A stretch of 64,000 bases of DNA, taken from positions 523 through 64,522 of the forward strand of contig JAZQGY010000015.1 in the NCBI GenBank assembly GCA_045540295.1, in the 5' to 3' direction. Positions 1-64,000 of the stretch are shown here, in pieces; within the stretch, counting starts at the first letter, position 1; each line of letters starts with the position of its first letter. Origin of the DNA: Clostridia bacterium. Its GTDB lineage: Bacteria > Bacillota > Clostridia > UMGS1840. Position numbers and translations under genes: made by a program. The notes beneath the pieces are model-generated. The model had not been told where the DNA came from. It saw only the letters and a program-made list of their open reading frames with translations, and did no database searches.

Positions 1-55
1 AATATCCGCACAAGCCTCCCGGCAGTGAGGTCAACATAATCAGGAGGAGAAAATA

Positions 56-682
56 ATGAGTAAAAATGACTATTTAATTCGTTTAGAAAGAAAAGAAGAC
101 TACCCTGTGGTAGAAAATTTGATTCGTGAATCATTTTGGAATGTATACCGCCCCGGATGTATGGAACACTATCTCATAACACAGTTAAGAGAACATTCTG
201 ACTTTGTCAAGGAACTTGATTTCGTTATGGAAAAGGATGGCGAAATTATCGGGCAAAATGTGTTTGTAAAAGCAAATATCAAAGCAGATGACGGAAGAAA
301 TATTCCGATTCTTACAATGGGACCTATTTGCATTACACCAAAGCTTAAAAGACAAGGTTATGGTAAAATTCTGCTTGATTATTCAACCCGGAAAGCTACC
401 GAACTTGGCTTTGGTGCAGTATGCTTTGAAGGTAATATTAACTTCTATAGCAAAAGCGGTTTTACCTTTGCAAGTGAATTTGGACTCCGTTACCATGGTC
501 TACCAGAAGGTGCAGATGCATCCTTCTTCCTGTGTAAGGAGTTAATTCCAGGGTATTTAAGCGGTATCACGGGAGAATACGGACCACCGGAGGTATATCT
601 TTTCCCCGAGGAAGAATCAGAGGAATTTGATAAAAAATTTCCTTATAAAGAAAAACTGAAACTTCCGGGACAACTTTTCTAA
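56..682 (+). CDS. GNAT family N-acetyltransferase
   Basis: 208-aa ORF with a GNAT acetyl-CoA core (RQGYGKILLDYSTRKATELGF). AGGAGGAG lies upstream of the ATG. Confidence 0.8.
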   Translation: MSKNDYLIRLERKEDYPVVENLIRESFWNVYRPGCMEHYLITQLREHSDFVKELDFVMEKDGEIIGQNVFVKANIKADDGRNIPILTMGPICITPKLKRQGYGKILLDYSTRKATELGFGAVCFEGNINFYSKSGFTFASEFGLRYHGLPEGADASFFLCKELIPGYLSGITGEYGPPEVYLFPEEESEEFDKKFPYKEKLKLPGQLF

Positions 683-692
683 AACGAATAAC

Positions 693-742
693 AATGCACC
701 GCTTTGACAAAATTTTGAGTCAAAAGCGGTGCATTTATTTTT
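693..742 (+). terminator. Intrinsic terminator after the GNAT gene
   Basis: Stem AATGCACCGCTTTGAC / GTCAAAAGCGGTGCATT followed by a T-run. Confidence 0.8.
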
Positions 743-872
743 AGAGATAAGTTTCATTGTGAATTGAGAAAAAGTGTAGAGTGGCAAAATTAACCCGGAA
801 TAAACACATATGAAATTACGATGGAACTTTTCTTTTTTGAGAACCCCCTTTATTTAAGTCTTTTTGAGCATA

Positions 873-910
873 GAAAAAGAACCGTAACTTTGTATCAAAA
901 TTACGGTTCT
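873..910 (-). terminator. Intrinsic terminator after tRNA-Ser
   Basis: Stem AGAACCGTAA / TTACGGTTCT. The minus-sense T-run corresponds to the plus-strand A-run at 874-878. Confidence 0.7.
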
Positions 911-914
911 TCTT

Positions 915-1003
915 TGGCGGAGAGGGCGGGATTCGAACCCGCGTGCGGTTGCCCGCAAACTGATTTCGAGTCAGCCCCGTTATGACCACTTCGATACCTC
1001 TCC
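915..1003 (-). tRNA. tRNA-Ser (anticodon CGA), long variable arm, encoded CCA
   Basis: The reverse complement reads GGAGAGGTATCGAAGTGGTCATAACGGGGCTGACTCGAAATCAGTTTGCGGGCAACCGCACGCGGGTTCGAATCCCGCCCTCTCCGCCA. It has a 7-bp acceptor stem, a GTTCGAATC T-loop, anticodon loop CTCGAAA and a class II variable arm. Confidence 0.88.
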
Positions 1004-1068
1004 CCATTAAATCCTTCATAGTTTACCAAATTTTTGAAGAATTGTCAAGCTAATCAAGAATATTTCTT

Positions 1069-1476
1069 CTATTCCACACCATAAGGCCAATCATTGATGC
1101 CGCCAAATTCTTTCACGTTGGTATAGCCTAACTTTACAAGGCTTTCGGAAGCAATTTTACTGCGGCGTCCTGAACGGCAATACACTAAAATCAGCTGGTT
1201 TTTATCGGGTAATTTTTCCGCTGCCTGCGCTTCGATTTCGGTGTGAGGAATTAACACGGCGTTTTTGATATGACCGCTGTCATATTCGTCCTGTGCTCTC
1301 ACATCCACAATGATAGCGTTGGGGTAAGTATCCATCAGTTCTTTCGCCTGCTGGGGTGTAATTTGTTCATACATGATTTTTTCTCCCTGTTCGCTTGTGA
1401 TCGTATTTGTAGAATTTCCGCAAGCAGTTAAGAATATACAAAGACAAGCAATTAGGATACAATATATTTTTTTCAT
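1069..1476 (-). CDS. Rhodanese-domain lipoprotein (sulfurtransferase-like)
   Basis: Signal peptide with lipobox FLTAC. Rhodanese active-site loop VYCRSGRRS. Confidence 0.8.
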   Translation of the reverse strand: MKKIYCILIACLCIFLTACGNSTNTITSEQGEKIMYEQITPQQAKELMDTYPNAIIVDVRAQDEYDSGHIKNAVLIPHTEIEAQAAEKLPDKNQLILVYCRSGRRSKIASESLVKLGYTNVKEFGGINDWPYGVE

Positions 1477-1480
1477 TGGA

Positions 1481-2221
1481 TTATCCCTCCAGTTCTTTCA
1501 TCACTTTTTGAAATACTTCGCCGATATTTTGACGAATAACCAAATTGGCATTACCATCGTATCCGGTTTCTGATTTGTTAATCATCACAAGATACTTGCC
1601 ACCGAAGTACCGCACAAAAGATGCGGCGGGATACACCGCTAAGGAAGTGCCGCCCACGATGAGCATATCGGCGTTTTCAATATGAGAAACGGCAGCTTCG
1701 GTAACCCCGTCGTAAAGACTTTCTCCGTATAACACCACTTTCGGTTTCATCATACCGTTACAATGAGGGCATCTTGGAATTTCTTCCGCTTTAATATCTG
1801 TGAGAACAGCTTGGCTGTCTCCGATTTTTCCGCATAATGCACAAGAAAATCGGGAGGCAGTTCCGTGAAGCTCAATAACGTTTTGGCTACCTGCCCTTTG
1901 GTGCAGGCCATCAATATTTTGGGTAATGACCGCCTTTAGTTTCCCCATTTCTTCCAATTTCGCCAATGCCTTATGGGCACTGTTCGGCTCCACCGCAATG
2001 ATAAAGTATTTCCGGTAAAAATCATAAAAAATATCGGGATGCTGGAAGAAAAAATCGTGGCTCAAAATCACTTCGGGAGGAACACCGTACTCTTTCACGG
2101 TGTGATAAAGACCGTCCTCACTGCGATAATCCTTTACCCCGCTTTCGGTGGACACACCTGCCCCGCCAAAAAACACGATATTATTACATTCTTTTATCAT
2201 GTTGGCAAACTGTTCTATCAT
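1481..2221 (-). CDS. cobB: NAD-dependent protein deacylase (Sir2 family)
   Basis: GAGVSTESG, TQNIDGLH and zinc-ribbon cysteines CALC...CPHC are present. The size is typical for the family. Confidence 0.85.
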   Translation of the reverse strand: MIEQFANMIKECNNIVFFGGAGVSTESGVKDYRSEDGLYHTVKEYGVPPEVILSHDFFFQHPDIFYDFYRKYFIIAVEPNSAHKALAKLEEMGKLKAVITQNIDGLHQRAGSQNVIELHGTASRFSCALCGKIGDSQAVLTDIKAEEIPRCPHCNGMMKPKVVLYGESLYDGVTEAAVSHIENADMLIVGGTSLAVYPAASFVRYFGGKYLVMINKSETGYDGNANLVIRQNIGEVFQKVMKELEG

Positions 2222-2568
2222 CGTTTCTTCCCTTTCTTTTTAGGTTTGGTTAGCTCATAACTGTCCCAAATCATATTTTTGATTTCTTCATTGGGAATAC
2301 TGCCATCCAAAATGATAGAGTTCCAATGGAATTTATTCATATGATAGGCAGGCACCACAGACCGATAAGTATTACGCCACAAATAAGTGAGGTTGGGATC
2401 ACATTTCAAATTCACCCAGATATTGCCCAGATGTTCATAGATTGCTGCAAACATCTTTTCATTTCCTTTGTGACGCATAATCGTCCAATTAAAATCATGG
2501 AAGGGATAATCTTCGTAGGTGTCCAAAAGGGACAGACAAAAGTCTATCACTTCTTGTCTTGTGTTCAT
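2218..2568 (-). CDS. MmcQ/YjbR family DNA-binding protein
   Basis: 116-aa ORF resembling the YjbR fold family. It overlaps both neighbours by 4 nt, consistent with translational coupling. Confidence 0.6.
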   Translation of the reverse strand: MNTRQEVIDFCLSLLDTYEDYPFHDFNWTIMRHKGNEKMFAAIYEHLGNIWVNLKCDPNLTYLWRNTYRSVVPAYHMNKFHWNSIILDGSIPNEEIKNMIWDSYELTKPKKKGKKR

Positions 2569-3935
2569 TTTGTACCTCCGCTAATCTCTTTTAATGCCTT
2601 CTTAAACTGGACTGTAAAGAGTATGGCTGTAAAGGTAACTGCAATCACATCTGCAACGGGTTCCGCCATATAGACCCCTTTTGTTTTGTCTTCCATCAGA
2701 TTTGGCATAATGTAAATCAGCGGAAGGAGTAAAACGAATTTACGCACAACCGCAACCACAATGGAATTTGCCGCTTTGCCAAGGGAAGTGAAGGTCATCT
2801 GGCAGGCAATCTGTATACCAAAGAGTGCCAATCCGCCAAGATAAATTCTTAACATCGGTGCCGCAAACTGCGCAAGAGCTGCATTGGAGGTAAATATTCT
2901 AACAAAAATTTCGGGTACAATCATCACCGCAGCCCACAATGCAACGGAATACGTCAAGCAAGTAATTAAAAGCAAACGGAAGGTTTTCTTCACTCTGTAC
3001 GCGTTTTTCGCACCAAAGTTGTAGCTTGTAATCGGCTGAGCGCCTTGTGCGATTCCCTGCAACGGTAACATTGCAAACTGCATCACACTTGTCATAATAG
3101 TCATGGCACCAACTGCAATATCTCCGCCATATTGAAGCAGCGAAGAATTAAAACAAACGGAAATGACGCTTTCGCTGGACTGCATCACAAATGCTGCTGT
3201 TCCCAGTGCGATACAAGGCAGAATAACGCTTAAGCGAAGTTTTAAGTTTTCTTTTCTGATTTTCAACTGTGTCTTTTTGCCGCAGAGGAAAGAGATAATC
3301 CATGCACAGGAAAGCATCTGCGAAATAATAGTCGCAAGTGCCGCACCTTTTACTCCCATTCCAAATCCAAAAATAAATATAGGATCAAGCACAATGTTGC
3401 ATACCGCACCGATAATCACCGAAACCATAGATATCGTGGTAAAACCCTGTGCCGTAATGAAGGTATTCATCCCCAAGGTCATCTGCACAAACAAAGTGCC
3501 AAGTGCATATATGCTCATATAGTCGGTTGCATAGCCAATTGTGTTTTCACTGGCACCAAAAGCAAGGAGCAGGTCCTTGTTCCAGACAAGTAAAACGACG
3601 GTCAGCACAACCGACACAACAATCTGCAAACTAAAACAGTTTCCAAGAGTCTTTTCAGCAGACTCGGTATCCTTTTCGCCCATAAAGATAGAGGCTCTCG
3701 GTGCACCGCCTGAGCTTACAAGAGCTGCAAAAGCTGAAACAAGCATAATTATCGGCATACAAACACCAACACCTGTGAGTGCTAAACTGCCATCACCGGG
3801 CATATGACCGATGTAGATACGGTCTACAATATTGTATAGCATATTGATAAGCTGCGCCACAACCGTCGGAATAGACAACTTAAACAAAAGCTTACCGATA
3901 GGCTCCGTCATCAAAAATTCTTTTTTATTATCCAT
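2565..3935 (-). CDS. MATE family efflux transporter
   Basis: 456-aa polytopic ORF with a MATE-like N-terminus (PTVVAQLINMLYNIVDRIYIGH). Confidence 0.85.
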   Translation of the reverse strand: MDNKKEFLMTEPIGKLLFKLSIPTVVAQLINMLYNIVDRIYIGHMPGDGSLALTGVGVCMPIIMLVSAFAALVSSGGAPRASIFMGEKDTESAEKTLGNCFSLQIVVSVVLTVVLLVWNKDLLLAFGASENTIGYATDYMSIYALGTLFVQMTLGMNTFITAQGFTTISMVSVIIGAVCNIVLDPIFIFGFGMGVKGAALATIISQMLSCAWIISFLCGKKTQLKIRKENLKLRLSVILPCIALGTAAFVMQSSESVISVCFNSSLLQYGGDIAVGAMTIMTSVMQFAMLPLQGIAQGAQPITSYNFGAKNAYRVKKTFRLLLITCLTYSVALWAAVMIVPEIFVRIFTSNAALAQFAAPMLRIYLGGLALFGIQIACQMTFTSLGKAANSIVVAVVRKFVLLLPLIYIMPNLMEDKTKGVYMAEPVADVIAVTFTAILFTVQFKKALKEISGGTK

Positions 3936-3948
3936 TTGATAAAATACC

Positions 3949-4647
3949 TTATTTTCGTATATAATTCAACCACAAAACGTCTTCGTATTGCTTGGTTTCC
4001 TGTAATTTGAAGTCCTCTGATAAGCTATCCATAAACAACGGCTTATCATCTGCTTCTGCCACAATCGGTGCAACAACAAGACTCAGTTCATCAATGACGG
4101 CAGCACGGTTAAAATAACCGTTCACAATGCTTCCGCCCTCTAATAAAATTTTTTGAATTCCCAAAAAATTGCTCAGTTTTTCTAACGCCATAGCAACATC
4201 AATTTCGGTTTCTCCCGCAAATATATACGGAATCCCCAAATCACGCAAATAAGCAAGATACCGTCCATCTGCCTGATGGGTTAACACCTCCACAATCTGT
4301 GCACCGCCATAACCCGGGTCTTCATCCACAATCTTAGCTTCCTGCCAGCCAAGTTTTCCCTTGGGATCAAAGCTAATAGCATAGAATCCCGATAAATTAT
4401 CCGGAATAAAATCGTCTTGGTTACCGATAGACTCATACCCTGTTAAATCGGGATACCAGCCACCGGTAAAGCTGCCTTCCATGGTCACACGACCGCAAAG
4501 AAAACCGTTGGCACCGTTTTGGTTATACGTTCGGTTTAATTCGTAATACACATCTGTTGCCGCTTCACATTCGGGACGGGACAAAAAGTCCCCGGTCACC
4601 TTGCCGTCAATGGATGTTACCATATGACAAATGATATAAGGTCTCAT
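3949..4647 (-). CDS. RibD C-terminal domain / dihydrofolate reductase-family protein
   Basis: MRPYIICHMVTSIDGKVTG plus a C-terminal LLEGGSIVNG motif. I moved the start to ATG 4647, which sits behind GGAGGA; the track ORF extends to 4692. Confidence 0.7.
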   Translation of the reverse strand: MRPYIICHMVTSIDGKVTGDFLSRPECEAATDVYYELNRTYNQNGANGFLCGRVTMEGSFTGGWYPDLTGYESIGNQDDFIPDNLSGFYAISFDPKGKLGWQEAKIVDEDPGYGGAQIVEVLTHQADGRYLAYLRDLGIPYIFAGETEIDVAMALEKLSNFLGIQKILLEGGSIVNGYFNRAAVIDELSLVVAPIVAEADDKPLFMDSLSEDFKLQETKQYEDVLWLNYIRK

Positions 4648-4708
4648 CAGTTGATTCCTCCATTGGATTTCAAAAATAGTGGGAAAAAGCACCGTGATGG
4701 TGCTTTTT

Positions 4709-5308
4709 TTACGGTTTATTGGATTTTAGCGAATGTTCCACCAATCCGTGACGGTTGCAATAAGAATACAGCTTTCCGCCATACATCCTCGGGATGCGGA
4801 CCGCTCCGTCCTGCTCGGGATATAGCCGTACGGTGAGTATTCTGTCAAACCGCACATAAGACACGAAAGAAATATAGTGTTCCTTGGTCATAGGATGATG
4901 AAATTCTATATAAAACTCGTCATCCGGTTGGGTAATGCGGATTTCGTGGTCGCTATCTACCTTTTTTGGAACAAGTGCTTCCAACGGTTTTCCGCAACAC
5001 ACAATCTGACTGTTTGCCGTTCCCGTAAGAAAGCTTCCACAGGTGGGACACACATAAAATTTAGTTTTTTTCATATTGCCCGATTCTCCTCTGCCAATTT
5101 TTAATTTGCCCGATAACAGTGTTTGCTCACTGACACCGAGAATCTCTGCCAGAGAAGACACGGTGGCAACATCGGGGAATCCGTGTCCTGTTTCCCATTT
5201 GGAAACAGTTTTGGGAGTAATTCCGAGCTTGTCTGCAATCTCTTTCTGAGTTAGCCCTTTCTGTTTGCGGAGAGTTGCCAGTAACATTCCTGTTTTTTGT
5301 AAATCCAT
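4709..5308 (-). CDS. XRE-family HTH fused to a complete desulfoferrodoxin (desulforedoxin-like CxxC..CC domain plus superoxide-reductase domain)
   Basis: N-terminus LTQKEIADKLGITPKTVSKWETG is an XRE HTH. Next comes YVCPTCG..VCCGKPL, the Dx centre. The SOR ligand motifs follow: HHPMTKEHYI and YCNRHGL. Confidence 0.75.
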   Translation of the reverse strand: MDLQKTGMLLATLRKQKGLTQKEIADKLGITPKTVSKWETGHGFPDVATVSSLAEILGVSEQTLLSGKLKIGRGESGNMKKTKFYVCPTCGSFLTGTANSQIVCCGKPLEALVPKKVDSDHEIRITQPDDEFYIEFHHPMTKEHYISFVSYVRFDRILTVRLYPEQDGAVRIPRMYGGKLYSYCNRHGLVEHSLKSNKP

Positions 5309-5522
5309 ATCTTTTGATCACCTCTTATATAAGATTGTATCAAAAAATTACAGAAAAAGCAATCCACCATCCGTTGACACCAGGCACAACAATTGAGTGT
5401 GTACCGTCTAACCATAGGTATCAAAGCTCATAACATTCCCCTTGGTATTTTATCACCAAATTTACAACCCCGAAAGCGCAATTTTGCTCTTTCGGGGTTG
5501 CCCCTGATTAGCCTTTTATCAT

Positions 5523-5867
5523 TTACTTTTTAATGTATGTTACATACTCACCGAAGCTATCTTCGATTGACAATACATTGTCCTTAATTGTGTATTGATA
5601 GGTGCTCGGCTCGGTTGCAGTTTCATAATGAAGGGTTACAGCCTTGCCATCATCCTCATAGGTAAATTTCATTTCACCGGCTACAAAATAATAGGAACCG
5701 GTTCCGTCTTCGTTAAAGGTATAATACATATCTGAGGAATCCTCATATACCCATTTCCCCACAATGGGAGCTGCGTTTGAGACTTCCTTCTGCGAGCACG
5801 CTGTAAATGCCAGCAGCAGCGCACTTAAACATAAAACCGATACCAAAATTCTGAGTACTCTTTTCAT
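5523..5867 (-). CDS. Small lipoprotein (lipocalin-like, DUF5640-type)
   Basis: Lipobox FTAC. GKWVYED....YTFNEDGTGSYY motif. Confidence 0.6.
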   Translation of the reverse strand: MKRVLRILVSVLCLSALLLAFTACSQKEVSNAAPIVGKWVYEDSSDMYYTFNEDGTGSYYFVAGEMKFTYEDDGKAVTLHYETATEPSTYQYTIKDNVLSIEDSFGEYVTYIKK

Positions 5868-5982
5868 ATCACATTCTCCTTTATTGAATTAAAATCAATG
5901 ATAAACAAATATAGTAAGCGTTTTTGTTTGAAAGGCAAATCAGGTGTAATATTGAATTGTGAGGTCAACTCAGCAACATTGT

Positions 5983-7305
5983 TTACGCTTTATCGTTTTC
6001 GTCAAACAAGTCGCCACATTCCGGGCAGAATTTGGGAGGATTCATGGGGTCTTCAGGAGTCCAGCCACATTTGTCACATTTGTATAACGGTGCATCAGAA
6101 GGCTTTTTTGCGCCACAATTCTGGCAGAATTTGCCCTGATTTACCGCTCCGCAGGAACAGGTCCAGCCGCTTGCCGCAGGCTGAGCTTTTCCGCAGTTTG
6201 TGCAGAATTTACCGGTGTTTTGGGCACCGCATTCGCATTTCCAGCCACCTTGAGAAGTCACACCGCCAACCTGTTGGTTTACCATAGTGTTCTGCTGATT
6301 CTGAGAGTTGCCCACAAAGCCTGCCATGCTACCCATCATATTTCCTGCCATGCCCATACCCATAAAGCCCATTGCTGCACCTGCCTCGTTTGCTGCAGCA
6401 GTGTTCATTGCCTGAGCGGTGGCGCCTGCCATATGACCCCGTAACATACTGTCATCTCTACCCATAGCAGTGGAACGCTGATATTCCAAAATTCTTGCTT
6501 CATCTTCTTCGGTAGCGTTGACGGAAGAAACGCCGAATTCCACGATTTCAATGCCCCGTCTGTCACGCCATTTGGAAGATAACAGCTCGTTTAATTCGTC
6601 CGCCAGCTGCATGGTGTATGCAGGGATGGCTGCATAATAAATATTATTCTGAGAAATCTTGAACATTGCCGGATTTAGTGCAGTCAACAGTTCAGATTTT
6701 AGCTGTCCGTCAATTTCGTCACGGGTGAAGGCATAATCCACATTGGCACACACATTGGTGTAAAAGAGCAACGGATTGGTAATCCGATAGGAATATTCCC
6801 CATGGCAACGGATTTTAATATCCAAGGGGAATCCGATTGCCTGGTCCATAATCCGAAACGGGATGGGAGAGGGCGTGCCATATTTATTGCCCATAATTTC
6901 CTTGGTATTAAAGAAGTATACCCGCTGATCTTTGGCAGGTTCGCCGCCAAAGGCAAATCGTTTACCGATTTCAGAGAAGGATTTTTTGATGTTTTCTCCT
7001 AATTTTCCGTAGAAAATGCTGGGTTCAGTCTGATTATCGTATACAAATTCGCCGGGCTCTGCGCACACTTCCACCACTTTACCGGATTCCACAATCATCA
7101 TACACTGCCCTTCATTGACGTTGATGATGGAACCGTTGGAAATAATGTTATCGGTGCCTTTGGTATTGGAGGAACGGCCTCCTGCTTTCTTTTCGCCTTT
7201 TACCACCAAAGTATCGGCATCCATACTGTCACAATAGAAATAATCACGCCATTGGTCCGCTAAAACGCCGCCCAGCGCACCAAATCCTGCTTTTAATAAG
7301 CCCAT
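5983..7305 (-). CDS. SPFH-domain protein (YdjI-like) with a Gly/Met-rich linker and three C-terminal zinc ribbons
   Basis: N-terminus MGLLKAGFGALGGVLADQWRDYFYCD is typical of YdjI-type SPFH proteins. The tail carries WKCECGAQNTGKFCTNCG, WTCSCGAVNQGKFCQNCG and YKCDKCG..FCPECG. Confidence 0.75.
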   Translation of the reverse strand: MGLLKAGFGALGGVLADQWRDYFYCDSMDADTLVVKGEKKAGGRSSNTKGTDNIISNGSIINVNEGQCMMIVESGKVVEVCAEPGEFVYDNQTEPSIFYGKLGENIKKSFSEIGKRFAFGGEPAKDQRVYFFNTKEIMGNKYGTPSPIPFRIMDQAIGFPLDIKIRCHGEYSYRITNPLLFYTNVCANVDYAFTRDEIDGQLKSELLTALNPAMFKISQNNIYYAAIPAYTMQLADELNELLSSKWRDRRGIEIVEFGVSSVNATEEDEARILEYQRSTAMGRDDSMLRGHMAGATAQAMNTAAANEAGAAMGFMGMGMAGNMMGSMAGFVGNSQNQQNTMVNQQVGGVTSQGGWKCECGAQNTGKFCTNCGKAQPAASGWTCSCGAVNQGKFCQNCGAKKPSDAPLYKCDKCGWTPEDPMNPPKFCPECGDLFDENDKA

Positions 7306-7355
7306 AAGTATTCTCCTTTACATATATGAATCTTGGTAGTATCTACCAACCTGTT

Positions 7356-8528
7356 TTAGCCTTTGGGTAATTCCACGCGGGTTTCGTTGAAAATAATACG
7401 AACCACGATGGCAGCTGCTTCGCTTCGCTTAATCGGGTCAAAAGGATGGAAGCTCATGGTGGTGTCTCCCACGGCCACGCCACGGTCATACAGCTCTAAA
7501 ATTTCGATGGCGAAGGGAGTATTTTCATCCACGTCGGGAATATCGGTAATGGGAACTTCGTTAGGATAGAAGTTGGTGGCATCTGCACGGCAGAATAGAT
7601 ATGCCATCTGTGCACGGGTGATGGGAGCCTCCCAATCAAACATCATGCCTTCTTCTATTACATAATGTTCATAGCAATAGTCCACATAGGGAGCATACCA
7701 GGGACCGGTGGTTTGTTTATCAATGGTCTGTCCGTTGAACATTGCAGCAATACTTGCCGCAATTTTGGCAGCTTCTCCGCAGGTCATGGTAGCATTGGGG
7801 TCAAAGGTTTCCGCACCTTTCCCGTTTAAAATGCCCACATTATATGCCACATCTACATACTGATTAAACCAATCGGCATTTGTTACATCAGTGAAAGGAT
7901 GTCCCAACAGTCCCGGATATCTGGTTTCGGCGTAACCGCAGCCAAGACAAACCGAAACAGGAAGCTGATAATCTCCTCGCTGCTCCACGGTATCTTCCGA
8001 AACCCAATGAATCAGCTCCACGGAAAAGTCCCAGTCTCCTTTCGCCTCATAGAAGGCATTGTGAAATGCTTCCACATCGGTGGTGCAATAAATATGCGCC
8101 GTAATATAGGGGGTATTGTAAAACGCTTTTTCGCCAAAAGCGGGAATAGAATCTCTGTCAAAGAAAAAGATTTCGGATAAGTTTTCGCAGTTCATAAAGG
8201 CACTGTCACCAATTTCGGTAACTGTGGGTGCAAAATCTACAGAATCCAGATTAGAACCCTCAAAAGCGCTATTACCAACGGTGGTTACACCCGGTTCCAT
8301 ATAAACACTTTCCAGTCCTAAATCAAAAAATGCTTTTTCGCCAATGGAGGTAACGGGAACCCCGTCCACCTCGGAAGGGATATATACAAAGCTTTCGCCA
8401 AAGTAGGAAGTGATTTCGCCTTGGGGAGTGATTTCAAACTCAATCGGTAAGTATTCCTCTGAAAACACACTGCCTGCCATAGAAACCATTAAAATCACTG
8501 CAAGTATCAGGGAAAGAATTTTTTTCAT
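7356..8528 (-). CDS. Secreted BspA-type leucine-rich-repeat protein with C-terminal SLH-like repeats
   Basis: Signal peptide present. LRR_5-like repeats (IGEKAFF.., VGNSAFEG.., IGDSAFMNC..). SLH-like segments (FTDV..W...V..A...GILNG....F.P). Confidence 0.6.
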   Translation of the reverse strand: MKKILSLILAVILMVSMAGSVFSEEYLPIEFEITPQGEITSYFGESFVYIPSEVDGVPVTSIGEKAFFDLGLESVYMEPGVTTVGNSAFEGSNLDSVDFAPTVTEIGDSAFMNCENLSEIFFFDRDSIPAFGEKAFYNTPYITAHIYCTTDVEAFHNAFYEAKGDWDFSVELIHWVSEDTVEQRGDYQLPVSVCLGCGYAETRYPGLLGHPFTDVTNADWFNQYVDVAYNVGILNGKGAETFDPNATMTCGEAAKIAASIAAMFNGQTIDKQTTGPWYAPYVDYCYEHYVIEEGMMFDWEAPITRAQMAYLFCRADATNFYPNEVPITDIPDVDENTPFAIEILELYDRGVAVGDTTMSFHPFDPIKRSEAAAIVVRIIFNETRVELPKG

Positions 8529-8676
8529 ATGAAAAACGCCTCCTTTTATTTGTTTGTTTTAAGAAACATCAAAATAAGGTCATAAAATCGAATCGTTATC
8601 AGGGTATGGGTCTGCCGCCGCAATATTGCGGCGGCAGATTCAATCATTTCATTGTTAATCATCAATGAGAAAAATA

Positions 8677-9390
8677 TTAGTCGATTTTTTCGCAGGTAAA
8701 GTAGAAGCCGTTGTCTTCTGCGTCATAGTAGCTAGCTCTTAATTCGCCGTCTTCCATATCCCAGGTAAGGTCACATGCGCTTTCTTCCAGGTAGCCGAAG
8801 GTGTCCATCATAACCCATCTTTCTTCAGGATAGAAGTCGTCACCAATCATAATGTTTGCGGTGCCGTCTGCTAAAAATTCCATAGTTAACGCATCCGCAG
8901 GAATCTGGTCGGAAACATCTTCATCCAATACATTCAATACTTCATAAGACTGCCAGGTACCAACCACTGCCTGGAGCTCTTCCGGCATAAACTGAGTAGG
9001 ATCATAAGAGGTGTCCCCTTCTTTTACCATGTAAACATTAATGCCGAAATCCATAATATTTTCCAAATAAAGCACATTGTCGGTCAGAACAGCGGTATTG
9101 GTGATGTCTAAGGCGGGTTCTTTGAAGGTTAAGGTATCACCGGATACGGTGCCGGTTGCTTCTAATGTTTCTCCGTCAATAGAAAGAGCAACTTTTCCGT
9201 TTTCTGCAACTTTCATAGTATATGCAGCAGCTTCTTCTGCAGTCATGGTGATGTCAAAAACATCACCGCCAACGCCAACCCAGTCGCCGACAAACTTTTC
9301 ATCCAGTTTGGTGGTTGCTTTGTTGCCGCCACAAGCAGCTAAAGATAATACCATCACCATTGCCAATAAGAGTGTAAGTAGTTTTTTCAT
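8677..9390 (-). CDS. Lipoprotein, unknown function
   Basis: Lipobox LAAC. Internal duplication of a GDWVG / GTWQS beta-rich module. Resembles the 5523 and 13911 lipoproteins. Confidence 0.6.
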   Translation of the reverse strand: MKKLLTLLLAMVMVLSLAACGGNKATTKLDEKFVGDWVGVGGDVFDITMTAEEAAAYTMKVAENGKVALSIDGETLEATGTVSGDTLTFKEPALDITNTAVLTDNVLYLENIMDFGINVYMVKEGDTSYDPTQFMPEELQAVVGTWQSYEVLNVLDEDVSDQIPADALTMEFLADGTANIMIGDDFYPEERWVMMDTFGYLEESACDLTWDMEDGELRASYYDAEDNGFYFTCEKID

Positions 9391-9460
9391 GATTCTTTCT
9401 CCCTTTTTTCACAATTTGATTGTAACATATTTTTCTAAAAAAATCAATCAGTTTTTAGAA

Positions 9461-9892
9461 TTACTGGTTCACGCTTAATCCTAAATTTGCAGAGGAGGAC
9501 GCATACAGAGTCCAATTGCCGTCTTTTTCCTGAAAGATTGCTGCAAACCAAGCGGTGGAATCGTCGGATGCTTTCCAGATATAGGTTCTCTGGTTTTGGT
9601 CTTCATTGTACTGATATTCGTTAGCATCCACACCGATATAGGCTTTGAAGTCACCGTAGGTTCTCGTATCATTGGAATATGCGAACATGGTGCCGCCTTC
9701 CAGATATTCTTCCGCAGTTTTCTTTAGCACTTCCACTGTAGCCATTTCTTCTCCCATGGTCTGAGCACCTTCCTTGGTTAAGTCAATTCCAAAGGAAGAG
9801 CCGTCTTCAGGAGCTTTGGTTGCCGGAGCGCCACAAGCCGCCAAAGACAGAGCCATTACAACAACTAACAATAATGCAACTAATTTTTTCAT
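9461..9892 (-). CDS. Lipoprotein, unknown function
   Basis: Lipobox LAAC; 143 aa. Confidence 0.55.
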   Translation of the reverse strand: MKKLVALLLVVVMALSLAACGAPATKAPEDGSSFGIDLTKEGAQTMGEEMATVEVLKKTAEEYLEGGTMFAYSNDTRTYGDFKAYIGVDANEYQYNEDQNQRTYIWKASDDSTAWFAAIFQEKDGNWTLYASSSANLGLSVNQ

Positions 9893-9938
9893 ACTGTTTC
9901 CTTCTTTCTAAAAAAATTAGTCTATTTTATTTTTTTCT

Positions 9939-10715
9939 TTAAAATGATCCGCCACCGCCACCGTGAGTCCTGCCGGAAGAGGAGGTGTGAGAGGAGGAGT
10001 TGGAGGAGGTTTCTTTTTTCACCCGGGTCACATGGCTATATAAGAAAATATCTCTTGCCATATCTAAGTGATAGCTTCCCGGTTTGATATAATTTTGGGC
10101 ATAATCGTTTGTTACTGCCGTGTTCATTTTGGATAACTGAATCTTCATCATAATAAATGCCAAAATCAGCGGAATTCCAACGGCACAGCCTATCACAATG
10201 GCAACATATCCCCAGTCGGTTTCGTGGTAGGGAGTGCCATTTCTTGCCATAGAAAGCAATTCATCCGAAAGGTCAGCAAAAACTTTCATTGCCTGGTAAT
10301 AGTCTTCGTTTTTTAAGTGAGGCTCTACTTCCCGTTTCAGATATTCAATGGCATCGTCATTGAAAGCGGTTCTGCCGTATCCGTGGGTGGAAAAATGATA
10401 CTCTCTTTCCACGGTAGAAATGTAGAACAAAATACCGTCATCATTGGGACCGACACCATATTCTAAATCATCATATAAATCGTCTGCAGACGCTTCTGCA
10501 GTGCTGCTGTAAAATTCTTCGTCTAAAATAATTGCCACATCACAATCATACTGATTGCGAATCGTTTCCAACCTTTCGCAAAGTACCTCCCACTCTTCGT
10601 AGGTTAAAAGATCCGGCATATCAATCACCGGAGAAATTTCCTCGTCGGCAAAAGCAGAAGTACTTACAGTGAGGCACATGAGTAAAACAAAGAGCACAGA
10701 TAAAATTCGTTTCAT
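9939..10715 (-). CDS. TPM-domain membrane protein (YdjH/YgcG-like)
   Basis: Signal peptide, TPM-like domain, a single TM helix and a Ser/Gly tail ending in HGGGGGSF. Confidence 0.7.
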   Translation of the reverse strand: MKRILSVLFVLLMCLTVSTSAFADEEISPVIDMPDLLTYEEWEVLCERLETIRNQYDCDVAIILDEEFYSSTAEASADDLYDDLEYGVGPNDDGILFYISTVEREYHFSTHGYGRTAFNDDAIEYLKREVEPHLKNEDYYQAMKVFADLSDELLSMARNGTPYHETDWGYVAIVIGCAVGIPLILAFIMMKIQLSKMNTAVTNDYAQNYIKPGSYHLDMARDIFLYSHVTRVKKETSSNSSSHTSSSGRTHGGGGGSF

Positions 10716-10727
10716 ATCCTCACCCCC

Positions 10728-11807
10728 CTACTTTAACATCAGATATGCAATCACTGCACAAACGGCAGCTGCAATGCCTGCAATTTTCCAAAAATATTTC
10801 CACTTTTTCTTTTTATCCACAGGATATTTTCCAACCACTTTTCCGGTCTGTCCATTGATAGCATACTGATAATTCTGATCCTGATACTTAATGTTCAGCA
10901 TCCACACAGGCAACAATGCATAGCGGGTTTTTCCGTCTGAGAAGCTGACATGAGTCTGGTCAGGGAACACGCTGGTATAACCGACGGTGGTATCGCGGAA
11001 AGCGCTAACAGTGGAATTTTTTACCCGTTCGTTGGCACGGCTGATGCTATCCTCGTGAGACACATCGTATTTATCTGCCAGGTATCCGGAAAGATAAGCA
11101 CCGTTAAATTCCACGGCATCGTTATAATCAAAAGGTTCCACCGCTTCCATATAGGCATCGTCTGCCTTTTTGGAACCGTCCACGGGGATGTTGGCAAAGC
11201 CCACGCCGCCCTGACGGAGCAGTTTATAGAAATCGGTTTTGGTGTAACGGTAGTTGGAATCGCTCCAGGTGGTTACACGCTGTGCGTCGTAGGTCAGATA
11301 GGCATCGCAGTCACAGTCAAACATCCAGAACGGCACATACACCCCTGCCATTTCTTCAATTTTACGTTTGTCTCGGAAGCTGTCCGGCAAAAAAGGTGCT
11401 TTGTTGGCGGCTTCTTCAAATGCTGCCATTGCCGCTTTTTTATCCACTTTGAAGGGAATGATGTAGTCCGGGCGAAGGGTACCTTCAAACTGCCCTTTCA
11501 CAATGGTAGACTGTCCGCAATAGGGGCAAACGGTTGCACCTAAAGTGTCATCCCCTGTAATCTCTGCACCGCAGGACTTACAAGAATAGTTTACCAGATT
11601 GATATTGCCGTCCGCTTCATAGTTTCTTGGTTCATAATGCTCCCAGTCGTATTTGGATTCCTTGGTTGCCCCTTCCATTCCCTCATTCATCTGACGAATG
11701 GAGTCTAAGGAAAAGGAATTGTCACAGGAATCACAGTGCAGTTCTTCCCCTAAAAAAACCAGGGGTGCTCCACAGCATGGACATTTATAACTGTTCATGG
11801 TATCCAT
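10728..11807 (-). CDS. Double zinc-ribbon membrane-anchored protein (YdjG-like)
   Basis: YKCPCCGAPL..HCDSCDNSF and YSCKSCGAE..VCPYCG ribbons, plus a C-terminal TM helix. Sits immediately upstream of the TPM gene, as in the B. subtilis ydjGH arrangement. Confidence 0.65.
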   Translation of the reverse strand: MDTMNSYKCPCCGAPLVFLGEELHCDSCDNSFSLDSIRQMNEGMEGATKESKYDWEHYEPRNYEADGNINLVNYSCKSCGAEITGDDTLGATVCPYCGQSTIVKGQFEGTLRPDYIIPFKVDKKAAMAAFEEAANKAPFLPDSFRDKRKIEEMAGVYVPFWMFDCDCDAYLTYDAQRVTTWSDSNYRYTKTDFYKLLRQGGVGFANIPVDGSKKADDAYMEAVEPFDYNDAVEFNGAYLSGYLADKYDVSHEDSISRANERVKNSTVSAFRDTTVGYTSVFPDQTHVSFSDGKTRYALLPVWMLNIKYQDQNYQYAINGQTGKVVGKYPVDKKKKWKYFWKIAGIAAAVCAVIAYLMLK

Positions 11808-11915
11808 AGTCGGTTCCTCCTACCGGTTTTGTTTCTTCGCTTTTTGATTTGCTTCCTACGGAAGCAAAATACTGTTGTATTAATTGTATGTTAGCATAAT
11901 TTTTCCCGTTTGTCG

Positions 11916-11984
11916 CCACACTTTTGATGAAATTGGTGTGGGATTTTACACTTTTTTCCAAAAAAGTGTGGGGAAAAGTGTGGG
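11916..11984. promoter_or_regulatory. Cluster of CACACTTTT / AAAAGTGTGGG repeats (operator-like) upstream of the ydjG-like gene
   Basis: CCACACTTTT at 11916. Perfect 10-bp-arm palindrome ACACTTTTTT cc AAAAAAGTGT at 11948-11969. Two tandem AAAAGTGTGGG at 11963-11973 and 11974-11984. Confidence 0.5.
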
Positions 11985-11991
11985 ATGCACC

Positions 11992-12309
11992 CTATTCTAC
12001 CACTTCAATATAGAAGCTGACAGGACGAAATCCGTCATTACAGGAAATCATGGCAGACTTCGGATTTTTTATCCAGCCGTCATAGAAATTCCCCCCGCCA
12101 CGGGCTAATTCCTTTACAAAGAATTCCATACTTTCCCAGGCACTCTGACAAAGATTTTCCGGTTTTTTGGCATCATAGGAGAAAAACACATCTCCCACCT
12201 TGATATCGCAGGTATGCTCTATGGGATTTTCATACTGCGCCATCAAATCCGTGTACTCGGTTTGTTTAACCGCCGTAATTTTACAAGTTTTTAAGGCTTT
12301 ATCCTGCAT
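11992..12309 (-). CDS. TIGR04076-like small protein
   Basis: The conserved part starts at MQDKALKTCKITAVKQTEY. ATG 12309 overlaps the upstream gene's stop by 11 nt. I treat the longer track ORF (to 12432) as an artefact. Confidence 0.6.
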   Translation of the reverse strand: MQDKALKTCKITAVKQTEYTDLMAQYENPIEHTCDIKVGDVFFSYDAKKPENLCQSAWESMEFFVKELARGGGNFYDGWIKNPKSAMISCNDGFRPVSFYIEVVE

Positions 12310-13843
12310 ACATAACTCCCTCAAACATCTCTTCCATACGGTAACCGTCCACCGTGGGCAGATGGTCATCAAATACCACTTCTTTGCGACAGAGTGTGCC
12401 ATCTTCCAATAACAGCCAGATATAGCGGTCATTGTCGGTGGCGTAATAGGTCACCTGTTCCCCTTCGGCTACAGTTACAGTGCCTTTTGCAGAATGGGTT
12501 TTCTTATCATATAGCTCTGCACTAAAATCATGAAGCACCGTAAAAACAAAACGGGCTTCATCCGGAAACTGATAAAAAGGGTCATCAGATACGGCAACGC
12601 CGTGGGTTTCCACACGATATTCCCGATAGCCGGTCACGGTACTTGCCATTTGAGTGCGAACACTCATCCAAAAAGAATCGGGATTGGTCAGCACATCGGA
12701 AACAAAATACATATCTTCTGCGTTGTGATAGTGATACCTCATACCGCCATCCATTACACCGGTATGTTCCACATCTTCACCCAAACGGTAGCAATGGGTT
12801 TCGGTGTAGTCATTTTCCATGGTATTCTGCGCATAAAGATAGTATTCCCCTTCACTGGTTTTTAAGAAGGTGACCACGGTATCAAAGGCGTAAATTTCAA
12901 AGTCATAGTCGGTACCGTTTAAGGTAACGGTCAAGGTTTCAGCTGCACCGTCATACAAACCGAAGGTATTCCATGAGATGCTATCTGCTTTACCGTCATT
13001 TGTCACATCGTCATAGAAATTGCAATCTTTTGGAAGCTGCACACCATAGGAAACAGGAACCATCTGATATTCTTCTTTCACAAGGTCGGGATATTCCGAA
13101 AAAGTCAGTGTTACCTGCTGACAGCCGTAGGCATAGGCAGCAAGGTCATAAGGATTAAAATAGAAGGTGATACCGTTATAATCCAATGTCCAGGAAATCA
13201 CATCTTCTGCTTCAATCCAATCATCAAGGTTGGCTTCTCCATCCCAGATTTCGTCGGGATGGGCTTCCGAAAGCTCTGCCCAAATCAAATCAGAAAGTCC
13301 GTCTTTTTTGGTTACCACATCAGACAGAGTCAGCAATTCTCCGGTGGCAACATCATAGCTTTCACCCCAAAAATAAGGAAAACCGTGTGCGCCTCCGGTG
13401 TATGTATAGCCGTTATGCAGAATGCTTAACACCTTGGTGTCTGCACGGCGGACAAATGCCTGCTCCGTAGATTCATAGGGGTAAAAATAGTCGGAATTTT
13501 CCGAAAAATTCTGTTTGGCATCCTCTTTATTGAGATTTAAAAAATCCAACTTATTGGTACGCTTGCCTTCATAGAGTTCTTCCAGCATTAAATTCATTCT
13601 CTGATAAGCTTCTTCGCCATCCCCGGCTATATGGATATAGGGATAGCCCACCTTTACACAAGGAAGATAGCTTCCGTCTCCGTATTCCCAGATTTCACCG
13701 TATCCGCTGACAAGTTGCAGGGTTTCGGTATGCCCCGGGCGGGAAGGTGGCTGGGTGGTTGGCTCTTTTGAAGGCTGAGACCCACAGGAAGAGAATCCCA
13801 TCAGTATCACCACACATAATAAAAGGGAAACCAGTTTTTTCAT
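12299..13843 (-). CDS. DUF3298/DUF4163-type lipoprotein (RsiV/PdaC-like domain)
   Basis: MKKLVSLLLCVVILMGFSSCGS lipobox. YTYTGGAHGFPY motif typical of DUF3298. The start is taken at the MKK; the track ORF extends to 13879. Confidence 0.65.
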   Translation of the reverse strand: MKKLVSLLLCVVILMGFSSCGSQPSKEPTTQPPSRPGHTETLQLVSGYGEIWEYGDGSYLPCVKVGYPYIHIAGDGEEAYQRMNLMLEELYEGKRTNKLDFLNLNKEDAKQNFSENSDYFYPYESTEQAFVRRADTKVLSILHNGYTYTGGAHGFPYFWGESYDVATGELLTLSDVVTKKDGLSDLIWAELSEAHPDEIWDGEANLDDWIEAEDVISWTLDYNGITFYFNPYDLAAYAYGCQQVTLTFSEYPDLVKEEYQMVPVSYGVQLPKDCNFYDDVTNDGKADSISWNTFGLYDGAAETLTVTLNGTDYDFEIYAFDTVVTFLKTSEGEYYLYAQNTMENDYTETHCYRLGEDVEHTGVMDGGMRYHYHNAEDMYFVSDVLTNPDSFWMSVRTQMASTVTGYREYRVETHGVAVSDDPFYQFPDEARFVFTVLHDFSAELYDKKTHSAKGTVTVAEGEQVTYYATDNDRYIWLLLEDGTLCRKEVVFDDHLPTVDGYRMEEMFEGVMYAG

Positions 13844-13910
13844 AAGCATTCTCCTTATTTTAAAAAAAGCCCGAACCATGGATTATGATTCGGGCTCATT
13901 TGGCTTTTGA

Positions 13911-14285
13911 TTACTGTTTTTGGAAGGTCATTTCAGAAGTGCCTTCAATTGCAACCAGGGTATCCCCCTTCACGGTCAGAACCAGCGGATCAGCAGGTCC
14001 TTCACCAACTGCAGTAAAGGTAACAGTGTCGCCTTCCTGAGCCCAGGTGATTTCAATGTCCATACCGCCGTTTCCGTAAACACCGGTACCGTCTTCATTT
14101 AAAGTAAACTGTAATTCAGCAAACATTTCAAGGTCCAGTTCTTCGCCGTTGTCGGAAGCACCAACTAAAACGTAAGAACCTACAATAGATGTGTCTGCAG
14201 GAGTTGCTGATTGTTTGTTATTCTGGCAAGCTGCTAAGGTAAACACCATCAGAACTGCCAATAGGAGCGCGGTTAACTTTTTCAT
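13911..14285 (-). CDS. Small lipoprotein (paralog of 5523..5867)
   Basis: MKKLTALLLAVLMVFTLAAC, then FTLNEDGTGVY motif. GGAGG lies 9 nt upstream of ATG 14285. Confidence 0.6.
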   Translation of the reverse strand: MKKLTALLLAVLMVFTLAACQNNKQSATPADTSIVGSYVLVGASDNGEELDLEMFAELQFTLNEDGTGVYGNGGMDIEITWAQEGDTVTFTAVGEGPADPLVLTVKGDTLVAIEGTSEMTFQKQ

Positions 14286-14381
14286 GTGTTTCATCCTCCA
14301 AGATTTTTGTGTGAGTCTTTTCCTCATCATTATAATCCATTCCCTAAAAAAAAGCAAGTATTTTTCAAATTTTGTCGCATT

Positions 14382-14768
14382 TTAATGGCAACCGTGATTA
14401 CCGCAGGTATGTCCGCTGCAGGAATGTCCTTCTCCGTGATGATTACAGGTTACGTTGGGATTAAACGCAAGGCTTTCGCTAAGATATGCCGCTACTGCCT
14501 GATCGCAGTCTCCCTTAACACCGCCGAAGAATCGGATACCTGCACTCGTCAGCGCATTCTGTGCGCCTCCACCGATTCCGCCACAGATTACTACACTAAC
14601 ACCGAGGTCTTTTAAAAACCCGGACAGTGCCCCGTGTCCGTTTCCGTTGGTGGAAACCACTTGGGAAGAAATCACCTGTCCGTTTTCAATTTCATAAATT
14701 TTAAACGTTTCGGTGTGCCCGAAATGCTGGAACACCTGATTGTTTTCGTAAGTAACTGCAAGTTTCAT
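14382..14768 (-). CDS. NifB/NifX-family (dinitrogenase FeMo-cofactor-binding fold) protein with a Cys/His-rich tail
   Basis: MKLAVTYENNQVFQHFGHTETFKIYE.. and VVICGGIGGGA. Tail is CNHHGEGHSCSGHTCGNHGCH. Confidence 0.7.
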   Translation of the reverse strand: MKLAVTYENNQVFQHFGHTETFKIYEIENGQVISSQVVSTNGNGHGALSGFLKDLGVSVVICGGIGGGAQNALTSAGIRFFGGVKGDCDQAVAAYLSESLAFNPNVTCNHHGEGHSCSGHTCGNHGCH

Positions 14769-14893
14769 AGTAAAAATCCTTCTTTCTATTTATCTTTGAT
14801 GATTTGATTATAACACAGAATTCAATAAATGTAAAGAGATTTCTCTTGCATTTTAAGCTTCGTTATGCTACAATAAACCAAAGAGGTGAAGCC

Positions 14894-15766
14894 ATGTTAA
14901 CCGGTGAAATTTCGATATTAAATTGGCTGGAAAGCCTGCGAACACCAACCTTGAATACCATTATGGAAGCAGTTTCCTTTTTGGGAGAAGACACGGTGTT
15001 AATCGTGTTGATTTCCATTTTATATTTTATGTTTCAAAAAGAATCTGCCTATCGAATTTGTTTTGTAACCGTCTGTTCTTTGGGATTAAACGGAATTGTA
15101 AAGAATATTTTTAAAATTCCACGTCCCTTTGCCACGGGGCAAGTGACCTGTGTCCGACCGGAAACGGCAACGGGATATTCCCTCCCCAGCGGTCACACGC
15201 AGAATTTTGCCACCTGGACCATTGCTGTTGCCAAAATTCTGAAAAAGCCGTGGGTTTGGTGTGTGGTGCTGGTTTTATCCGCTTTGATGGGCTTTTCCAG
15301 AATGTACTTAGGGGCACACTATCCTTCTGATGTGGCGATTGGCCTTCTGCTTGGAATTTTGGTGGGAGTATTCGGAAGTATTTTGTATGAAAAAGCAAAA
15401 AATCAAAAAAAACTATTGTTACCCGTATTGTTGGGAATGGTTGCCTTTGCTCTGCTTTTTTTGGGAACTCCCGACCCCCACTATGCCGACTATTTTAAAT
15501 GCGTAGGTCTGATGGGTGGACTGACAGTTTCCTCTGTTTTAGACAGTCATTACGGCACAATGACTTATGACGTTCCCTTTTATAAGAAACTGATTCGGGT
15601 AGTGGTAGCATTAGTTCTTGCCTTACTGTTAAAAAAAGGAACGGAGCTGATTGCTTTCCCAAACAATCTGTCTTTGTCTCTCATCTGGGACTGTATCCGG
15701 CATTGGATTCTCATCACGCTGGTGTTTGGCGTATATCCCCTGTTATTACCGAAAATCAAATGTTAA
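14894..15766 (+). CDS. PAP2-family phosphatase (membrane)
   Basis: KIPRP, PSGH and SRMYLGAHYPSD motifs. Start taken at ATG 14894, behind AGAGGTGA. Confidence 0.8.
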   Translation: MLTGEISILNWLESLRTPTLNTIMEAVSFLGEDTVLIVLISILYFMFQKESAYRICFVTVCSLGLNGIVKNIFKIPRPFATGQVTCVRPETATGYSLPSGHTQNFATWTIAVAKILKKPWVWCVVLVLSALMGFSRMYLGAHYPSDVAIGLLLGILVGVFGSILYEKAKNQKKLLLPVLLGMVAFALLFLGTPDPHYADYFKCVGLMGGLTVSSVLDSHYGTMTYDVPFYKKLIRVVVALVLALLLKKGTELIAFPNNLSLSLIWDCIRHWILITLVFGVYPLLLPKIKC

Positions 15767-15774
15767 GGAGAATC

Positions 15775-16305
15775 ATGATGAACGAAATGAATTTTTACGA
15801 ATTGGCAAAAAACCGTTACTCGGTGAGAAATTTTAAGCAAACGAAAGTTTCCAAAGAAATTATCGACAAAATTTTAGCCTATGGGCATATTGCTCCCACA
15901 GGTTGTAATATTCAACCTCAGAGAATTTTGGTGCTGGATTCCGATGAGAACATGATGAAACTGCAAAACTGCACCAAATGTCATTTTGATGCACCGTTAG
16001 CCATGTTAATCTGCTATCATAAAGAAGAAGGCTGGACCCGTCGGTATGACGGTGCCAAATCCGCCCCCGTGGACTGTGCCATTGTGACCACCCACCTGAT
16101 GCTGGGTGCCTGGGAATTAGGCATTGGCTCCTGTTGGGTAATGAGCTTTGACCCTGCAGCAATGAGAGAGGCCTATCAAATTCCCGATGAATTGGAACCT
16201 GTGGCCCTTTTGGTGATGGGTTATCCCGCTGAGGACAGCGTTCCCAATCCCCGCCACGAACAAGTGCGTCCCACGGAGGAAATTGTCAGCTACAATCAGT
16301 TTTAA
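15775..16305 (+). CDS. Nitroreductase family protein
   Basis: NRYSVRNF, PTGCNIQPQRI and SCWV motifs. AAGGAG upstream of ATG 15775. Confidence 0.8.
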   Translation: MMNEMNFYELAKNRYSVRNFKQTKVSKEIIDKILAYGHIAPTGCNIQPQRILVLDSDENMMKLQNCTKCHFDAPLAMLICYHKEEGWTRRYDGAKSAPVDCAIVTTHLMLGAWELGIGSCWVMSFDPAAMREAYQIPDELEPVALLVMGYPAEDSVPNPRHEQVRPTEEIVSYNQF

Positions 16306-16308
16306 GGC

Positions 16309-16337
16309 TTGACAAATTATGAAATCTCTGCTATACT
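16309..16337 (+). promoter_or_regulatory. Sigma-A type promoter (TTGACA-17-TATACT) for pnuC
   Basis: TTGACA at 16309-16314 and TATACT at 16332-16337, with a 17-nt spacer. Confidence 0.75.
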
Positions 16338-16343
16338 GTCACT

Positions 16344-16444
16344 AATCGAATATCAAAGACCTCTGCCACCGGGTAGAGGTCGTGCGGAAGCATTCGGCAT
16401 ACAGCGTTAGGTCTTTAGAAGTTGTATGTACGGGTGCTTTTTTG
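16344..16444 (+). promoter_or_regulatory. Structured leader with an intrinsic terminator upstream of pnuC (candidate riboswitch/attenuator, class not recognised)
   Basis: Hairpin GACCTCT..AGAGGTC. Then a long stem GCATTCG-CATAC / GTATG-CGGGTGC followed by TTTTTT (16390-16443). AAAGACCT at about 16357 can pair instead with AGGTCTTT in the terminator loop. Confidence 0.5.
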
Positions 16445-16456
16445 TTGGGAGAAGCT

Positions 16457-17143
16457 ATGAAACAGATATTATGTTATTTCAAACCAAGAGAATGGTGCCT
16501 CTGGGGCGGCTCGGTGGGAGTTCTCATCTTATCCTATTTGTTGTTTTGTCAGGAAAGCTTGTTGACGCTTGTCGCCTCGCTGCTTGGCGTCACATCCCTC
16601 ATATTCTGTGCCAAAGGAAATCCCATAGGACAAGTGATGATGATTGTATTTGGCTCTATCTACGGATTTATTTCCTATCAGACACACTACTACAGCGAAA
16701 TGATTACCTATCTCGGTATGACCGTCCCCATGGCAGTCTACGCTTTAATCTGTTGGCTGAAAAATCCGTACCAGGGAAAGAAATCACAAGTGGAAGTGAA
16801 TCACATCAAGGGGTGGGAATGGTGTTTTTTAACCCTCTTAACCGCCACGGTGACTATGGTCTTCTACTTTGTGCTAAAATGGCTTCATACCCCTAATCTT
16901 TGGTGGAGCACCTTATCTATTGCCACAAGCTTCGGTGCCTGCTACCTGACCGCACGGCGAAGCCCCTACTTTGCCCTGATTTATTCCCTAAATGACATTG
17001 TGCTGATTGTGCTTTGGATCATTGCATCGGTAACGGACCCTAACTACCTTTCGGTGGTCATTTGCTTTTTGGTGTTTTTGGTGAATGACCTGTATGGCTT
17101 TTTTAACTGGAAAAAAATGTGGAAGCGGCAACAAAACCTATAA
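16457..17143 (+). CDS. pnuC: Nicotinamide riboside transporter PnuC family
   Basis: 7-TM ORF with a PnuC-like C-terminal NDxYGFxNW motif (VNDLYGFFNWKKM). Start taken at ATG 16457. Confidence 0.75.
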   Translation: MKQILCYFKPREWCLWGGSVGVLILSYLLFCQESLLTLVASLLGVTSLIFCAKGNPIGQVMMIVFGSIYGFISYQTHYYSEMITYLGMTVPMAVYALICWLKNPYQGKKSQVEVNHIKGWEWCFLTLLTATVTMVFYFVLKWLHTPNLWWSTLSIATSFGACYLTARRSPYFALIYSLNDIVLIVLWIIASVTDPNYLSVVICFLVFLVNDLYGFFNWKKMWKRQQNL

Positions 17144-17147
17144 ATCA

Positions 17148-17460
17148 TAACCACTAGTAAACTAGTGGTTTGACTGGCCCCTAGAAGGGGCTATTACAGG
17201 CTTAACCCCTCAAAGGGGTACTGAATTATTTTATTGCATTACACGCACTGCAACCCGTAAACGGGTTAAAAAGGCTCCCTTGTGCAAAGGGAGCTGGCGA
17301 ACGAAGTGAAACTGAGGGATTGTCACAACCCCTCCGAGTTTTACTTCGCAAAACCCACCTCCCCTTACACAGGGGAGGCATTTATCTGCTAAAGCTTTTT
17401 AGCCTCCCCCAGTAGAACTGGGGGTTTATTTCCACGCCTAAAGGCACCAACAAAAAAGCA
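17148..17460. repeat. Array of about 8 short GC-rich hairpins (REP-like) between convergent genes
   Basis: ACCACTAGT/ACTAGTGGT, GCCCCT/AGGGGC, ACCCCT/AGGGGT, AACCCG/CGGGTT, GGCTCCCTT/AAGGGAGC, CCTCCCCT/AGGGGAGG and CCCCCAG/CTGGGGG. The terminal terminator is AAGCAGATT/AATCTGCTT. Confidence 0.8.
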
Positions 17461-17499
17461 GATTCGTCATCAAAAAACCAATCTGCTTTTGTTTTTATG

Positions 17500-18111
17500 T
17501 TATTCTAACTCAATTTTTCCAAAAAATTCGGGACGGTGGAAATCCGGCTTTTCGGTGCCGATGAAATTCCAACAACCCCAATGAGGTGCCTCACACAGCT
17601 CACAAAGCTTCTGGAAGTTTCCTGTCCAGGAGGAGGAAATTTGGGGATAATAATTCGTAAGTAAAGTATTCGGGATATAGAATTTTGCTTCCCAGCCACC
17701 GTTTTCGAGTATCCGGGTATCAATGTGCAGCATATCAAAATCGATGTACTGCAGTTCCCGGTCAAATCGGTCGGAGCCGATACCAAAGAGCATAAACCCT
17801 GTTACACTCAGCTCAAAATTCAAGTATTTATCGGTAGCTTCGGGAGCGGCATTCAAAAAGATTTCCACACAACTGTCTAAATACACTTCGGTGTTCATTC
17901 CCTGGGATTTTCCGATGGGGGTTTTTTCGTCGCTATAAAACTTCATCCCGATGCCGTTTTCGTCTTTTAACATATAAAAGTTGGTTCTGACGGTGTCTTC
18001 CGGCTTGTTCCAAGGGTAGTTTGCAATACTGCCCTCGTTTGCTTCCTGCCAAATGGGACTGTCAATAGGAAGGTCCACCAAGGCAACTTTTTTTACGGTA
18101 TAGGTATTCAT
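17500..18111 (-). CDS. Carbohydrate-binding family 9-like / DOMON-like cytoplasmic protein
   Basis: 203-aa ORF. The resemblance to CBM9-like proteins (YLNFELS...GNF...) is judged by eye only. Confidence 0.45.
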   Translation of the reverse strand: MNTYTVKKVALVDLPIDSPIWQEANEGSIANYPWNKPEDTVRTNFYMLKDENGIGMKFYSDEKTPIGKSQGMNTEVYLDSCVEIFLNAAPEATDKYLNFELSVTGFMLFGIGSDRFDRELQYIDFDMLHIDTRILENGGWEAKFYIPNTLLTNYYPQISSSWTGNFQKLCELCEAPHWGCWNFIGTEKPDFHRPEFFGKIELE

Positions 18112-18151
18112 AGTATTTCTCCTTGTTGTAAATTACAGAGTTTCCGATTCC

Positions 18152-18180
18152 AAAAAAGCCCTGAGAACCAGGGCTTTTTG
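18152..18180 (-). terminator. Intrinsic terminator after the guaA-like gene (bidirectional shape)
   Basis: AGCCCTG agaac CAGGGCT, flanked by an A-run and a T-run. Confidence 0.75.
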
Positions 18181-18189
18181 TTTGCGATA

Positions 18190-19191
18190 TTATTCCCATT
18201 CGATGGTGCCGATGGGCTTCGGAGTTAAGTCTAAGAGCACACGGTTGATACCCTCCACTTCGGTGGTGATGCGGTTGGTGATTTTGTGCAGGATTTCATA
18301 GGGGATTTCTTCAATGGTGGCGGTCATGGCGTCGGTGGTGTTCACCGCACGGATGATTGCCGGCCAGCCTTCGTAACGCTGTTCGTTCCGAACGCCAACG
18401 CTTTTTAAATCGGGCACAGCGATAAAGTACTGCCAAACTGTTTCGGCAAGACCGCATTTATCAAATTCTTCCCGTAAGATAGCATCTGCTTCACGGAGGG
18501 CGTGAAGTCTGTCACGAGTGATGGCACCTAAGCAACGCACACCAAGGCCGGGACCCGGGAAGGGCTGACGGTATACCATAGCATGGGGCAGGCCCAATGC
18601 TTCTCCAACTACACGGACTTCGTCTTTAAAGAGCAGTTTCACGGGTTCTACCAGATTCATTTTCATCTCTTCAGGCAATCCGCCCACATTGTGATGACTT
18701 TTTACAGGTTTGCCGCTTTCTGCCGCTTTAATGCTTTCTAAAATATCGGGATAAATGGTACCCTGTGCCAAAAACTCGATACCGTCTAACTTTGCAGCTT
18801 CTTCATCAAACACATTGATAAATTCTGCGCCAATGATTTTACGTTTGGCTTCCGGATCAGAAACGCCTGCCAACAGGTCTAAGAAACGGTCGGTAGCATC
18901 CACATAGACTAAGTTGGCGTCCAACTGATTGCGAAATACTTCAATTACCGCTTCGGATTCGCCTTTTCTCATTAAACCGTGGTTTACATGCACGCAAACT
19001 AACTGTTTGCCGATAGCTTTGATTAACAGTGCTGCAACCACAGAGCTGTCCACGCCGCCGGAGAGTGCCAAAAGCACTTTCTTGTTGCCTACCTGCTGCT
19101 TCACCTGGGCAATCTGTTCAGCAATGAATTTGTCTGCCAGTTCTTTTGTGGTGATACGTTCCATCGTATCCGGTCTTTTGTTGGTATCCAT
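18190..19191 (-). CDS. guaA: GMP synthase ATP-pyrophosphatase plus dimerisation domains only (no glutamine amidotransferase domain)
   Basis: P-loop SGGVDSSV at residues 44-51. C-terminal KPIGTIEWE. Only 333 aa, against about 510 aa for a fused bacterial GuaA. Confidence 0.8.
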   Translation of the reverse strand: MDTNKRPDTMERITTKELADKFIAEQIAQVKQQVGNKKVLLALSGGVDSSVVAALLIKAIGKQLVCVHVNHGLMRKGESEAVIEVFRNQLDANLVYVDATDRFLDLLAGVSDPEAKRKIIGAEFINVFDEEAAKLDGIEFLAQGTIYPDILESIKAAESGKPVKSHHNVGGLPEEMKMNLVEPVKLLFKDEVRVVGEALGLPHAMVYRQPFPGPGLGVRCLGAITRDRLHALREADAILREEFDKCGLAETVWQYFIAVPDLKSVGVRNEQRYEGWPAIIRAVNTTDAMTATIEEIPYEILHKITNRITTEVEGINRVLLDLTPKPIGTIEWE

Positions 19192-19283
19192 AATATCCCT
19201 CCTAAATGCTGATTATTTTTTTATTTTAGCATAGTTTTTTTTGATTTTCAAGTAGTTATGCATAAGTTTCAAAATTTTTTTTA

Positions 19284-19320
19284 GATGAAAAAACGGAACG
19301 GTGCAAACACCATTCCGTTT
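19284..19320 (-). terminator. Intrinsic terminator after the ftsW/rodA-family gene
   Basis: AAACGGAACGGTG caaa CACCATTCCGTTT, with a minus-sense T-run. Confidence 0.75.
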
Positions 19321-19337
19321 GTTTGGTTGCAAAAGAT

Positions 19338-19475
19338 TCTGCAAGAATCCATCCGCTTCCATTTCTGCAGAGGTTCAAGCCCACACGCCTACAATAGGGC
19401 GTGAGAAAACAGATATATTTTTGCTCTTTCAGAGAACGCCGCGTACTTTTTGTACGCAAGTGAACGTAAAGACAA
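19338..19475 (-). repeat. R1 modular 3'UTR element, the only minus-strand copy (variant)
   Basis: Minus sense reads TGGGCTAATCAAACAGC right after the stop (the same 17-mer follows the dnaN stop at 42361). Then TTCACTTGCGTAC aaaaa GTACGC hairpin, CACGCC/GGCGTG hairpin and an arm GAAATGGAAGCGGATGGATTCTTGCAGAAT. Confidence 0.6.
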
Positions 19476-19501
19476 AAAGATGCTGTTTGATTAGCCCATT
19501 C

Positions 19502-20611
19502 CTATATGAAGGATAAATTCTTGTTCTTCATTTTTACATTTAATACCAGTCCGATTGCTATCAAATTGGTCACCATGGAAGAACCTCCGTAGCTTAAAAA
19601 GGGCAAGGTAATCCCTGTTACGGGGGTTAAGCCGATGGTCATACCGATGTTTTCAAAAGACTGCACCAAAAACATGGTGCCAACGCCGATGGCGATGAAG
19701 GAGCCTAAGTGGTCCTTGGCTTTGGTGGCAATATAAAAACAACGGAACACAATAAAGCAAATCAGGCCTAAAATGAGCAAAGCTCCCAAAAAACCAAGTT
19801 CTTCGCAGGCAACAGCAAAGATAAAATCGGTATGCTTGGCAGGGAGAAAACTGTTTTGGGTTAAAATGCCGTTGTAGAGTCCCTGTCCGAAAACTTTTCC
19901 TGCTCCCACGGCAGTTTTAGACTGCATCACCTGATAGCCGGACATCTGAGCATCCAGTTCGGGATTTAAAAAGGTCAAGATACGGTTTTTCTGATATTCT
20001 TTAAATACAAAGAACCACAGAATGGGAACGGTGACTGCCACTGCCGCAAAAGCGGTGGCAATATATTTCCAGCTGATTTTTGCCACAAAAATCATCGCTA
20101 AGAAAATGAAGACAAAAACCATGGTGGTTCCAAAGTCAGGCTGGAGCATTATGAGCGTGACCAATACGGCAATATGCGCCAAGGCACAAAGCACAACGGG
20201 AAGTTCGTTGATGCGGTCTTTATATTTGTCCAACTGATACCCAAAGGATAAAATAAATCCGATTTTCACGATTTCCGCCGGCTGAATCCCAATGGGACCA
20301 AAGCGAATCCAGCTGTTGCCTCCTACCTCTTCGGCACCGGTACCGACCAGCAACACAAGCACCAGTAAAAACACATCTATACCAATGATGTAAAGGTATT
20401 TGGAGGCTAAAAATTCGTAATCTAAAAAAGCTAAAAACAAACAACAGACAAGCCCTAAAAAAAACGCTCCCGTCTGGATAATCACCTGGCTTTTGCTCCC
20501 GAAGGAAGCGGTAGCTGAGGACACCAAAAAGATCCCGATTACACATAAAATGCAAACGGCACTAATCAGCGGAATATCCAGATTTCTTAGCATTTGTTTT
20601 AATTTTTGCAT
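19502..20611 (-). CDS. FtsW/RodA/SpoVE family peptidoglycan glycosyltransferase
   Basis: 10-TM SEDS-type ORF. Start at ATG 20611, behind GAGGAAT; the track extension would overlap trkH. Confidence 0.85.
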   Translation of the reverse strand: MQKLKQMLRNLDIPLISAVCILCVIGIFLVSSATASFGSKSQVIIQTGAFFLGLVCCLFLAFLDYEFLASKYLYIIGIDVFLLVLVLLVGTGAEEVGGNSWIRFGPIGIQPAEIVKIGFILSFGYQLDKYKDRINELPVVLCALAHIAVLVTLIMLQPDFGTTMVFVFIFLAMIFVAKISWKYIATAFAAVAVTVPILWFFVFKEYQKNRILTFLNPELDAQMSGYQVMQSKTAVGAGKVFGQGLYNGILTQNSFLPAKHTDFIFAVACEELGFLGALLILGLICFIVFRCFYIATKAKDHLGSFIAIGVGTMFLVQSFENIGMTIGLTPVTGITLPFLSYGGSSMVTNLIAIGLVLNVKMKNKNLSFI

Positions 20612-20630
20612 AAAAAATTCCTCAATTTGT

Positions 20631-22070
20631 TTATCGTTTCCAGGTTTTGCGGGCAAATAACACCAGCATAGGGAAGATTTCCAGTCTGCCGGCAATCATC
20701 ACAAAGGTTAACACCACAGTGGATAAAGGCGAATAGCCGGAAAAGTTCGCCGTGGGACCAACGCCGGAAAGTCCCGGCCCGATATTGCCTATGGTTGCCG
20801 CAACAGCGGTAAAATTGGTGGTAAAATCAAAATTGTCTAAGCTGATGATTAAAAGTGCAGCAGCAAAAATGAAAATGTAGGCAATAAAAAACACAGTGAT
20901 GCCACGCAGGGTTTCATGCTCTAAGGGGCGACCGTTTAATTTGACTCTGGTGGTGCATTTGGGATGTACCAACACACGGATTTCCTTCAAAACACTTTTA
21001 AAGAGTACCAGCACACGGGATACTTTCAGCCCGCCACCGGTACTTCCTGCACAGGCACCCATAAACATTAAAGCAACCAAGATTATTTGAGAAAACTGGG
21101 GCCAAAGGTTAAAATCGGTGGTGGTATAACCTGTGGTGGTAATAATAGATGCAACCTGAAAGGCGCTGTGACGAAGGGCCTCCTCGGTGATGCCTACAGA
21201 GGAAAAAGCATTGAAACATACAAGCAATGTTGCCGTTAGCACAATTCCCGTGTATGCACGGACCTCCTCCATAGAGAAGGCAAACCTGTAGCGTCGCATG
21301 AGAATGCAATAGTAGAAGGTGAAATCCACCCCAAAGATAAACATAAAAACGGTTATCACCCACTGAATGTAGGGCGAATAGGTAGAGATTCCCGAATTCA
21401 AGACGGAAAAACCGCCGGTACCTGCAGTCCCAAAGGTCAGGGTAAGGGCAGAAAACCAGTCCATTCCCGGGTCTGCCATCATCAGGCAAAACTGCAAAAC
21501 GGTAAGAGCTAAGTAAATACTGTATAAAATTTTAGCGGTAGTTTTCACATGAGGTACTAATTTCCCCACCGAGTGCCCGGGGCTTTCTGCACGAAGCAGA
21601 TGAAGATTATCCCCTCCGGACAAAGGCAGAAGTGCCACTAAAAATACGATAACTCCCATCCCGCCAATCCAATGGGTAAAGCTTCTCCAAAATAACAAGG
21701 ATTTTGGTAATGCTTCCACATCGGATAAAATGGATGCACCTGTGGTGGTAAACCCGGAAGCTGTTTCAAAGAGTGCATCAGTAAATAAGGGAATGTGCCG
21801 GGACAAAAAGAAAGGCAATGCCCCGAAAATACTTAATAAAAGCCAGGAAAGTGCCACAATCACAAAGCCTTCCTTGGCAAACATTGATTTCTCCTTGGGG
21901 CGAATCAAGGTGAGCGGAATTCCCACCAACAAGCAAATTCCCATGCAAATCAAAAAAAGAAAGGGATTTTGCTCCGAAAAGCCCAACGCACAGAAAAAGG
22001 GCAAAAGCATACAAATGCCTTCAAAATTAACCACCCATCCCAGGGTGTGAAGAATCATTTTGTAATTCAT
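20631..22070 (-). CDS. trkH: TrkH/KtrB family potassium uptake protein
   Basis: 479-aa polytopic ORF with repeated selectivity-filter-like TTTG/GTGG/TTGY/STGG segments. Confidence 0.85.
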   Translation of the reverse strand: MNYKMILHTLGWVVNFEGICMLLPFFCALGFSEQNPFLFLICMGICLLVGIPLTLIRPKEKSMFAKEGFVIVALSWLLLSIFGALPFFLSRHIPLFTDALFETASGFTTTGASILSDVEALPKSLLFWRSFTHWIGGMGVIVFLVALLPLSGGDNLHLLRAESPGHSVGKLVPHVKTTAKILYSIYLALTVLQFCLMMADPGMDWFSALTLTFGTAGTGGFSVLNSGISTYSPYIQWVITVFMFIFGVDFTFYYCILMRRYRFAFSMEEVRAYTGIVLTATLLVCFNAFSSVGITEEALRHSAFQVASIITTTGYTTTDFNLWPQFSQIILVALMFMGACAGSTGGGLKVSRVLVLFKSVLKEIRVLVHPKCTTRVKLNGRPLEHETLRGITVFFIAYIFIFAAALLIISLDNFDFTTNFTAVAATIGNIGPGLSGVGPTANFSGYSPLSTVVLTFVMIAGRLEIFPMLVLFARKTWKR

Positions 22071-22080
22071 AAAAATTCCT

Positions 22081-23439
22081 CTATCTTAAAATATCGCTGA
22101 TATCGGTAAAACCTTTATGAGAGGTCACCACAATCACTGTGTCACCGGGGAGAAGCATATCCTTGCCTCGGGGAGTGATAATATCACCCTGACGGTTGAT
22201 GCAGGCAATTAAGATGCCCGGCTTCAAAGACAGGGTTTCCAAGGTCTGATGAATCACAGGAGCATTTTCTAAAATGTTGAATTCCAGCGCTTCTGCCTTG
22301 CCGTCTAAAATTTCGTGCATCGTTTCAATATTACTGCCGATGGAATTATTCTTAGCACGAACAAATCTTAAAATGTATTCTGCAGTAAGGTCCTTGGGGT
22401 AGATAATGGTATCCAGCCCCAAATTGCTGATGACCTCATCATACGCGGTATGGCTGATTTTGGTAACAATCTTTCCCTCGGTGCGGGTTTTGGCATAAAG
22501 AGAAAGCATCACATTTTCCTCATCCAGATTGGTCAGTGCCACAAAGGATTCGGTGGAATCAATCCCTTCTTCCAACAACAAACGGTTTTCAGTACCGTCA
22601 CCGTGAATAACGGTTGCCTTGGGTAAAATCGAGCAAAGCTCGTCGCAGCGGAGAGCATTCTGCTCCACAATTTTTACATCAATTCCCGCTTTAATAAGCA
22701 GGTGAGACAGATAAACTGCAGTTTCCCCACCGCCCACTATCATGGCGTTTTTTACCTTCCCGGTTTTTAAGCCGATTTTTTTGAAGAAATGAGTGGCATC
22801 CCGCACTGTTGCTACAATGCTCACATAGTCTCCCGCCTTCAACACGAAATCACCGCCGGGGATAAAGGCTTCTTCTCCACGCTCAACGCCGCAAATTAAA
22901 ACATTGCAGCCAAGCTTCTGGGGAATATCCATTAACCGTAACTCACATAGAGGAGAGGTGTTTGCAATTTTAAATTTTAAAATTTCCACTCTGCCTTTGG
23001 CAAAGGTATCAATCTGAACGGCAGAGGGGAATCGGAGCAATCTTGCCATTTCCCGAGCGGCTATTAATTCGGGATTAATAATCATGGCAAGGCCAAGGTC
23101 TTCCCGGAACAGCTGGATTTCATCCTGATACTCAGGATTTCTCACTCTGGCAATGGTATTGCAGCTGCTTAATTTTCTGGCTATCAAACAGGTGAGCAGA
23201 TTCAGTTCGTCTGACTGGGTTACGGCAATTAAAATATCTGCCTGACGAATGCCCGCTTCCTCTAAAACCTCAATACTGGCACCGCTTCCCGTGATTCCCA
23301 TCACATCGTATGCGTTCACGGTGTCTGCCAGCACAGACTGACGAAGGTCAATAGCCGTGATGGAATGTTCATTCTCCCGACTCAAGCGGTCTGCCAGCTT
23401 TTGACCGACTTTTCCCAAACCTACTATAATAATATTCAT
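22081..23439 (-). CDS. trkA: Trk system potassium uptake protein TrkA (two RCK/NAD-binding modules)
   Basis: MNIIIVGLGKVGQ and a second IVGGGETAVY Rossmann motif; 452 aa. Confidence 0.88.
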   Translation of the reverse strand: MNIIIVGLGKVGQKLADRLSRENEHSITAIDLRQSVLADTVNAYDVMGITGSGASIEVLEEAGIRQADILIAVTQSDELNLLTCLIARKLSSCNTIARVRNPEYQDEIQLFREDLGLAMIINPELIAAREMARLLRFPSAVQIDTFAKGRVEILKFKIANTSPLCELRLMDIPQKLGCNVLICGVERGEEAFIPGGDFVLKAGDYVSIVATVRDATHFFKKIGLKTGKVKNAMIVGGGETAVYLSHLLIKAGIDVKIVEQNALRCDELCSILPKATVIHGDGTENRLLLEEGIDSTESFVALTNLDEENVMLSLYAKTRTEGKIVTKISHTAYDEVISNLGLDTIIYPKDLTAEYILRFVRAKNNSIGSNIETMHEILDGKAEALEFNILENAPVIHQTLETLSLKPGILIACINRQGDIITPRGKDMLLPGDTVIVVTSHKGFTDISDILR

Positions 23440-23549
23440 AAATTCGCCTCGTTTTTATACATACTTACCATACTATGTTATCCTATATTATAGCAAAACA
23501 AGTTTTTAAAGTCAAGAAATTCAGGAAATATCTTAAAATATCATATCCA

Positions 23550-23586
23550 AAGAAGAAAAGGACAATCCTCTTTGGAGGGATTGTCC
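23550..23586 (-). terminator. Intrinsic terminator after the symporter gene
   Basis: GGACAATCCTC tttg GAGGGATTGTCC, with a minus-sense T-run. Confidence 0.75.
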
Positions 23587-23612
23587 TTTCCGAATGAAAT
23601 GCCAAACGTATT

Positions 23613-25127
23613 TTACAGGTCTTTTTCCTGTTCTTCCTGAATATCGGGGAACACAGACAGCATAGGTTTTACATCTTTCCCTTTTAACCGTCTGTCCACA
23701 TAGTTTCTGGTAATTTTGATAACCAATCCGGATAATGCCAGCACACCAATTAAGTTGGGCACCATCATTAAGCCGTTAAAGGTGTCGGAAATATCCCAAG
23801 CTAAGGAGGAGGTGAGCAGAGCACCTGCCATAATGGTTGCTAAATGAAGCAGCTTATAAATCAGTTTGGTTTTTTCACCGAATAAGTATTCCCAAGCTTT
23901 GGAGCCGTAATGATCCCACCCTAACACAGTGGTGAATGCAAACAGTAAAATGGCGATAGCAATAAACTGTTCCCCAAGCACACCAAATACGCCTGAGAAA
24001 GCTTTTGCCACTAAGGTTGCATCGGTAGTGCCTGCTGCTAAGGCACCGGTGTCTAAGTTAATCATACCGGAGGTTAATACCACCAGTGCGGTCATGGTAC
24101 AAACAATCATGGTATCTGCAAACACTTCAAAAATACCCCAAAGGCCCTGTCGAACAGGTTCCTTTACGTTGGAGTTACTGTGCACCATTACAGAAGAACC
24201 AAGACCTGCTTCGTTGGAGAATACGCCACGTTTACAACCCTGGGTTACAATATCCTTCACCACAATACCGCCAACGCCGCCCAATGCTGCAGGCACTGTG
24301 AACGCATAGCGGAAAATAGAAGCAAATGCAGCTCCGATTAACTGATAGTTGCAAGCAATTACCACAATACTTCCGCCTACAAATAAAACCACCATAAAAG
24401 GAACCACTTTTTCTGCAAATGAAGCAATTCTCTTTAACCCGCCGACAATGATTAACGCAGCAATCACCAAAAGAACAATACCAACAATCAAATGATAAAC
24501 GGAAACGCCGGGATAAAGCAGCTGAGAGGACAATGCAGGAATATCAAATGCAGAAACTACATTGACAACAATTTTGTTGATCTGCCCCATAGCTCCAATC
24601 CCAAAGGATGCCAAAATGGCGAAAATGCTAAATAAAATCGCTAAGATTTTACCAATCCACTTGCAGCCTTTCATCTTGCCAAGACCGTCCTCTAAGTAGT
24701 ACATGGCACCGCCGGACCATTCGCCTTCTTTATTTTTTCTGCGGAAGAAAATTCCTAACACATTTTCGGAGTAGTTCGTCATCATCCCGAAAAATGCTGC
24801 AATCCACATCCAAAACACTGCTCCGGGACCCCCTGCAACAATTGCAGTGGCAACCCCCGCAATGTTACCAACACCAATGGTGGCAGCCAAAGCAGTGCAA
24901 AGTGCCTGGAACTGAGAAATGGATTTTCCTTTTACCTTCCCGGAAACATCTTTTGTGAACAGTTTTCCTAAGGTTTCGGAAAACCAGTGTTTGATATGAG
25001 TAATCTGAAATACGCCGGTAATTACGGTAGTTACAACACCGGTGAGAAGCAAAAGATATAACCCTTTGCCCCAGACGAAACTGTTAATTTCGCCGTTAAA
25101 CCAAGTAAGCCAATTGAAAAAATCCAT
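23613..25127 (-). CDS. Alanine/glycine:cation symporter (AGCS family)
   Basis: SQFQALCTALAATIGVGNIAGVA signature. Start at ATG 25127, behind GGAAGGG; the track ORF starts at GTG 25151. It is preceded by a glycine riboswitch. Confidence 0.85.
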   Translation of the reverse strand: MDFFNWLTWFNGEINSFVWGKGLYLLLLTGVVTTVITGVFQITHIKHWFSETLGKLFTKDVSGKVKGKSISQFQALCTALAATIGVGNIAGVATAIVAGGPGAVFWMWIAAFFGMMTNYSENVLGIFFRRKNKEGEWSGGAMYYLEDGLGKMKGCKWIGKILAILFSIFAILASFGIGAMGQINKIVVNVVSAFDIPALSSQLLYPGVSVYHLIVGIVLLVIAALIIVGGLKRIASFAEKVVPFMVVLFVGGSIVVIACNYQLIGAAFASIFRYAFTVPAALGGVGGIVVKDIVTQGCKRGVFSNEAGLGSSVMVHSNSNVKEPVRQGLWGIFEVFADTMIVCTMTALVVLTSGMINLDTGALAAGTTDATLVAKAFSGVFGVLGEQFIAIAILLFAFTTVLGWDHYGSKAWEYLFGEKTKLIYKLLHLATIMAGALLTSSLAWDISDTFNGLMMVPNLIGVLALSGLVIKITRNYVDRRLKGKDVKPMLSVFPDIQEEQEKDL

Positions 25128-25169
25128 GTTTTTTCCCTTCCTTTTTTTCACAAAATAATAAAAATATAT

Positions 25170-25206
25170 AAAAAAACGGAGTCTTTATGACATCATAAAA
25201 ACTCCG
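25170..25206 (-). terminator. Terminator of the glycine-riboswitch expression platform
   Basis: Minus sense reads CGGAGT..ACTCCG followed by TTTTTTT. Confidence 0.7.
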
Positions 25207-25244
25207 AATTGGTCGATATAACTCAACGAAGTCACCAAAAAAAG

Positions 25245-25436
25245 TGACTGTTTCTCCGTCCTTTTGCCTGAGAGATTAGCCCACATGGGGCTTTACACCT
25301 TCGGCATCCTTAATCTTTTCCTGATTTTCTTCGGGAAAAGGGACTTCTCCGGAGCGCTATCCGTTTGCAGTCTTTGCTAAAAGCGCCTGAGAGCATTACT
25401 CCTTCGGCAAGGCATTCGCCTTTCTCCTGCATCCTT
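25245..25436 (-). promoter_or_regulatory. Tandem glycine riboswitch
   Basis: Minus sense: GCAGGAGAAAGGCGAATGCCTTGCCGAAGGAGTAATGCTCTCAGGCGCTTTTAGC...CTCCGGAGAAGTCC...GATGCCGAAGGTGTAAAG...CTCTCAGGCAAAAGGACGGAG. That is two GGAGA..CCGAAGG..CTCTCAGGC..A aptamers. Confidence 0.88.
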
Positions 25437-25467
25437 CACTTAGCACAATATGCATTTGTCTTCGGGC

Positions 25468-25496
25468 ATTATAAACCTTTTTTTGCGGTTTGTCAA
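25468..25496 (-). promoter_or_regulatory. Sigma-A promoter (TTGACA-17-TATAAT) driving the glycine riboswitch
   Basis: Minus sense reads TTGACAaaccgcaaaaaaaggttTATAAT. Confidence 0.8.
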
Positions 25497-25539
25497 CCCT
25501 TTTTGATAAAATTTTAACGATTTTTTTATTCTTTTCTTT

Positions 25540-26403
25540 TTATTCCTTGGTTAATTCCTTGATTTCCTGAGAATCCTGCTCGTCATGAACCACTGCCTGA
25601 CGGATAATTTTCACGTCTTTTTTATGGTAAGTGCCAACTGCCTCCGTGTCGGAAGAAACGGCACGAAGCATCCCGGTGATTACATTCACATCAATGACGG
25701 TACCTTCACCGCCACCGGGTAATTTCACGATGGAGCCGTGACGGGGAGTATCCTTCCACATATCCTCATAAGATGCCTGCTCATAGTTTAAGCAACACAT
25801 CAGCCTTCCGCAGGCACCTGAAATTTTGGTGGGATTTAAGGATAAATTCTGGTCTTTTGCCATTTTAATGGAAACGGGCTTAAACTCACACAAGAAGGTG
25901 GAGCAACAGCACTGCCGTCCGCAAGGCCCAAAGCATTTTAGCATTTTAGCTTCGTCACGGACACCAATCTGACGCAGTTCGATACGGGTACGGAACACGC
26001 TGGCTAAATCTTTTACCAATTCACGGAAGTCCACTCTGCCGTCTGCAGAGAAATAGAACAGCACTTTGCTTCGATCAAAAGTGTATTCCACTTCCAAAAG
26101 ATTCATTTCCAGACCGTGTTTTTTAATTTTTTCCAACGCAATACCGAAGGCTTTCTGCTCTTTTTCCTTGTTTTCTGCCAGTTGCTTAGCATCCTCTTCG
26201 GTGGCAATCCGGATAACGGGTTTTAAGGGCGGAACCAAGTCTTCCTCAGGAACCATGGAGTTTGGGCGAACAACTTTTCCGTATTCCAAACCGCGGGCGG
26301 TTTCCACAATGACGGAATCCTCTGCCGTTACGGTAAGACCGTTTGGGTCAAAGTAGTAAACCTTGCCAAAATCCTTAAACTTTACGCTGATTACTTCTAT
26401 CAT
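25540..26403 (-). CDS. ricT: PSP1-domain protein YaaT/RicT (stage 0 sporulation)
   Basis: VISVKFKDFGKVYYFD and the Cys cluster CGRQCCCSTFL..CGRLMCCLNYE. Confidence 0.88.
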   Translation of the reverse strand: MIEVISVKFKDFGKVYYFDPNGLTVTAEDSVIVETARGLEYGKVVRPNSMVPEEDLVPPLKPVIRIATEEDAKQLAENKEKEQKAFGIALEKIKKHGLEMNLLEVEYTFDRSKVLFYFSADGRVDFRELVKDLASVFRTRIELRQIGVRDEAKMLKCFGPCGRQCCCSTFLCEFKPVSIKMAKDQNLSLNPTKISGACGRLMCCLNYEQASYEDMWKDTPRHGSIVKLPGGGEGTVIDVNVITGMLRAVSSDTEAVGTYHKKDVKIIRQAVVHDEQDSQEIKELTKE

Positions 26404-26406
26404 AGG

Positions 26407-27360
26407 CTAAAAAATCCTTTCTTCATTCAAATGGGCTTTGATGGCAAGCAATGTTCCCAGTACCGAAACGGCATAGTTTCCGTTTTGGGCAAGTGCTTTT
26501 GCCAGACGGGTGATTTCTTCATATAAAGCGGAGGCCTCTGCCAGACTGATTTTTGGCGTTTCCTCCCAGTCAGTATTTTTTCGGAGGGTTTTGTCCTCTA
26601 AAGAAGCATCGTAGATCAGGCTGGCAAAAACATCCAGCACTCTTGAAACTTCCTTTTCGTAAGTGTGAAAATCACGGTACAGGCGCACCACATCCTTGGC
26701 AGTGCGGTTTTTTAGGAGCAGTCCCCCATCCTGCAAAATGGTCTGACGCATGGTTTTGTAGTCCTCCGAACCGGCAAGAGACATTGCTTCGGTGAGGGAC
26801 CCTTTGGAAAGCGTGAGAATTTCCTCCGTGGGAACGGGTAACCGATGTTTCTCAAAATATTCTTTCAATTCCTTGGGCGTTAACTCGGGGCAACGAATTT
26901 TTACCCCACGGGACAAAATGGTGGGAAGAAGGCTCGCAAGGGAATTGGTCACCAATAAAATCACCGCATACTGAGGCGGTTCTTCAAACACTTTTAAAAG
27001 AGCATTTTGAGCACCCGCCGTCATTTTTTCGGCGTCTTTGATGAGATAAATTTTTTTGTGAAAATGAAACGGTTTTAAATAAATTTCAGTAGTCAATTCC
27101 CGAATCTGATTCACAGAAATCGAACGCTCACCTTCTAAAATATGAATATCCGAGGTGGAGTAAAACTGTTTGCAGGCAGAACAAACCCCGCAGGCCGTAC
27201 GGTTTTCACAAACAATGGCCTTGGCAAATTCCAGTGCCAGCGTGGTTTTGCCCACACCGTCGATGCCATGAAAAATATATGCATGGCTCAGCTTTCCCGT
27301 TTGAATTGCATTTTGCAATAGCCTTTTGGGAAGGGTTTGCCCGATTACTGCATCAAACAT
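26407..27360 (-). CDS. holB: DNA polymerase III subunit delta'
   Basis: HAYIFHGIDGVGKTT, zinc module CGVCSACKQ, and SRGV for the SRC-type motif. Confidence 0.85.
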   Translation of the reverse strand: MFDAVIGQTLPKRLLQNAIQTGKLSHAYIFHGIDGVGKTTLALEFAKAIVCENRTACGVCSACKQFYSTSDIHILEGERSISVNQIRELTTEIYLKPFHFHKKIYLIKDAEKMTAGAQNALLKVFEEPPQYAVILLVTNSLASLLPTILSRGVKIRCPELTPKELKEYFEKHRLPVPTEEILTLSKGSLTEAMSLAGSEDYKTMRQTILQDGGLLLKNRTAKDVVRLYRDFHTYEKEVSRVLDVFASLIYDASLEDKTLRKNTDWEETPKISLAEASALYEEITRLAKALAQNGNYAVSVLGTLLAIKAHLNEERIF

Positions 27361-27370
27361 TATTTTTTAA

Positions 27371-27560
27371 TCCTCGTCTTTCTTAGGATAATCGAAATTC
27401 TGATGTGTTCGTCTCTCTTAAAAACGGCTCTTCCAGAAGAATTTTGATCCTCGTCTTTCTTAAGGTAATCGAAATTCTGATGCGTTCGTCTCTCTTAAAA
27501 ACAGCTCTTCCAAAAGAATTTTGATCCTCGTCTTTCTTAGGATAATCAAAATTCTGAAAA
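27371..27560 (-). repeat. 2.4 tandem copies of a 77-bp unit forming the holB leader
   Basis: Unit starts at 27371, 27448 and 27525. Minus-sense unit: CAGAATTTCGATTATCCTAAGAAAGACGAGGATCAAAATTCTTTTGGAAGAGCTGTTTTTAAGAGAGACGAACGCAT. Confidence 0.85.
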
Positions 27561-27655
27561 CACCTCATCCGTCAAAACCTACGGTTTTGCCACCTTCCCC
27601 TCAAGGGGAAGGCGAAAAAGTGTTGCTTTTTTGCGGTCTGTGTGCTTTTACAAGC
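27561..27655 (-). repeat. R3+R2 composite (stop-proximal module plus hairpin/GATGAGGTG module) immediately 3' of ybeY
   Basis: Minus sense: GGCTTGTAAAAGCACACAGACCGCAAAAAAGCAACACTTTTTCGCCTTCCCCTTGAGGGGAAGGTGGCAAAACCGTAGGTTTTGACGGATGAGGTG. A near-identical copy lies at 57298-57394. Confidence 0.85.
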
Positions 27656-28136
27656 CGTCCGCAACCTGCGAGAGAATCTCTTTTTCACGACCTCGCATCA
27701 CAACCTTATCCTCCTCCACCATATGGTCATAACCAAATAAATGGAGTAAGCCGTGAAGGGTTAAATAGCATAATTCCCGCTGGTAGGTGTGACCGTATTC
27801 CTCTGCCTGGGACGCAATTTTCTCATGGGAAAGCATTAAATCCCCCAGCACCACCAAACCGGTCTCGGGATCGTAATCGTATTCTTGCAGCTCTTCTGCC
27901 AGAACTTCAGGTTCTTGATAAAATAACATGGGAAAAGACAACACATCAGTAGGCTTATCAATGTCTCGTTGCTCACGGTTAATCTGACGGATGGTTTCAT
28001 TATCCGTCACCGTGACGGTTAAAAGAACCTCAAATTCGGGATTTATAATGTCCAGACACCGATTTAAAAATGCGGTCAGTTCTTCTTCTTGGGAGAACAC
28101 GTCCTCCACTTCGTTATAAAACTCTATTTTATGCAT
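27648..28136 (-). CDS. ybeY: rRNA maturation RNase YbeY
   Basis: HGLLHLFGYDH metal motif. Start at ATG 28136; the track extension would overlap degV. Confidence 0.88.
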   Translation of the reverse strand: MHKIEFYNEVEDVFSQEEELTAFLNRCLDIINPEFEVLLTVTVTDNETIRQINREQRDIDKPTDVLSFPMLFYQEPEVLAEELQEYDYDPETGLVVLGDLMLSHEKIASQAEEYGHTYQRELCYLTLHGLLHLFGYDHMVEEDKVVMRGREKEILSQVADGL

Positions 28137-28146
28137 GGTAAACCTC

Positions 28147-29025
28147 TTAGTAAAGCACCTGCTGATTCCGTTTTTCACCTAAATAGCAAATCCCCACAAC
28201 TTCGGGACCTGCATTAATCACGATACAGGGGCCAATCAGCACGGTTTCCAACGGTTTTTCCTTGATGGTATCTTTGGCAAGCTTCATAAAATCCTTGCCG
28301 TCGTTCTTCCCGTGAAGCAGGATATATTTCTTGTCGGCTCCCATTCGTTCTGCCCCAATTTTGCAAAGCGTGTCCATAGCTTTGGGAATGCCTCGGACCT
28401 TCTGGCTGGTCACGGAATCTCCACCCGTTAAACACATAATGGGTTTAATCCCCAAAAGCTCTCCCGCAATGGCTGCTGCTCCGCCGATTCTGCCTGATTT
28501 TTTTGCATACTTCAAATCGTAAACGGTGAAGTACACTTCCAGACGGGTAAACCAGTCCTCCAGATAATTTAAAATAATTTCGGCAGGCTTGCCCTCTTTT
28601 GCCATTTTTGCCGCCGCAATCACTGGGTAACCGTAGCAATAGCTGTAAGAACCTGTATCCACCACGGTAATTTTCATTTTGCAGTCGGGCATGTCGCCGT
28701 AAAACATCTGGCGTGCCAGCTGGGCAGAATTATTGGTGGAAGAAGCCTTTCCGTTGATGGTAACGATAATCAGATCGGTCACATCGTCTTTGTATGCCGC
28801 TTTAATGGCATCTAAAAATTCAAAGGGAGGAATCTGTGCCGTGGTGGGAATTTCATCCCCATCGGGCAGAAGATTATAAAATTCCTCTTTGGTAAAATCG
28901 TAGGCTTCTTTATATTCTTTCTGATTCATGGTAATGGTCATGGGAAGCAACTGAATATCGTATTTTTGCGCAGTTTTTAAGTCGATATCACTTGCGGTGT
29001 CCACACAAATTCTGATGTTTGCCAT
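28147..29025 (-). CDS. DegV family fatty-acid-binding protein
   Basis: ICVDTASDI, TTAQIPP and an SGRIGGAAA-type C-terminal motif. Confidence 0.85.
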   Translation of the reverse strand: MANIRICVDTASDIDLKTAQKYDIQLLPMTITMNQKEYKEAYDFTKEEFYNLLPDGDEIPTTAQIPPFEFLDAIKAAYKDDVTDLIIVTINGKASSTNNSAQLARQMFYGDMPDCKMKITVVDTGSYSYCYGYPVIAAAKMAKEGKPAEIILNYLEDWFTRLEVYFTVYDLKYAKKSGRIGGAAAIAGELLGIKPIMCLTGGDSVTSQKVRGIPKAMDTLCKIGAERMGADKKYILLHGKNDGKDFMKLAKDTIKEKPLETVLIGPCIVINAGPEVVGICYLGEKRNQQVLY

Positions 29026-29240
29026 GTGCAGTTCTCTCCTTTTAAGAATCGGGATGTTTTATGATAATCCACAGTATATTATACTATAGATTTTCTAAAA
29101 TAGCAAGATGATTTTAAAATTTTTTTGGGCAACCGGGACAAACATTTTCACCTTTTTCAAAAAAATGGTTGAATTTTTGGGAAAACTATAGTATAATGAA
29201 GAGAAATCACAGATTTGATATCAGGAAAGGCGTGTTGATT

Positions 29241-30305
29241 ATGGAAATCACAATTACCAGAACCCAAACTCCCAAACAGAAACCCGACCAGTCCAACTTA
29301 GGCTTCGGTAAAATTTTTACCGACCATATGTTTGAAATGGAATATACCGAAGGAATCGGCTGGCACGATGCTAAAATCCTTCCCGTACATAATTTGAGCC
29401 TCCATCCTGCCTGCATGGTGTTCCACTACGGTCAGGAAATGTTTGAAGGCTTAAAAGCTTACCGCGGAAAAGATGGAAAAGTGCGTCTGTTCCGTCCCGA
29501 AATGAACGCAAAAAGAACCAACAACACCAATGACCGTCTCTGTATTCCCCACATTCCCGTGGAAGATTTTGTGGAAGCGGTAAAAGCTGTGGTAAAAGTG
29601 GATGAAGACTGGATTCCCACCGCAGACGGTACTTCTTTATACATCCGTCCCTTTATTATTGCAACCGACGAATTTTTAGGGGTTGCACCCTCTAAAACCT
29701 ACAAATTTATGATTATTCTGTCTCCCTCCGGTGCATACTACGCAAGCGGTTTGGCTCCCGTTGGCATCTGGATTGAAGACGAATACGTGCGTGCCGTAAA
29801 AGGCGGTATCGGCTTTGCCAAAACCGGCGGGAACTATGCTGCATCCTTAGCAGCTCAGGTAAAAGCTCACGATGACGGCTATTCCCAGGTATTATGGTTA
29901 GACGGTGTGGAACGAAAATACATTGAAGAAGTTGGCGCAATGAACATCTTCTTTAAAATTGACGGCAAAATTGTGACTCCTGCCTTAAACGGTTCTATTT
30001 TACCCGGTGTTACCCGTGACAGCGTAATCGCACTGTGTAAAAAAATGGGTCTGCCTGTGGAAGAAAGAAAAATCAGCGCAGAAGAACTGATTGCTGCTCA
30101 GAAAGCAGGAAAACTGGAAGAATGTTTCGGTTCCGGTACTGCAGCGGTAATTTCTCCTGTTGGCAAACTCCGTTACCAGAACGATGTAATGATTATCAAC
30201 AACAACGAAATCGGTCCCGTATCCCAGAAATTATACGATACCATCACCGGTATCCAGTGGGGTAAAATTGAAGACGATATGGGATGGACTGTGGAAGTGA
30301 AATAA
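29241..30305 (+). CDS. ilvE: Branched-chain amino acid aminotransferase
   Basis: FEGLKAYR, YIRPF, AKTGGNYAASL and GTAA motifs. Start at ATG 29241, behind AGGAAAGG. Confidence 0.88.
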   Translation: MEITITRTQTPKQKPDQSNLGFGKIFTDHMFEMEYTEGIGWHDAKILPVHNLSLHPACMVFHYGQEMFEGLKAYRGKDGKVRLFRPEMNAKRTNNTNDRLCIPHIPVEDFVEAVKAVVKVDEDWIPTADGTSLYIRPFIIATDEFLGVAPSKTYKFMIILSPSGAYYASGLAPVGIWIEDEYVRAVKGGIGFAKTGGNYAASLAAQVKAHDDGYSQVLWLDGVERKYIEEVGAMNIFFKIDGKIVTPALNGSILPGVTRDSVIALCKKMGLPVEERKISAEELIAAQKAGKLEECFGSGTAAVISPVGKLRYQNDVMIINNNEIGPVSQKLYDTITGIQWGKIEDDMGWTVEVK

Positions 30306-30404
30306 GTCCGGGCGGTTCCCTTAAGATACCAAAAAGCACAGGCACCAAAAAAATTCTGTGTTTTCCGATACCAAAAGAACCAAAAAAATCAGGAGTGTAG
30401 AGTT

Positions 30405-30965
30405 ATGCAGGTAAACGGCTTTAAAAAATCCATGTTCGGCGGCCTTAAAAAAGAGGAAGTGCTTTCCTATTTGGAGCAGATGTCCCGTGATGTGGAAGCA
30501 AAAATCCGCAATAAGGATGACGATATTCGTGAGCTGAAAAAGGAAGTTTCCGATAAAACAAACACCATTTCGGAATTAAAACAGCAGCTGGAAGATCAGA
30601 GGGCGTCCTACGAAGAAAAACTTGCCAACGAGCAAAAGGAAGCTGCCCAAAATTTGGAGCGCCTTCGTGAAGAATTCCGTAAGGAAAAAGAAGAAATGCA
30701 GGAAAAATTAAGCGACCTGAAGGCTCAGTTTACCTTGGAAAAGGAAAAAATCGGCCGTGCTTTGGTCACCGCAGAGGAAGCGGCAAACAAAATTCTTGCC
30801 GATGCAGGCAAAGAAGCCGACGAAATGATTGCCGAAGCCAAACGGAAAGTAGATGTGGAAAAAGAGCGCTACAAAAAACAAAAGGCAGATGTGACCGATT
30901 TTACCTATGATATTAAGAAGTTAATGGAAAAATTATCATCCGACTTAAAAGAACGTTTGGAATAA
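30405..30965 (+). CDS. DivIVA-like coiled-coil protein
   Basis: N-terminus FKKSMFGGLKKEEVLSYLEQM followed by an extended charged heptad-rich coiled coil. Confidence 0.5.
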   Translation: MQVNGFKKSMFGGLKKEEVLSYLEQMSRDVEAKIRNKDDDIRELKKEVSDKTNTISELKQQLEDQRASYEEKLANEQKEAAQNLERLREEFRKEKEEMQEKLSDLKAQFTLEKEKIGRALVTAEEAANKILADAGKEADEMIAEAKRKVDVEKERYKKQKADVTDFTYDIKKLMEKLSSDLKERLE

Positions 30966-30977
30966 TCGTTCTCTTGC

Positions 30978-31084
30978 GGCTTGACAAAAGGCGCAGAACC
31001 GTTAAACCTCATCACTCGGTAGGCCTTCGGATGACCCCTGTGGGTTCGGTTTTCCAATTCTGCATCCTTTTCTCTGCACCTTAC
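30978..31084 (+). repeat. R1 modular 3'UTR element (copy with the compensated AAAAGG/CCTTTT arms)
   Basis: GGCTTGACAAAAGGCGCAGAAC..AACCTCATCACTCGG..CTTCGG..GACCCCtgtGGGTT..ATTCTGCATCCTTTTCTCTGCACCTTAC. A terminator, AGGCAT..ATGCCTTTT, follows. Confidence 0.8.
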
Positions 31085-31186
31085 ATTTTTGTATGATATA
31101 GAAGGCATGGGATTTCCTATGCCTTTTCTTTTTTAGATAGATGTTCTTTTTCTTTGTTGCCAAAGAAAAGAATTTTTTAAAAATTC

Positions 31187-31215
31187 TTGCAAAATCGGTT
31201 TCGCTGTGTTATACT
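31187..31215 (+). promoter_or_regulatory. Sigma-A promoter (TTGCAA-17-TATACT) for gpsA
   Basis: TTGCAA at 31187-31192 and TATACT at 31210-31215. Confidence 0.7.
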
Positions 31216-31240
31216 GATAGTTGGAAAGGTGTTGATTGTT

Positions 31241-32239
31241 GTGAGTCGTATCGCAATTTTAGGCTCCGGCAGTTGGGGCTGTGCCCTTGCACATACATTA
31301 TCCGGACGTAATGATGTAATCATCTGGTCTTTTTTCCCGGCGGAAACTGAAGAATTAACCCGTTATCGGGAAAACAGAAAGTTTTTGCCCGGTGTGATAT
31401 TAGAAGAACCGATTTCTTTTACAAATGATATCAAAGAAGCAGTGGCAGACGCGGATTTTATCGTGTTTGCAGTGCCGTCTTTTGCGATTCGTTCCACGGC
31501 GAAAACCGTGGCTCCCTTATTCCAACCCGAAAAGCAGATCGCTGTTTGTGTTGCAAAGGGGCTGGAGGAGGATACCCTTTTTACCTTATCAGAAGTAATT
31601 ACCGATGAATTACCCAAAGGCAGCCATGTTTGTGCTTTATCGGGACCTACTCACGCAGAAGAAGTGGGGCGGGATCTTCCCACCACCATTGTGGCGGCTT
31701 GTCCCCAAGAAGAGGTATCGTTGGCTGTGCAATATGCCTTTATGAATGAAAAATTCCGTGTGTATACCTCCACCGACAGTAAGGGTGTGGAGCTTGGCGG
31801 CACGGTAAAAAATATCATTGCCCTTTGCGCCGGCATTTCCGACGGTTGCGGTTTTGGTGACAATGCCAAAGCGGCGCTGATGACCCGCGGAATGTATGAA
31901 ATCGCCAAATTGGGTGTGGCAATGGGCGGCAAAGTGGAAACCTTTTACGGGCTGTCCGGTATGGGTGATTTAATTGTTACCTGCACCAGTATGCATTCCA
32001 GAAACCGCCGTTGCGGGATGTTAATCGGTCAGGGAATGAGTCCCAAAAACGCTATGGACGAAGTGAATATGGTAGTGGAAGGCATCAAATGCTTAAAAGC
32101 CGTGTATAAAGCCTCCCAGAAGTTCAAGGTTTCTATGCCGATTATCAGCGAAGCTTATCAGATTGTATACGAAGGGAAAAATCCCAAGGAATCCGCCATC
32201 GGGTTAATGAACCGTGATAAAAAGGCGGAACGCTCCTAA
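31241..32239 (+). CDS. gpsA: NAD(P)H-dependent glycerol-3-phosphate dehydrogenase
   Basis: IAILGSGSWG, GPTHAEEV and NRRCG motifs. The GTG 31241 start is inferred from the position of GGAAAGGTG. Confidence 0.85.
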   Translation: MSRIAILGSGSWGCALAHTLSGRNDVIIWSFFPAETEELTRYRENRKFLPGVILEEPISFTNDIKEAVADADFIVFAVPSFAIRSTAKTVAPLFQPEKQIAVCVAKGLEEDTLFTLSEVITDELPKGSHVCALSGPTHAEEVGRDLPTTIVAACPQEEVSLAVQYAFMNEKFRVYTSTDSKGVELGGTVKNIIALCAGISDGCGFGDNAKAALMTRGMYEIAKLGVAMGGKVETFYGLSGMGDLIVTCTSMHSRNRRCGMLIGQGMSPKNAMDEVNMVVEGIKCLKAVYKASQKFKVSMPIISEAYQIVYEGKNPKESAIGLMNRDKKAERS

Positions 32240-32273
32240 AAATATCCAAGAAAGAACGGTGTAACCGTGCGGG

Positions 32274-33224
32274 GTGATCGAAATGTACAGCATTTATAAA
32301 TCCTTTGACGGAAAAATTCAGCAGATTTCAGCACTTGAAAAGGACTGCTGGATTAATTTCGTTGATCCTGACGATAAGGACACCCGTTTTCTGACCCAGG
32401 AACTTGGCATTGACCCTGATTTTATTCGTTCCTCCTTGGACGAAGAAGAAATGTCACGTGTTGAAACCGACGATAACGGCACCACCTTAATCATCGTGGA
32501 TATCCCTGCTCCCGAAAAAGAGGAGCACGTAGGGAACACCATTTTGTTTGAAACGCTGCCTTTATCCATTATTTTACACAAAGATTATATCATCACCATT
32601 TGCAACGATGAAACCGCAATTTTAAAAGCGTTTACCGATGGCGTAGTCAAACAGGTACATACTTATATGAAGACCCGTTTCATCCTGCAGATTTTATACC
32701 GTGTGGCAAGTAAATACCTGTTTTACTTAAAACAGATTGATAAAATTTCAAGCTATGTGGAACGGCAGTTGCACCGTTCCATGAAGAATAAAGAGTTAAT
32801 TCAGTTATTGGATTTGGAAAAATCTCTGGTATTCTTCTCCACCTCCCTGAAGGCAAACGAAATCACCATGCAGAAAATCCGTCGGGGAAAATTTATCCGT
32901 TTGTATGAAGAAGACGAAGACCTTTTGGAAGATGTGTTAATTGAAACCAACCAGGCAATTGAAATGGCAAGTATTCATTCCAACATTTTGTCGGGAATGA
33001 TGGATGCTTTTGCTTCGGTTATTTCCAACAACTTAAACATTGTAATGAAGGTGCTGGCATCCGTCACCATCCTGATGGCGATTCCAAACATCGTTACCTC
33101 TTTTTACGGTATGAACATCCAAGGCGGTATTCCCCTGGACCAGTTCTGGTGGTTCCCTCTGGTAATTTCCGTGGTTGCCATCTGTGCGGCTGCGTGGATT
33201 TTAATTAAAAAAGATATGCTCTAG
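32274..33224 (+). CDS. corA: CorA-family magnesium/cobalt transporter
   Basis: YGMN signature (SFYGMNIQGG) before the last TM helix. The start could be GTG 32274 or ATG 32283. Confidence 0.85.
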   Translation: MIEMYSIYKSFDGKIQQISALEKDCWINFVDPDDKDTRFLTQELGIDPDFIRSSLDEEEMSRVETDDNGTTLIIVDIPAPEKEEHVGNTILFETLPLSIILHKDYIITICNDETAILKAFTDGVVKQVHTYMKTRFILQILYRVASKYLFYLKQIDKISSYVERQLHRSMKNKELIQLLDLEKSLVFFSTSLKANEITMQKIRRGKFIRLYEEDEDLLEDVLIETNQAIEMASIHSNILSGMMDAFASVISNNLNIVMKVLASVTILMAIPNIVTSFYGMNIQGGIPLDQFWWFPLVISVVAICAAAWILIKKDML

Positions 33225-33282
33225 GTCGTAATCCTTCATTCTATCGGCTCCATTCGTACGGTAAAAATCGAAAAAACCATCC

Positions 33283-33308
33283 AAAACCCTTGATTTTCAA
33301 GGGTTTTT
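33283..33308 (+). terminator. Intrinsic terminator after corA
   Basis: AAAACCCTTGA ttt TCAAGGGTTTT. Confidence 0.8.
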
Positions 33309-33363
33309 GCATAAACAGAAAAATCACGAAAAATTTACTGAAAAAAGGAATTTTTTTACAAAA

Positions 33364-34668
33364 ATGAAAACTTTTCGCATCGTCACCTTAGGGTGCAAGG
33401 TAAATCAGTATGAATCAGAAGCTTTGGCACAGCAATTCCAACAAGCGGGCTACCGTCCTGCCAAAAAGGGAGAGGCTGCGTCTGTTTCCGTTGTAAATAC
33501 CTGCTCGGTAACCAATATGAGTGACCGAAAATCCCGAAAGCTGATTCGCCAATGCACAAAGGACAGCGACTTTGTTGCCGTTTGCGGCTGCTATGCCCAG
33601 GCAAAACCGGAGGAAGCTGCCCAAATCGAAGGTGTAGACTTGGTTATCGGAAACGGGGATAAACACCGTCTCTTCAGCAAAATCGAAGCAAAACTGCTAT
33701 CAAAGGAAATGGAAAAAATTTTCATTTCTGATTTAACGGCAGAAACTTCTTTTGATAAAGAACCTATCACGAACTATCGGGAAAAAACAAGAGCCATTTT
33801 AAAAATTCAGGACGGTTGCAATTCTTTCTGCTCTTATTGTATCATTCCTTATGTGAGAGGTCGGCTAAGAAGCCGAAATCCCTTGGAAATCCTGGAAGAA
33901 GCGAAGGCACTTGCCCAAAACGGATACCAAGAAATTGTGCTGGCAGGGATTCACGTTTGTAAATACGGAGCTGATTCTTCCGGCAATTCTCCCATCCGGG
34001 ATTTAACGGATTTACTGATAGAATTAGAAAAAATTGACGGGATTTGTCGAATCCGTTTAAGCTCAATCGAACCATTTGCATTCCACGAGAAGTTTTTTAC
34101 CTATTATAAAGATTCCAAAAAGCTTTGCCCGTCTTTTCATATCTCGCTACAAAGTGGCTCAGATATCATATTAAAAAAAATGAATCGGCATTACAGTGCA
34201 GAATACTATCAAAAAACTGTGGAAACTTTGCGGAAAATCAAGCCGGAAACCACGGTGACCACCGATGTAATTGTGGGATTCCCCGGGGAAGGGGAAGAAG
34301 AATTTCAGGAAACTCTTACCCTGATCAAAAAAGTGGGCTTTTTAAAAGTGCATACTTTTCCGTATTCCAGACGCTCCGGCACCGTGGCTGATGCCATGCC
34401 GGACCAGATTCCCCAAAATATCAAGGAGATTCGCAGCAAAGTGGTGTTAGAGCTGTCGAATCAGCAAGAGAAAGCAGTCTTAACAAACTTTATCGGAAAA
34501 CCCTTATTGGTTCTGGCAGAGGAAGAAAAACAGGGCGGTATGTACGGACTCAGCGAAAATCACCTTCCTGTGATTCTGGAAGGTGAAGGAATTTTAGAAA
34601 ACCGCATTTACCAAGTAACTCCCAACCGCACGGACGGAATGTTTCTTTATGCAAAAGTTTCCCAATAA
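33364..34668 (+). CDS. mtaB: tRNA t6A37 methylthiotransferase MtaB (radical SAM)
   Basis: TLGCKVNQYESE at the N-terminus. Radical-SAM CNSFCSYC. Start at ATG 33364. Confidence 0.85.
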   Translation: MKTFRIVTLGCKVNQYESEALAQQFQQAGYRPAKKGEAASVSVVNTCSVTNMSDRKSRKLIRQCTKDSDFVAVCGCYAQAKPEEAAQIEGVDLVIGNGDKHRLFSKIEAKLLSKEMEKIFISDLTAETSFDKEPITNYREKTRAILKIQDGCNSFCSYCIIPYVRGRLRSRNPLEILEEAKALAQNGYQEIVLAGIHVCKYGADSSGNSPIRDLTDLLIELEKIDGICRIRLSSIEPFAFHEKFFTYYKDSKKLCPSFHISLQSGSDIILKKMNRHYSAEYYQKTVETLRKIKPETTVTTDVIVGFPGEGEEEFQETLTLIKKVGFLKVHTFPYSRRSGTVADAMPDQIPQNIKEIRSKVVLELSNQQEKAVLTNFIGKPLLVLAEEEKQGGMYGLSENHLPVILEGEGILENRIYQVTPNRTDGMFLYAKVSQ

Positions 34669-34675
34669 CAACATC

Positions 34676-34712
34676 AAAAAAGCACGAAATCCCTTGAGAT
34701 TTCGTGCTTTTT
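34676..34712. terminator. Bidirectional terminator between convergent genes
   Basis: AAGCACGAAATC ccttga GATTTCGTGCTT, flanked by A- and T-runs. Confidence 0.8.
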
Positions 34713-34718
34713 AATATA

Positions 34719-34952
34719 TTATTCCTTTTTACCCAACCGACGGAAACAGCAATCTAAAAAAACTGCCCCCCATACACCCTGACTAACCAATATCACCGAA
34801 AGAATCAAAAGATACCTGGCAGCCGAAATATTCTGAAAAGCTCCCGCAACCAATATACCAACCAATATCAGAAGAATTGCTGCCCGAAAAAACCATCGGA
34901 GTAAAACAACACACCGTTTTTCCACGGTTTTTAATGCCTCTCTCATCTTCAT
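34719..34952 (-). CDS. Small two-TM membrane protein, unknown function
   Basis: 77 aa with two hydrophobic helices. GGGAGG lies upstream of the ATG. Confidence 0.5.
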   Translation of the reverse strand: MKMREALKTVEKRCVVLLRWFFRAAILLILVGILVAGAFQNISAARYLLILSVILVSQGVWGAVFLDCCFRRLGKKE

Positions 34953-35011
34953 ACAATCCTCATACCTCCCATTATTACTTCATGTATCAGACTTTTCAGG
35001 TTCCTTAAAAA

Positions 35012-35027
35012 TGTTCCACGGGGAACA
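35012..35027. promoter_or_regulatory. parS site 1 (TGTTCCACGGGGAACA)
   Basis: 16-bp near-palindrome matching the Firmicute parS consensus TGTTNCACGTGAAACA at 13 of 16 positions. Confidence 0.8.
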
Positions 35028-35153
35028 ATTTTAAAAGAAAGAACCGTCTTCATAAAAAATTTATTTTTTTATGAAAAACTATAGACTTTTTTGCCGTATT
35101 GTGATACAATAATCGGTACCCACCTATTTTTTAGATGGAAAATGTGCCGTTTT

Positions 35154-35169
35154 TGTTCCACGGGGAACA
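35154..35169. promoter_or_regulatory. parS site 2 (TGTTCCACGGGGAACA)
   Basis: Identical 16-mer. Confidence 0.8.
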
Positions 35170-35199
35170 ATTTTGGCAGAAATTACATAAAAAGCAGGA

Positions 35200-35215
35200 T
35201 GTTCCACGGGGAACA
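35200..35215. promoter_or_regulatory. parS site 3 (TGTTCCACGGGGAACA)
   Basis: Identical 16-mer, 45 nt upstream of the parA start. Confidence 0.8.
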
Positions 35216-35259
35216 TTTGAGATTTTTACATACTGTGTATCACAGGAAAGGGCAAAAAA

Positions 35260-36024
35260 ATGGGAAAAATTATTGCAGTTGCCAATCAGAAGGGCGGCGT
35301 TGGAAAAACCACTTCCGCCATTAATATTGCGGCTTGCTTAGGGCATTTTGGCAAAAAGGTTCTGCTCATTGATGCTGACCCCCAGGGAAATGCAACCAGC
35401 GGCGTAGGCGTGGATAAGGAAAGTGTGGAAACCTCTTTCTACGATGTGCTGATCGGAAACGAGCCCATCGAAAAATCTGTTATTGCAACCAACTTCAAAA
35501 ATCTTTGGGTCTGCCCTTGCAACATTGAACTGGCAGGCGCTGAGGTGGAACTGGTAGGAGTAAATGACCGTGAATTTCAGTTTTCCAAGTCATTAGAACC
35601 CATTCGGAATGTGTATGATTTCGTGATTGTGGACTGTCCGCCCTCATTGGGGTTAATCACCATCAACATTTTATCCGGTTCCGATTCCATTGTGATTCCG
35701 CTCCAGTGCGAATATTTTGCTTTGGAGGGACTCAGTCAGCTGATGAATACCCTAAGGAAAATTAAATCCCGTTACAATGAAGGCTTAGAGGTAGAAGGAG
35801 TTGTACTGACAATGTATGACGGCAGAACCAACTTAACCCTTCAGGTAGCAGGGGAAATTAAAAAGTATTTTGGAGAAAAGGTATTTAAATCACCGGTTCC
35901 CAGAAGTGTGCGATTGGGAGAAGCCCCCAGCTACGGAGAACCTATTTTATATTATGATAAACGTTCTCACTGCACAGAGGCCTATCTGAGAATCGCCCAG
36001 GATATTATAGATCACAACAAGTAA
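35260..36024 (+). CDS. parA: ParA/Soj chromosome partitioning ATPase
   Basis: Deviant Walker A: KGGVGKTT. Confidence 0.9.
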   Translation: MGKIIAVANQKGGVGKTTSAINIAACLGHFGKKVLLIDADPQGNATSGVGVDKESVETSFYDVLIGNEPIEKSVIATNFKNLWVCPCNIELAGAEVELVGVNDREFQFSKSLEPIRNVYDFVIVDCPPSLGLITINILSGSDSIVIPLQCEYFALEGLSQLMNTLRKIKSRYNEGLEVEGVVLTMYDGRTNLTLQVAGEIKKYFGEKVFKSPVPRSVRLGEAPSYGEPILYYDKRSHCTEAYLRIAQDIIDHNK

Positions 36025-36067
36025 TGCTGTTTTGCGGATAAAACAGGAAAAGAGAGGATATGAAACT

Positions 36068-36919
36068 ATGATGAAAAAAGGCGGACTTGGCCGGGGTCTT
36101 TCATCTTTGTTGGAAGAAAAGATTGAAACCGGTTCCGGACGCGTAAACGAGCTTTCCATTATGGATATTGAGCCCAATCCCGCACAGCCCAGAAAGGATT
36201 TTTCGGAAGAAGGCTTGCAGGCATTGGCAGATTCCATTGCGGAGGTGGGAGTATTATCTCCGATTTTAGTCAGACAAAAAGACAACGGTTTATATGAAAT
36301 TATTGCAGGAGAGCGCCGTTGGCGGGCTTCCAAATTGGCAGGAAAGAAGAAAATTCCCGCTATTGTGAAGGATTATAAAACAAAAGAAGTGATGGAAATT
36401 GCCTTAATTGAAAACCTTCAAAGGGAGGATTTAAACCCCTTGGAAGAAGCAATGGGCTACCAGACCTTAAAGGAACAGTTCGGATTAACCCAGGAAGAAA
36501 TCGCAAAACGGGTATCCAAAAGCCGTTCCACCGTTGCCAACATTTTAAGAATTTTAAATCTGCCGGATTTTGTGCTCCGGGAAATCAAGGCAGGGAAGGT
36601 AAGCTTAGGACATGCAAAAGCGCTTTCTTCCTTGGAATCAGATGAATCCAAAAAACTGCTCCTGTATGAAATTGTGAAAAATGAGATTTCCGTTCGGGAT
36701 GCGGAAGAGCTTGCGAAAAAGCTATCTCAGAAGAAACGTACCAACTTAATTAAAAAAACCTTGAAAAAAGACCCCAACCTGATTGAAGTGGAATCTCAGC
36801 TGACCAAAAAGTTTGGCACCAAGGTGCAAATTAAAAGCGGCAAAATCAAAAGCAAAATTGAGATCGAGTACTACTCACAGGATGACTTAAAACGAATCAT
36901 TGATACTTTTTTGGAGTAG
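36068..36919 (+). CDS. parB: ParB/Spo0J chromosome partitioning protein
   Basis: GLGRGLSSLL, IIAGERRWRA and an HTH (QEEIAKRVSKSRSTVANILRIL). Start at ATG 36068. Confidence 0.9.
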   Translation: MMKKGGLGRGLSSLLEEKIETGSGRVNELSIMDIEPNPAQPRKDFSEEGLQALADSIAEVGVLSPILVRQKDNGLYEIIAGERRWRASKLAGKKKIPAIVKDYKTKEVMEIALIENLQREDLNPLEEAMGYQTLKEQFGLTQEEIAKRVSKSRSTVANILRILNLPDFVLREIKAGKVSLGHAKALSSLESDESKKLLLYEIVKNEISVRDAEELAKKLSQKKRTNLIKKTLKKDPNLIEVESQLTKKFGTKVQIKSGKIKSKIEIEYYSQDDLKRIIDTFLE

Positions 36920-37013
36920 CCGAATTATTTCAAGATAGTTTCGGGATATTTTTCGGAAAACATACCATACAAAATAAGAAAAAGAACTGAAAAAATTGTA
37001 CCAAATATTGAGC

Positions 37014-37042
37014 TTGACGGCTCAAAAGCCATAAGATATAAT
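37014..37042 (+). promoter_or_regulatory. Sigma-A promoter (TTGACG-17-TATAAT) for serS
   Basis: TTGACG at 37014-37019 and TATAAT at 37037-37042. The leader is only about 40 nt, which leaves no room for a T-box. Confidence 0.75.
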
Positions 37043-37044
37043 AG

Positions 37045-38358
<1,314 letters not shown>

Positions 38359-38444
38359 TAAAGAATAAAAAAGTTGCGGTGGCAGGTTTTGCCTGCATGA
38401 CAATGCATCCAATCAGTGCCACCAATTCTGCTTTATTCTTGAAA

Positions 38445-38668
38445 CGACTTTGGATAGTGCCATACCAAAAATAATGGCGAGGTACTACCTATAAAGCTTC
38501 TGTATTCTTCGGATAGTGCCATACCAAAAACAACGGCGAGATACTGTGTATAAAGTTTTCTCAATCTTCAGATAGTGCCATACCAAAATAAAGGCGAGGT
38601 ACTACCTATAAAGTTTTCTCAATCTTCGGATAGTGCCATACCAAAAAAGTGGTATACCAAAAAAAGTC
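38445..38668 (+). repeat. Origin array U: 3.5 tandem units of 58-59 bp upstream of dnaA
   Basis: The core GGATAGTGCCATACCAAAAA starts at 38452, 38511, 38570 and 38628. The second half of each unit is GGCGAGGTACTACCTATAAAG. Confidence 0.88.
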
Positions 38669-38756
38669 AAGAGGCAAATGAAAAATAAAAAATATTATTA
38701 TGATAATTATTATGTAAACCATGAAATGTGAAAAACCTTAGGAATTATGGGAAAGG

Positions 38757-38801
38757 TTTTCCACATAAAATTGAAAAATATTCCACAAAAAATGTGGATA
38801 A
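38757..38801. promoter_or_regulatory. DnaA-box cluster upstream of dnaA
   Basis: TTTTCCACA at 38757, TATTCCACA at 38779, and a perfect TGTGGATAA at 38793-38801. Confidence 0.75.
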
Positions 38802-38825
38802 ATCCAAAAAATGAGGTGAAATCAC

Positions 38826-40145
38826 TTGTTTAGTGTATCAGAACTCTACGAAAATGTAGTAGACATAATAAAAAGCGAAATTTCCCCGGTAGCATACAGC
38901 ACCTGGTTTTCCTCTGTTACCCCGGAAAAAATTGAAAACAACATCTTTTATTTCCGTGTTCCCATTGAATATACTCGCGATATGATTGAAAGAAAATACT
39001 CTGAACTGTTAAAAACTGCGGTGGTAACTGCATCTCAGGGACAGATTGCCGATTTTTCGTTCCTGGTGGACGACAGAAGAAACACTCCTTCTGTGTTAGA
39101 CCGGTTCTCCAATACCCAGGATGAAGTATCCACCCTAAACAAAAAATATACTTTCCAGAATTTTGTCATTGGCGAATCCAACCGTTTTGCCCATGCAGCA
39201 GCCATTGCTGTGGCAGAAAGTCCGGCAGAAAATTATAATCCTTTATTTATATACGGCGGTGTTGGTCTGGGAAAAACCCATTTGTTACATGCAATCGGTA
39301 ACCGAATTAAAGAAAACGATCCTACAAAAAAAGTGTTATACTTAACTTCAGAATCCTTCACCAATGAATTTATTGATTCCATTAAATCCGGTCAGAATAC
39401 CGCATTCCGTGATAAACTTCGCAACATTGATGTATTGATGGTAGACGACATTCAGTTTATTGGCGGAAAAGAAGGGACTCAGGAAGAATTTTTCCATACC
39501 TTCAACCATTTATATCAGAACGATAAACAGATTGTGTTATCCTCTGACCGTCCACCAAAAGATATCAGAACGTTGGAAGAAAGACTTCGAACCCGTTTTG
39601 AAGCAGGCTTGATGTGTGACATTAATGCTCCTGACTTAGAAACCAGAATTGCAATTTTAAAGAAAAAAACAGAAGAAGAAAATTTCCCTATTGACGATGA
39701 AATCATCCAGTTTATTGCATCTAAAATCAGATCTAATGTTCGTGAGCTGGAAGGAATCTTCACCCGTCTGGTTGCCTTAACAAAGCTTTCTAAAAAAGAA
39801 ATTACCAAAGAATTGGCAGAAGATGTGATCAAGGTCATCATTGCAGATTCTAAAAAGGCAAAACCCGGCATTGAAACGGTAATGGTGGAAACTGCAGGTT
39901 ACTTTAATATTGATCCACAGCTTTTAAAATCATCTTCCAAAAAGAAAGAAATCGTAAAAGCACGACAGGTGGCAATGTTTTTGGCAAGAGAAGTGCTGGA
40001 AATGAGTACCACCAAAATCGGTGAAGAATTTGAAAGAGACCATTCCACCGTGATGTATTCCATTGAAAAAATTAAAGAAACCCGTCAGACAGACGCTTAT
40101 ATTGATACCATTATTGAGGAAATCACCGGCCTCTTAGAAGATTAA
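38826..40145 (+). CDS. dnaA: Chromosomal replication initiator protein DnaA
   Basis: GGVGLGKTHLLHAIGN Walker A, a box VII-type arginine region, and the C-terminal DNA-binding domain DHSTVMYSIEKI. TTG start. Confidence 0.95.
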   Translation: MFSVSELYENVVDIIKSEISPVAYSTWFSSVTPEKIENNIFYFRVPIEYTRDMIERKYSELLKTAVVTASQGQIADFSFLVDDRRNTPSVLDRFSNTQDEVSTLNKKYTFQNFVIGESNRFAHAAAIAVAESPAENYNPLFIYGGVGLGKTHLLHAIGNRIKENDPTKKVLYLTSESFTNEFIDSIKSGQNTAFRDKLRNIDVLMVDDIQFIGGKEGTQEEFFHTFNHLYQNDKQIVLSSDRPPKDIRTLEERLRTRFEAGLMCDINAPDLETRIAILKKKTEEENFPIDDEIIQFIASKIRSNVRELEGIFTRLVALTKLSKKEITKELAEDVIKVIIADSKKAKPGIETVMVETAGYFNIDPQLLKSSSKKKEIVKARQVAMFLAREVLEMSTTKIGEEFERDHSTVMYSIEKIKETRQTDAYIDTIIEEITGLLED

Positions 40146-40435
40146 TTTTTTTAGTATAACACTATTATAAGATAGCAATAACTTAAAAATTTGTTTTTCT
40201 ATTATTTGATACCCTCTTTTTTAGTATAACACTATTATGAAATAGCAGAAACTTAATAATTTATTTTTCTATTATCTGATACCCTCTTTTTGGGATAACA
40301 CTATTATGAGATAGCAAAAACTTAAAAGAAATTTTTCGATTCATTGTTACCTTTTTTGGGATAACTCTTTTATAAGATTGTATGAATTTGAAAAATAATA
40401 CTTCTACTATTTGATACCCTCTATCATACTTTTGT
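40146..40435 (-). repeat. Origin array M: 4 tandem units (70/70/66 bp), inverted relative to U and D
   Basis: Units start at 40152, 40222, 40292 and 40358. The reverse complement of a unit, ATAATAGTGTTATACTAAAAAA, aligns with GGATAGTGCCATACCAAAAA of U. Units end in TTGATACCCTC. Confidence 0.8.
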
Positions 40436-40549
40436 ACTGAAAAAGAAGGTTCTTACATAGAGAAAACCGTAAACATGTTACTGCTATTATATATATAGTA
40501 TAATGGATTTTCATTGTAAAAAATAACACATCAAAAAAAATTCTACAGA

Positions 40550-40900
40550 ATTTGGGGATAAGTGTTGTGGAAACGAAAAAAATTCCTGTGCAATTTGATA
40601 GGGTTCTCCACATCTATGGTTGACAGAAAAATTTCATTCTCCAAAAAAAACAAAAAAATCCACAAAGTAATACACATTCCCACAGGGAAAACCGATGAAA
40701 AAGCTGTGGATAAAAACTCCCCATTTCATGCTATGTGGAAAGCAATCATTTTATGCACAAATTGTTATAAAAGTTATAAACTGTAAAAACTCTGATATTT
40801 CAGGGGTATCAAAGACTTTTCAACAATTCCCCAGCCCCTATTACAATATACTGTTTATCCTTATTTATTTTCCTTTCTATTATCCTGATTGATTTTGACA
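40550..40900. other. oriC core: DnaA-box cluster plus an AT-rich stretch in the dnaA-dnaN spacer
   Basis: TGGGGATAA at 40553, TTCTCCACA at 40604, AAATCCACA at 40656, a perfect TGTGGATAA at 40705-40713, and TGTGGAAAG at 40734. AT-rich sequence runs from 40741 to 40900. Confidence 0.7.
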
Positions 40901-40969
40901 TTTTAAAAATCACTGTTTTTAGAAATCGTCATTCAAAAACTGATAGCAAGGTAAGAATTTATTATTTGT

Positions 40970-41180
40970 ACAATCTTCGGATAATGTCATACTAAAAAAA
41001 TGCGAGGTACTATCTATCAAGTTTCTATATCCTTTGGATAGAGCCATACTAAAAAAAATGCGTGGTACTATCTATAAAGCTTCTGTATCCTTTGGATAGA
41101 GCCATACCAAAAAATATTTGCGAGACAATATTTTATTAATTGTACTATTTTAGAATAGTGCTATACCAAAAAAAGAGGAT
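40970..41180 (+). repeat. Origin array D: 3.5 tandem units of 57-59 bp upstream of dnaN (same family and orientation as U)
   Basis: Cores are GGATAATGTCATACTAAAAAAA at 40979, GGATAGAGCCATACTAAAAAAAA at 41036, GGATAGAGCCATACCAAAAAA at 41094, and GAATAGTGCTATACCAAAAAAA at 41153. Confidence 0.88.
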
Positions 41181-41262
41181 CAAATTATTTTGATACTTAT
41201 AAACCTATGATAGACGGATGTCTTACAATTTTGATAAACCTAAGAAAGACGAGGATTAAAAA

Positions 41263-42357
41263 ATGAAGTTTAGTTTTTTAAAAGAAGTGTTTTTGGAAAA
41301 TTTATCCACCGTGTTAAAAGCGGTATCCCCCAAAGCAACCGTTCCTCAGTTGGAAGGGGTATACATTTTAGCTCGCGGTAATATGATTACCTTAATCGGT
41401 AACAACACAGAAATTGCCATCAAAGCCCGTTTTGAAGCAGATGTGGAAGAAGAAGGTGTTGGCGTAATCAATGCCAAAAACTTATTTGATATGGTTCGTC
41501 TGATGCCGGAAGGAACGGTTAGTATTTCTGTGGATGAAAAACTGACTACCGTTATCAAATCCGGTGCTACCCGTTATGAAATTGTGGCAATGGATGCAGA
41601 AATGTTCCCTGTGGTGGAAGAATTAAACTGCGAATTCTCTTTAAAAATTACCGAACAGAAGTTAAAAGAGCTGATTAAGAAAACTCTGTTTTCCATTGGT
41701 ACCCAAGATACCAAAATCACTTTTACCGGTGCTTTATTTGAAGTACGAGATAACGAATTGACCGTGGTTACCTTAGACGGTTACCGTATGGCAGTGAGAA
41801 AAGAAGAAATTTATCCTACCGGCGAAAACCGTTCTTATATCATTCCCGGTAAGAGCTTAAATGAACTTTTAAAAATCTTAGCAGACACCAAAGATGACAC
41901 CGTCATCGAATTTGGAGACAGAAAAGCATTGGTAAAACTGGATAACTACGAATTTTATACCAGATTAATTGACGGCGAATTCTTTAATTACGAACAGATT
42001 ATCCCCAAAAACGCAGAAATCAAAGTGAAAGCTGTAACCAAAGAGCTGGTGGAAGCGTTAGAGAGAGCATCTCTTTTAATTACTGCGGATAATAAAGCAC
42101 CTATCCGTATGCACCTAGAAGAGGATAAAATGCATTTCAATACCATTTCCAGAATCGGTCACGCTCAGGATATGATTCACATTGAAAAAACCGGTGACGA
42201 TTTGGAAATCGGCTTTAACCATAAGTTTTTGTTAGATGCCTTAAAAGCCTCTGAAACCGAAGAAATTTTCTTAGATTTCAGCAATAACTTAAGTCCCTGC
42301 ATTTTGCGTGGAGACAGTGACGAATTTTTGTATATGGTGTTACCTGTGCGATTATAG
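41263..42357 (+). CDS. dnaN: DNA polymerase III subunit beta (sliding clamp)
   Basis: 364 aa, a three-domain clamp, with C-terminal FLYMVLPVRL. Confidence 0.92.
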   Translation: MKFSFLKEVFLENLSTVLKAVSPKATVPQLEGVYILARGNMITLIGNNTEIAIKARFEADVEEEGVGVINAKNLFDMVRLMPEGTVSISVDEKLTTVIKSGATRYEIVAMDAEMFPVVEELNCEFSLKITEQKLKELIKKTLFSIGTQDTKITFTGALFEVRDNELTVVTLDGYRMAVRKEEIYPTGENRSYIIPGKSLNELLKILADTKDDTVIEFGDRKALVKLDNYEFYTRLIDGEFFNYEQIIPKNAEIKVKAVTKELVEALERASLLITADNKAPIRMHLEEDKMHFNTISRIGHAQDMIHIEKTGDDLEIGFNHKFLLDALKASETEEIFLDFSNNLSPCILRGDSDEFLYMVLPVRL

Positions 42358-42360
42358 TAT

Positions 42361-42476
42361 GGGCTAATCAAACAGCGCCCTGTTGGAAAGGTAAAATGGC
42401 ACACAATTGGTGAAGTTCACCGCTATAGTATAGCTTTTTGTTCAATTTCCAAATTCTGCATCCATTTTCCTGCACG
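42361..42476 (+). repeat. R1 modular 3'UTR element (degenerate copy)
   Basis: TGGGCTAATCAAACAGC right after the dnaN stop, then TAAAATGGCACACAAT..AAGTTCACCGC..GCTATagtATAGC..AATTCTGCATCCATTTTCCTGCAC. Confidence 0.65.
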
Positions 42477-42558
42477 TTTTGATGACGTTAGATAACATCT
42501 TTGAAGAAGTGAATCCTTTCTAAAAAAAAAGAAACCAAAAAAGGAGAACCCCTGCACT

Positions 42559-43644
42559 ATGAAAAAAACAGCATTAACTCTGGAAGGTACCAATGATATT
42601 TTATTTTCCGAGTGCCAGTTTAAACATCAGATAGAAGATAGTATCTTAGGATGTTTTAAGTCCTACGGCTATTTCCCCATTGAAACGCCTTTAATGGAAT
42701 ATGACAGTGTTTTTTTTGGTAATTCTGATGCAGAAGGTCTGTACCGTCTGGTAGACAGAACCGGTGCAGTGGTATCCTTACGTCCTGATATGACCATGCC
42801 CATTGCCAGAGTGGCAGCAACCAAATTATACGATCAGCTTCCCATAAGAGCATCTTATTTAGGAAATGTGTACCGTTTTTTAGATCCTACCAAAGGTGGC
42901 AGACAGAATGAATTTACCCAGGCAGGGATTGAATTACTGGGAGAAAAAGGCACTTTTTATGATGCGGAAGTCATTGCCGCAACGGTGAATGCCCTCTTAG
43001 ATGCAGGTGCTACTGATTTTATGGTGGAATTAGGAAACGTAAACTTCGTAAGAGGACTCTTATCCGAAAGTCAGCTTTGTGAGGAATTACAAGAAGAAAT
43101 CAACGAACTGATGGTGAAAAAAGACATTTTGTCTATGGAAGAAGTGCTCCAAACTGTTACCTTAGATACCACCATCAAGGATATTATTCTAAAGCTTCCC
43201 ACCTTATTCGGCGGAAAAGAAGTATTGGATGAAATGCTTTCAAAAAAACTTCCCGAACCCTCTAAGAAAGCCTTAACCGAGCTTTTGGAAATTTACACCT
43301 ATCTTTCCTACTATGGTTACGAAAACTATATCACCTTCGATCTTGGAATGAATAAAAATATGGATTACTACACCGGTATGATTTTTAAAATTTTTCATCA
43401 GGGTGTTGGATTTCCGGTAGCCGGCGGAGGACGGTATGACAAATTGATTTCCCGTTTCGGCAAAGAAATTCCTGCAACCGGTTCTGCCATTTATATTAAC
43501 CGTTTGACTGACGGTATGAGCCATGTTATTTCGCTTACGCCCCCAACAGCAGACGAACAGTTAACAGGTGATGACAAAAAAGCTTTAATTGAAAAAGCCA
43601 AAGAATTACGAAAAGCAGGCAAATCTGTCATCGTGAACGGATAG
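42559..43644 (+). CDS. hisZ: ATP phosphoribosyltransferase regulatory subunit
   Basis: HisRS-paralog motifs (RPDMTMPIAR, FTQAGIELLG, GGRYD) with no anticodon-binding domain. Confidence 0.85.
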   Translation: MKKTALTLEGTNDILFSECQFKHQIEDSILGCFKSYGYFPIETPLMEYDSVFFGNSDAEGLYRLVDRTGAVVSLRPDMTMPIARVAATKLYDQLPIRASYLGNVYRFLDPTKGGRQNEFTQAGIELLGEKGTFYDAEVIAATVNALLDAGATDFMVELGNVNFVRGLLSESQLCEELQEEINELMVKKDILSMEEVLQTVTLDTTIKDIILKLPTLFGGKEVLDEMLSKKLPEPSKKALTELLEIYTYLSYYGYENYITFDLGMNKNMDYYTGMIFKIFHQGVGFPVAGGGRYDKLISRFGKEIPATGSAIYINRLTDGMSHVISLTPPTADEQLTGDDKKALIEKAKELRKAGKSVIVNG

Positions 43645-43658
43645 GGGGTACAACGGAA

Positions 43659-44294
43659 ATGGAATATATCACAGTTGCATTGGCAAAAGGCCGTTTGGGT
43701 GACTACGCTGCTGAAATTTTCGGCAAAGCAGGTTACGATATTTCCTGCTTGGAAGACAAAGGCAGAAAGTTGATTTTTACTGATGAAGTGGGTAAAATCA
43801 AGTATATTCTGGTAAAAGCCTCCGATGTTCCATGCTATGTGGAATACGGTGCAGCCGACATCGGTGTGGTTGGAAAAGACACTATTTTAGAAGAGGGAAG
43901 AAGCCTCTATGAAGTTTTGAATCTTAATTTCGGAAAGTGCAGAATGTGTGTCTGCGGACCTGAATCGGCAAGAGAGAAACTCCAAAGCCGTGTGTCATCT
44001 TTAAAGGTTGCCACCAAATACCCCAATATTGCAAGAGCTTATTTTAAAGATGTGAAAAAGCAGTCTCCCGATATTATCAAATTAAACGGTTCTATTGAAC
44101 TTGCTCCCATTGTGGGCTTATCTGATGTGATCGTGGATATTGTGGAATCCGGCAAAACTTTAGAAGAAAACGGACTGGGTGTGCTGGAGGAAGTATGTCA
44201 GCTGTCTGCACGTCTCATTGTGAATAAAGTCAGCATGAAAATGAAAAAACAAATTATGCCCATGATAGAAAAAGTGAAAGCGGTTATAGAATAA
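43659..44294 (+). CDS. hisG: ATP phosphoribosyltransferase (short form)
   Basis: ITVALAKGRL, and DIVESGKTLEENGL near the C-terminus. Confidence 0.9.
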   Translation: MEYITVALAKGRLGDYAAEIFGKAGYDISCLEDKGRKLIFTDEVGKIKYILVKASDVPCYVEYGAADIGVVGKDTILEEGRSLYEVLNLNFGKCRMCVCGPESAREKLQSRVSSLKVATKYPNIARAYFKDVKKQSPDIIKLNGSIELAPIVGLSDVIVDIVESGKTLEENGLGVLEEVCQLSARLIVNKVSMKMKKQIMPMIEKVKAVIE

Positions 44295-44295
44295 T

Positions 44296-44895
44296 ATGAT
44301 AGCAATTATTGATTACGGTGCAGGAAATCTGTTTGGGGTTTCCAATGCGCTAAAACAGTTTACCAAAGAAGTGGAAATCACTTCCGACAAAGATACCATC
44401 CGTGCTGCCGACCATGTGATTTTGCCCGGTGTTGGAAGCTTTGACGATGCTATGGGAAGTATGAACCGCTCCGGTTTAATTGAAACCGTTTATGAAGTGA
44501 TTGATAAAAAAACTCCTTTTTTGGGAATCTGCGTGGGGCTTCAGATGTGCTTTGAGAAATCCGAGGAAGGGGTATTACCCGGTCTTGGCATTTTCCCCGG
44601 TGAAATCAAAAAGTTTCCCGTGGATATCTGCAAAAAGGTACCTCAGATTGGCTGGAATCGGGTAACCACCAAGGAAAGTCCCTTGTTTTTGGACTTGCCT
44701 GATGACTACTTCTATTTTGTGCATAGTTATTATTTACAAGCCAAAAACCGTGATGAAGTGATTGCAACGGCAGAATACGGTATTCCTTTTGACTGCGCTT
44801 ATCAGAGAGATAACGTGTTTTTAACTCAGTTTCATCCCGAAAAAAGCGGCAAAACAGGGCTAAAGCTACTTGAAAATTTTTTAGCAGTGAAATAG
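44296..44895 (+). CDS. hisH: Imidazole glycerol phosphate synthase subunit HisH
   Basis: IDYGAGNL, GICVGLQ (catalytic Cys), VPQIGWN and FHPEKS. Confidence 0.9.
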   Translation: MIAIIDYGAGNLFGVSNALKQFTKEVEITSDKDTIRAADHVILPGVGSFDDAMGSMNRSGLIETVYEVIDKKTPFLGICVGLQMCFEKSEEGVLPGLGIFPGEIKKFPVDICKKVPQIGWNRVTTKESPLFLDLPDDYFYFVHSYYLQAKNRDEVIATAEYGIPFDCAYQRDNVFLTQFHPEKSGKTGLKLLENFLAVK

Positions 44896-45337
44896 CCTTC
44901 TCCTTTGAGGAGAAGGGGGACCGCTTGCGGTGGATGAGGTGTTTTGGAATGAATCCGTTTCAGAATCAAAAACTGACCGACAATGCCAAATCTTTACGAA
45001 AAGAAATGACGAAAGAAGAACGGCATTTATGGTATGATTTTTTAAAAACATTACCCGTTACTGTCCATCGGCAAAAAGTCATTGGAAGCTATATTGTGGA
45101 TTTTTATATCGCATCTGCCAAATTAGTGATTGAACTGGACGGTTCCCAGCATTTTGAAGATGGACATCAACTACGGGATATCAAAAGAGACGAATACCTG
45201 ATGAAATTAGGGATTCGGGTACTTCGATATACTAATTTAGAAATTCAAAAAAACTTTCAAGGTGTTTGTTTGGATATTGGAAACCATTTAGACACCTCAT
45301 CAGTCACTTCGTGACAGCTTCTCCTCAAGGAGAAGCC
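44895..45337 (+). mobile_element. DUF559 gene bounded by hairpin-bearing inverted ends (R2 full-length element)
   Basis: Left end: GCCTTCTCCTTTGAGGAGAAGGGGGACCGCTTGCGGTGGATGAGGTG. Right end: CACCTCATCAGTCACTTCGTGACAGCTTCTCCTCAAGGAGAAGCC. Miniature copies lie at 48548 and 63362. Confidence 0.55.
44949..45314 (+). CDS. DUF559 (Vsr/restriction-endonuclease-like fold) protein
   Basis: LRKEMTKEERHLWYDFLK..FHRQKVIGSYIVDFY..KLVIELDGSQH..RDEYL..G..VLR is typical DUF559. The last 8 codons and the stop lie inside the right terminal module. Confidence 0.8.
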   Translation: MNPFQNQKLTDNAKSLRKEMTKEERHLWYDFLKTLPVTVHRQKVIGSYIVDFYIASAKLVIELDGSQHFEDGHQLRDIKRDEYLMKLGIRVLRYTNLEIQKNFQGVCLDIGNHLDTSSVTS

Positions 45338-45370
45338 TAAAATATGACAGAAAGGAGGTTTTTTGCTATC

Positions 45371-46045
45371 ATGGAAAAAAAGATCGGATACGTCTTCAAA
45401 AATAAAGAACTGCTTCGTAACGCCTTAACCCGTCGTTCCTATGCAGTGGAGCATAATTTGGAAGAATATAATCAGCGGTTGGAATTTTTGGGAGATTCGG
45501 TATTGGGCTTAACAATTGCCGAGGAGCTTTACAAACTGCTTCCCGATGTGAAGGAAGGGGAGCTGACCAAATTAAAAGCATCTGTAGTTTGTGAAAAATC
45601 CTTGGCCATTGTGGCAAACTCTTTGGAAATTCCCCGTTATCTTCTGATTGGGAACGGAGAAAGACTCCTGGGCATTCAAAATTTAGATTCCACCACCTCA
45701 GATACGTTGGAAGCCATTTTTGGTGCCGTGTTTTTAGACAGCGATTTCGTTACCGCCAAGAAAGTAGTGCTTCGTCTGATGCGTGACGCGGTGGCAGACA
45801 CGGTAAAAAACCGAAACATGTTGGATTCCAAGTCTAAATTACAGGAACTGGTGCAAAAGGAATCCAAAGTGGATTTAGTGTATGAACTGGTGAAATCCGA
45901 AGGGCCTGATCACGATAAGCATTTTGTTTCCCAAGTGTCTCATATGGGAAAAGTGCTGGGCGTGGGTGAAGGCAAAACCAAAAAAGAGGCAGAAAAACAA
46001 GCTGCCCGAAAAGCTATTGAAACTTACTACCCCAATGAAGTATAG
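45371..46045 (+). CDS. rnc: Ribonuclease III
   Basis: The RNase III signature NQRLEFLGDSVL and a C-terminal dsRBD (GEGKTKKEAEKQAARKAI). Confidence 0.9.
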   Translation: MEKKIGYVFKNKELLRNALTRRSYAVEHNLEEYNQRLEFLGDSVLGLTIAEELYKLLPDVKEGELTKLKASVVCEKSLAIVANSLEIPRYLLIGNGERLLGIQNLDSTTSDTLEAIFGAVFLDSDFVTAKKVVLRLMRDAVADTVKNRNMLDSKSKLQELVQKESKVDLVYELVKSEGPDHDKHFVSQVSHMGKVLGVGEGKTKKEAEKQAARKAIETYYPNEV

Positions 46046-46103
46046 TTTTTTCATTTTTTAACAGAACAGAAACAGACTACCCTAAAGAAAGGAATACCAA
46101 AAT

Positions 46104-47288
46104 ATGCAGTATCACATTTCTGACAATATGAAAACCATGCAGGGTTCTGCCATCCGTGAAATGTTTAAAACCATGGCAAAACCCGGCATTATCTCTTTTG
46201 CGGGAGGAAATCCCTCTCCTTTGACATTCCCTGTGGATGAAATTAAAGAAATCGCAGAGAGAGTACTTACCGAAATGCCTTCTTTATGCTTGCAGTACGG
46301 CATCACCGAAGGCTACACTCCCTTAATTGAGCAGGTGGAAGCCCGCTTAAAAAAACAGGGTATTTATCGGGAAGGATGTAACACGATTATTACCACCGGC
46401 GGTCAGCAGGGATTGGATCTGGCAGTAAAAAGCATCCTAAATCCCGGTGACACCATTATTGTGGAAGAACCCAGCTTTATCGGTGCGTTAAACTCTTTTC
46501 GTACCTACGGTGCCGTGTTAAAGGGCGTTCCCGTGGCAGAAGACGGTATGGATATGGAAAAACTGGAAGAAATTTTAAAAAGTGATGACCGTGTTCGCAT
46601 CATTTATGTGATTCCCACTTTCCAGAATCCCACCGGCATTACCATGAGTTTAGAAAAAAGAAAGAAACTGCTTTCCTTAGCTTATCAGTACAATGTGGTG
46701 ATTTTTGAAGATAACCCCTACGGCGAACTTCGTTTTAAAGGGGAAAACGTGCCCACCTTAAAATCTATGGACGAAGAAAATGCGGTGATGTATTTTGGGT
46801 CCTTCTCCAAAATTTTAGCACCGGGCCTTCGTTTGGGCTTTACCCACGGGATTCCTCAGATTATGGAAAAAATGGTGGTGGCAAAGCAGGTAAACGACGT
46901 GCATACCAACCTGTTAACTCAGGTCATCGCCTCCGAATGGCTGAAAACCTGCGACATTGATACCCACATTCAGAAAGCAAGAGAGCTTTACGGTCATCAG
47001 TGCGACTTAATGCTCTCCGAAATGGACAAACATTTCCCCAAAGAAGTTACCTATACCCGTCCCGAAGGCGGACTTTTCATCTGGTGCACCTTACCCCAAG
47101 GAATGGATGCGGCAGGTATTGTGAAAAAAGGGGTGGAAAAGAATGTTGCCTTTGTGCCCGGTTCCAACTTTATGACCGATATGACAAAACCCTGTAACTG
47201 CTTCCGCTTAAACTATTCCACTATGACCGACGACAAAATTGTGGAAGGTATCGGCATCTTAGCAGACGTGCTGAAAGAAAATTTGTAA
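46104..47288 (+). CDS. PLP-dependent aminotransferase (class I/II, MocR/LysN-like catalytic domain only)
   Basis: GGNPSP, NPTG and SFSKILAPGLRLG (PLP lysine) motifs. Confidence 0.8.
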   Translation: MQYHISDNMKTMQGSAIREMFKTMAKPGIISFAGGNPSPLTFPVDEIKEIAERVLTEMPSLCLQYGITEGYTPLIEQVEARLKKQGIYREGCNTIITTGGQQGLDLAVKSILNPGDTIIVEEPSFIGALNSFRTYGAVLKGVPVAEDGMDMEKLEEILKSDDRVRIIYVIPTFQNPTGITMSLEKRKKLLSLAYQYNVVIFEDNPYGELRFKGENVPTLKSMDEENAVMYFGSFSKILAPGLRLGFTHGIPQIMEKMVVAKQVNDVHTNLLTQVIASEWLKTCDIDTHIQKARELYGHQCDLMLSEMDKHFPKEVTYTRPEGGLFIWCTLPQGMDAAGIVKKGVEKNVAFVPGSNFMTDMTKPCNCFRLNYSTMTDDKIVEGIGILADVLKENL

Positions 47289-47294
47289 TTTGCG

Positions 47295-47400
47295 GTTTGA
47301 TAAATGGCGCATAATTCGTTAATCTCACCGCTCGCAGTACACACAAGTACAGCTTCGGGTTCGATTAGCAAATTCTGCATCCATTTCCCTTCACCTTAGG
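47295..47400 (+). repeat. R1 modular 3'UTR element
   Basis: GTTTGATAAATGGCGCATAAT..AATCTCACCGCTC GCAGTACacacaaGTACAGC TTCGGGT..ATTCTGCATCCATTTCCCTTCACCTTAGG. Confidence 0.85.
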
Positions 47401-47477
47401 TTGGTGGATTGGAAATGCGGTGGATGAGGTGTTTTGTGCCCTTTTTCTGCGCCTTAGAGGTGGCATCACCAAATTAT

Positions 47478-47515
47478 AATTTTGATTATCCTAACAGAGA
47501 CGAGGAGCAAAGAAA
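47478..47515 (+). promoter_or_regulatory. Shared leader module upstream of trpS
   Basis: AATTTTGATTATCCTAACAGAGACGAGGAGCAAAGAAA followed by the ATG. Compare 41227-41262 (dnaN) and 27361-27402 (holB, minus strand). Confidence 0.6.
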
Positions 47516-48523
47516 ATGGAAAATGTAGAACGAAAAAAACGTATCTTTTCGGGCATTCAGCCCTCCGGACATATCACCATCGGAAACTACATCGGCGCCT
47601 TAAAAAACTGGGTAAAATTGCAGGACGAATATGACTGCGCATACTGTGTTGTGGATATGCACGCTATCACCGTCCGTCAGACACCGGCAGACCTCCGGAA
47701 GCGTTGTTTAGACTTTTTAACCCAGTATATTGCCTGCGGATTGGACCCGGAAAAAAATATTATGTTTATGCAGTCCCATAACCCGGCACACGCAGAACTG
47801 GCTTGGGTTCTGATGTGTAATTCCTATATGGGCGAGCTGTCCCGTATGACCCAGTTTAAAGACAAAACCAAAAATAAGCAGAATGAATCCATCGGCGCAG
47901 GACTCTTCACCTATCCTGTGTTAATGGCAGCAGATATTCTTTTATACGGAACCGATTTGGTGCCTGTTGGCATTGACCAGATGCAGCATCTGGAGTTAGC
48001 AAGAGACTTGGCAATCCGTTTTAACAATGTGTATGGCGAAACCTTCACCGTGCCGGAAGGATATTTGTCCAAAACCGGTGCCAAAATTATGAGCCTGCAG
48101 GAACCCACCAAGAAAATGTCCAAGTCTGACGAAAACCCCAAAGCCTATATCACTGTGACAGATGATCCTGATGCGATTACCAAAAAAATCAAGTCTGCGG
48201 TGACCGACAGCGATATGAAAATCTGCCGTGGGGAAGGCAAAGAAGGTATCGAAAACTTAATGAGCATTATGGGTGCCATCACCGGTAAGTCTTTCCAGGA
48301 AATCGAAGCCGAATACCAGGGTAAAAATTACGGTATTTTTAAATCCGATGTGGCAGAATGTGTGGTGGAAGAATTACGCCCCGTCAGAGAAAAATATTTG
48401 CAATTACAGGGCGATAAGGCATATTTGGAACAGATTTATAAATCCGGTGCCGAAAAGGCGTGCTTGGCTTCCCGCAAAATTTTAAGAAAAGTGTATAAAA
48501 AAATCGGGTTTATCGAACGGTAG
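47516..48523 (+). CDS. trpS: Tryptophan--tRNA ligase
   Basis: A GHITIGNY HIGH-type motif and KMSKS. Confidence 0.92.
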   Translation: MENVERKKRIFSGIQPSGHITIGNYIGALKNWVKLQDEYDCAYCVVDMHAITVRQTPADLRKRCLDFLTQYIACGLDPEKNIMFMQSHNPAHAELAWVLMCNSYMGELSRMTQFKDKTKNKQNESIGAGLFTYPVLMAADILLYGTDLVPVGIDQMQHLELARDLAIRFNNVYGETFTVPEGYLSKTGAKIMSLQEPTKKMSKSDENPKAYITVTDDPDAITKKIKSAVTDSDMKICRGEGKEGIENLMSIMGAITGKSFQEIEAEYQGKNYGIFKSDVAECVVEELRPVREKYLQLQGDKAYLEQIYKSGAEKACLASRKILRKVYKKIGFIER

Positions 48524-48547
48524 AGCGGATATCAAAAGAAAAGCAAA

Positions 48548-48686
48548 GCCTTCTCCTTTGAAGAGAAGGGGGACCGCTTGCGGTATTCCAACTTAGATAT
48601 GAAAAGAAATTTTAATGGTGTCTGTCAGCATATTTTATTAGACACCTCATCAGTCACTTCGTGACAGCTTCCCGAAAAGCGGGAAG
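48548..48686 (+). mobile_element. Miniature (139 bp) deletion derivative of the DUF559 element
   Basis: Left end is GCCTTCTCCTTTGAAGAGAAGGGGGACCGCTTGCGGT. The interior, AAATTTTAATGGTGTCTGTCAGCATATTTTATTAGAC, is homologous to the 3' end of the DUF559 ORF. Right end is CACCTCATCAGTCACTTCGTGACAGCTTCCCGAAAAGCGGGAAG. Confidence 0.7.
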
Positions 48687-48727
48687 ACTTTCTCAGAAAA
48701 TTAAATTCCAAAAAAGGAGTGTTTTTT

Positions 48728-49717
48728 ATGAACAAGTATATCGGACATCCTGGCCAGTTGGGTGGCGTGGAAGAAGTTACCTTAGCAAAAGGAAAAGGCA
48801 AGGGTATGAATCTTCTGCAGATTAAAAATACCAAAGGAGTGGACATCACTTTGGTGTGTGACAGATGTATGGACATTTCCCGTCTGTCTTATAAAGGGGT
48901 AAACTTAGGTTGGTTCTCCCCTGCAGGCTATGTGTCTCCTGCTTTGTATGACGATGCCAAAGGCAGAGGATTCTTGCAGAACTTTACTGCCGGCTTTATG
49001 ACCACCTGTGGCTTAACTGCAGTTGGCGGTTCCTGCATGGACGACGGAGAAAGCACCCCCATGCACGGCTTAATCAGCAATATCCCTTGCGATAGCTACA
49101 ACTACTGGGAAACCGAAGACGAAATCATTGTGGAAGCGGTTGCTACCGAAGCATCCTTATTTGCCTGCCACACCCAGATGAAACGTACTTATAAAATTTC
49201 CAAAACCGAAGACAAGGTAACCCTGTCTGACACCATTACCAACATTGGCAACAAAACCGCACCCAGCCAGGTGCTCTATCATATCAATTTAGGATACCCC
49301 CTGCTTTCCGAAAATGCAAAAGTGATGATTCCCGAAATCTCCAGCAAACCCACCGCTGATGCATTTATTCCCAAATACGATCAGCGAAAGGTGATGGAAA
49401 AACCTCAGGCAGGTTTTTCGGAAGAATGCTATGTGTATGATGTGGCGGAAACTGACGGCAAAGCAAAAATCGGTATTTACAATCCTGATGTGAACGCAGG
49501 CTTTACCATGACCATGTCCAAAGAAACGCTCCCCTTCTTAACCGAATGGAAAATGATGGGTGAATACGAATACGTGCTGGGATTAGAACCCGGTAACGCT
49601 TGGCCCTGCGGCAGAAAAACCATGAGAGAAAACGGAGAATTAAAATTCTTAGAACCCGGCGAATCCATTACCACCGAGATTGTGTTGGAATTTACCGACA
49701 AAGACTTCGACCTCTAA
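48728..49717 (+). CDS. Aldose 1-epimerase-superfamily protein (DUF4432-like)
   Basis: 329 aa with a beta-rich mutarotase-like sequence (HGLISN, YHINLGYP). Start at ATG 48728, behind AAAGGAG. Confidence 0.55.
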   Translation: MNKYIGHPGQLGGVEEVTLAKGKGKGMNLLQIKNTKGVDITLVCDRCMDISRLSYKGVNLGWFSPAGYVSPALYDDAKGRGFLQNFTAGFMTTCGLTAVGGSCMDDGESTPMHGLISNIPCDSYNYWETEDEIIVEAVATEASLFACHTQMKRTYKISKTEDKVTLSDTITNIGNKTAPSQVLYHINLGYPLLSENAKVMIPEISSKPTADAFIPKYDQRKVMEKPQAGFSEECYVYDVAETDGKAKIGIYNPDVNAGFTMTMSKETLPFLTEWKMMGEYEYVLGLEPGNAWPCGRKTMRENGELKFLEPGESITTEIVLEFTDKDFDL

Positions 49718-49720
49718 GAC

Positions 49721-49850
49721 GGCTTGATAAATGGCGCATAATGAATGAACCTCACCGCTCGCCGTACACGCGGTACGGCTTCGGGTAACCACCTTCGGTG
49801 TTCGGTTTCTTCATTCTGCATCCATTTCTCTTCGCCTTGGATAGAGGTTT
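49721..49850 (+). repeat. R1 modular 3'UTR element (best-preserved copy)
   Basis: GGCTTGATAAATGGCGCATAAT gaatg AACCTCACCGCTC GCCGTACacgcgGTACGGC TTCGGGT AACCACCttcGGTGTT CGGTTTCTTC ATTCTGCATCCATTTCTCTTCGCCTTGG. The terminator at 49875-49905 follows. Confidence 0.88.
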
Positions 49851-49874
49851 GGAAAAGAAATATGGAGACCGCAA

Positions 49875-49905
49875 AAGGCATGGATTTTATTCCATGTCTT
49901 TTTGT
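49875..49905 (+). terminator. Intrinsic terminator after the DUF4432-like gene and its R1 element
   Basis: AAGGCATGGA ttttat TCCATGTCTT followed by a T-run. Confidence 0.75.
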
Positions 49906-49908
49906 TTA

Positions 49909-50052
49909 AGGTGAAAATTTGTTGACACAAATTTTAATGATAATGCCTTTTGCTATCCGCAAACCTCACCTCTCAGCGTACCAATGTACGCTTTCGGGTA
50001 ACCCCTATCGGGTTCGGTTGATTGATTCTGCGTCCTTTTCCTGCACCTTAGG
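49909..50052 (+). repeat. R1 element, B-subtype (different left arm)
   Basis: AAGGTGAAAATTTGTTGACACAAATTTTAATGATAATGCCTTTTGCTATCCGC AAACCTCACCTCTC AGCGTACcaatGTACGCT TTCGGGT AACCCCtatcGGGTT..ATTCTGCGTCCTTTTCCTGCACCTTAGG. An orphan left arm, GGCTTGATAAATGGCGTACAAT, follows at 50060-50082. Confidence 0.8.
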
Positions 50053-50129
50053 TGGTGGCGGCTTGATAAATGGCGTACAATCTTTCGCAACAAAACAAAC
50101 GGGGCGACACACAGGTCACCCCCTACATA

Positions 50130-50174
50130 CCTCGCCCTTTGGGAGAGGTGGCACCGAAGGTGACGGAGAGGGCG
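50130..50174 (+). repeat. R2-like solo end (variant)
   Basis: CCTCGCCCTTTGGGAGAGG TGGCACCGAAGGTGAC GGAGAGGGCG. It has the same hairpin-hairpin-tail layout as 44895-44941 and 57342-57394. Confidence 0.5.
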
Positions 50175-50193
50175 TGCGCCTTAAAATACGGCA

Positions 50194-50235
50194 TAAAAAA
50201 AGACGAAATTCGAAAACGGATTTCGTCTTTTTTGT
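50194..50235. terminator. Bidirectional terminator (serves trmB on the minus strand)
   Basis: AGACGAAAT tcgaaaacgg ATTTCGTCT, flanked by A7 and T6. Confidence 0.75.
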
Positions 50236-50293
50236 TTGCGTAGAGCTTGTAGGGAACGACCTGTGTGTCGTTCCGTTTTTTCTCGCCATTTAT

Positions 50294-50953
50294 CTATCCT
50301 TTAAATCTTGCCACCAATTTCTGAATGGGGTACCCCATCCCCGAAAACCGTGTTTCATACTCGGTCATAATATTGCCTTCGGGATACTCATTATGCAAAT
50401 CAAAGGTTAAAAGAAGCCACTCCATGCCGTATTCCTTGGTTTCTAACAGAGAAAAACGGAACAGACGCACATTGTCTGTTTTAAAGTGAAGCTCCCCGCC
50501 GTTTGCCAACACGGTTTCGTATTTCTTCAAAAACAGTTTATGGGTTAAGCGTTTTCTTCTGTGGCGACCTTTGGGCCAGGGGTCGGAAAAGTTTAAGTAG
50601 ATCCGAGCAATGCTTCCCGGCGCAAACATACTATCTAACAGGTTCGCATCCAGGTTGGCAAAACGAAGATTCAAAAGACCCTCTGCTTTGGTTGCCGCAA
50701 TGGCAATCACATCTGCACATTTTTCAAATGCAATATAGTTAATATTGGGGTTTTGTTTTGCCAACGTGGTGATAAAATCACCCTTTCCCGCTCCGATTTC
50801 AATATGTACGGGATTGCTGTTTCCAAAAATTTTTTGGCAGTCAATAAAGTCTGCTTTCGCATCGGCATTCTGTTCAATATCGGAAAAGTCCAGGAAAAAA
50901 TCCTTATAAAATTCCAAACGCTTGGGCGTGTTCTTCTTTTTTCGTAATCGCAT
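50294..50953 (-). CDS. trmB: tRNA (guanine46-N7)-methyltransferase
   Basis: The SAM motif IEIGAGKGDF and FSDPWPK. Start at ATG 50953. Confidence 0.88.
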   Translation of the reverse strand: MRLRKKKNTPKRLEFYKDFFLDFSDIEQNADAKADFIDCQKIFGNSNPVHIEIGAGKGDFITTLAKQNPNINYIAFEKCADVIAIAATKAEGLLNLRFANLDANLLDSMFAPGSIARIYLNFSDPWPKGRHRRKRLTHKLFLKKYETVLANGGELHFKTDNVRLFRFSLLETKEYGMEWLLLTFDLHNEYPEGNIMTEYETRFSGMGYPIQKLVARFKG

Positions 50954-51250
50954 ACTAAAAAATTCCTTTTCTGTTAAGATGCAAAGCTCTCCCCGACCAG
51001 AAGCTGATGAGGGATTTTGCACTGATGTTTTCATGAATTGTTGCATCGGCAACATGATTTAAATTGCCTTTTCATGCACTTTTTTGCAATTCATAAGCCG
51101 TAAGGCATTCTTCATGAAATCTTTGATTTCAATTCATGCCGAAGGCAATTCATTGATTTCATCCTTAATGAAATCATTCTATCATATGAAATAAAAAAAT
51201 ACAAGTAATTCTCCCAAAAAAGTCGTGTCTTGTTTTGTTACCGTTTCTTT

Positions 51251-51290
51251 TGTCGAAAAGTTTTTCGATTTCTTCTCGGTTCCCGACAGA
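51251..51290 (+). promoter_or_regulatory. Spo0A-box-like sites upstream of spoIIE
   Basis: A perfect 0A box TGTCGAA at 51251-51257, with weaker TTCGATT at 51264 and CCCGACA at 51282. A TGcTATACT -10-like element lies at 51317-51325. Confidence 0.45.
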
Positions 51291-51364
51291 TTGCAACACC
51301 TTTTTCAGAAAACCTGTGCTATACTGATAAAAATTGGAAAAATTTGGAAAAAGGAGTGACTGCC

Positions 51365-53788
51365 GTGAGTCTGATTACCCGAAAAAAAGAATCCGTCAAA
51401 AAAACCGTACCGAAAAAGGAACACCGGGAAATAGAAACAAAAGAAGCAAAAGAACCAAAAGAACCAAAAGAAGCGAAAGAGCCCAAGGAAGCACAAAAAC
51501 TAAAAAAAGCAAACCAATCAAAAGAACAAAACAGACCGAAAAGAATAAAAAACCGAAAGAATTTGTTTTGGCAAGTCTGTGTGGGGTTATTACATTTCTT
51601 TTTATCTTTCTTTTTAAGCCGGACAAGTCTGTTTTTCGGAATGGCACCCTTTGGGGGCGCAATTCTTCTGGCAACAGGCGGAAGTGTTGCCTCCTATGTG
51701 GGAGCAATGCTTGGAAGCTATACGCTTGGGGGTTATGACACCATGGGTGCATTGACCGCTTGTTTTCTTCTAAAACAATTGCTTCGGGCTGAGCGGTGGG
51801 ATCCTCTTCTCATCTTTGTTTCCTTTGGAAGTGTGTTCACAGCGGTGCTTTTGGGGTCTTCTCCCCTCCCTTGGGACGTGATTGTAAAAGTGGTTTCCCT
51901 GCTTTTTACCCTGTCTTCTTATTACATACTAAAAAAGGCATACCGCGCTCAGTTTGTGAAGTCGCCCCAACTGAAATTCACCAAGGATGAAGGATACTGC
52001 TCGTTATTCTTGCTGTTTGCCCTGCTTTCTGGTATTCGCTCGGAAACAGTGGTTTTTTTAGTAAGGTTTCATGACGTCCTCACTTTTTTTGTCATCGCCC
52101 GTGCCGCTTACAGCTTTGGTATCGGCGGAGGTGCCGCAACGGGTGCCATACTGGGGATGCTTTCCGGACGGACAGCAGAGTTTGCCACTCTTTCTATGTC
52201 GGTGTATTCCCTCTTTGGTTTTTTTACGGGAATTTTTTCAAAATTCAATAAGTTTACTGCCTTTCTGGGTTTTCTGTTTTCCTATGTGTTTGCCGCAGCT
52301 TACTTTCCTCAAACGGCGAATCTTGTTTCTTATCAGGATATTTTGTGGGCGGGTATTTTGTTTTTGCTCTCGCCTGACGGATTGATGGAGCCATACTTAG
52401 ACCGCTATCGGGAAGGAACTCCTGTGGCAGACAGAGTTGCCTCGGAGAATCAGATTACCATCGGCAGATTAGACCGTCTTGCCAAGTCCTTTTCCGGATT
52501 ATCTGTGGAAATTGGGCGTCATGAGAAGCAGTTTTGGAATTTATCGTCTGTCAGCGAGCAAACCCTTTATGATTTTGTGGGAGACAGACTTTGCCGTGGC
52601 TGCAGTCTAAAACGTTCCTGCTGGCAGGAGCATTTTTCCGAAACTTCCGAAGGCTTGACGGCAGGAATGAACCGTTTGGTAAAAGTTGGAACTCTCTCCA
52701 AAAAGCATTTGCCCGAAGGTATTCGGAATCGGTGCGTCAGAGGGGACAAGCTCATAGAAACGCTGACGGGCTTTTTTGAAATTTCTCGCCTGAATGCGTT
52801 CTGGAAACACCGTCTTGCGGAAAACACCCACGCTTTTCGGGAACAGTTTTTAGAGCTTTCAGACATTATCTGCCAACTGAAAAAGAATATGGAAACCAAC
52901 CGTTATTTTGACGCTCCCTTATCTGCAGAGCTATACAGTGCATTGGGAAATGAGGGGTATCTGATTCGTGAGGCATCTGTGTTTCACTCGGCAGAGGACC
53001 AATATCTGGTAAAGCTGGGGATGTCACCCTGTAAACATGGGGAAAACTGTTTTCCCACCGTGGAGAAAATCGCTACTGAACTATTGGGCGTTCCCATGAC
53101 GGTTACCGAAGGCGCCTGCGGACGTCGGCTTTGCAATTTGCTTTTAACCGAAGGAGATTTGGGGAACGTGGAACAGCGGATTCAGAGTTTTTCCAAAAAG
53201 GAGGGAGACCCCTCCGGGGATAGTCATATCGTTTCCCGGTTAAGCCGTCATCGCTACTTAATGGCGCTCTCCGACGGAATGGGGAGTGGCGGGAAGGCAA
53301 ACCAAGTGTCTTCCTCAGTTGTTACATTATTAGACGAGATGCTTCGGGCAGGATTTTCGGAGACTTCCGCCTTTTCGATGCTAAACTCCTTTTTAATTGC
53401 CTCTTCTTCAGCATCTGCTACCCTGGATTTTGCCATTGTGGATTTGAAGAAAATGACGGCAACCGTTTTAAAAACCGGTGCTTGCCCCACCTATTTAAAA
53501 CGGGGCGAGGAAGTAATTGCCGTAGGGACAGACTCTCTGCCGGCAGGAATCCGTCCCAAAAAACCGTATCAAAAAACGCTTCACCTATGCCATGGGGATA
53601 TGCTTTTTCTGATTTCCGACGGTGTGGCAGATGCTCTCCCCGAGAAAGATTGGGTATACAGCGCTCTTTGTAAATATCCATCCTCCCACCTTTCGGAACA
53701 TGTGGACTATCTGGCATCGGTGTCTTATGAGGCAAGTCGGGAAACTCCCGATGATATTACGGTGCTGGGACTAAAAATTTTGCCGTAG
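51365..53788 (+). CDS. spoIIE: Stage II sporulation protein E (membrane PP2C phosphatase)
   Basis: A charged KEAKEPKEPKEAKEPKEA N-terminal tract, about 10 TM helices, and a C-terminal PP2C domain (GDSH..MALSDGMGSG..FLISDGV..DDITV). The GTG 51365 start is inferred from AAGGAG; the track ORF begins at 51230. Confidence 0.85.
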   Translation: MSLITRKKESVKKTVPKKEHREIETKEAKEPKEPKEAKEPKEAQKLKKANQSKEQNRPKRIKNRKNLFWQVCVGLLHFFLSFFLSRTSLFFGMAPFGGAILLATGGSVASYVGAMLGSYTLGGYDTMGALTACFLLKQLLRAERWDPLLIFVSFGSVFTAVLLGSSPLPWDVIVKVVSLLFTLSSYYILKKAYRAQFVKSPQLKFTKDEGYCSLFLLFALLSGIRSETVVFLVRFHDVLTFFVIARAAYSFGIGGGAATGAILGMLSGRTAEFATLSMSVYSLFGFFTGIFSKFNKFTAFLGFLFSYVFAAAYFPQTANLVSYQDILWAGILFLLSPDGLMEPYLDRYREGTPVADRVASENQITIGRLDRLAKSFSGLSVEIGRHEKQFWNLSSVSEQTLYDFVGDRLCRGCSLKRSCWQEHFSETSEGLTAGMNRLVKVGTLSKKHLPEGIRNRCVRGDKLIETLTGFFEISRLNAFWKHRLAENTHAFREQFLELSDIICQLKKNMETNRYFDAPLSAELYSALGNEGYLIREASVFHSAEDQYLVKLGMSPCKHGENCFPTVEKIATELLGVPMTVTEGACGRRLCNLLLTEGDLGNVEQRIQSFSKKEGDPSGDSHIVSRLSRHRYLMALSDGMGSGGKANQVSSSVVTLLDEMLRAGFSETSAFSMLNSFLIASSSASATLDFAIVDLKKMTATVLKTGACPTYLKRGEEVIAVGTDSLPAGIRPKKPYQKTLHLCHGDMLFLISDGVADALPEKDWVYSALCKYPSSHLSEHVDYLASVSYEASRETPDDITVLGLKILP

Positions 53789-53835
53789 GAAGCTTGTAAC
53801 AGAACATAGACCGCAAAAAGCATAGGCTTTTTATA
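53789..53835 (+). repeat. R3 stop-proximal module after spoIIE
   Basis: GAAGCTTGTAACAGAACATAGACCGCAAAAAGCATAGGCTTTTTAT. Compare GGCTTGTAAAAGAACACAGACCACAAAAAAGCAACATTTTTTAT at 57298. Confidence 0.7.
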
Positions 53836-53849
53836 TCAATTTTTTCAGA

Positions 53850-53960
53850 TGAAATGCCTTTTGCTATCCGGAAACCTCACCTCCTAGAGTACCAATGTAC
53901 GCCTTCGGGGAATCCTGCGGTTCGGTTTGGAAATTCTATGCCCTTTTCCTTCACCTTGGA
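53850..53960 (+). repeat. R1 element, B-subtype
   Basis: ATGCCTTTTGCTATCCGG AAACCTCACCTCCT AGAGTACcaatGTACGCC TTCGGGG AATCCtgcGGTT..ATTCTATGCCCTTTTCCTTCACCTTGG. Confidence 0.8.
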
Positions 53961-53965
53961 TTACA

Positions 53966-54006
53966 GAAAAAAAGACTGCAAAGCTTTTGGCTTTTGCAGT
54001 CTTTTT
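53966..54006. terminator. Bidirectional terminator between spoIIE and the ireB-like gene
   Basis: GACTGCAAAGC ttttg GCTTTTGCAGTC, flanked by A- and T-runs. Confidence 0.8.
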
Positions 54007-54012
54007 ACCTTT

Positions 54013-54252
54013 TTAATTTAAATAGAAGCGGAACAGTTCTTCCAAAATATCGTCCCTCTCCAGACGGCCAATCATAGCTCTTGCGCCGTTATGACTGGTA
54101 ATATAGGTGGGGTCCCCCGAAAGCACGTAGCCCACCAGCTGATTGATGGGATTATAGCCCTTTTCCTTCAGAGCCGCATACACAAAATGCAAAATCTCAT
54201 GAATATTTTTTTCGTCCTCTCTGGGAATCTGCACCATTCTGGTTTCGCTCAT
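54013..54252 (-). CDS. IreB/UPF0297 family regulatory phosphoprotein
   Basis: [40 protein letters not shown]. Start at ATG 54252. Confidence 0.8.
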
Positions 54253-54422
54253 GGGAATCCATCCTTTCTGTTTCGTATTCATTTGACTGTATTATACCAT
54301 ATTTTTTTGGGGATTTCAACTGTTTTTGTATAATTTTTTGCCAAAATCAGTATGAAATTTCGCTTTCGGGGATACACTTTTGGAATATCAAAAAAATTTT
54401 TCAAGAAAAATTACCAAAAAAC

Positions 54423-54451
54423 TTGATTTTTGGAAAAAGGTATGCTATAAT
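54423..54451 (+). promoter_or_regulatory. Sigma-A promoter (TTGATT-17-TATAAT) for rpsB-tsf
   Basis: TTGATT at 54423-54428 and TGcTATAAT with the hexamer at 54446-54451. The leader is about 125 nt. Confidence 0.75.
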
Positions 54452-54585
54452 AGTCGAGAATTCGCACGCGCCCTTGTACAAACTCGGTGACAAAGTTAAA
54501 TTTTTTCATGGCTTTGTTCGTTTGTAAGTATAGCAATTCCAAGGCTTTACGCGGCGCCGAGGAACAACCAGAAAGGAATTTTATC

Positions 54586-55317
54586 ATGAGCAACGTAATC
54601 TCCATGAAACAGTTATTGGAAGCAGGCGTTCACTTCGGTCATCAGACCAGAAGATGGAACCCCAAAATGGCTCCGTACATCTTCACCGAAAGAAACGGAA
54701 TCTACATCATCGACCTGCAGAAAACTCTGAAAAAAGTAGAAGAAGCTTACTACTTTGTTAGAGACATTGCTGCAGAAGGTGGCGAAATCCTGTTTGTTGG
54801 TACCAAAAAACAGGCTGCAGACGCTGTAAAAGCAGAAGCAGAAAGAATCGGTATGTACTATGTAAACGCAAGATGGTTAGGCGGTATGTTAACCAACTTC
54901 AAAACCATCCGCAGAAGAATTGACAGACTCTTCCAGTTAAACAAAATGGAAGAAGACGGCACCTTTGATTTACTGCCGAAAAAAGAAGTTATCAAATTAA
55001 ACTTAGAAAGAGAAAAACTGGAAAAATACCTGGGCGGTATTAAAAACATGAAAAAACTCCCCAGCGTTATTTTCGTAGTTGACCCCAGAAAAGAAAGAAA
55101 CGCTATCTTAGAAGCAAAGAAACTGCACATTCCTGTTGTTGCAATTGTTGATACCAACTGTGACCCCGATGAAGTGGATTATGTAATCCCCGGTAACGAT
55201 GATGCAATCCGTGCCGTTAAACTGATTGCTGAAACCATGGCAAACGCTATGATCGAAGGCAGAGAAGGCGCAGCTCAGGCAATGGAAGAAGAAACTGACG
55301 AAGAAGCAGCTGAATAA
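54586..55317 (+). CDS. rpsB: 30S ribosomal protein S2
   Basis: [22 protein letters not shown]. Start at ATG 54586. Confidence 0.95.
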
Positions 55318-55395
55318 TTAGAAACAGATTTTAAGAAAATAGGCAACAGTTCGCTTGCCTATTTTCCATATCATAAAGAAAAGGAGTATTTTATT

Positions 55396-56283
55396 ATGGT
55401 TACACCTCAGATGGTTAAAGAATTAAGAGAAATCACCGGTTGCGGTATGATGGACTGTAAAAAAGCATTAACCGAAACCAATGGCGATATGGACAAAGCA
55501 GTTGAATTTTTAAGAGAAAAAGGTTTAGCAGCAGCTGCGAAAAAAGCAGGCAGAATTGCAGCAGAAGGTATTGTTTCCGACTTCACTTGTGATGGCGTTG
55601 GCGTTATCATCGAAGTAAACTCCGAAACCGACTTTGTTGGTAAAAATGCAGATTTCCAGACCTTCGTTAAAGACCTGGCTGAAATCGTTGCAAAAGAAAA
55701 TCCCGCAGATGTTGCAGCATTATTAACCTTAGCATACAAAGATTCCGGCATGAGCGTTGAAGAAATGTTAAGAGACAAAATCTTAACCATCGGCGAAAAC
55801 ATGACCATCAGAAGATTTGAAAGATACGAAGGCGCTGTTGCTACCTATATCCATGGCGGCGGCAGAATCGGTGTTATGGTTCAGGCTGAAAACGCTTTAG
55901 ACGGTGATGCTTACGAAGCTGCTCGTGATGCAGCAATGCAGATTGCAGCAATCAACCCCACCTATTTAGACAAATCCACCGTTCCTGCAGAAGATGTTGA
56001 AAAAGAAAAGAAAATCTTAATTGAACAGATCAAAAACGATCCTAAATCTGCAGGCAAACCCGATAATATCATTGAAAAAATGGTAATGGGCAGAATTTCC
56101 AAGTTCTACACCTTAAATTGCTTAAATCAGCAGGAATTCGTAAAAGATTCCGACAAAACTGTGGAACAGTATCTGTCTTCTAAGGGCGTTAAATTAGTAA
56201 AATTTGTTCGTTTTGAAAAAGGCGAAGGCTTAGAAAAGAAAGTTGACAACTTTGCAGAAGAAGTTGCAAATATGTCCAAATAA
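55396..56283 (+). CDS. tsf: Elongation factor Ts
   Basis: VKELREITGCGMMDCKKAL (UBA-like N-terminus). Confidence 0.95.
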   Translation: MVTPQMVKELREITGCGMMDCKKALTETNGDMDKAVEFLREKGLAAAAKKAGRIAAEGIVSDFTCDGVGVIIEVNSETDFVGKNADFQTFVKDLAEIVAKENPADVAALLTLAYKDSGMSVEEMLRDKILTIGENMTIRRFERYEGAVATYIHGGGRIGVMVQAENALDGDAYEAARDAAMQIAAINPTYLDKSTVPAEDVEKEKKILIEQIKNDPKSAGKPDNIIEKMVMGRISKFYTLNCLNQQEFVKDSDKTVEQYLSSKGVKLVKFVRFEKGEGLEKKVDNFAEEVANMSK

Positions 56284-56293
56284 TTATTGAACG

Positions 56294-56335
56294 AAAAAAA
56301 TGGCAAGCACCAACTTCTGATGCTTGCCATTTTTA
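56294..56335 (+). terminator. Intrinsic terminator after tsf
   Basis: ATGGCAAGCA ccaacttctga TGCTTGCCAT followed by TTTT. Confidence 0.8.
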
Positions 56336-56583
56336 CGGCACACCCCATCGGGTGTTCTTTCCGGCTTCGCCGGATACTCTCCTAAAACTAAGAGAGGACA
56401 AGCTAAAAATTCATCTTTTCGGAGATTTACTTCCCGAAAAGATACCGACAATAAGCCCACAGGGAATCACCCGAGCTGTGCGAGGGTGCAGACTCCCGAA
56501 GCACAGCGGAATGTGTTTTTTTAAAAATTTTGGGAGACAAGGACGAGCAAAATTTTAAAAAAACGGGAATTATATAGAGAGGA

Positions 56584-57297
56584 TTGAAAAAAATGCAACC
56601 TATTTATAAAAGAGTATTGTTAAAAATCAGCGGCGAAGCTTTAGCAGGGGAAAACGGCTTCGGCTTGGATTTTAATGTAATCGGCGATATTGGTAAACAG
56701 GTGAAAAAATGCGTATCCATGGGTGTTCAGGTAGCTATCGTTGTAGGTGGCGGTAACTTCTGGAGAGGCAGAACCGGCGAAAATATGGACAGAACCCGTG
56801 CAGACCACATGGGTATGCTGGCAACTGCCATCAACTCCTTAGCCATTGCAGATTCTCTGGAAGCATTAGGCGTTCAGGCAAGAGTGCAGACCGCCATTGA
56901 TATGCGTCAGATTGCAGAACCCTATATCCGTGGCAGAGCAGAACGTCACTTAGACAAAGGCAGAGTGGTTATTTTCGGTTGCGGAACCGGGAATCCCTAT
57001 TTCTCCACCGACACTGCAGCAGCTCTTCGTGCCGCAGAAATTGGTGCAGACGTGATTTTACTTGCCAAAAAAGTGGATGCAGTGTACGATTCTGATCCGG
57101 CAGTAAACCCCGATGCGAAAAAATTCGATACCATTTCCTATATCGATGTGTTAAACAGAGGCTTAGGTGTAATGGATTCCACCGCAACCTCTCTTTGCAT
57201 GGACAACAAAATTCCGATTCATGTGTTTGGCTTATCCGAACCGGAAAATATCATTAAAGCCATCACCGGCGAAACAATAGGAACGTTAGTGAAATAG
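56584..57297 (+). CDS. pyrH: UMP kinase
   Basis: [23 protein letters not shown], and a [10 protein letters not shown]-type motif ([14 protein letters not shown]). The start could be TTG 56584 or ATG 56593. Confidence 0.92.
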
Positions 57298-57394
57298 GCT
57301 TGTAAAAGAACACAGACCACAAAAAAGCAACATTTTTTATAGCCTTCCCCTTGAGGGGAAGGTGGCAAAACCGTAGGTTTTGACGGATGAGGTG
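57298..57394 (+). repeat. R3+R2 composite immediately 3' of pyrH (twin of 27561-27655)
   Basis: GGCTTGTAAAAGAACACAGACCACAAAAAAGCAACATTTTTTATAGCCTTCCCCTTGAGGGGAAGGTGGCAAAACCGTAGGTTTTGACGGATGAGGTG. Confidence 0.85.
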
Positions 57395-57402
57395 TCATTT
57401 TT

Positions 57403-57549
57403 CAAAGTGAAAATTGTTTGCAACAATTTTAGATTGTAATTGCTTTTTTGTTACGAACAAACTTCACCTCTCGGCGTACCTGTGTACGCCTTCGGGTAAC
57501 CCCTACGGGTTCAGTTTGTCCGTTCTGTGCCCTTTTCCTGCACCTTAGG
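57403..57549 (+). repeat. R1 element, B-subtype
   Basis: AAAGTGAAAATTGTTTGCAACAATTTTAGATTGTAATTGC.. AAACTTCACCTCTC GGCGTACctgtGTACGCC TTCGGGT AACCCCtaCGGGTT ..GTTCTGTGCCCTTTTCCTGCACCTTAGG. Confidence 0.8.
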
Positions 57550-57680
57550 CAGCGGCATAATAAACGACGCCAAATGGATGAACCTCATCACTCGGCGTAC
57601 AGCACGTACGCCTTCGGGCTCGTCAAGGCGTTGCCTTGATTCGATTTGTGAATTCTGCATCCATTTCTCATCACCTATGG
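57550..57680 (+). repeat. R1 element, A-subtype, directly abutting the previous copy
   Basis: ..AACCTCATCACTC GGCGTACagcacGTACGCC TTCGGGC TCGTCAAGGCgtTGCCTTGATTCG ..ATTCTGCATCCATTTCTCATCACCTATGG. Confidence 0.8.
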
Positions 57681-57841
57681 TGAGAAAGAATGTTTAGAGA
57701 ATCAACCAAGATATATTAACAAAAGAACCAAAAAACCGTAAGGATTCTAAAGATAAAATCCTTACGGTTTTTCAAGGAAATTTTTTGATTTTCCAATCCC
57801 GAAAAAATGTAGAAATATACGAAAAAACCAAGAAAAAATCA

Positions 57842-57870
57842 TTGACAATTACCTATGAAAATGATACAAT
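57842..57870 (+). promoter_or_regulatory. Sigma-A promoter (TTGACA-17-TACAAT, TG-extended) for carAB
   Basis: TTGACA at 57842-57847 and TGaTACAAT ending at 57870. Confidence 0.75.
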
Positions 57871-58036
57871 AGATAGAAAGAAATTTTAGAAGATTTCTAA
57901 AGGAGAGACCATCTCCTTTTCTAAAAAACCCGAAATCCTAAGTGATTTCGGAAAAAATTTTACCCATTTTTAAGAAAAACCGCTGATTTTGGGGTAAAGT
58001 CCCCCAAAACGGCTATGATAGATATCAAGAAAGGAT
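57871..58036 (+). promoter_or_regulatory. Hairpin-rich carAB leader (possible pyrimidine/PyrR-type attenuator)
   Basis: AAAGGAGAgaccaTCTCCTTTT, CCGAAATCctaagtGATTTCGG followed by A6T4, and TTTGGGGtaaagtCCCCAAA. The resemblance to the PyrR binding loop (..GGAGAG..) is weak. Confidence 0.35.
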
Positions 58037-58054
58037 GTGCTTTTTTTGAAAGAA

Positions 58055-59116
58055 ATGTACTTAATTCTGGAAAATAAAACAGTTTTCAAAGGCAAAAGCT
58101 TTGGTGCTTACCGTGAAGCGGTAGGCGAACTGGTGTTTTCCACCAATATGCTTGGTTATATGGATACCCTGACCGATCCTGCAAACTTCGGTCAGCTTGT
58201 GATTTCCACCTTCCCCGAAATGGGTTGCCACGGCACCATCGCGGAAGAAATGGCAGGAGAAAAGGCATCCTGTTTTGGTTATATTGTGAAAGATTGGTGT
58301 CAGTCACCGTCCAACTGGCGTATGGAGGGTGATCTTGACACTTTTTTAAAGGAAAAAGACATTCCGGGAATTTACGGCATTGATACCAGAAAGCTGACGA
58401 AAATGGTTCGTGATGCCGGCACTATGAATGCCAAAATTTCCTTTACCCCCGACTTTACCGATGATATTGCAACCTATAAAATTGTGGATGCGGTAAAATC
58501 CGTGTCCGTCCCCGAAAAGATTACCTCTATGGGTAAGGATGCCAAATATCGCGTAGTGATGTGGGATTTTGGTGCCAACAACAATATGATGAAGGCATTT
58601 TTAGATGCAGGCTGTGATGTGACCAAAGTGCCTTACAACACCCAGGCAGAAGAAATCATCGCAATGCGTCCCGACGGAGTGATTTTATCCGGAGGTCCCG
58701 GGGATCCCACCCAGTTAATTGACGTGATTACCGAAATCCGCGGGATAAAAGACATTCCCACCTTGGGAACCGGGCTGGGGCATCAGCTTTTGGCATTATC
58801 TCAAGGTGCGAAAATAGAAAAATTGAAATTCGGCCACCGTGGTGCATCCGTTCCTGTTCGGAACGAAACCACCGGAAAAGTGTATATTTCCTCTCAGAAT
58901 CACAGCTACCAGGTGGTAAACGATTCTGTAGAATCCTTTGGGAAGGTTTCCTATCGCAATGTGAATGACGGCACCGTGGAAGGCATTGACTATGCCAACA
59001 TTCCTGCCTTTTCCGTGCAGTTTAACATTGAAAGTTTCTCCGAGCCTATGCATCCGGGCTTCTTGGTAGACAGATTTGTAGAAATGATGGAGGGAAAAAA
59101 AGATGCCGTTAAATAA
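58055..59116 (+). CDS. carA: Carbamoyl-phosphate synthase small (glutaminase) subunit
   Basis: A GIDTRKLT motif and a GATase domain (the usual catalytic GxCxG position reads GTGLGHQLL here). The start could be ATG 58055 or GTG 58037. Confidence 0.85.
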   Translation: MYLILENKTVFKGKSFGAYREAVGELVFSTNMLGYMDTLTDPANFGQLVISTFPEMGCHGTIAEEMAGEKASCFGYIVKDWCQSPSNWRMEGDLDTFLKEKDIPGIYGIDTRKLTKMVRDAGTMNAKISFTPDFTDDIATYKIVDAVKSVSVPEKITSMGKDAKYRVVMWDFGANNNMMKAFLDAGCDVTKVPYNTQAEEIIAMRPDGVILSGGPGDPTQLIDVITEIRGIKDIPTLGTGLGHQLLALSQGAKIEKLKFGHRGASVPVRNETTGKVYISSQNHSYQVVNDSVESFGKVSYRNVNDGTVEGIDYANIPAFSVQFNIESFSEPMHPGFLVDRFVEMMEGKKDAVK

Positions 59117-62100
59117 GGAAATCAAAAAAGTATTAGTAATCGGATCAGGCCCTATCATCATCGGTCAGGCAGCAGAGTTTGACTATGCAGGTACCCAGGC
59201 TTGCCGCGCCCTAAAGGAAGACGGTCTGGAAGTGGTGCTGGTGAACTCCAACCCTGCAACCATTATGACCGATAGCAAGATGGCAGACAAAATCTATATT
59301 GAACCTCTGACCTTGCCTGTTATCAAAAGAATTATTGAAAAAGAAAAGCCGGACAGCCTGCTCTCCACCTTAGGGGGACAGACCGGGTTAACCTTATCCA
59401 TGCAGTTGGCAAAGGAAGGCTTTTTGGACAAGCATAACGTAAAACTTTTAGGCGCAAATCCCGAAACCATCGACAAAGCGGAAGACCGCCAGATGTTTAA
59501 GGATATGATGGAAAAAATCAATCAGCCCGTCATTCCCTCTAAGGTTGTAAATACCTTAGAAGATGCACTGGCTTTTGCACACACCATCGGCTATCCTTTA
59601 ATTATCCGTCCTGCCTTTACCTTAGGGGGTACCGGCGGCGGTATTGTCAACAATGAAGAAGAAATGATTGAGATTACCACCAACGGTCTGCGTCTTTCTC
59701 CCATTACCCAGGTTTTGGTAGAAAAATGTGTGTCCGGTTGGAAAGAAATCGAATTTGAAGTAATTCGTGACAGTAAGGGCAACTCCATCACCGTCTGCAG
59801 TATGGAAAACTTAGACCCCGTTGGGGTTCATACCGGTGACTCTATCGTAATTGCGCCGGCAGTTTCCTTATCTGATTATGAGTATTCCATGCTCCGCCGT
59901 GCAGCTTTGGATATTTTAAATGAATTAAAAATTGAAGGCGGTTGTAACTGTCAGTTTGCCTTAAATCCCGATAGCTTTGAATATGCGGTTATTGAAGTAA
60001 ACCCCAGAGTTTCCCGTTCCTCCGCATTGGCATCCAAAGCAACCGGTTATCCCATCGCAAAGGTTGCGGCAAAAATTGCCATCGGCTATCAGTTAGATGA
60101 AATTTTAAATGCAGTAACCGGCAAAACCTACGCTTGCTTTGAACCTGCCATTGACTATGTGGTAGTAAAATTCCCCAAATTCCCCTTCGATAAATTCGTG
60201 TATGCGAAACGTGACTTGGGAACCCAGATGAAGGCAACCGGGGAAGTTATGGCAATCGGCGCCACCTTTGAAGAAGCTATTATGAAAGCCGTTCGCGGTG
60301 CAGAAATTTCCAAGGATTCTATGCGTCATAAAGACTTGGTTGGTCTTTCTGACGATGTGATTATGGAAAAACTTCACCAGTGCAACGACGAGCGAATTTT
60401 CGTGGTGTATGAAGCCATTACCCGTGGCGTATCTATTGATACCATCTATGATATCACCAAAATTGACCGTTGGTTCTTATCCAAACTGGCAAATATTTTC
60501 AAAATGGAAAGCCGTTTAAAAGAAGAAACCTTAACAAAAGAACTTCACTTAGAAGCCAAGAAAATGGGCTTTTTGGATAAGGTTATCGAAAGACTGTCGG
60601 GCCAAAAAATTCCCGAAAAAATCTATGCATCCTATAAGATGGTAGACACCTGTGCCGGTGAGTTTAACGCTCAGACTCCCTACTTCTACTCTTCCTATGA
60701 GGAAGCCAACGAAGCAAGAGAGTTTATCGACAATAACCCCACCGACAAGAAAACCGTTATTGTATTCGGTTCCGGCCCCATCCGAATCGGTCAGGGGATT
60801 GAGTTTGACTATGCCTCTGTTCATTGTGTATGGGCACTGCAGGAGGCAGGCTACGAAGTGGTGATTGTGAACAACAACCCGGAAACTGTTTCCACCGACT
60901 TTGACACTGCAAACCGTCTGTATTTTGAACCCTTGAATCCCGAAGACGTCATGAACGTTATTCATACGGAAAAACCCTATGGCGTGGTAGTTGCTTTTGG
61001 TGGCGGTACTGCTATCAAATTAACCAACTTCCTCCAGGAAAACGGTGTTCGCATTTTGGGTACCGGTGCAGACAGTATTGATATGGCGGAAGACAGAGAA
61101 CGGTTTGACGATCTTCTGGAACGTTTAAACATCAAACGTCCTCAGGGCTTTACTGTGTTAACCGAAGAAGAAGCGTTGGAAACTGCAAACCGTATCGGTT
61201 ATCCCGTTTTGATTCGTCCCTCTTATGTATTGGGCGGTCAGAATATGATTATCGCCTGGAATGATTCCGATACCAAGGAATATATGAAGATTATTCTTCA
61301 CGGTCTGGACGAAAATCCCATCTTAATTGACAAATATTTAATGGGTACCGAAATTGAAGTGGATGCCATCTCCGACGGGGAAGACATTTTAATCCCCGGT
61401 ATTATGGAGCATATTGAGCGTGCAGGGGTTCACTCCGGTGACTCAATTGCGGTTTATCCGGCATTCAATTTAGATGTTCCCATGATTCAAAAAATCATTG
61501 ATTCCACCAAAAAACTGGCAGTTGCCTTAAATACCAAAGGTTTGGTAAACATCCAGTATTTGGTGTATGACAATGAATTATATGTCATTGAAGTAAATCC
61601 CCGTTCCTCCCGTACCGTTCCCTACATCAGCAAGGTTACCAAAGTTCCCATGATTGACCTGGCAACCCGTGCAATGCTGGGCGAAAAATTAAAGGATATG
61701 GGTTACGGCACCGGTCTTTACAAAAACTCTCCTTATGTGGCAGTAAAAGTGCCTGTGTTCTCCTTTGCCAAACTCTTGGGCGTGGATATCCACTTAGGAC
61801 CTGAAATGAAATCCACCGGGGAAGTTTTGGGCATTGGTGCAAACTTAGAAGAAGCACTGTATAAAGGGTTAATTGCAGCAGGTTACAAACTGCAGAAAAA
61901 AGGCGGCGTATTCATTTCCGTAAGAAATTCCGACAAAGCGGAAATCTACGGCGTGGCAAAAGGATTTTATGATTTAGGCTTCACCGTGTATGCAACTCAC
62001 GGTACCGCCAAAATTTTATCCGATGCAGGAATTCCGGTAATTCCTGTGGATAAAATTCACGAAAATGCCGAAAACAATACCTTAACCTTAATTGAAAGCG

Positions 62101-63146
62101 GAAAAGTAAACTTTGTTGTTTCTACCTCTGCAAAAGGCAGACTGCCGGAACGTGACAGTGTAAAAATCAGAAGAAAAGCAGTAGAAAGAAGCGTTCCCTG
62201 CTTCACCTCTATTGATACCGCAAATGCTGTTATTAACTCCATGAAGGGAAAATATTCTGAAGCTAGCATCGAAATTGTGGATATCAACAATATGCGTGAA
62301 GAAAAAATCGCAGTAGAATTCACCAAGATGCAGAGCTTAGGAAACGACTATATCTATTTTGACTGCTTAAATAAACAAATTGATAATCCGGAAGCTTTGG
62401 CTATCCGTCTCTCCGACCGTCACTTCGGCATCGGTGCAGACGGTGCGGTAGTCATTGAAGCTTCCAAAACCGCAGATGCGAAAATGAGAATTTTCAATTC
62501 CGACGGTACCGAAGGCAGAATGGGCGGTAACGCCATCCGTTGCGTTGGTAAATATCTGTATGACAAGGGCATCGTTCCACGCGAAGATATGGAAATTGAA
62601 ACCTTGAGCGGTGTGAAAAAGCTGAAGGTGTATCCCTTGGAAGGGGAAGTTGTGGCAGCTCGTGTGGATATGGGCAAGGCAGAAACCAAGCCGGAGCTTG
62701 TTCCCGTGGTTTCCGATAAAGAAATCGTGAAAAACGAACCCATTACCGTGGCGGGAGAAGAATTCCATGTGACCTGTGTGTCTGTGGGCAATCCCCATGC
62801 GGTCGTATTTACCGACAATTTAGACACCGTGGATATGCAAAAAGTTGGTCCCGAATTTGAATATCATCCCATGTTCCCCGACAGAGTGAATCTGGAAGTG
62901 GTTACCGTAATTGATAAAAACACCTTGAAAATGCGTGTTTGGGAACGTGGTATTGGCGAAACTTTAGCGTGCGGAACCGGTGCTTGTGCAGCAGCCGTTG
63001 CAGCAATCTTAAACGGTTACTGCGAAAAAGATACCGACATCACCGTGAAGCTTCCCGGTGGCGACTTAAAAATCCGTTACACAGATTCGTCCATTCAAAT
63101 GACTGGACCTGCAGTGAAATCCTTCGAAGGTAAGGTATCTATCTAG
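59103..63146 (+). CDS. carB: Carbamoyl-phosphate synthase large subunit fused in frame to a diaminopimelate-epimerase-like domain
   Basis: Residues 1-1063 are a complete CarB: two ATP-grasp halves and an MGS-like domain ending ..IEIVDINN. Residues 1064-1347 (from ATG 62292) read MREEKIAVEFTKMQSLGNDYIYFD...ERGIGETLACGTGACAA.., which is the DapF fold. No stop codon separates the two parts. Confidence 0.8.
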   Translation: MPLNKEIKKVLVIGSGPIIIGQAAEFDYAGTQACRALKEDGLEVVLVNSNPATIMTDSKMADKIYIEPLTLPVIKRIIEKEKPDSLLSTLGGQTGLTLSMQLAKEGFLDKHNVKLLGANPETIDKAEDRQMFKDMMEKINQPVIPSKVVNTLEDALAFAHTIGYPLIIRPAFTLGGTGGGIVNNEEEMIEITTNGLRLSPITQVLVEKCVSGWKEIEFEVIRDSKGNSITVCSMENLDPVGVHTGDSIVIAPAVSLSDYEYSMLRRAALDILNELKIEGGCNCQFALNPDSFEYAVIEVNPRVSRSSALASKATGYPIAKVAAKIAIGYQLDEILNAVTGKTYACFEPAIDYVVVKFPKFPFDKFVYAKRDLGTQMKATGEVMAIGATFEEAIMKAVRGAEISKDSMRHKDLVGLSDDVIMEKLHQCNDERIFVVYEAITRGVSIDTIYDITKIDRWFLSKLANIFKMESRLKEETLTKELHLEAKKMGFLDKVIERLSGQKIPEKIYASYKMVDTCAGEFNAQTPYFYSSYEEANEAREFIDNNPTDKKTVIVFGSGPIRIGQGIEFDYASVHCVWALQEAGYEVVIVNNNPETVSTDFDTANRLYFEPLNPEDVMNVIHTEKPYGVVVAFGGGTAIKLTNFLQENGVRILGTGADSIDMAEDRERFDDLLERLNIKRPQGFTVLTEEEALETANRIGYPVLIRPSYVLGGQNMIIAWNDSDTKEYMKIILHGLDENPILIDKYLMGTEIEVDAISDGEDILIPGIMEHIERAGVHSGDSIAVYPAFNLDVPMIQKIIDSTKKLAVALNTKGLVNIQYLVYDNELYVIEVNPRSSRTVPYISKVTKVPMIDLATRAMLGEKLKDMGYGTGLYKNSPYVAVKVPVFSFAKLLGVDIHLGPEMKSTGEVLGIGANLEEALYKGLIAAGYKLQKKGGVFISVRNSDKAEIYGVAKGFYDLGFTVYATHGTAKILSDAGIPVIPVDKIHENAENNTLTLIESGKVNFVVSTSAKGRLPERDSVKIRRKAVERSVPCFTSIDTANAVINSMKGKYSEASIEIVDINNMREEKIAVEFTKMQSLGNDYIYFDCLNKQIDNPEALAIRLSDRHFGIGADGAVVIEASKTADAKMRIFNSDGTEGRMGGNAIRCVGKYLYDKGIVPREDMEIETLSGVKKLKVYPLEGEVVAARVDMGKAETKPELVPVVSDKEIVKNEPITVAGEEFHVTCVSVGNPHAVVFTDNLDTVDMQKVGPEFEYHPMFPDRVNLEVVTVIDKNTLKMRVWERGIGETLACGTGACAAAVAAILNGYCEKDTDITVKLPGGDLKIRYTDSSIQMTGPAVKSFEGKVSI

Positions 63147-63285
63147 GCTCGATAAATGGCGCATAATCCGTGAATCTCACCGCTCGGCGTACCGTTATGC
63201 TGTACGCAGTACTACGGCTTCGGGCTTGTCAAGGCGTTGCCTTGATCTGATTTCTCCATTCTGCATCCATTTCTCATTGCCTTAC
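63147..63285 (+). repeat. R1 modular 3'UTR element directly after the carB-dapF stop
   Basis: GGCTCGATAAATGGCGCATAAT ccgtg AATCTCACCGCTC GGCGTAC..GTACGC.. CTTCGGGC TTGTCAAGGCgtTGCCTTGATC ..ATTCTGCATCCATTTCTCATTGCCTTAC. Confidence 0.85.
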
Positions 63286-63361
63286 ATCAGGTCAAATGAT
63301 AAAAGACGAAATTCTTTCGCAAAAAGCAAAGAATTTCGTCTTTTTTTTGGTACGGGCGAAA

Positions 63362-63477
63362 GCCTTCTCCTCGAGGAGAAGGGGGACCGCTTGCGGTGGA
63401 TGAGGTGGCAAGATGCGAAGAATGTTATATAACACCTCATCAGTCACTTCGTGACAGCTTCCCCTCAAGGGGAAGCC
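63362..63477 (+). mobile_element. Miniature (116 bp) two-ended derivative of the DUF559 element
   Basis: GCCTTCTCCTCGAGGAGAAGGGGGACCGCTTGCGGTGGATGAGGTG, then 25 nt, then CACCTCATCAGTCACTTCGTGACAGCTTCCCCTCAAGGGGAAGCC. Confidence 0.7.
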
Positions 63478-63524
63478 TATCAGAACAGAGCTTCTCTCCT
63501 ACAATTTTTTCTTCTAAAAAATAC

Positions 63525-63553
63525 TTGTAAATTTAAAAAATTTATGATACAAT
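63525..63553 (+). promoter_or_regulatory. Sigma-A promoter (TTGTAA-17-TGaTACAAT) with no protein gene behind it
   Basis: TTGTAA at 63525-63530 and TACAAT at 63548-63553. Confidence 0.65.
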
Positions 63554-63559
63554 AAACTT

Positions 63560-63816
63560 GCGACATAATCCTGTATATTGTACCCCAATGGGAATACTTT
63601 TGGTAAAAGGTATTTCCTCTATTTCTTATCCGTTGGGGTATGGATTATGTCGCAGCAATCGAGGATAATACTTTTTCGGTGTGTCTTCGATTGGAGGCAC
63701 ACTTTTTTATTTTTAGAAGGAAAACCGAAAACCCCGCCATTATTTTTGCAATGGAGAAAAGTTGCCGGAAGACGGAGGCTTGGATTGCAAAAATCCCGGC
63801 GGCAGTTTCTTTTTTG
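63560..63816 (+). ncRNA. Candidate structured RNA (unclassified): a 94-nt nested three-helix domain plus two terminator-like hairpins
   Basis: P1 is GCGACATAATCC (63560-71) with GGATTATGTCGC (63642-53). P2 is TACCCCAA (63581-88) with TTGGGGTA (63633-40). P3 is GGAATAC with GTATTTCC. The hairpin GTGTGTC..GGCACAC plus T6 lies at 63679-63710. The hairpin CCGCC-ATTTTTGCAAT..ATTGCAAAAAT-GGCGG plus a T-run lies at 63734-63816. Confidence 0.45.
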
Positions 63817-63863
63817 GTTCATTTTTTCTTTGCAGTCAAAGAAAAAATGAACATCATTCTATT

Positions 63864-63902
63864 AAAAATAAAAAAGAACGCTATTTTTGATAGCGTTCTT
63901 TT
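63864..63902 (-). terminator. Intrinsic terminator of the minus-strand gene entering from the right edge
   Basis: AAGAACGCTAT ttttg ATAGCGTTCTT, with a minus-sense T-run. Confidence 0.75.
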
Positions 63903-63940
63903 CATTGTGCCTTTTTTAGAAACGACACACAAGTCGTTCC

Positions 63941-64000
63941 CTACAGTTTTTCAATAACGATTGCATTGTCTTTGCAGTCTGCCGTAAAGGTATCACCTGT
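63941..64000 (-). CDS. 3' end (last 19 codons) of an unidentified minus-strand gene
   Basis: The reverse complement reads ..TGDTFTADCKDNAIVIEKL* and is followed by a hairpin and a terminator. Too short to identify. Confidence 0.4.
   Translation of the reverse strand, partial: TGDTFTADCKDNAIVIEKL

Follow-up and report, generated by a model that had tools for sequence, protein, structure and literature searches.

The hairpin element that recurs across the window, i.e., the whole 64,000-nucleotide stretch of DNA analyzed here, is real and belongs to a family of interspersed repeats that are modular and fold strongly; the tenth copy, on the minus strand, is degenerate. The family is previously uncatalogued and resembles intergenic repeats such as BOX or bcr1, its placement being far stricter. 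It comprises an A form of ~105–145 nt and a B form of ~175–260 nt. The nine plus-strand copies named in a preliminary description of this DNA were all recovered by nhmmer and a covariance model, with starts at 30978, 42382, 47291, 49718, 49931, 53840, 57451, 57551, and 63143. The minus-strand copy was missed by nhmmer and found by the covariance model; its existence was thereby confirmed, whereas its coordinates (19338–19475) had to be corrected to 19390–19499. A 28-nt degenerate pattern gave 8 matches in the window versus 0 in 100 shuffles.

Outside the window, metagenomes and ~15 MAGs of related gut Clostridia contain more than 150 copies. Searches with nhmmer yielded more than 110 copies in 73 genome loci, ~64 of which come from Clostridia, Congzhengia, Heritagella or Oscillospiraceae MAGs, and metagenomes added 45 loci containing the repeat. 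The hosts are uncultured gut Clostridia related to Congzhengia (Oscillospiraceae), and the family is specific to this clade. Searches of plasmids, phages, and viral contigs returned no copy of the repeat. An Rfam scan of the window at the gathering threshold revealed only tRNA and a tandem glycine riboswitch and no family for the repeat, and a permissive scan of positions 49650–50120 produced only noise (best E 0.79, all hits far below gathering), in agreement with the earlier remark that the element matches no known RNA family. A literature search likewise found no published description of this repeat family, the covariance model of which could be a submission to Rfam.

The focal locus contains the following features:

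49721–49836, plus strand: focal A-form copy (covariance model, 138.3 bits)
49721–49742, plus strand: left arm of the focal A copy (5′ strand of P1)
49743–49760, plus strand: 5′ strand of P2 and C-box of the focal A copy
49761–49779, plus strand: hairpin 1 of the focal A copy (P3, GCCGUAC/GUACGGC)
49779–49788, plus strand: CUUCGGGUAA of the focal A copy
49789–49800, plus strand: hairpin 2 of the focal A copy (P4)
49801–49812, plus strand: 3′ strand of P2 of the focal A copy
49813–49836, plus strand: right arm of the focal A copy (3′ strand of P1)
49846–50052, plus strand: B-form copy (core 50.5 bits, covariance model)
49846–49870, plus strand: left arm of this B copy
49871–49881, plus strand: 5′ strand of its helix P1b
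49873–49907, plus strand: its internal intrinsic terminator
49913–49936, plus strand: its AT-rich hairpin
49943–49953, plus strand: 3′ strand of its helix P1b
49975–49992, plus strand: hairpin 1 of its core
50024–50052, plus strand: its right arm
50060–50081, plus strand: orphan A-form left arm (GGCTTGATAAATGGCGTACAAT)

The focal A copy starts 3 nt past the TAA stop of ORF 48719–49717 and, as RNA, has a minimum free energy of −45 kcal/mol (z −4.27). At the orphan left arm, the terminator of the convergent trmB gene stands in place of the rest of the element. An ORF running through the B copy (49919–50410) was considered as coding and rejected, since the indels distinguishing the copies have lengths not divisible by three.

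On the sense strand, left and right arm pair to form P1, a long irregular helix that closes a junction made up of P2, the conserved "GUAC" hairpin P3 with a short P2b stacked on it, and the interchangeable hairpin P4; UCACCGCUC and CUUCGGGU are the conserved junction sequences. The six-part architecture proposed earlier (left arm, C-box, hairpin 1, CTTCGGG, hairpin 2, right arm) holds across the copies, and the arms, described as roughly reverse complementary, form an imperfect inverted repeat in which the bulges are conserved and the pairs covary. To the compensated arm pairs already noticed (AAATGG/CCATTT and AAAAGG/CCTTTT), relatives add AAACAG/CTGTTT and AATAGC/GCTATT. The aligned copies also bear out that hairpin 1 co-varies and that hairpin 2 is interchangeable. 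RNAalifold, applied to 36 copies, returned 29 pairs, 14 of them compensatory. In an alignment of 100 copies, 90.3% of the cells were paired, compared to ~40% with the partners slid, and 23 of the 29 pairs changed on both sides, which was matched in 0 of 500 shuffles. Together with the B-form helices, these two alignments show strong covariation, which extends beyond the termini to the internal helices P1b, P2, and P3. Within the helices, 96 G:U face 78 A:C combinations, few columns being rich in G:U (e.g., columns 49/139 of the alignment, with 37 G:U). Folding energies do not distinguish the sense strand (−45 kcal/mol) from the antisense strand (−47.5 kcal/mol). Since G:U is barely more frequent than A:C and the antisense folds equally well, the fold could equally be one of single-stranded DNA. 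UNCG-type tetraloops in hairpin 2 were considered as an RNA signature; most loops there are CUNC or GUU triloops and thus not diagnostic of RNA. By itself, the body of the A form does not qualify as a canonical intrinsic terminator.

For the B form, the anatomy had to be revised. What had been taken as the left arm of this subtype, "ATGCCTTTTGCTATCCGC", actually pairs with GCAAAAGGCAT, as the 3′ strand of an additional helix, P1b. The true B left arm (GGCTTGTAAAAG.ACA.AGACC) is found ~90 nt upstream, directly past the stop codon, so that the B copies span 49846–50052, 53789–53959, and 57297–57549. The long-range P1 of the B form is 87% paired and P1b 89%, with 10 of 11 P1b pairs being compensatory. 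Every B lineage contains a canonical, sense-oriented intrinsic terminator in the loop closed by P1b, the sequence of which differs by lineage. The left arm and the 5′ strand of P1b lie upstream of this terminator and their pairing partners downstream, with the downstream half being complementary to the mRNA 3′ end over ~35 nt. As the halves of these helices flank the terminator, the long-range helices are possible in RNA only on read-through transcripts. The earlier statement that a terminator lies past the element is correct for A copies and incorrect for B copies, where it is internal.

The remaining copies and remnants in the window are:

30975–31088, plus strand: A-form copy with shortened hairpin 1 (covariance model, 97.1 bits), 12–13 nt past the stop of the DivIVA-like ORF 30405–30965; a terminator begins ~12 nt downstream
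42361–42381, plus strand: mini left-arm hairpin remnant after dnaN
42382–42484, plus strand: degenerate A-form copy after dnaN (covariance model, 50.1 bits); this site is also occupied in L049 and L061
47291–47403, plus strand: A-form copy without hairpin 2 (covariance model, 109.2 bits), 5 nt past the aminotransferase stop
47432–47457, plus strand: solo B-type right-arm remnant
53789–53959, plus strand: short B-form copy beginning at the TAG stop of spoIIE
53789–53812, plus strand: left arm of the spoIIE B copy
53813–53823 with 53854–53864, plus strand: P1b of the spoIIE B copy
53932–53959, plus strand: right arm of the spoIIE B copy
57297–57549, plus strand: B-form copy overlapping the TAG stop of pyrH
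57297–57318, plus strand: left arm of the pyrH B copy
57319–57330 with 57440–57451, plus strand: P1b of the pyrH B copy
57342–57394, plus strand: GC-rich hairpin mini-element inserted in the pyrH B copy
57409–57431, plus strand: AT-rich hairpin of the pyrH B copy
57522–57549, plus strand: right arm of the pyrH B copy
57551–57683, plus strand: A-form copy in tandem behind the pyrH B copy (covariance model, 97.7 bits)
57554–57575, plus strand: left arm of this A copy
57651–57675, plus strand: right arm of this A copy
57728–57775: bidirectional terminator past the pyrH array
63143–63289, plus strand: A-form copy with extended hairpin 1 (covariance model, 92.5 bits)
19390–19499, minus strand: degenerate copy (covariance model, 33.8 bits, E 7.5e-5)
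27561–27660, minus strand: partial B form without core (left arm, 5′ strand of P1b, GC-rich hairpin)
16306–16321, plus strand: left-arm-like remnant (GGCTTGACAAAT), directly past the TAA of a plus-strand ORF
50282–50293, minus strand: left-arm-like remnant after trmB
5506–5522, minus strand: left-arm-like remnant after ORF 5523–5867

The TAG that ends the carB-dapF fusion ORF takes its G from the first position of the 63143 copy, and this copy is followed by a terminator of the repeated "AAGACGAAATTC" type. The spoIIE B copy is followed by a terminator at 53969–54006. The degenerate minus-strand copy starts 2 nt past the TAG stop of rodA (19502–20695, minus strand), retains a P1 of AAACAG/CUGUUU and a hairpin 1 of GCGUAC/GUACGC, and precedes a bidirectional terminator. 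In the partial B form, the left arm (GGCTTGTAAAAG) contains the stop codon of ORF 27648–28178. The tandem B+A pair reported for the pyrH site was found again, as the B copy 57297–57549 followed by the A copy 57551–57683.

The placement of the repeat is tied to the 3′ ends of genes. In the window, the copies are co-oriented with the upstream gene and start 0–13 nt past its stop, as had been noted before. Among 112 copies, the upstream gene is co-oriented for 107, and the first copy of an array starts −9 to +6 nt from the stop codon (within 6 nt in 34 of 43 cases). Of 85 arrays in the loci, 40 are co-oriented and 2 antisense between co-directional genes, while convergent genes flank 25 and divergent genes 1; orientation relative to genes, for which random placement had been named as a refuting outcome, is thus non-random (40:2). 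An intact antisense copy between two co-directional genes was found in locus L070. The independent metagenome set contained 35 co-oriented and 6 opposite cases, one of the latter being an ORF-calling error upon inspection. An intrinsic terminator usually begins 10–35 nt downstream of A copies, terminators were present after at least 45 of 83 arrays, and those behind A copies form repeated families. The copies build tandem arrays and exchange modules with each other, and along the chromosome the origin region looks enriched in them. A "CAAC(A)AAACAAACGG + hairpin" module considered alongside is merely the A-tract side of bidirectional or convergent-gene terminators. The upstream genes are unrelated housekeeping genes (dnaN, pyrH, rodA, carB, spoIIE, tRNA ligases); a single ancestral upstream gene in distant lineages could be ruled out by this diversity. 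In-frame back-up stops in the left arm (TGATAA) were also rejected, since all three phases are equally used (12:14:10).

The preliminary description had offered two readings, a 3′UTR RNA element or an orientation-selected MITE. This dual reading is supported, the tests named for it turning out mostly favorable, and its two halves cannot be separated by sequence alone. We give an even chance to a BOX/bcr1-like non-autonomous repeat that would live as a co-transcribed 3′UTR RNA module or terminator cassette. The sense-oriented terminator of every B lineage speaks for a design at the transcript level. Judging from its position, in sense orientation between stop and terminator, the element would be co-transcribed with the upstream gene and act in cis as RNA, forming a 3′UTR module with its 5′ strand within reach of the terminating ribosome. 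Such a module might provide the transcript with a stable, nuclease-resistant or processable 3′ structure, to which the B form would add a terminator. It may have spread like BOX, ERIC or bcr1-type repeats, by tandem duplication and gene conversion between copies, and also by an insertion process leaving no obvious target duplication. The antisense copy of L070, the read-through that the B-form helices require in RNA, and the equal folding of both strands count against this reading.

A possible, though rather less probable, explanation is a selfish, MITE-like non-autonomous DNA transposon without host function, the placement of which marks where insertions are tolerated and the fold of which serves as single-stranded DNA or as paired termini during mobilization. 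The imperfect inverted repeats of the arms, the lack of a G:U versus A:C strand asymmetry and the folding of both strands fit this explanation, as does turnover. The 47291 copy (47295 in the preliminary description) is missing from the orthologous site in L039, L069, and L040 according to an empty-site alignment. Copy number and type vary between close relatives, with turnover at the pyrH and DUF4432 sites: the pyrH site of L041 and L003 holds an A copy alone. The orthologous rodA site in L018 holds 2–3 copies, and orthologous spoIIE sites in L016 and L022 contain unrelated sequence. Degenerate copies and solo arms are common, and synteny breaks at one element. Parasitic pneumococcal repeats are likewise enriched between convergent genes (PMC3049150).

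Filtering for tolerated sites, however, predicts random orientation and distance, in contrast to the observed 40:2 and the close spacing to stop codons, and covariation of the internal P1b, P2, and P3 is not confined to the termini. Orthologous copies also evolve much slower than third codon positions: they are 82–98% identical, compared to 50–85% for such positions of the adjacent gene (14 of 14 pairs), although this high identity can also be explained by gene conversion, whole hairpins being swapped between orthologous copies (e.g., L052 vs. L012). ERIC/IRU and Correia elements are associated with a TA target duplication. For the repeat studied here, "TA…TA" flanks occur in ~7 of 16 copies read, the stop codon accounting for the left TA and conserved element sequence for the right TTA. 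Target-site duplications showed no consistent pattern, none being visible in the comparison of filled and empty sites at 47295, and no unpaired arms flanking an ORF, as expected for a parent IS, were found in 0.53 Mb of loci plus the window. In the loci examined, there was neither a clean duplication nor a known IS, which the preliminary description had named as outcomes against its proposal.

Improbable, but compatible with the sequence, is a translation-termination-coupled 3′UTR device that would also be mobile. Its left arm would lie in the footprint of the terminating ribosome, so that each round of termination would open P1 and remodel the junction. The fate of the mRNA 3′ end could then be set by read-through of the embedded terminator, by cleavage of the long P1/P1b duplex or by a clade-specific protein bound at the conserved UCACC/CUUCGGG junction, and new copies would be placed beside stop codons by a transcription-oriented, duplication-free process.

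There is only a slight chance that the copies are independent small-RNA genes, with the B core being expressed from its own promoter just past the internal terminator and its product possibly pairing in trans with the left arm carried by the upstream mRNA. Internal terminator and core are separated by a region with a conserved TAnAAT-like hexamer and a TTGACA-like loop, which might hint at this, as might the ~35 nt of complementarity between the downstream half and the mRNA 3′ end. Nevertheless, a sigma-70 promoter inside the B form was rejected: the TTGACA–TATAAT gap is only 11 nt, and a promoter scan reported no plus-strand site there. Moreover, a covarying hairpin has TTGACA in its loop, other lineages do not conserve this hexamer, and A copies lack such a region.

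Even more doubtful is a single-stranded DNA element of the IS200/IS605-PATE or REP/RAYT kind, the orientation of which would be set by the replication fork, the link to genes being only apparent as most Firmicute genes are co-directional with replication. Within the window, copy orientation is indeed fully confounded with replication direction (GC-skew minimum near 28 kb, dnaN at 41.3 kb), every full copy lying on the leading strand of its replichore, so that the transcription link rests on related loci. The array statistic excludes such an element only weakly (p 0.006 at 20% lagging genes, 0.08 at 13%), and absent target duplications are expected for this type. Against this, locus L028 has opposite-strand copies within 300 bp, each behind its own gene: a plus-strand gene is followed by one plus copy and a minus-strand gene by two minus copies, with one shared terminator in between; L071 and L036 are arranged similarly. 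With both strands represented in a single convergent region, orientation is linked to the gene and not to replication. Remnants behind lagging-strand genes keep gene orientation as well: left-arm remnants follow trmB and ORF 15703–16305, both running against their replichore, the latter being the plus-strand ORF before remnant 16306–16321 in the minus-strand replichore. In addition, the two hairpins are unlike each other, hairpin 2 is dispensable, and neither a conserved GTAG or CGTC head nor a fixed 4–5-nt left-flank target is present.

An integron attC-type or other site-specific recombinase target at gene 3′ ends, suggested by a folded imperfect palindrome of 100–140 nt with conserved bulges that lies directly behind ORFs, co-oriented and sometimes arrayed, is next to unbelievable, as the upstream genes are core housekeeping genes in conserved synteny rather than cassettes, the ends read TA(A/C)GGC…GCCTTA instead of RYYYAAC…GTTRRRY, and the central junction is conserved in sequence, whereas attC has a variable center.

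Returning to a BOX/bcr1-like repeat acting in the 3′UTR, the family is multicopy, clade-restricted, intergenic, and modular with a compensated fold, as are repeats of this class, which is descriptive and implies no homology. With BOX of Streptococcus pneumoniae (boxA-boxB-boxC) it shares the character of a modular Firmicute intergenic repeat with paired termini, a tightly folded transcript, a variable number of internal modules, and enrichment at gene 3′ ends. BOX supplies the stop codon of 36 pneumococcal CDSs (PMC3049150), and the stop codon likewise adjoins or falls within the left arm of the present repeat. The orientation of BOX merely mirrors coding bias, ~61% of copies being on the leading strand (PMC3049150), unlike the 40:2 observed here; the conserved junction and GUAC hairpin, the terminator embedded in the B form and the host clade also differ. 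The ~155-bp repeat bcr1 of the Bacillus cereus group is transcribed and keeps a cruciform-like RNA fold by compensatory changes, its distribution varies between close strains and some copies have lost the structure (PMC3184786). A Firmicute host, a compensated fold and a differing distribution in close relatives are thus shared, whereas the 5-bp direct repeats flanking bcr1 were not seen around the present repeat, the hosts here are Clostridia MAGs, and bcr1 is not reported to be strictly linked to stop codons or terminators.

Other families are more distant. According to PMC3049150, ERIC/IRU and the Neisseria Correia elements are MITE-like, co-transcribed with their neighbors, and act at the RNA level, altering transcript stability or cleavage in a partly orientation-dependent manner; they differ in being proteobacterial, in occurring in both orientations, and in having no tie to stop codons. 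The pneumococcal SPRITE is enriched near CDS 3′ ends and thought to act as terminator (PMC3049150), comparable to the terminator of the B form and the repeated terminator families behind A copies; it is, however, essentially one long hairpin with a U-rich tract, in contrast to a multi-helix junction whose two halves flank the terminator. REP/BIME are likewise mosaic-forming, extragenic palindromic repeats located at the ends of operons and, according to PMC3184786, are implicated in mRNA 3′ stabilization. REP units are described in PMC3733652 as simple hairpins of 20–40 nt with GTAG or CGTC heads and a link to RAYT transposases, whereas the element studied here exceeds them 3–6 times in size, has a conserved junction, and lacks such a head.

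Should the RNA reading be true, a whole clade of abundant uncultured Clostridia of the ruminant and human gut would equip many core genes with one conserved folded module at their 3′ ends, which would amount to a genome-wide layer of 3′UTR control or protection, a role demonstrated for few bacterial repeat families. A termination-coupled mobile element would represent a mobile terminator or 3′UTR cassette without described counterpart, and even a merely selfish repeat would still be unusually polar. The embedded terminators raise the possibility that terminators spread as cassettes. The strict polarity and stop-codon adjacency make the family a clean test case for repeats joining transcripts, and it also represents a marker for the clade and a source of MAG assembly breaks and rearrangements.

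A profile HMM trained on the nine plus-strand copies of the preliminary description recovered all nine in a search of the window (E 1e-13 to 1e-29) and gave no comparable match elsewhere in it. A 28-nt degenerate pattern, which covers the 3′ strand of the inner helix (P2) and the right arm, matched eight times in the window versus not once in 100 shuffles. The tenth copy, previously put at 19338-19475, was located by an unfiltered covariance-model search at 19390-19499 on the minus strand (33.8 bits, E 7.5e-5), so that the earlier position was shifted. This copy starts 2 nt past the rodA stop codon and carries a compensated outer helix P1, formed by the left and right arms (AAACAG/CUGUUU), as well as a hairpin 1 of GCGUAC/GUACGC. 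The observation of the element is real, with its anatomy corrected as follows. A scan of Rfam at gathering and at permissive thresholds yielded no family for it, in agreement with the earlier failure to match it to a known RNA, and a literature search found no description of the element family.

The A form is 105-145 nt long and is composed, from 5′ to 3′, of the following parts:

P1 5′ strand: GGC-UUGAU-AAAUGG-C-GCA-U-AAU
P2 5′ strand: e.g. GAACC, then the junction UC-ACC-GCUC
P3 (hairpin 1): G[C/G][C/U]GUAC, loop, GUAC[G/A][G/C]C
3′ of P3: UUCG-G[G/A]U-AA, an optional interchangeable hairpin P4 (hairpin 2), UUC
P2 3′ strand: GGUU...
P1 3′ strand: AUU-C-UGC-AU-CCAUUU-CUCAUC-GCC, then UUA

Selection on structure, as claimed earlier, is supported by compensatory changes. 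RNAalifold predicted 29 pairs from 36 A copies, 14 of them with such changes. Among 100 model-aligned copies, whose alignment was fitted to the covariance model and is thereby biased towards structure, 90.3% of cells were paired versus 30-43% with partners slid by 1-3 columns, both sides changed in 23 of the 29 pairs, and the observed values were reached in none of 500 shuffles. The same A-form pairs are visible in a MAFFT alignment, and the focal copy at 49721 folds at -45 kcal/mol (z -4.3). Hairpin 1 also bears recurrent insertions, CCGTTATGCTGTACGCAGTACTA or GTAGCATTGCATGCAGCATAA, in the window (63175-63215) and in related loci collected from other genomes (L023 4335-4475, L054, L038, L045, L056, L018; further L034 3994-4195, L011, L068, L024). 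In MAG JAFUIN an identical segment of ~110 nt (TGTAGGGGTCGGCGTCCTCGACGACCC...) breaks four copies at the same point and looks like another small insertion element aimed at the GUAC hairpin.

For the B form, the left arm had been misassigned: the sequence taken for it, AUGCCUUUUGC, has its pairing partner in GCAAAAGGCAU, some 70 nt upstream, and is the 3′ strand of an additional helix, P1b. The true left arm, GGCUUGUAAAAG-CA-CACAGA, sits right behind the stop codon and is partnered by the right arm UCUGUG-CC-CUUUU. The window contains three such copies:

49846-50052, plus strand, B copy
53789-53959, plus strand, B copy
57297-57549, plus strand, B copy

When 27 B copies of diverse lineages were aligned with MAFFT, the long-range P1 was 87% paired with compensatory changes in 4 of 11 pairs, and P1b was 89% paired with such changes in 10 of 11 (variants GCAAAAGGCAU/AUGCCUUUUGC, ACAAAAAAGCAA/UUGCUUUUUUGU, GCGACAAGCAU/AUGCUUGUCGC and AUCAAAGACA/UGUCUUUGAU); slid controls reached 24-46%. 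In every lineage the loop closed by P1b holds a canonical, sense-oriented intrinsic terminator whose sequence differs per lineage, and in the window's B subfamily also a covarying AT-rich hairpin. A 163-aa ORF with a TTG start (49919-50410, plus strand), which begins in the AT-rich hairpin, crosses the repeat and overlaps the 3′ end of trmB, is almost certainly spurious, though annotation pipelines may call it.

One B copy contains a member of another small repeat family, whose units form a double hairpin rich in GC (GCCTTCCCCTTGAGGGGAAGG...ACCG..CGGT..GGATGAGGTG) and also occur after other stop codons, such as that of the hisH-like ORF 44296-44895:

57342-57394, plus strand, GC-rich double hairpin
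27561-27613, minus strand, GC-rich double hairpin
44895-44945, plus strand, GC-rich double hairpin

Relatives carry it in L039 (about 4105-4150, with no counterpart at 47.4 kb of the window), L037, L052 and L017. Variants akin to it (GCCCTTTGGGAGAGG, CCTCCCTTGCCTAAAGGGAGG) lie at about 50130-50185 of the window and in several loci.

In one scan of the genomes of 185,579 species the 28-nt pattern matched 73 loci. About 64 of these belong to about 15 gut MAGs, ruminant and other, under the labels Clostridia bacterium, Congzhengia sp. (classified within Oscillospiraceae), Candidatus Heritagella or Oscillospiraceae, and the about 9 in unrelated phyla equal the number that chance predicts. Across the 73 loci, several of which share synteny with the window (73-93% identity), nhmmer found more than 110 copies, arranged in arrays of adjacent copies (56 singles, 22 pairs, 5 triples, 2 quadruples). 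A second pattern drawn from the element core added 45 metagenome loci, and the element was absent from the plasmid, phage and viral collections searched. Copies look clustered near the replication origin, with 8 pattern matches in the 64-kb window and about 13 in the whole related MAG JAZNNT, 5 of them on a single 45-kb contig syntenic with the window; fragmentation of MAGs at repeats could add to this impression.

When genes were called greedily as non-overlapping ORFs of 80 aa or more, the upstream gene was co-oriented in 107 of 112 copies, and the metagenome set comprised 35 co-oriented versus 6 opposite cases; the single opposite case inspected proved to be a mis-called ORF, the TAG of a 92-aa co-oriented gene abutting the left arm.

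Arrays sorted by the orientation of their flanking genes relative to the copy
same, same (co-directional genes, sense copy): 40 arrays
opposite, opposite (co-directional genes, antisense copy): 2 arrays
same, opposite (convergent genes): 25 arrays
opposite, same (divergent genes): 1 array

Between co-directional genes, the count relative to transcription is thus 40 sense versus 2 antisense, and random orientation is rejected (p = 4e-10, array-level count). One exception was verified, an intact copy in L070 (1975-2106, plus strand; 106 bits) that lies antisense between two co-directional minus-strand genes. The same site holds sense copies in L034, and the antisense copy could derive from an in-situ inversion or an independent insertion.

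An orientation set by the replication fork is the alternative to one set by the gene. The window, from a sporulating Firmicute (42.7% GC) with genes for SpoIIE, RodA, DnaN, PyrH, TrpS, TrmB and a CarB-DapF fusion, spans the replication origin, as judged from the change of gene strand near 29 kb, the cumulative GC-skew minimum at ~28 kb and dnaN at 41.3 kb. Since the leading strand carries every full copy, the two kinds of co-orientation are inseparable from the window alone. The array count rejects a fork-determined orientation weakly (p = 0.006 to 0.08, varying with the assumed lagging-strand gene fraction), and single loci are the stronger evidence on this point. In L028, within 500 bp, a plus-strand A copy follows a plus-strand gene, and a minus-strand B copy together with a degenerate minus-strand copy follows the convergent minus-strand gene, with one bidirectional terminator in between; L071 and L036 are arranged similarly. 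Left-arm remnants moreover follow genes that run against their replichore, namely trmB (minus strand, plus replichore) and ORF 15703-16305 (plus strand, minus replichore), and each is oriented like the gene it follows. The orientation of the element is therefore tied to the gene.

For 34 of 43 first copies of an array, the stop codon is no more than 6 nt away. The first G of the element completes a TAG in 8 cases, and in some lineages the stop codon lies inside P1 (distance -7 to -9; also at 27648 of the window). Stops at element sites comprised 18 TAG, 15 TAA and no TGA, compared with a background of 22.5% TAG, 65.7% TAA and 11.7% TGA (TAG excess p = 6e-5), and TAG still made up about half after orthologous sites were collapsed by hand. 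A role as in-frame back-up stops is ruled out, as the three reading phases are evenly used (12:14:10). A terminator follows at least 45 of 83 arrays, a lower bound given a crude finder that missed several long-stem terminators, and mostly starts 10-35 nt downstream. These terminators form repeated families themselves (AAAAGACGAAAUUC... and AAAGGCAUGGA...). The families AAAAGACGAAATTC..GAATTTCGTCTTTT and GCAAAAGGCATRG..CYATGCCTTTT also recur after genes unrelated to each other, in many cases joined to the 3′ tail of the repeat as one fixed unit (window 50205-50245 and 63300-63345; L060, L012, L001, L028, L037, L046, L047, L031, L005).

Occupied orthologous sites (dnaN, pyrH, the DUF4432-like gene, carB-dapF, rodA) persist across species with near-saturated third codon positions, and the type and number of elements at such sites vary by species. 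At pyrH, an A copy stands alone in L041 and L003, B+A is present in the window, and L016 has B plus an A with a replaced 5′ half; behind the DUF4432-like gene, L039 and L022 have B+A, and the order in the window is A, B, orphan left arm. Three relatives lack the 47295 copy, and at the spoIIE site L016 and L022 carry unrelated sequence. No consistent target duplication was seen at the compared orthologous sites, and no unpaired arm pairs flanking an ORF were found in the window and 0.53 Mb of related loci. The element diverges more slowly than neutral sequence: it is 82-98% identical in 14 of 14 orthologous pairs, versus 50-85% for third codon positions of the adjacent gene, which indicates constraint, gene conversion, or both. 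Gene conversion between copies certainly occurs, because whole hairpins are swapped between orthologous copies. In a comparison with L047 (1178-1618) and L046, window 63146-63608 runs on past the carB-dapF element into sequence that in L047 (MAG JAZNNT) lies behind the element of another gene; the carB-dapF locus of JAZNNT itself diverges immediately past the terminator. The repeat thus marks a rearrangement breakpoint.

The element lacks at least one defining feature of each of the following: attC sites of integrons, REP/RAYT, and elements derived from IS200/IS605. Its closest analogue is BOX of S. pneumoniae, which is modular, tightly folded, enriched at 3′ ends and contains the stop codon of 36 CDSs (PMC3049150). 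However, BOX orientation only mirrors coding bias at ~61% (PMC3049150), whereas the polarity of the element is near-absolute. As in bcr1 of the B. cereus group, which is transcribed and has 5-bp direct repeats (PMC3184786), compensatory changes preserve the fold, but such direct repeats set bcr1 apart. SPRITE is a terminator-like repeat close to 3′ ends (PMC3049150). The element belongs to the structured intergenic repeats, distinguished by its near-absolute polarity, its adjacency to stop codons, a conserved junction of several helices and, in one subfamily, a fold that encloses an intrinsic terminator.

The interpretation proposed earlier, either a 3′UTR RNA element or an orientation-selected MITE, still stands. 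Judged from sequence, RNA and DNA folds are both compatible: G:U/U:G and A:C/C:A combinations in helices number 96 versus 78, with a few columns rich in G:U and others in C:A, both strands fold equally well, and hairpin-2 loops hold no RNA-specific motifs. Action as RNA is suggested by the orientation following the gene, the abutment on the stop codon, the position upstream of or around sense-oriented terminators, the conserved junction sequences and the covariation of non-terminal helices. A simple version of this reading is complicated by the B copies, in which halves of P1 and P1b lie upstream of the terminator and their partners downstream, so that the long-range fold would need read-through transcripts.

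The mechanism we favour, at about even odds, is that of a non-autonomous repeat resembling BOX and bcr1, which would reside in the transcript of the upstream gene and act as follows. A terminating ribosome covers roughly 12-15 nt. The 5′ strand of P1 would begin inside this footprint, so that translation would open P1, and P1 would close in an untranslated transcript. The folded module and the terminator, which in the B form belongs to the cassette, would thereby set and protect the 3′ end of the mRNA, or tag it for processing. Co-transcription, ribosome coupling and the effect on mRNA are inferences here; what the data show is the position, polarity, fold, covariation, turnover and slower-than-neutral divergence. 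The family would persist through tandem duplication, gene conversion and the exchange of modules.

The window also holds several features besides the repeat:

25246-25439, minus strand, tandem glycine riboswitch, its two aptamers scoring 43.4 and 40.7 bits, upstream of ORF 23613-25151 (minus strand)
27360-27550, minus strand, three tandem ~62-nt units (AATTTCGATTAYCTTAAGAAAGACGAGGATCAAAATTC...) immediately before the start of ORF 26407-27360
47475-47515, plus strand, the GATTATCCTAA..AGACGAGGAGCAAA motif of these units before the trpS start codon
59103-63146, plus strand, one 1347-aa ORF joining carbamoyl-phosphate synthase large subunit (1-1050) and DapF (1072-1345)
918-1003, minus strand, 86-nt tRNA gene (54.8 bits) whose variable arm is long

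The ~62-nt unit could be a repeated 5′UTR or RBS module, and the fusion of CarB with DapF (diaminopimelate epimerase) seems conserved in L046 and L037.

Follow-up and report, generated by a model that had tools for sequence, protein, structure and literature searches.

Carbamoyl-phosphate synthase (CPS) occurs in larger polypeptides in eukaryotic CAD and fungal URA2, where additional enzyme domains follow it C-terminally in a single chain; the CAD partners, DHOase and ATCase, catalyze the steps that come after CPS in its own pathway. The fusion protein analyzed here shares the full CarB domain order with E. coli CarAB (1A9X, 1BXR, 1CE8) and, as in bacterial CarAB, its carA partner lies upstream with overlapping stop and start codons. 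However, E. coli CarB stops nine residues past the aligned region, whereas this chain runs 281 residues further, into the fold of diaminopimelate epimerase (DapF). Unlike the CAD partners, DapF functions in the unrelated synthesis of lysine and peptidoglycan, and channelling of an intermediate is therefore not expected. The DapF module shares the full two-lobed fold of solved DapFs (2OTN from B. anthracis, 9MRO, 8QZY and 1BWZ/2GKE from H. influenzae) at ∼50% identity, the best matches being 2OTN (234 bits) and 9MRO (233 bits). In contrast to free-standing DapF, it is fused and has a glycine in place of the first catalytic cysteine, which leaves the thiol/thiolate pair that defines the DapF mechanism incomplete. 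That a DapF fold can act on a second enzyme through protein contact, independently of epimerization, has a precedent in E. coli, where DapF binds and activates RppH in a non-catalytic role (PMC6061791). That DapF is free and fully catalytic and its partner is an RNA pyrophosphohydrolase, whereas the module described here is covalently attached to CPS and known from sequence.

The features of the locus within the window, i.e. the whole 64-kb stretch of DNA that was analyzed, are as follows.

58037..59116, + strand: carA, the glutamine-amidotransferase small subunit of CPS (NCBIfam NF009475, 359.9 bits, cut-off 221)
59089..59094, + strand: Shine–Dalgarno (SD) sequence GGAGGG, 8 nt 5′ of the true start ATG 59103
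59103..63146, + strand: carB::dapF fusion ORF, 1347 aa, ATG start, TAG stop at 63144-63146
59103..62270, + strand: CarB proper, residues 1-1056 (two ATP-grasp halves, oligomerization domain, MGS-like allosteric domain)
61944-62207, + strand: MGS-like allosteric domain, residues 948-1035 (Pfam MGS)
62271..62297, + strand: conserved CarB tail E-I-V-D-I-N-N-M-R, residues 1057-1065, including ATG 62292
62298..62318, + strand: linker of seven residues, variable in sequence and fixed in length, residues 1066-1072 (column entropy 1.5-3.0 bits)
62319..63143, + strand: DapF-fold module, residues 1073-1347 (TIGR00652)
62523..62525, + strand: Gly1141 codon, at the first catalytic Cys position (H. influenzae/E. 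coli Cys73) by alignment to solved DapFs
62970..62972, + strand: Cys1290 codon, the second catalytic Cys (Cys217 equivalent), kept, in 'ETLACGTGA'

Across 62100-62460, the raw sequence contained neither a stop codon nor a frame break at the junction (..GAT ATC AAC AAT ATG CGT GAA..). Pfam assigned to the 1347-aa ORF two CPSase_L_D1, two CPSase_L_D2, one CPSase_L_D3 and one MGS domain, followed by two DAP_epimerase (PF01678) stretches. The CarB equivalog NF003671 scored 1504.7 bits over residues 1-1050 (NCBIfam; cut-off 599) and TIGR01369 (CarB) 1454.2 bits (cut-off 1027); together with Pfam, this bears out the view, put forward in the preliminary description, that CarB is complete through its MGS-like domain. 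The DapF equivalog TIGR00652 reached 280-285 bits (NCBIfam; cut-off 114.65), with 280.3 bits over residues 1072-1345. A Chlamydia-type bifunctional DapF/glutamate racemase (MurI; NF038284) was ruled out, with 109-114 bits against a cut-off of 350. The 3′ end of carA overlaps the start of the fusion gene by 14 nt, and 51 related loci also have a carA homologue upstream of their fusion gene. We conclude that carB::dapF is one gene, coupled to carA and translated from the SD-preceded ATG 59103 as a single ∼150-kDa chain.

The junction itself is highly constrained. Among 81 sequences (the window and 80 related loci), the 40-residue junction segment showed zero indels, and column entropy in the CarB tail was 0.1-0.9 bits, the x position of the family signature excepted. 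This signature, the tail ELVDINxMR followed by the seven-residue linker in one open frame, was present in the window and in 80/80 related loci. Judged from these sequences, a complete CarB with its own conserved tail, a linker of fixed length and a complete DapF fold form one chain.

The fusion is not an oddity of one genome, but a large, old family already present in databases. At least 565 clostridial species genomes in GTDB carry it, among them Oscillospiraceae, Ruminococcaceae, Ruminococcus, Christensenellaceae, Syntrophomonas and Papillibacter. A search of relatives for carB genes longer than 1300 aa, as the preliminary description had proposed, revealed open frames of 1345-1408 codons at all 80 related GTDB loci wherever the contig allowed; separate carB and dapF genes, also looked for, were not found, close and distant relatives all being fused. 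Sequences identical to the 1347-aa protein, and the members of its 90% cluster, were recovered from NCBI, ENA, JGI and Logan assemblies. Of 15 cluster members listed, 14 had 1347 aa and one was a 1100-aa partial sequence. We also considered a split carB of which only the C-terminal half is fused to DapF, as suggested by matches of 445-783 aa with a recurring length of 735 aa. This reading was rejected because the 735-aa match examined (P0027) adjoins a 100-N scaffold gap, many other short matches carry the NCBI 'partial' flag and the full-length fusion clusters measure 1345-1355 aa. The fusion arose a single time, at an early point in the history of a large clostridial group, and was then inherited. 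Its NCBI product name is 'carbamoyl-phosphate synthase large subunit', and a full-text literature search found no description of a CarB–DapF fusion or of natural Cys-less DapFs. A homologue from a cultured organism of another lineage, Papillibacter cinnamivorans DSM 12816 (WP_084235607.1 / UniRef100_A0A1W2CRZ2), has the same architecture, junction and length (1346 aa), with 58% identity over the C-terminal 447 aa; its first catalytic Cys is also missing (Ala). It bears automatic names only (UniRef 'Multifunctional fusion protein'), and no experimental work on it was found in the literature.

Gly1141 aligned with the first catalytic Cys of 2OTN, 9MRO and 8QZY, and glycine occupied this position in all eight genomes of the genus (the window and sister species L001-L007). 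Since the module failed the Cys73 test, we filed it as 'DapF fold, catalytic dyad incomplete' rather than as a functional DapF. The DapF part, which had been described as full length, is so as a fold and not as a complete catalytic unit. Globally, the first Cys position was C in 58, G in 14, S in 5 and A in 4 of the 81 sequences, and the second catalytic Cys was absent in 7/81. The 23 sequences that lack the first Cys come from at least seven independent lineages, and a 65-sequence tree built from CarB only indicated that a catalytic Cys was lost at least eight separate times. One fused clade has neither thiol (Ser and Ala), and selection on it is equally strong. Free-standing DapFs of the Neglectibacter/Acutalibacter clade, by comparison, had both cysteines (Cys/Cys) in 120/120 cases; among free DapF representatives this was true of 118/125, the exceptions being mostly fragments. 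In the sequences compared, Cys loss is therefore concentrated in the fused form.

Despite the loss of the first thiol, the module is strongly conserved. Asn11, Asn64, Asn157, Asn190, Glu208 and Arg209 of H. influenzae DapF are residues that bind DAP; their equivalents (N1081, N1132, N1230, N1263, E1281 and R1282) were present and invariant in 81/81 sequences, which could reflect fold stability instead of ligand binding. An aromatic residue was also kept where E. coli DapF has the dimer-interface Tyr268. Within the genus, the dN/dS of the module was 0.067 (dS 0.4-1.3); Cys-less lineages ranged from 0.05 to 0.09, compared with 0.03-0.22 in Cys/Cys lineages. A decaying pseudo-domain under relaxed selection after Cys loss was rejected on the basis of these low values. 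Loss of the first Cys in so highly conserved a module suggests that in the present genome it probably has a role other than ordinary epimerization, and we infer that this role would be thiol-independent.

The explanation that we favor, on balance, is a fused CPS whose DapF module would no longer be a conventional epimerase but a DAP-binding appendage. Its CarB part would be an ordinary CarA-dependent CPS: the positions of E. coli CarB Ser948, Lys954, Thr974, Thr977 and Lys993, which are residues of the UMP/IMP site, were conserved in the fusion protein by alignment. The glycine at the first thiol, together with the fact that dapL is not adjacent, is why we regard the module as a non-conventional epimerase, while the retained contact residues, second Cys and aromatic residue, combined with purifying selection, point to a binding and probably dimerizing appendage in the source genus, on which the stability, oligomeric state or regulation of CPS may depend. 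Any meso-DAP that is needed would come from another gene outside the window, either a free dapF or a meso-DAP dehydrogenase (ddh). In relatives with both cysteines, the module most likely functions as an epimerase that converts LL-DAP to meso-DAP, and its fusion may mainly tie expression of the epimerase to that of CPS. The claim of two physically coupled enzymes may hence be wrong for this genome, where the first Cys is missing, and plausible for Cys/Cys relatives linked to dapL.

In 15 relatives, dapL lies 3′ of the fusion, often either 4 nt away or overlapping it (TIGR03542, 536 bits). All 15 of these loci are Cys/Cys, whereas dapL was found at 0/16 eligible loci that are not (Fisher p = 0.02, with loci counted as independent and kinship ignored). 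As dapL still lies 3′ of the fusion in these relatives, the fusion most likely arose by read-through between the carAB operon and a neighboring dapF-dapL operon. At three loci, a free-standing Cys/Cys dapF lies 3′ of the fusion, 54 nt after its stop codon in L065 and L072 and about 1.9 kb in L073, making redundancy possible there. No second dapF, dapL or ddh was detected within the 64-kb window, in the 6 kb downstream of the fusion in sister species L004 or in the 10 kb downstream in the genus relatives L082/L083. Two aminotransferases, at 46104-47285 of the window and at L083:9000-10196, were considered as DapL and rejected, as neither is DapL.

Could the module still be the only DapF of the cell? 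A true bifunctional enzyme, in which the Gly1141 module epimerizes via Cys1290 and water or another residue, would be in keeping with a score far above the DapF equivalog cut-off, with intact substrate-binding residues and second Cys, with strong purifying selection and with the failure to find another dapF, either in the window or within 10 kb downstream of the fusion in a relative. Indeed, a glycine at the Cys73 position might admit water or another base and allow residual or altered catalysis. We nevertheless consider this unlikely, because alanine at either catalytic Cys nearly abolishes activity: C. glutamicum DapF lost it almost completely in the C83A and C221A mutants (PMC5296763), and E. 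coli DapF with C73A/C217A is inactive (PMC6061791). Moreover, no thiol-based mechanism fits the equally selected clade that has lost both thiols, full-length free-standing DapFs are almost never Cys-less, and the dapL linkage is missing at every Cys-less locus.

Similarly improbable is that the module is an entrenched structural remnant, which the CarB chain needs only to fold or to stay soluble, with no ligand and no regulation. The fixed-length junction and conserved CarB tail would suit a structural dependency, and repeated loss of the catalytic Cys indicates that catalysis is dispensable. A pure scaffold, however, would be expected to let the pocket drift, whereas the six polar DAP-contacting residues are invariant in 23/23 sequences without the first Cys, across all of those independent lineages, and their dN/dS is as low as that of catalytic lineages.

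More doubtful still is a module that, in Cys-less lineages, acts as a ligand-sensing pseudoenzyme on CPS, its DAP-driven closure altering the allosteric domain or the oligomeric state. LL- or meso-DAP would be bound and the module would close as DapF does on its substrate; the signal would pass through the short fixed linker and/or the dimer interface to CPS, coupling pyrimidine and arginine precursor supply to the cell-wall and lysine precursor pool. An AF2 model of the MGS+DapF fragment (pLDDT 85.9, pTM 0.67) gave values of 60-69 for the linker/junction and mostly 80-97 for the DapF module, but did not confidently dock the module onto the allosteric domain; physical regulatory coupling is consequently unsupported by the model.

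It is very unlikely that carB and dapF are functionally separate, i.e. that a free DapF-like protein is released by proteolysis or by a start at ATG 62292, the codon previously read as the beginning of dapF. An in-frame ATG does lie close to the domain boundary, and the junction Met is encoded by ATG in 59/81 homologues. In the other 22, however, it is replaced by Leu (CTG 12, CTT 5, CTC 3, TTG 2), and the eight CTT/CTC codons are incapable of initiation. The alignment with E. coli CarB (1A9X/1BXR) ends at window residue 1057, corresponding to E. coli residue 1064 of 1073, which places Met1064 (ATG 62292) within the C-terminal tail of CarB; DapF homology begins past it, at residues 1071-1073 (F1073-x-K-M). 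The codon is thus no former dapF start. The absence of an SD sequence before the internal ATG, noted earlier for this genome, proved to be general, as an SD core preceded 0/81 junction Met positions compared with 59/64 homologous true starts. Given the missing SD, the Leu replacements and the position in the CarB tail, internal initiation at ATG 62292 was rejected. The single fused polypeptide initially proposed was thereby upheld: one 1347-aa ORF carries both domain sets, homologues are fused and the junction lacks an SD.

Finally, the idea that the fusion is an artefact, with the carB stop codon removed by a sequencing or assembly error, has prior plausibility alone in its favor and is vanishingly improbable, being refuted by the identical 1347-aa protein from several independent assemblies and sources and by fusion in 80/80 related species genomes, with dS between them of up to >1.

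Two textbook enzymes are thus fused in a very large proportion of the Clostridia of the gut and of anaerobic digesters, in a gene that annotation pipelines label merely 'CarB' or 'DapF, partial'. Metabolic reconstructions that take their functions from the NCBI product name will overlook the DapF module in those genomes in which it probably serves as the sole epimerase; for genomes like the present one, DapF activity may be assigned in error to a module with a broken dyad. With at least eight losses of a catalytic Cys and a ligand pocket under strong selection, the family constitutes a natural experiment, and its cultured members (Papillibacter cinnamivorans, Neglectibacter) make the transition from enzyme to binding domain directly testable. 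If the module were still an epimerase, the two-thiol mechanism would be challenged. If it regulates or stabilizes CPS, carbamoyl-phosphate synthesis would be subject to a new type of control, and if it senses DAP as a pseudoenzyme, a textbook enzyme would have gained a new allosteric input from a former enzyme that was reused as a regulatory domain once the genes had fused.

A single open reading frame (ORF) encodes the fusion carB::dapF, and it is preceded by carA and by a Shine–Dalgarno motif:

58037–59116, + strand, carA, overlapping the start of the fusion ORF by 14 nt
8 nt upstream of ATG 59103, + strand, the sequence GGAGGG
59103..63146, + strand, carB::dapF ORF, 1347 codons beginning with ATG, then a TAG stop

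At the junction, the raw sequence holds an intact, stop-free frame (..GAT ATC AAC AAT ATG CGT GAA..). Pfam assigned a complete set of CarB domains (CPSase_L_D1 and CPSase_L_D2, twice each, CPSase_L_D3, and MGS at residues 948–1035) as well as two DAP_epimerase lobes. The NCBIfam equivalogs divided the ORF between CarB (NF003671, residues 1–1050, 1504.7 bits against a cut-off of 599) and DapF (TIGR00652, residues 1072–1345, 280.3 bits against 114.65). ORF, junction sequence and both domain libraries thus confirm the in-frame CarB/DapF-like fusion proposed in the preliminary description.

An NCBI assembly already contains the identical 1347-aa protein, whose 90% cluster comprises 25 members from NCBI, ENA, JGI and Logan; 14 of the 15 listed members are 1347 aa long and the other is a 1100-aa partial. 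Using the C-terminal 447 residues as query, which cover the allosteric domain and DapF, we matched 7999 proteins at E ≤ 1e-10, and MGS and DAP_epimerase were found on one chain in all of the top 120. Scanning one genome per GTDB species, we detected a relative in at least 565 species genomes. In the best 80 of these, the match was unbroken across the junction, and the frames, extended from stop to stop, had 1345–1408 codons in all loci not truncated by a contig end. A lost stop codon or a sequencing error at the carB/dapF junction, raised earlier as an alternative, is contradicted by the multiple assembly sources and the 80 fused loci, and we regard the chance of an artefact as negligible. The single-chain CarB–DapF protein is conserved and old.

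Carriers include Oscillospiraceae, Ruminococcaceae, Acutalibacteraceae and Christensenellaceae, as well as Syntrophomonas, Desulfosporosinus and Peptococcaceae, with Papillibacter cinnamivorans DSM 12816 and the isolates DFI.7.65 and SL.2.15 among those in culture. Closest to the window are seven species-level MAGs recovered from the guts of ruminants and deer (L001–L007, sister species within the genus; 89–98% identity), followed by locus L008 at 67%. Short protein matches, recurrently of 735 aa, suggested a split gene and are explained by fragmentation. The one 735-aa match examined (P0027) adjoins a 100-N scaffold gap inside carB (L081:4742–4841), which accounts for its gene call as 'CarB C-half + DapF'; many other short matches carry the NCBI 'partial' flag, and they are probably similar fragments.

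None of the 81 sequences (the window and 80 related fused loci) has an indel in the 40-residue junction segment. The alignment with E. coli CarB, a protein of 1073 residues, extends to window residue 1057 (E. coli residue 1064), which identifies the motif E-L/I-V-D-I-N-x-M-R at residues 1057–1065, well conserved with entropies of 0.1–0.9 bits except at x, as CarB's own tail. Seven variable residues (1066–1072) follow, and then the invariant F-x-K-M..G-N-D-Y of DapF. The preliminary description had placed the beginning of the DapF-like part at ATG 62292, but this position falls in the CarB tail and is therefore no relic dapF start. Its observation that no Shine–Dalgarno sequence precedes the internal ATG was borne out: a core motif was found 5–18 nt upstream of this position in 0 of the 81 sequences, versus 59 of 64 true starts of fusion genes. 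The codon itself is ATG in 59 sequences, and the other 22 encode Leu there (CTG 12, CTT 5, CTC 3, TTG 2). Both the leucine codons and the missing motif speak against internal initiation, and a separate DapF arising in this way or by processing is very improbable; the junction sequences support a single fused polypeptide as the predicted product. An AF2 model of the C-terminal 447 residues was confident within domains (mean pLDDT 85.9) but not at the junction (pLDDT 60–69, pTM 0.67), and it neither supports nor excludes a docked arrangement.

The acid/base pair of DapF consists of its two cysteines (Cys73 and Cys217 in E. coli/H. influenzae numbering). In the window, the second is present (Cys1290, 'LACGTGA'), and Gly1141 ('GRMGGNAIRC') aligns with the first ('..CGNG.RC') of the solved DapF structures 2OTN, 9MRO and 8QZY. 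The diaminopimelate-epimerase fold described earlier is therefore full-length by TIGR00652, but its catalytic dyad is broken. All seven sister species share the glycine.

Residue at the first catalytic position of the fused proteins
Cys, 58 of 81
Gly, 14 of 81
Ser, 5 of 81
Ala, 4 of 81

The second cysteine is substituted in seven of the 81, by Ser in L042, L074 and L080 and by Ala in a four-member Syntrophomonas/Desulfosporosinus group, which is therefore without any thiol. On a simple neighbour-joining tree computed from CarB sequence only, the variants lacking a catalytic cysteine fall into at least eight separate clades. In C. glutamicum DapF, replacing either cysteine by alanine (C83A or C221A) removes almost all activity (PMC5296763), and E. 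coli DapF C73A/C217A is inactive (PMC6061791), which makes it unlikely that the Gly variant still serves as the cell's epimerase.

Free-standing DapFs almost never lose a catalytic cysteine. Both are kept (Cys/Cys) in 120 of 120 from the Neglectibacter/Acutalibacter clade; among the best 150 representatives at 50% clustering, they are kept in 118 of 125 free-standing proteins (≤310 aa; the exceptions are mostly fragments) and in only 20 of 25 longer, fused ones. Fused and free dapF can coexist, since three genomes carry a free Cys/Cys copy downstream of the fusion:

L065:7420–8271 (Neglectibacter) and L072:7420–8271 (Acutalibacter), free dapF starting 54 nt past the fusion stop
L073:9312–10154, free dapF about 1.9 kb downstream of the fusion

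The fused copy in these Neglectibacter/Acutalibacter-type genomes has a diverged N-terminal motif (SACSNDY, not G.GNDY) and an insertion.

The DAP-contacting positions, which we take to be Asn11, Asn64, Asn157, Asn190, Glu208 and Arg209 of H. influenzae DapF, have invariant equivalents in all 81 sequences, including the 23 without the first cysteine. Within the window's genus, where dS is large (0.4–1.3), dN/dS was 0.067 for the DapF module, 0.029 for CarB and 0.042 for the allosteric (MGS) domain; module values were 0.05–0.09 in other Cys-less lineages and 0.03–0.22 in Cys/Cys lineages. Selection was therefore not relaxed after cysteine loss, and the Cys-less module is not decaying. Every aligned sequence has Phe or Tyr at the position of the E. 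coli dimer-interface residue Tyr268; E. coli DapF Y268A is monomeric and inactive (PMC6061791). In the thiol-free Syntrophomonas/Desulfosporosinus group (L009, L014, L015, L024), Ser and Ala replace the cysteines and Thr replaces Arg78, all DAP-binding residues are kept and dN/dS is about 0.09. No other clade is as clean a candidate for a module that works without thiols.

Upstream, carA is kept in 51 loci. The commonest downstream neighbour is dapL, which encodes LL-diaminopimelate aminotransferase (TIGR03542 score 536 bits, cut-off 365). It is present in 15 loci, often 4 nt past the fusion stop or overlapping that stop, and six loci have pyrG after the fusion.

dapL after the fusion in Cys/Cys relatives (TIGR03542)
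L008:2596–3777
L013:7369–8589
L020:7342–8568
L038:7344–8501
L060:7345–8547
and others

The 15 loci with downstream dapL are without exception Cys/Cys, and of the 16 non-Cys/Cys loci whose downstream sequence is long enough, none carries dapL there (Fisher p = 0.02, without phylogenetic correction). The closest outgroup to the window's genus, L008, is Cys/Cys with dapL overlapping the fusion stop, so the genus has lost the dapL linkage as well as the cysteine. Its downstream genes are unrelated to DAP: ORFs of 344, 315, 458 and 296 aa in L004, presumably gpsA-, corA-, miaB- and parA-like as read from sequence, and PfkB, GH26, an AspAT-like aminotransferase, PPK2, DegV and UvrB in L082/L083. The lowest module dN/dS (0.028–0.038) was seen in species pairs with dapL <400 nt after the fusion. 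The simplest history would be read-through from a carAB operon into an adjacent dapF-dapL operon, fixed once in the ancestor of the carrier Clostridia.

A dispersed intergenic repeat of about 120–150 nt (72–90% identity; window 57540–57700, 63147–63300, 49720–49838 and 47299–47396) contains the hairpin GTCAAGGC-GTT-GCCTTGAT. Two copies flank the carA–carB::dapF unit in direct orientation, three start 1–11 nt past a gene stop codon, and relatives of the repeat adjoin the fusion gene in L002–L005. It matched no Rfam family at the gathering threshold; it could be an element specific to the genus, either associated with terminators or REP-like. Outside the two flanking copies lies an inverted pair of GC-rich hairpins (CCTTCCCCTTGAGGGGAAGG-like, 85% complementary; 57334–57367 and 63452–63485). 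Elsewhere in the window are:

25246–25439, − strand, tandem glycine riboswitch with two RF00504 aptamers that score 43 and 41 bits, located upstream of a 512-aa ORF at 23613–25151 (−)
51230–53788, + strand, SpoIIE-like protein, scoring 331 bits for TIGR02865 and so short of the 490.8 cut-off

The sub-threshold SpoIIE-like match may point to a spore-forming organism or to spore-forming ancestry.

In Cys/Cys relatives, especially those linked to dapL, the module would be a working epimerase and the fusion a co-expression device; channelling is not expected because the two pathways share no intermediate. For the window's module, standard two-thiol epimerisation appears impossible, yet it seems to be maintained for a thiol-independent role. 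We lean slightly towards an appendage that would bind DAP, probably dimerise, and be needed for the stability, oligomeric state or regulation of CPS; meso-DAP would then come from a gene located elsewhere in the genome, beyond the window. E. coli DapF acts on another enzyme, RppH, via protein contacts (PMC6061791), a precedent for DapF affecting another enzyme. We consider it doubtful that the module serves structure only, as a remnant that plays no part in ligand binding.

Databases already contain thousands of CarB–DapF fusion proteins, named 'carbamoyl-phosphate synthase large subunit' or, for fragments, 'diaminopimelate epimerase, partial' at NCBI, and 'Multifunctional fusion protein' in UniRef for the Papillibacter protein. 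A full-text literature search found no paper on CarB–DapF fusion or natural Cys-less DapFs. This fusion of two textbook enzymes is uncharacterised but widespread, and its unexpected part is the loss of catalytic cysteines, repeated and selectively maintained.
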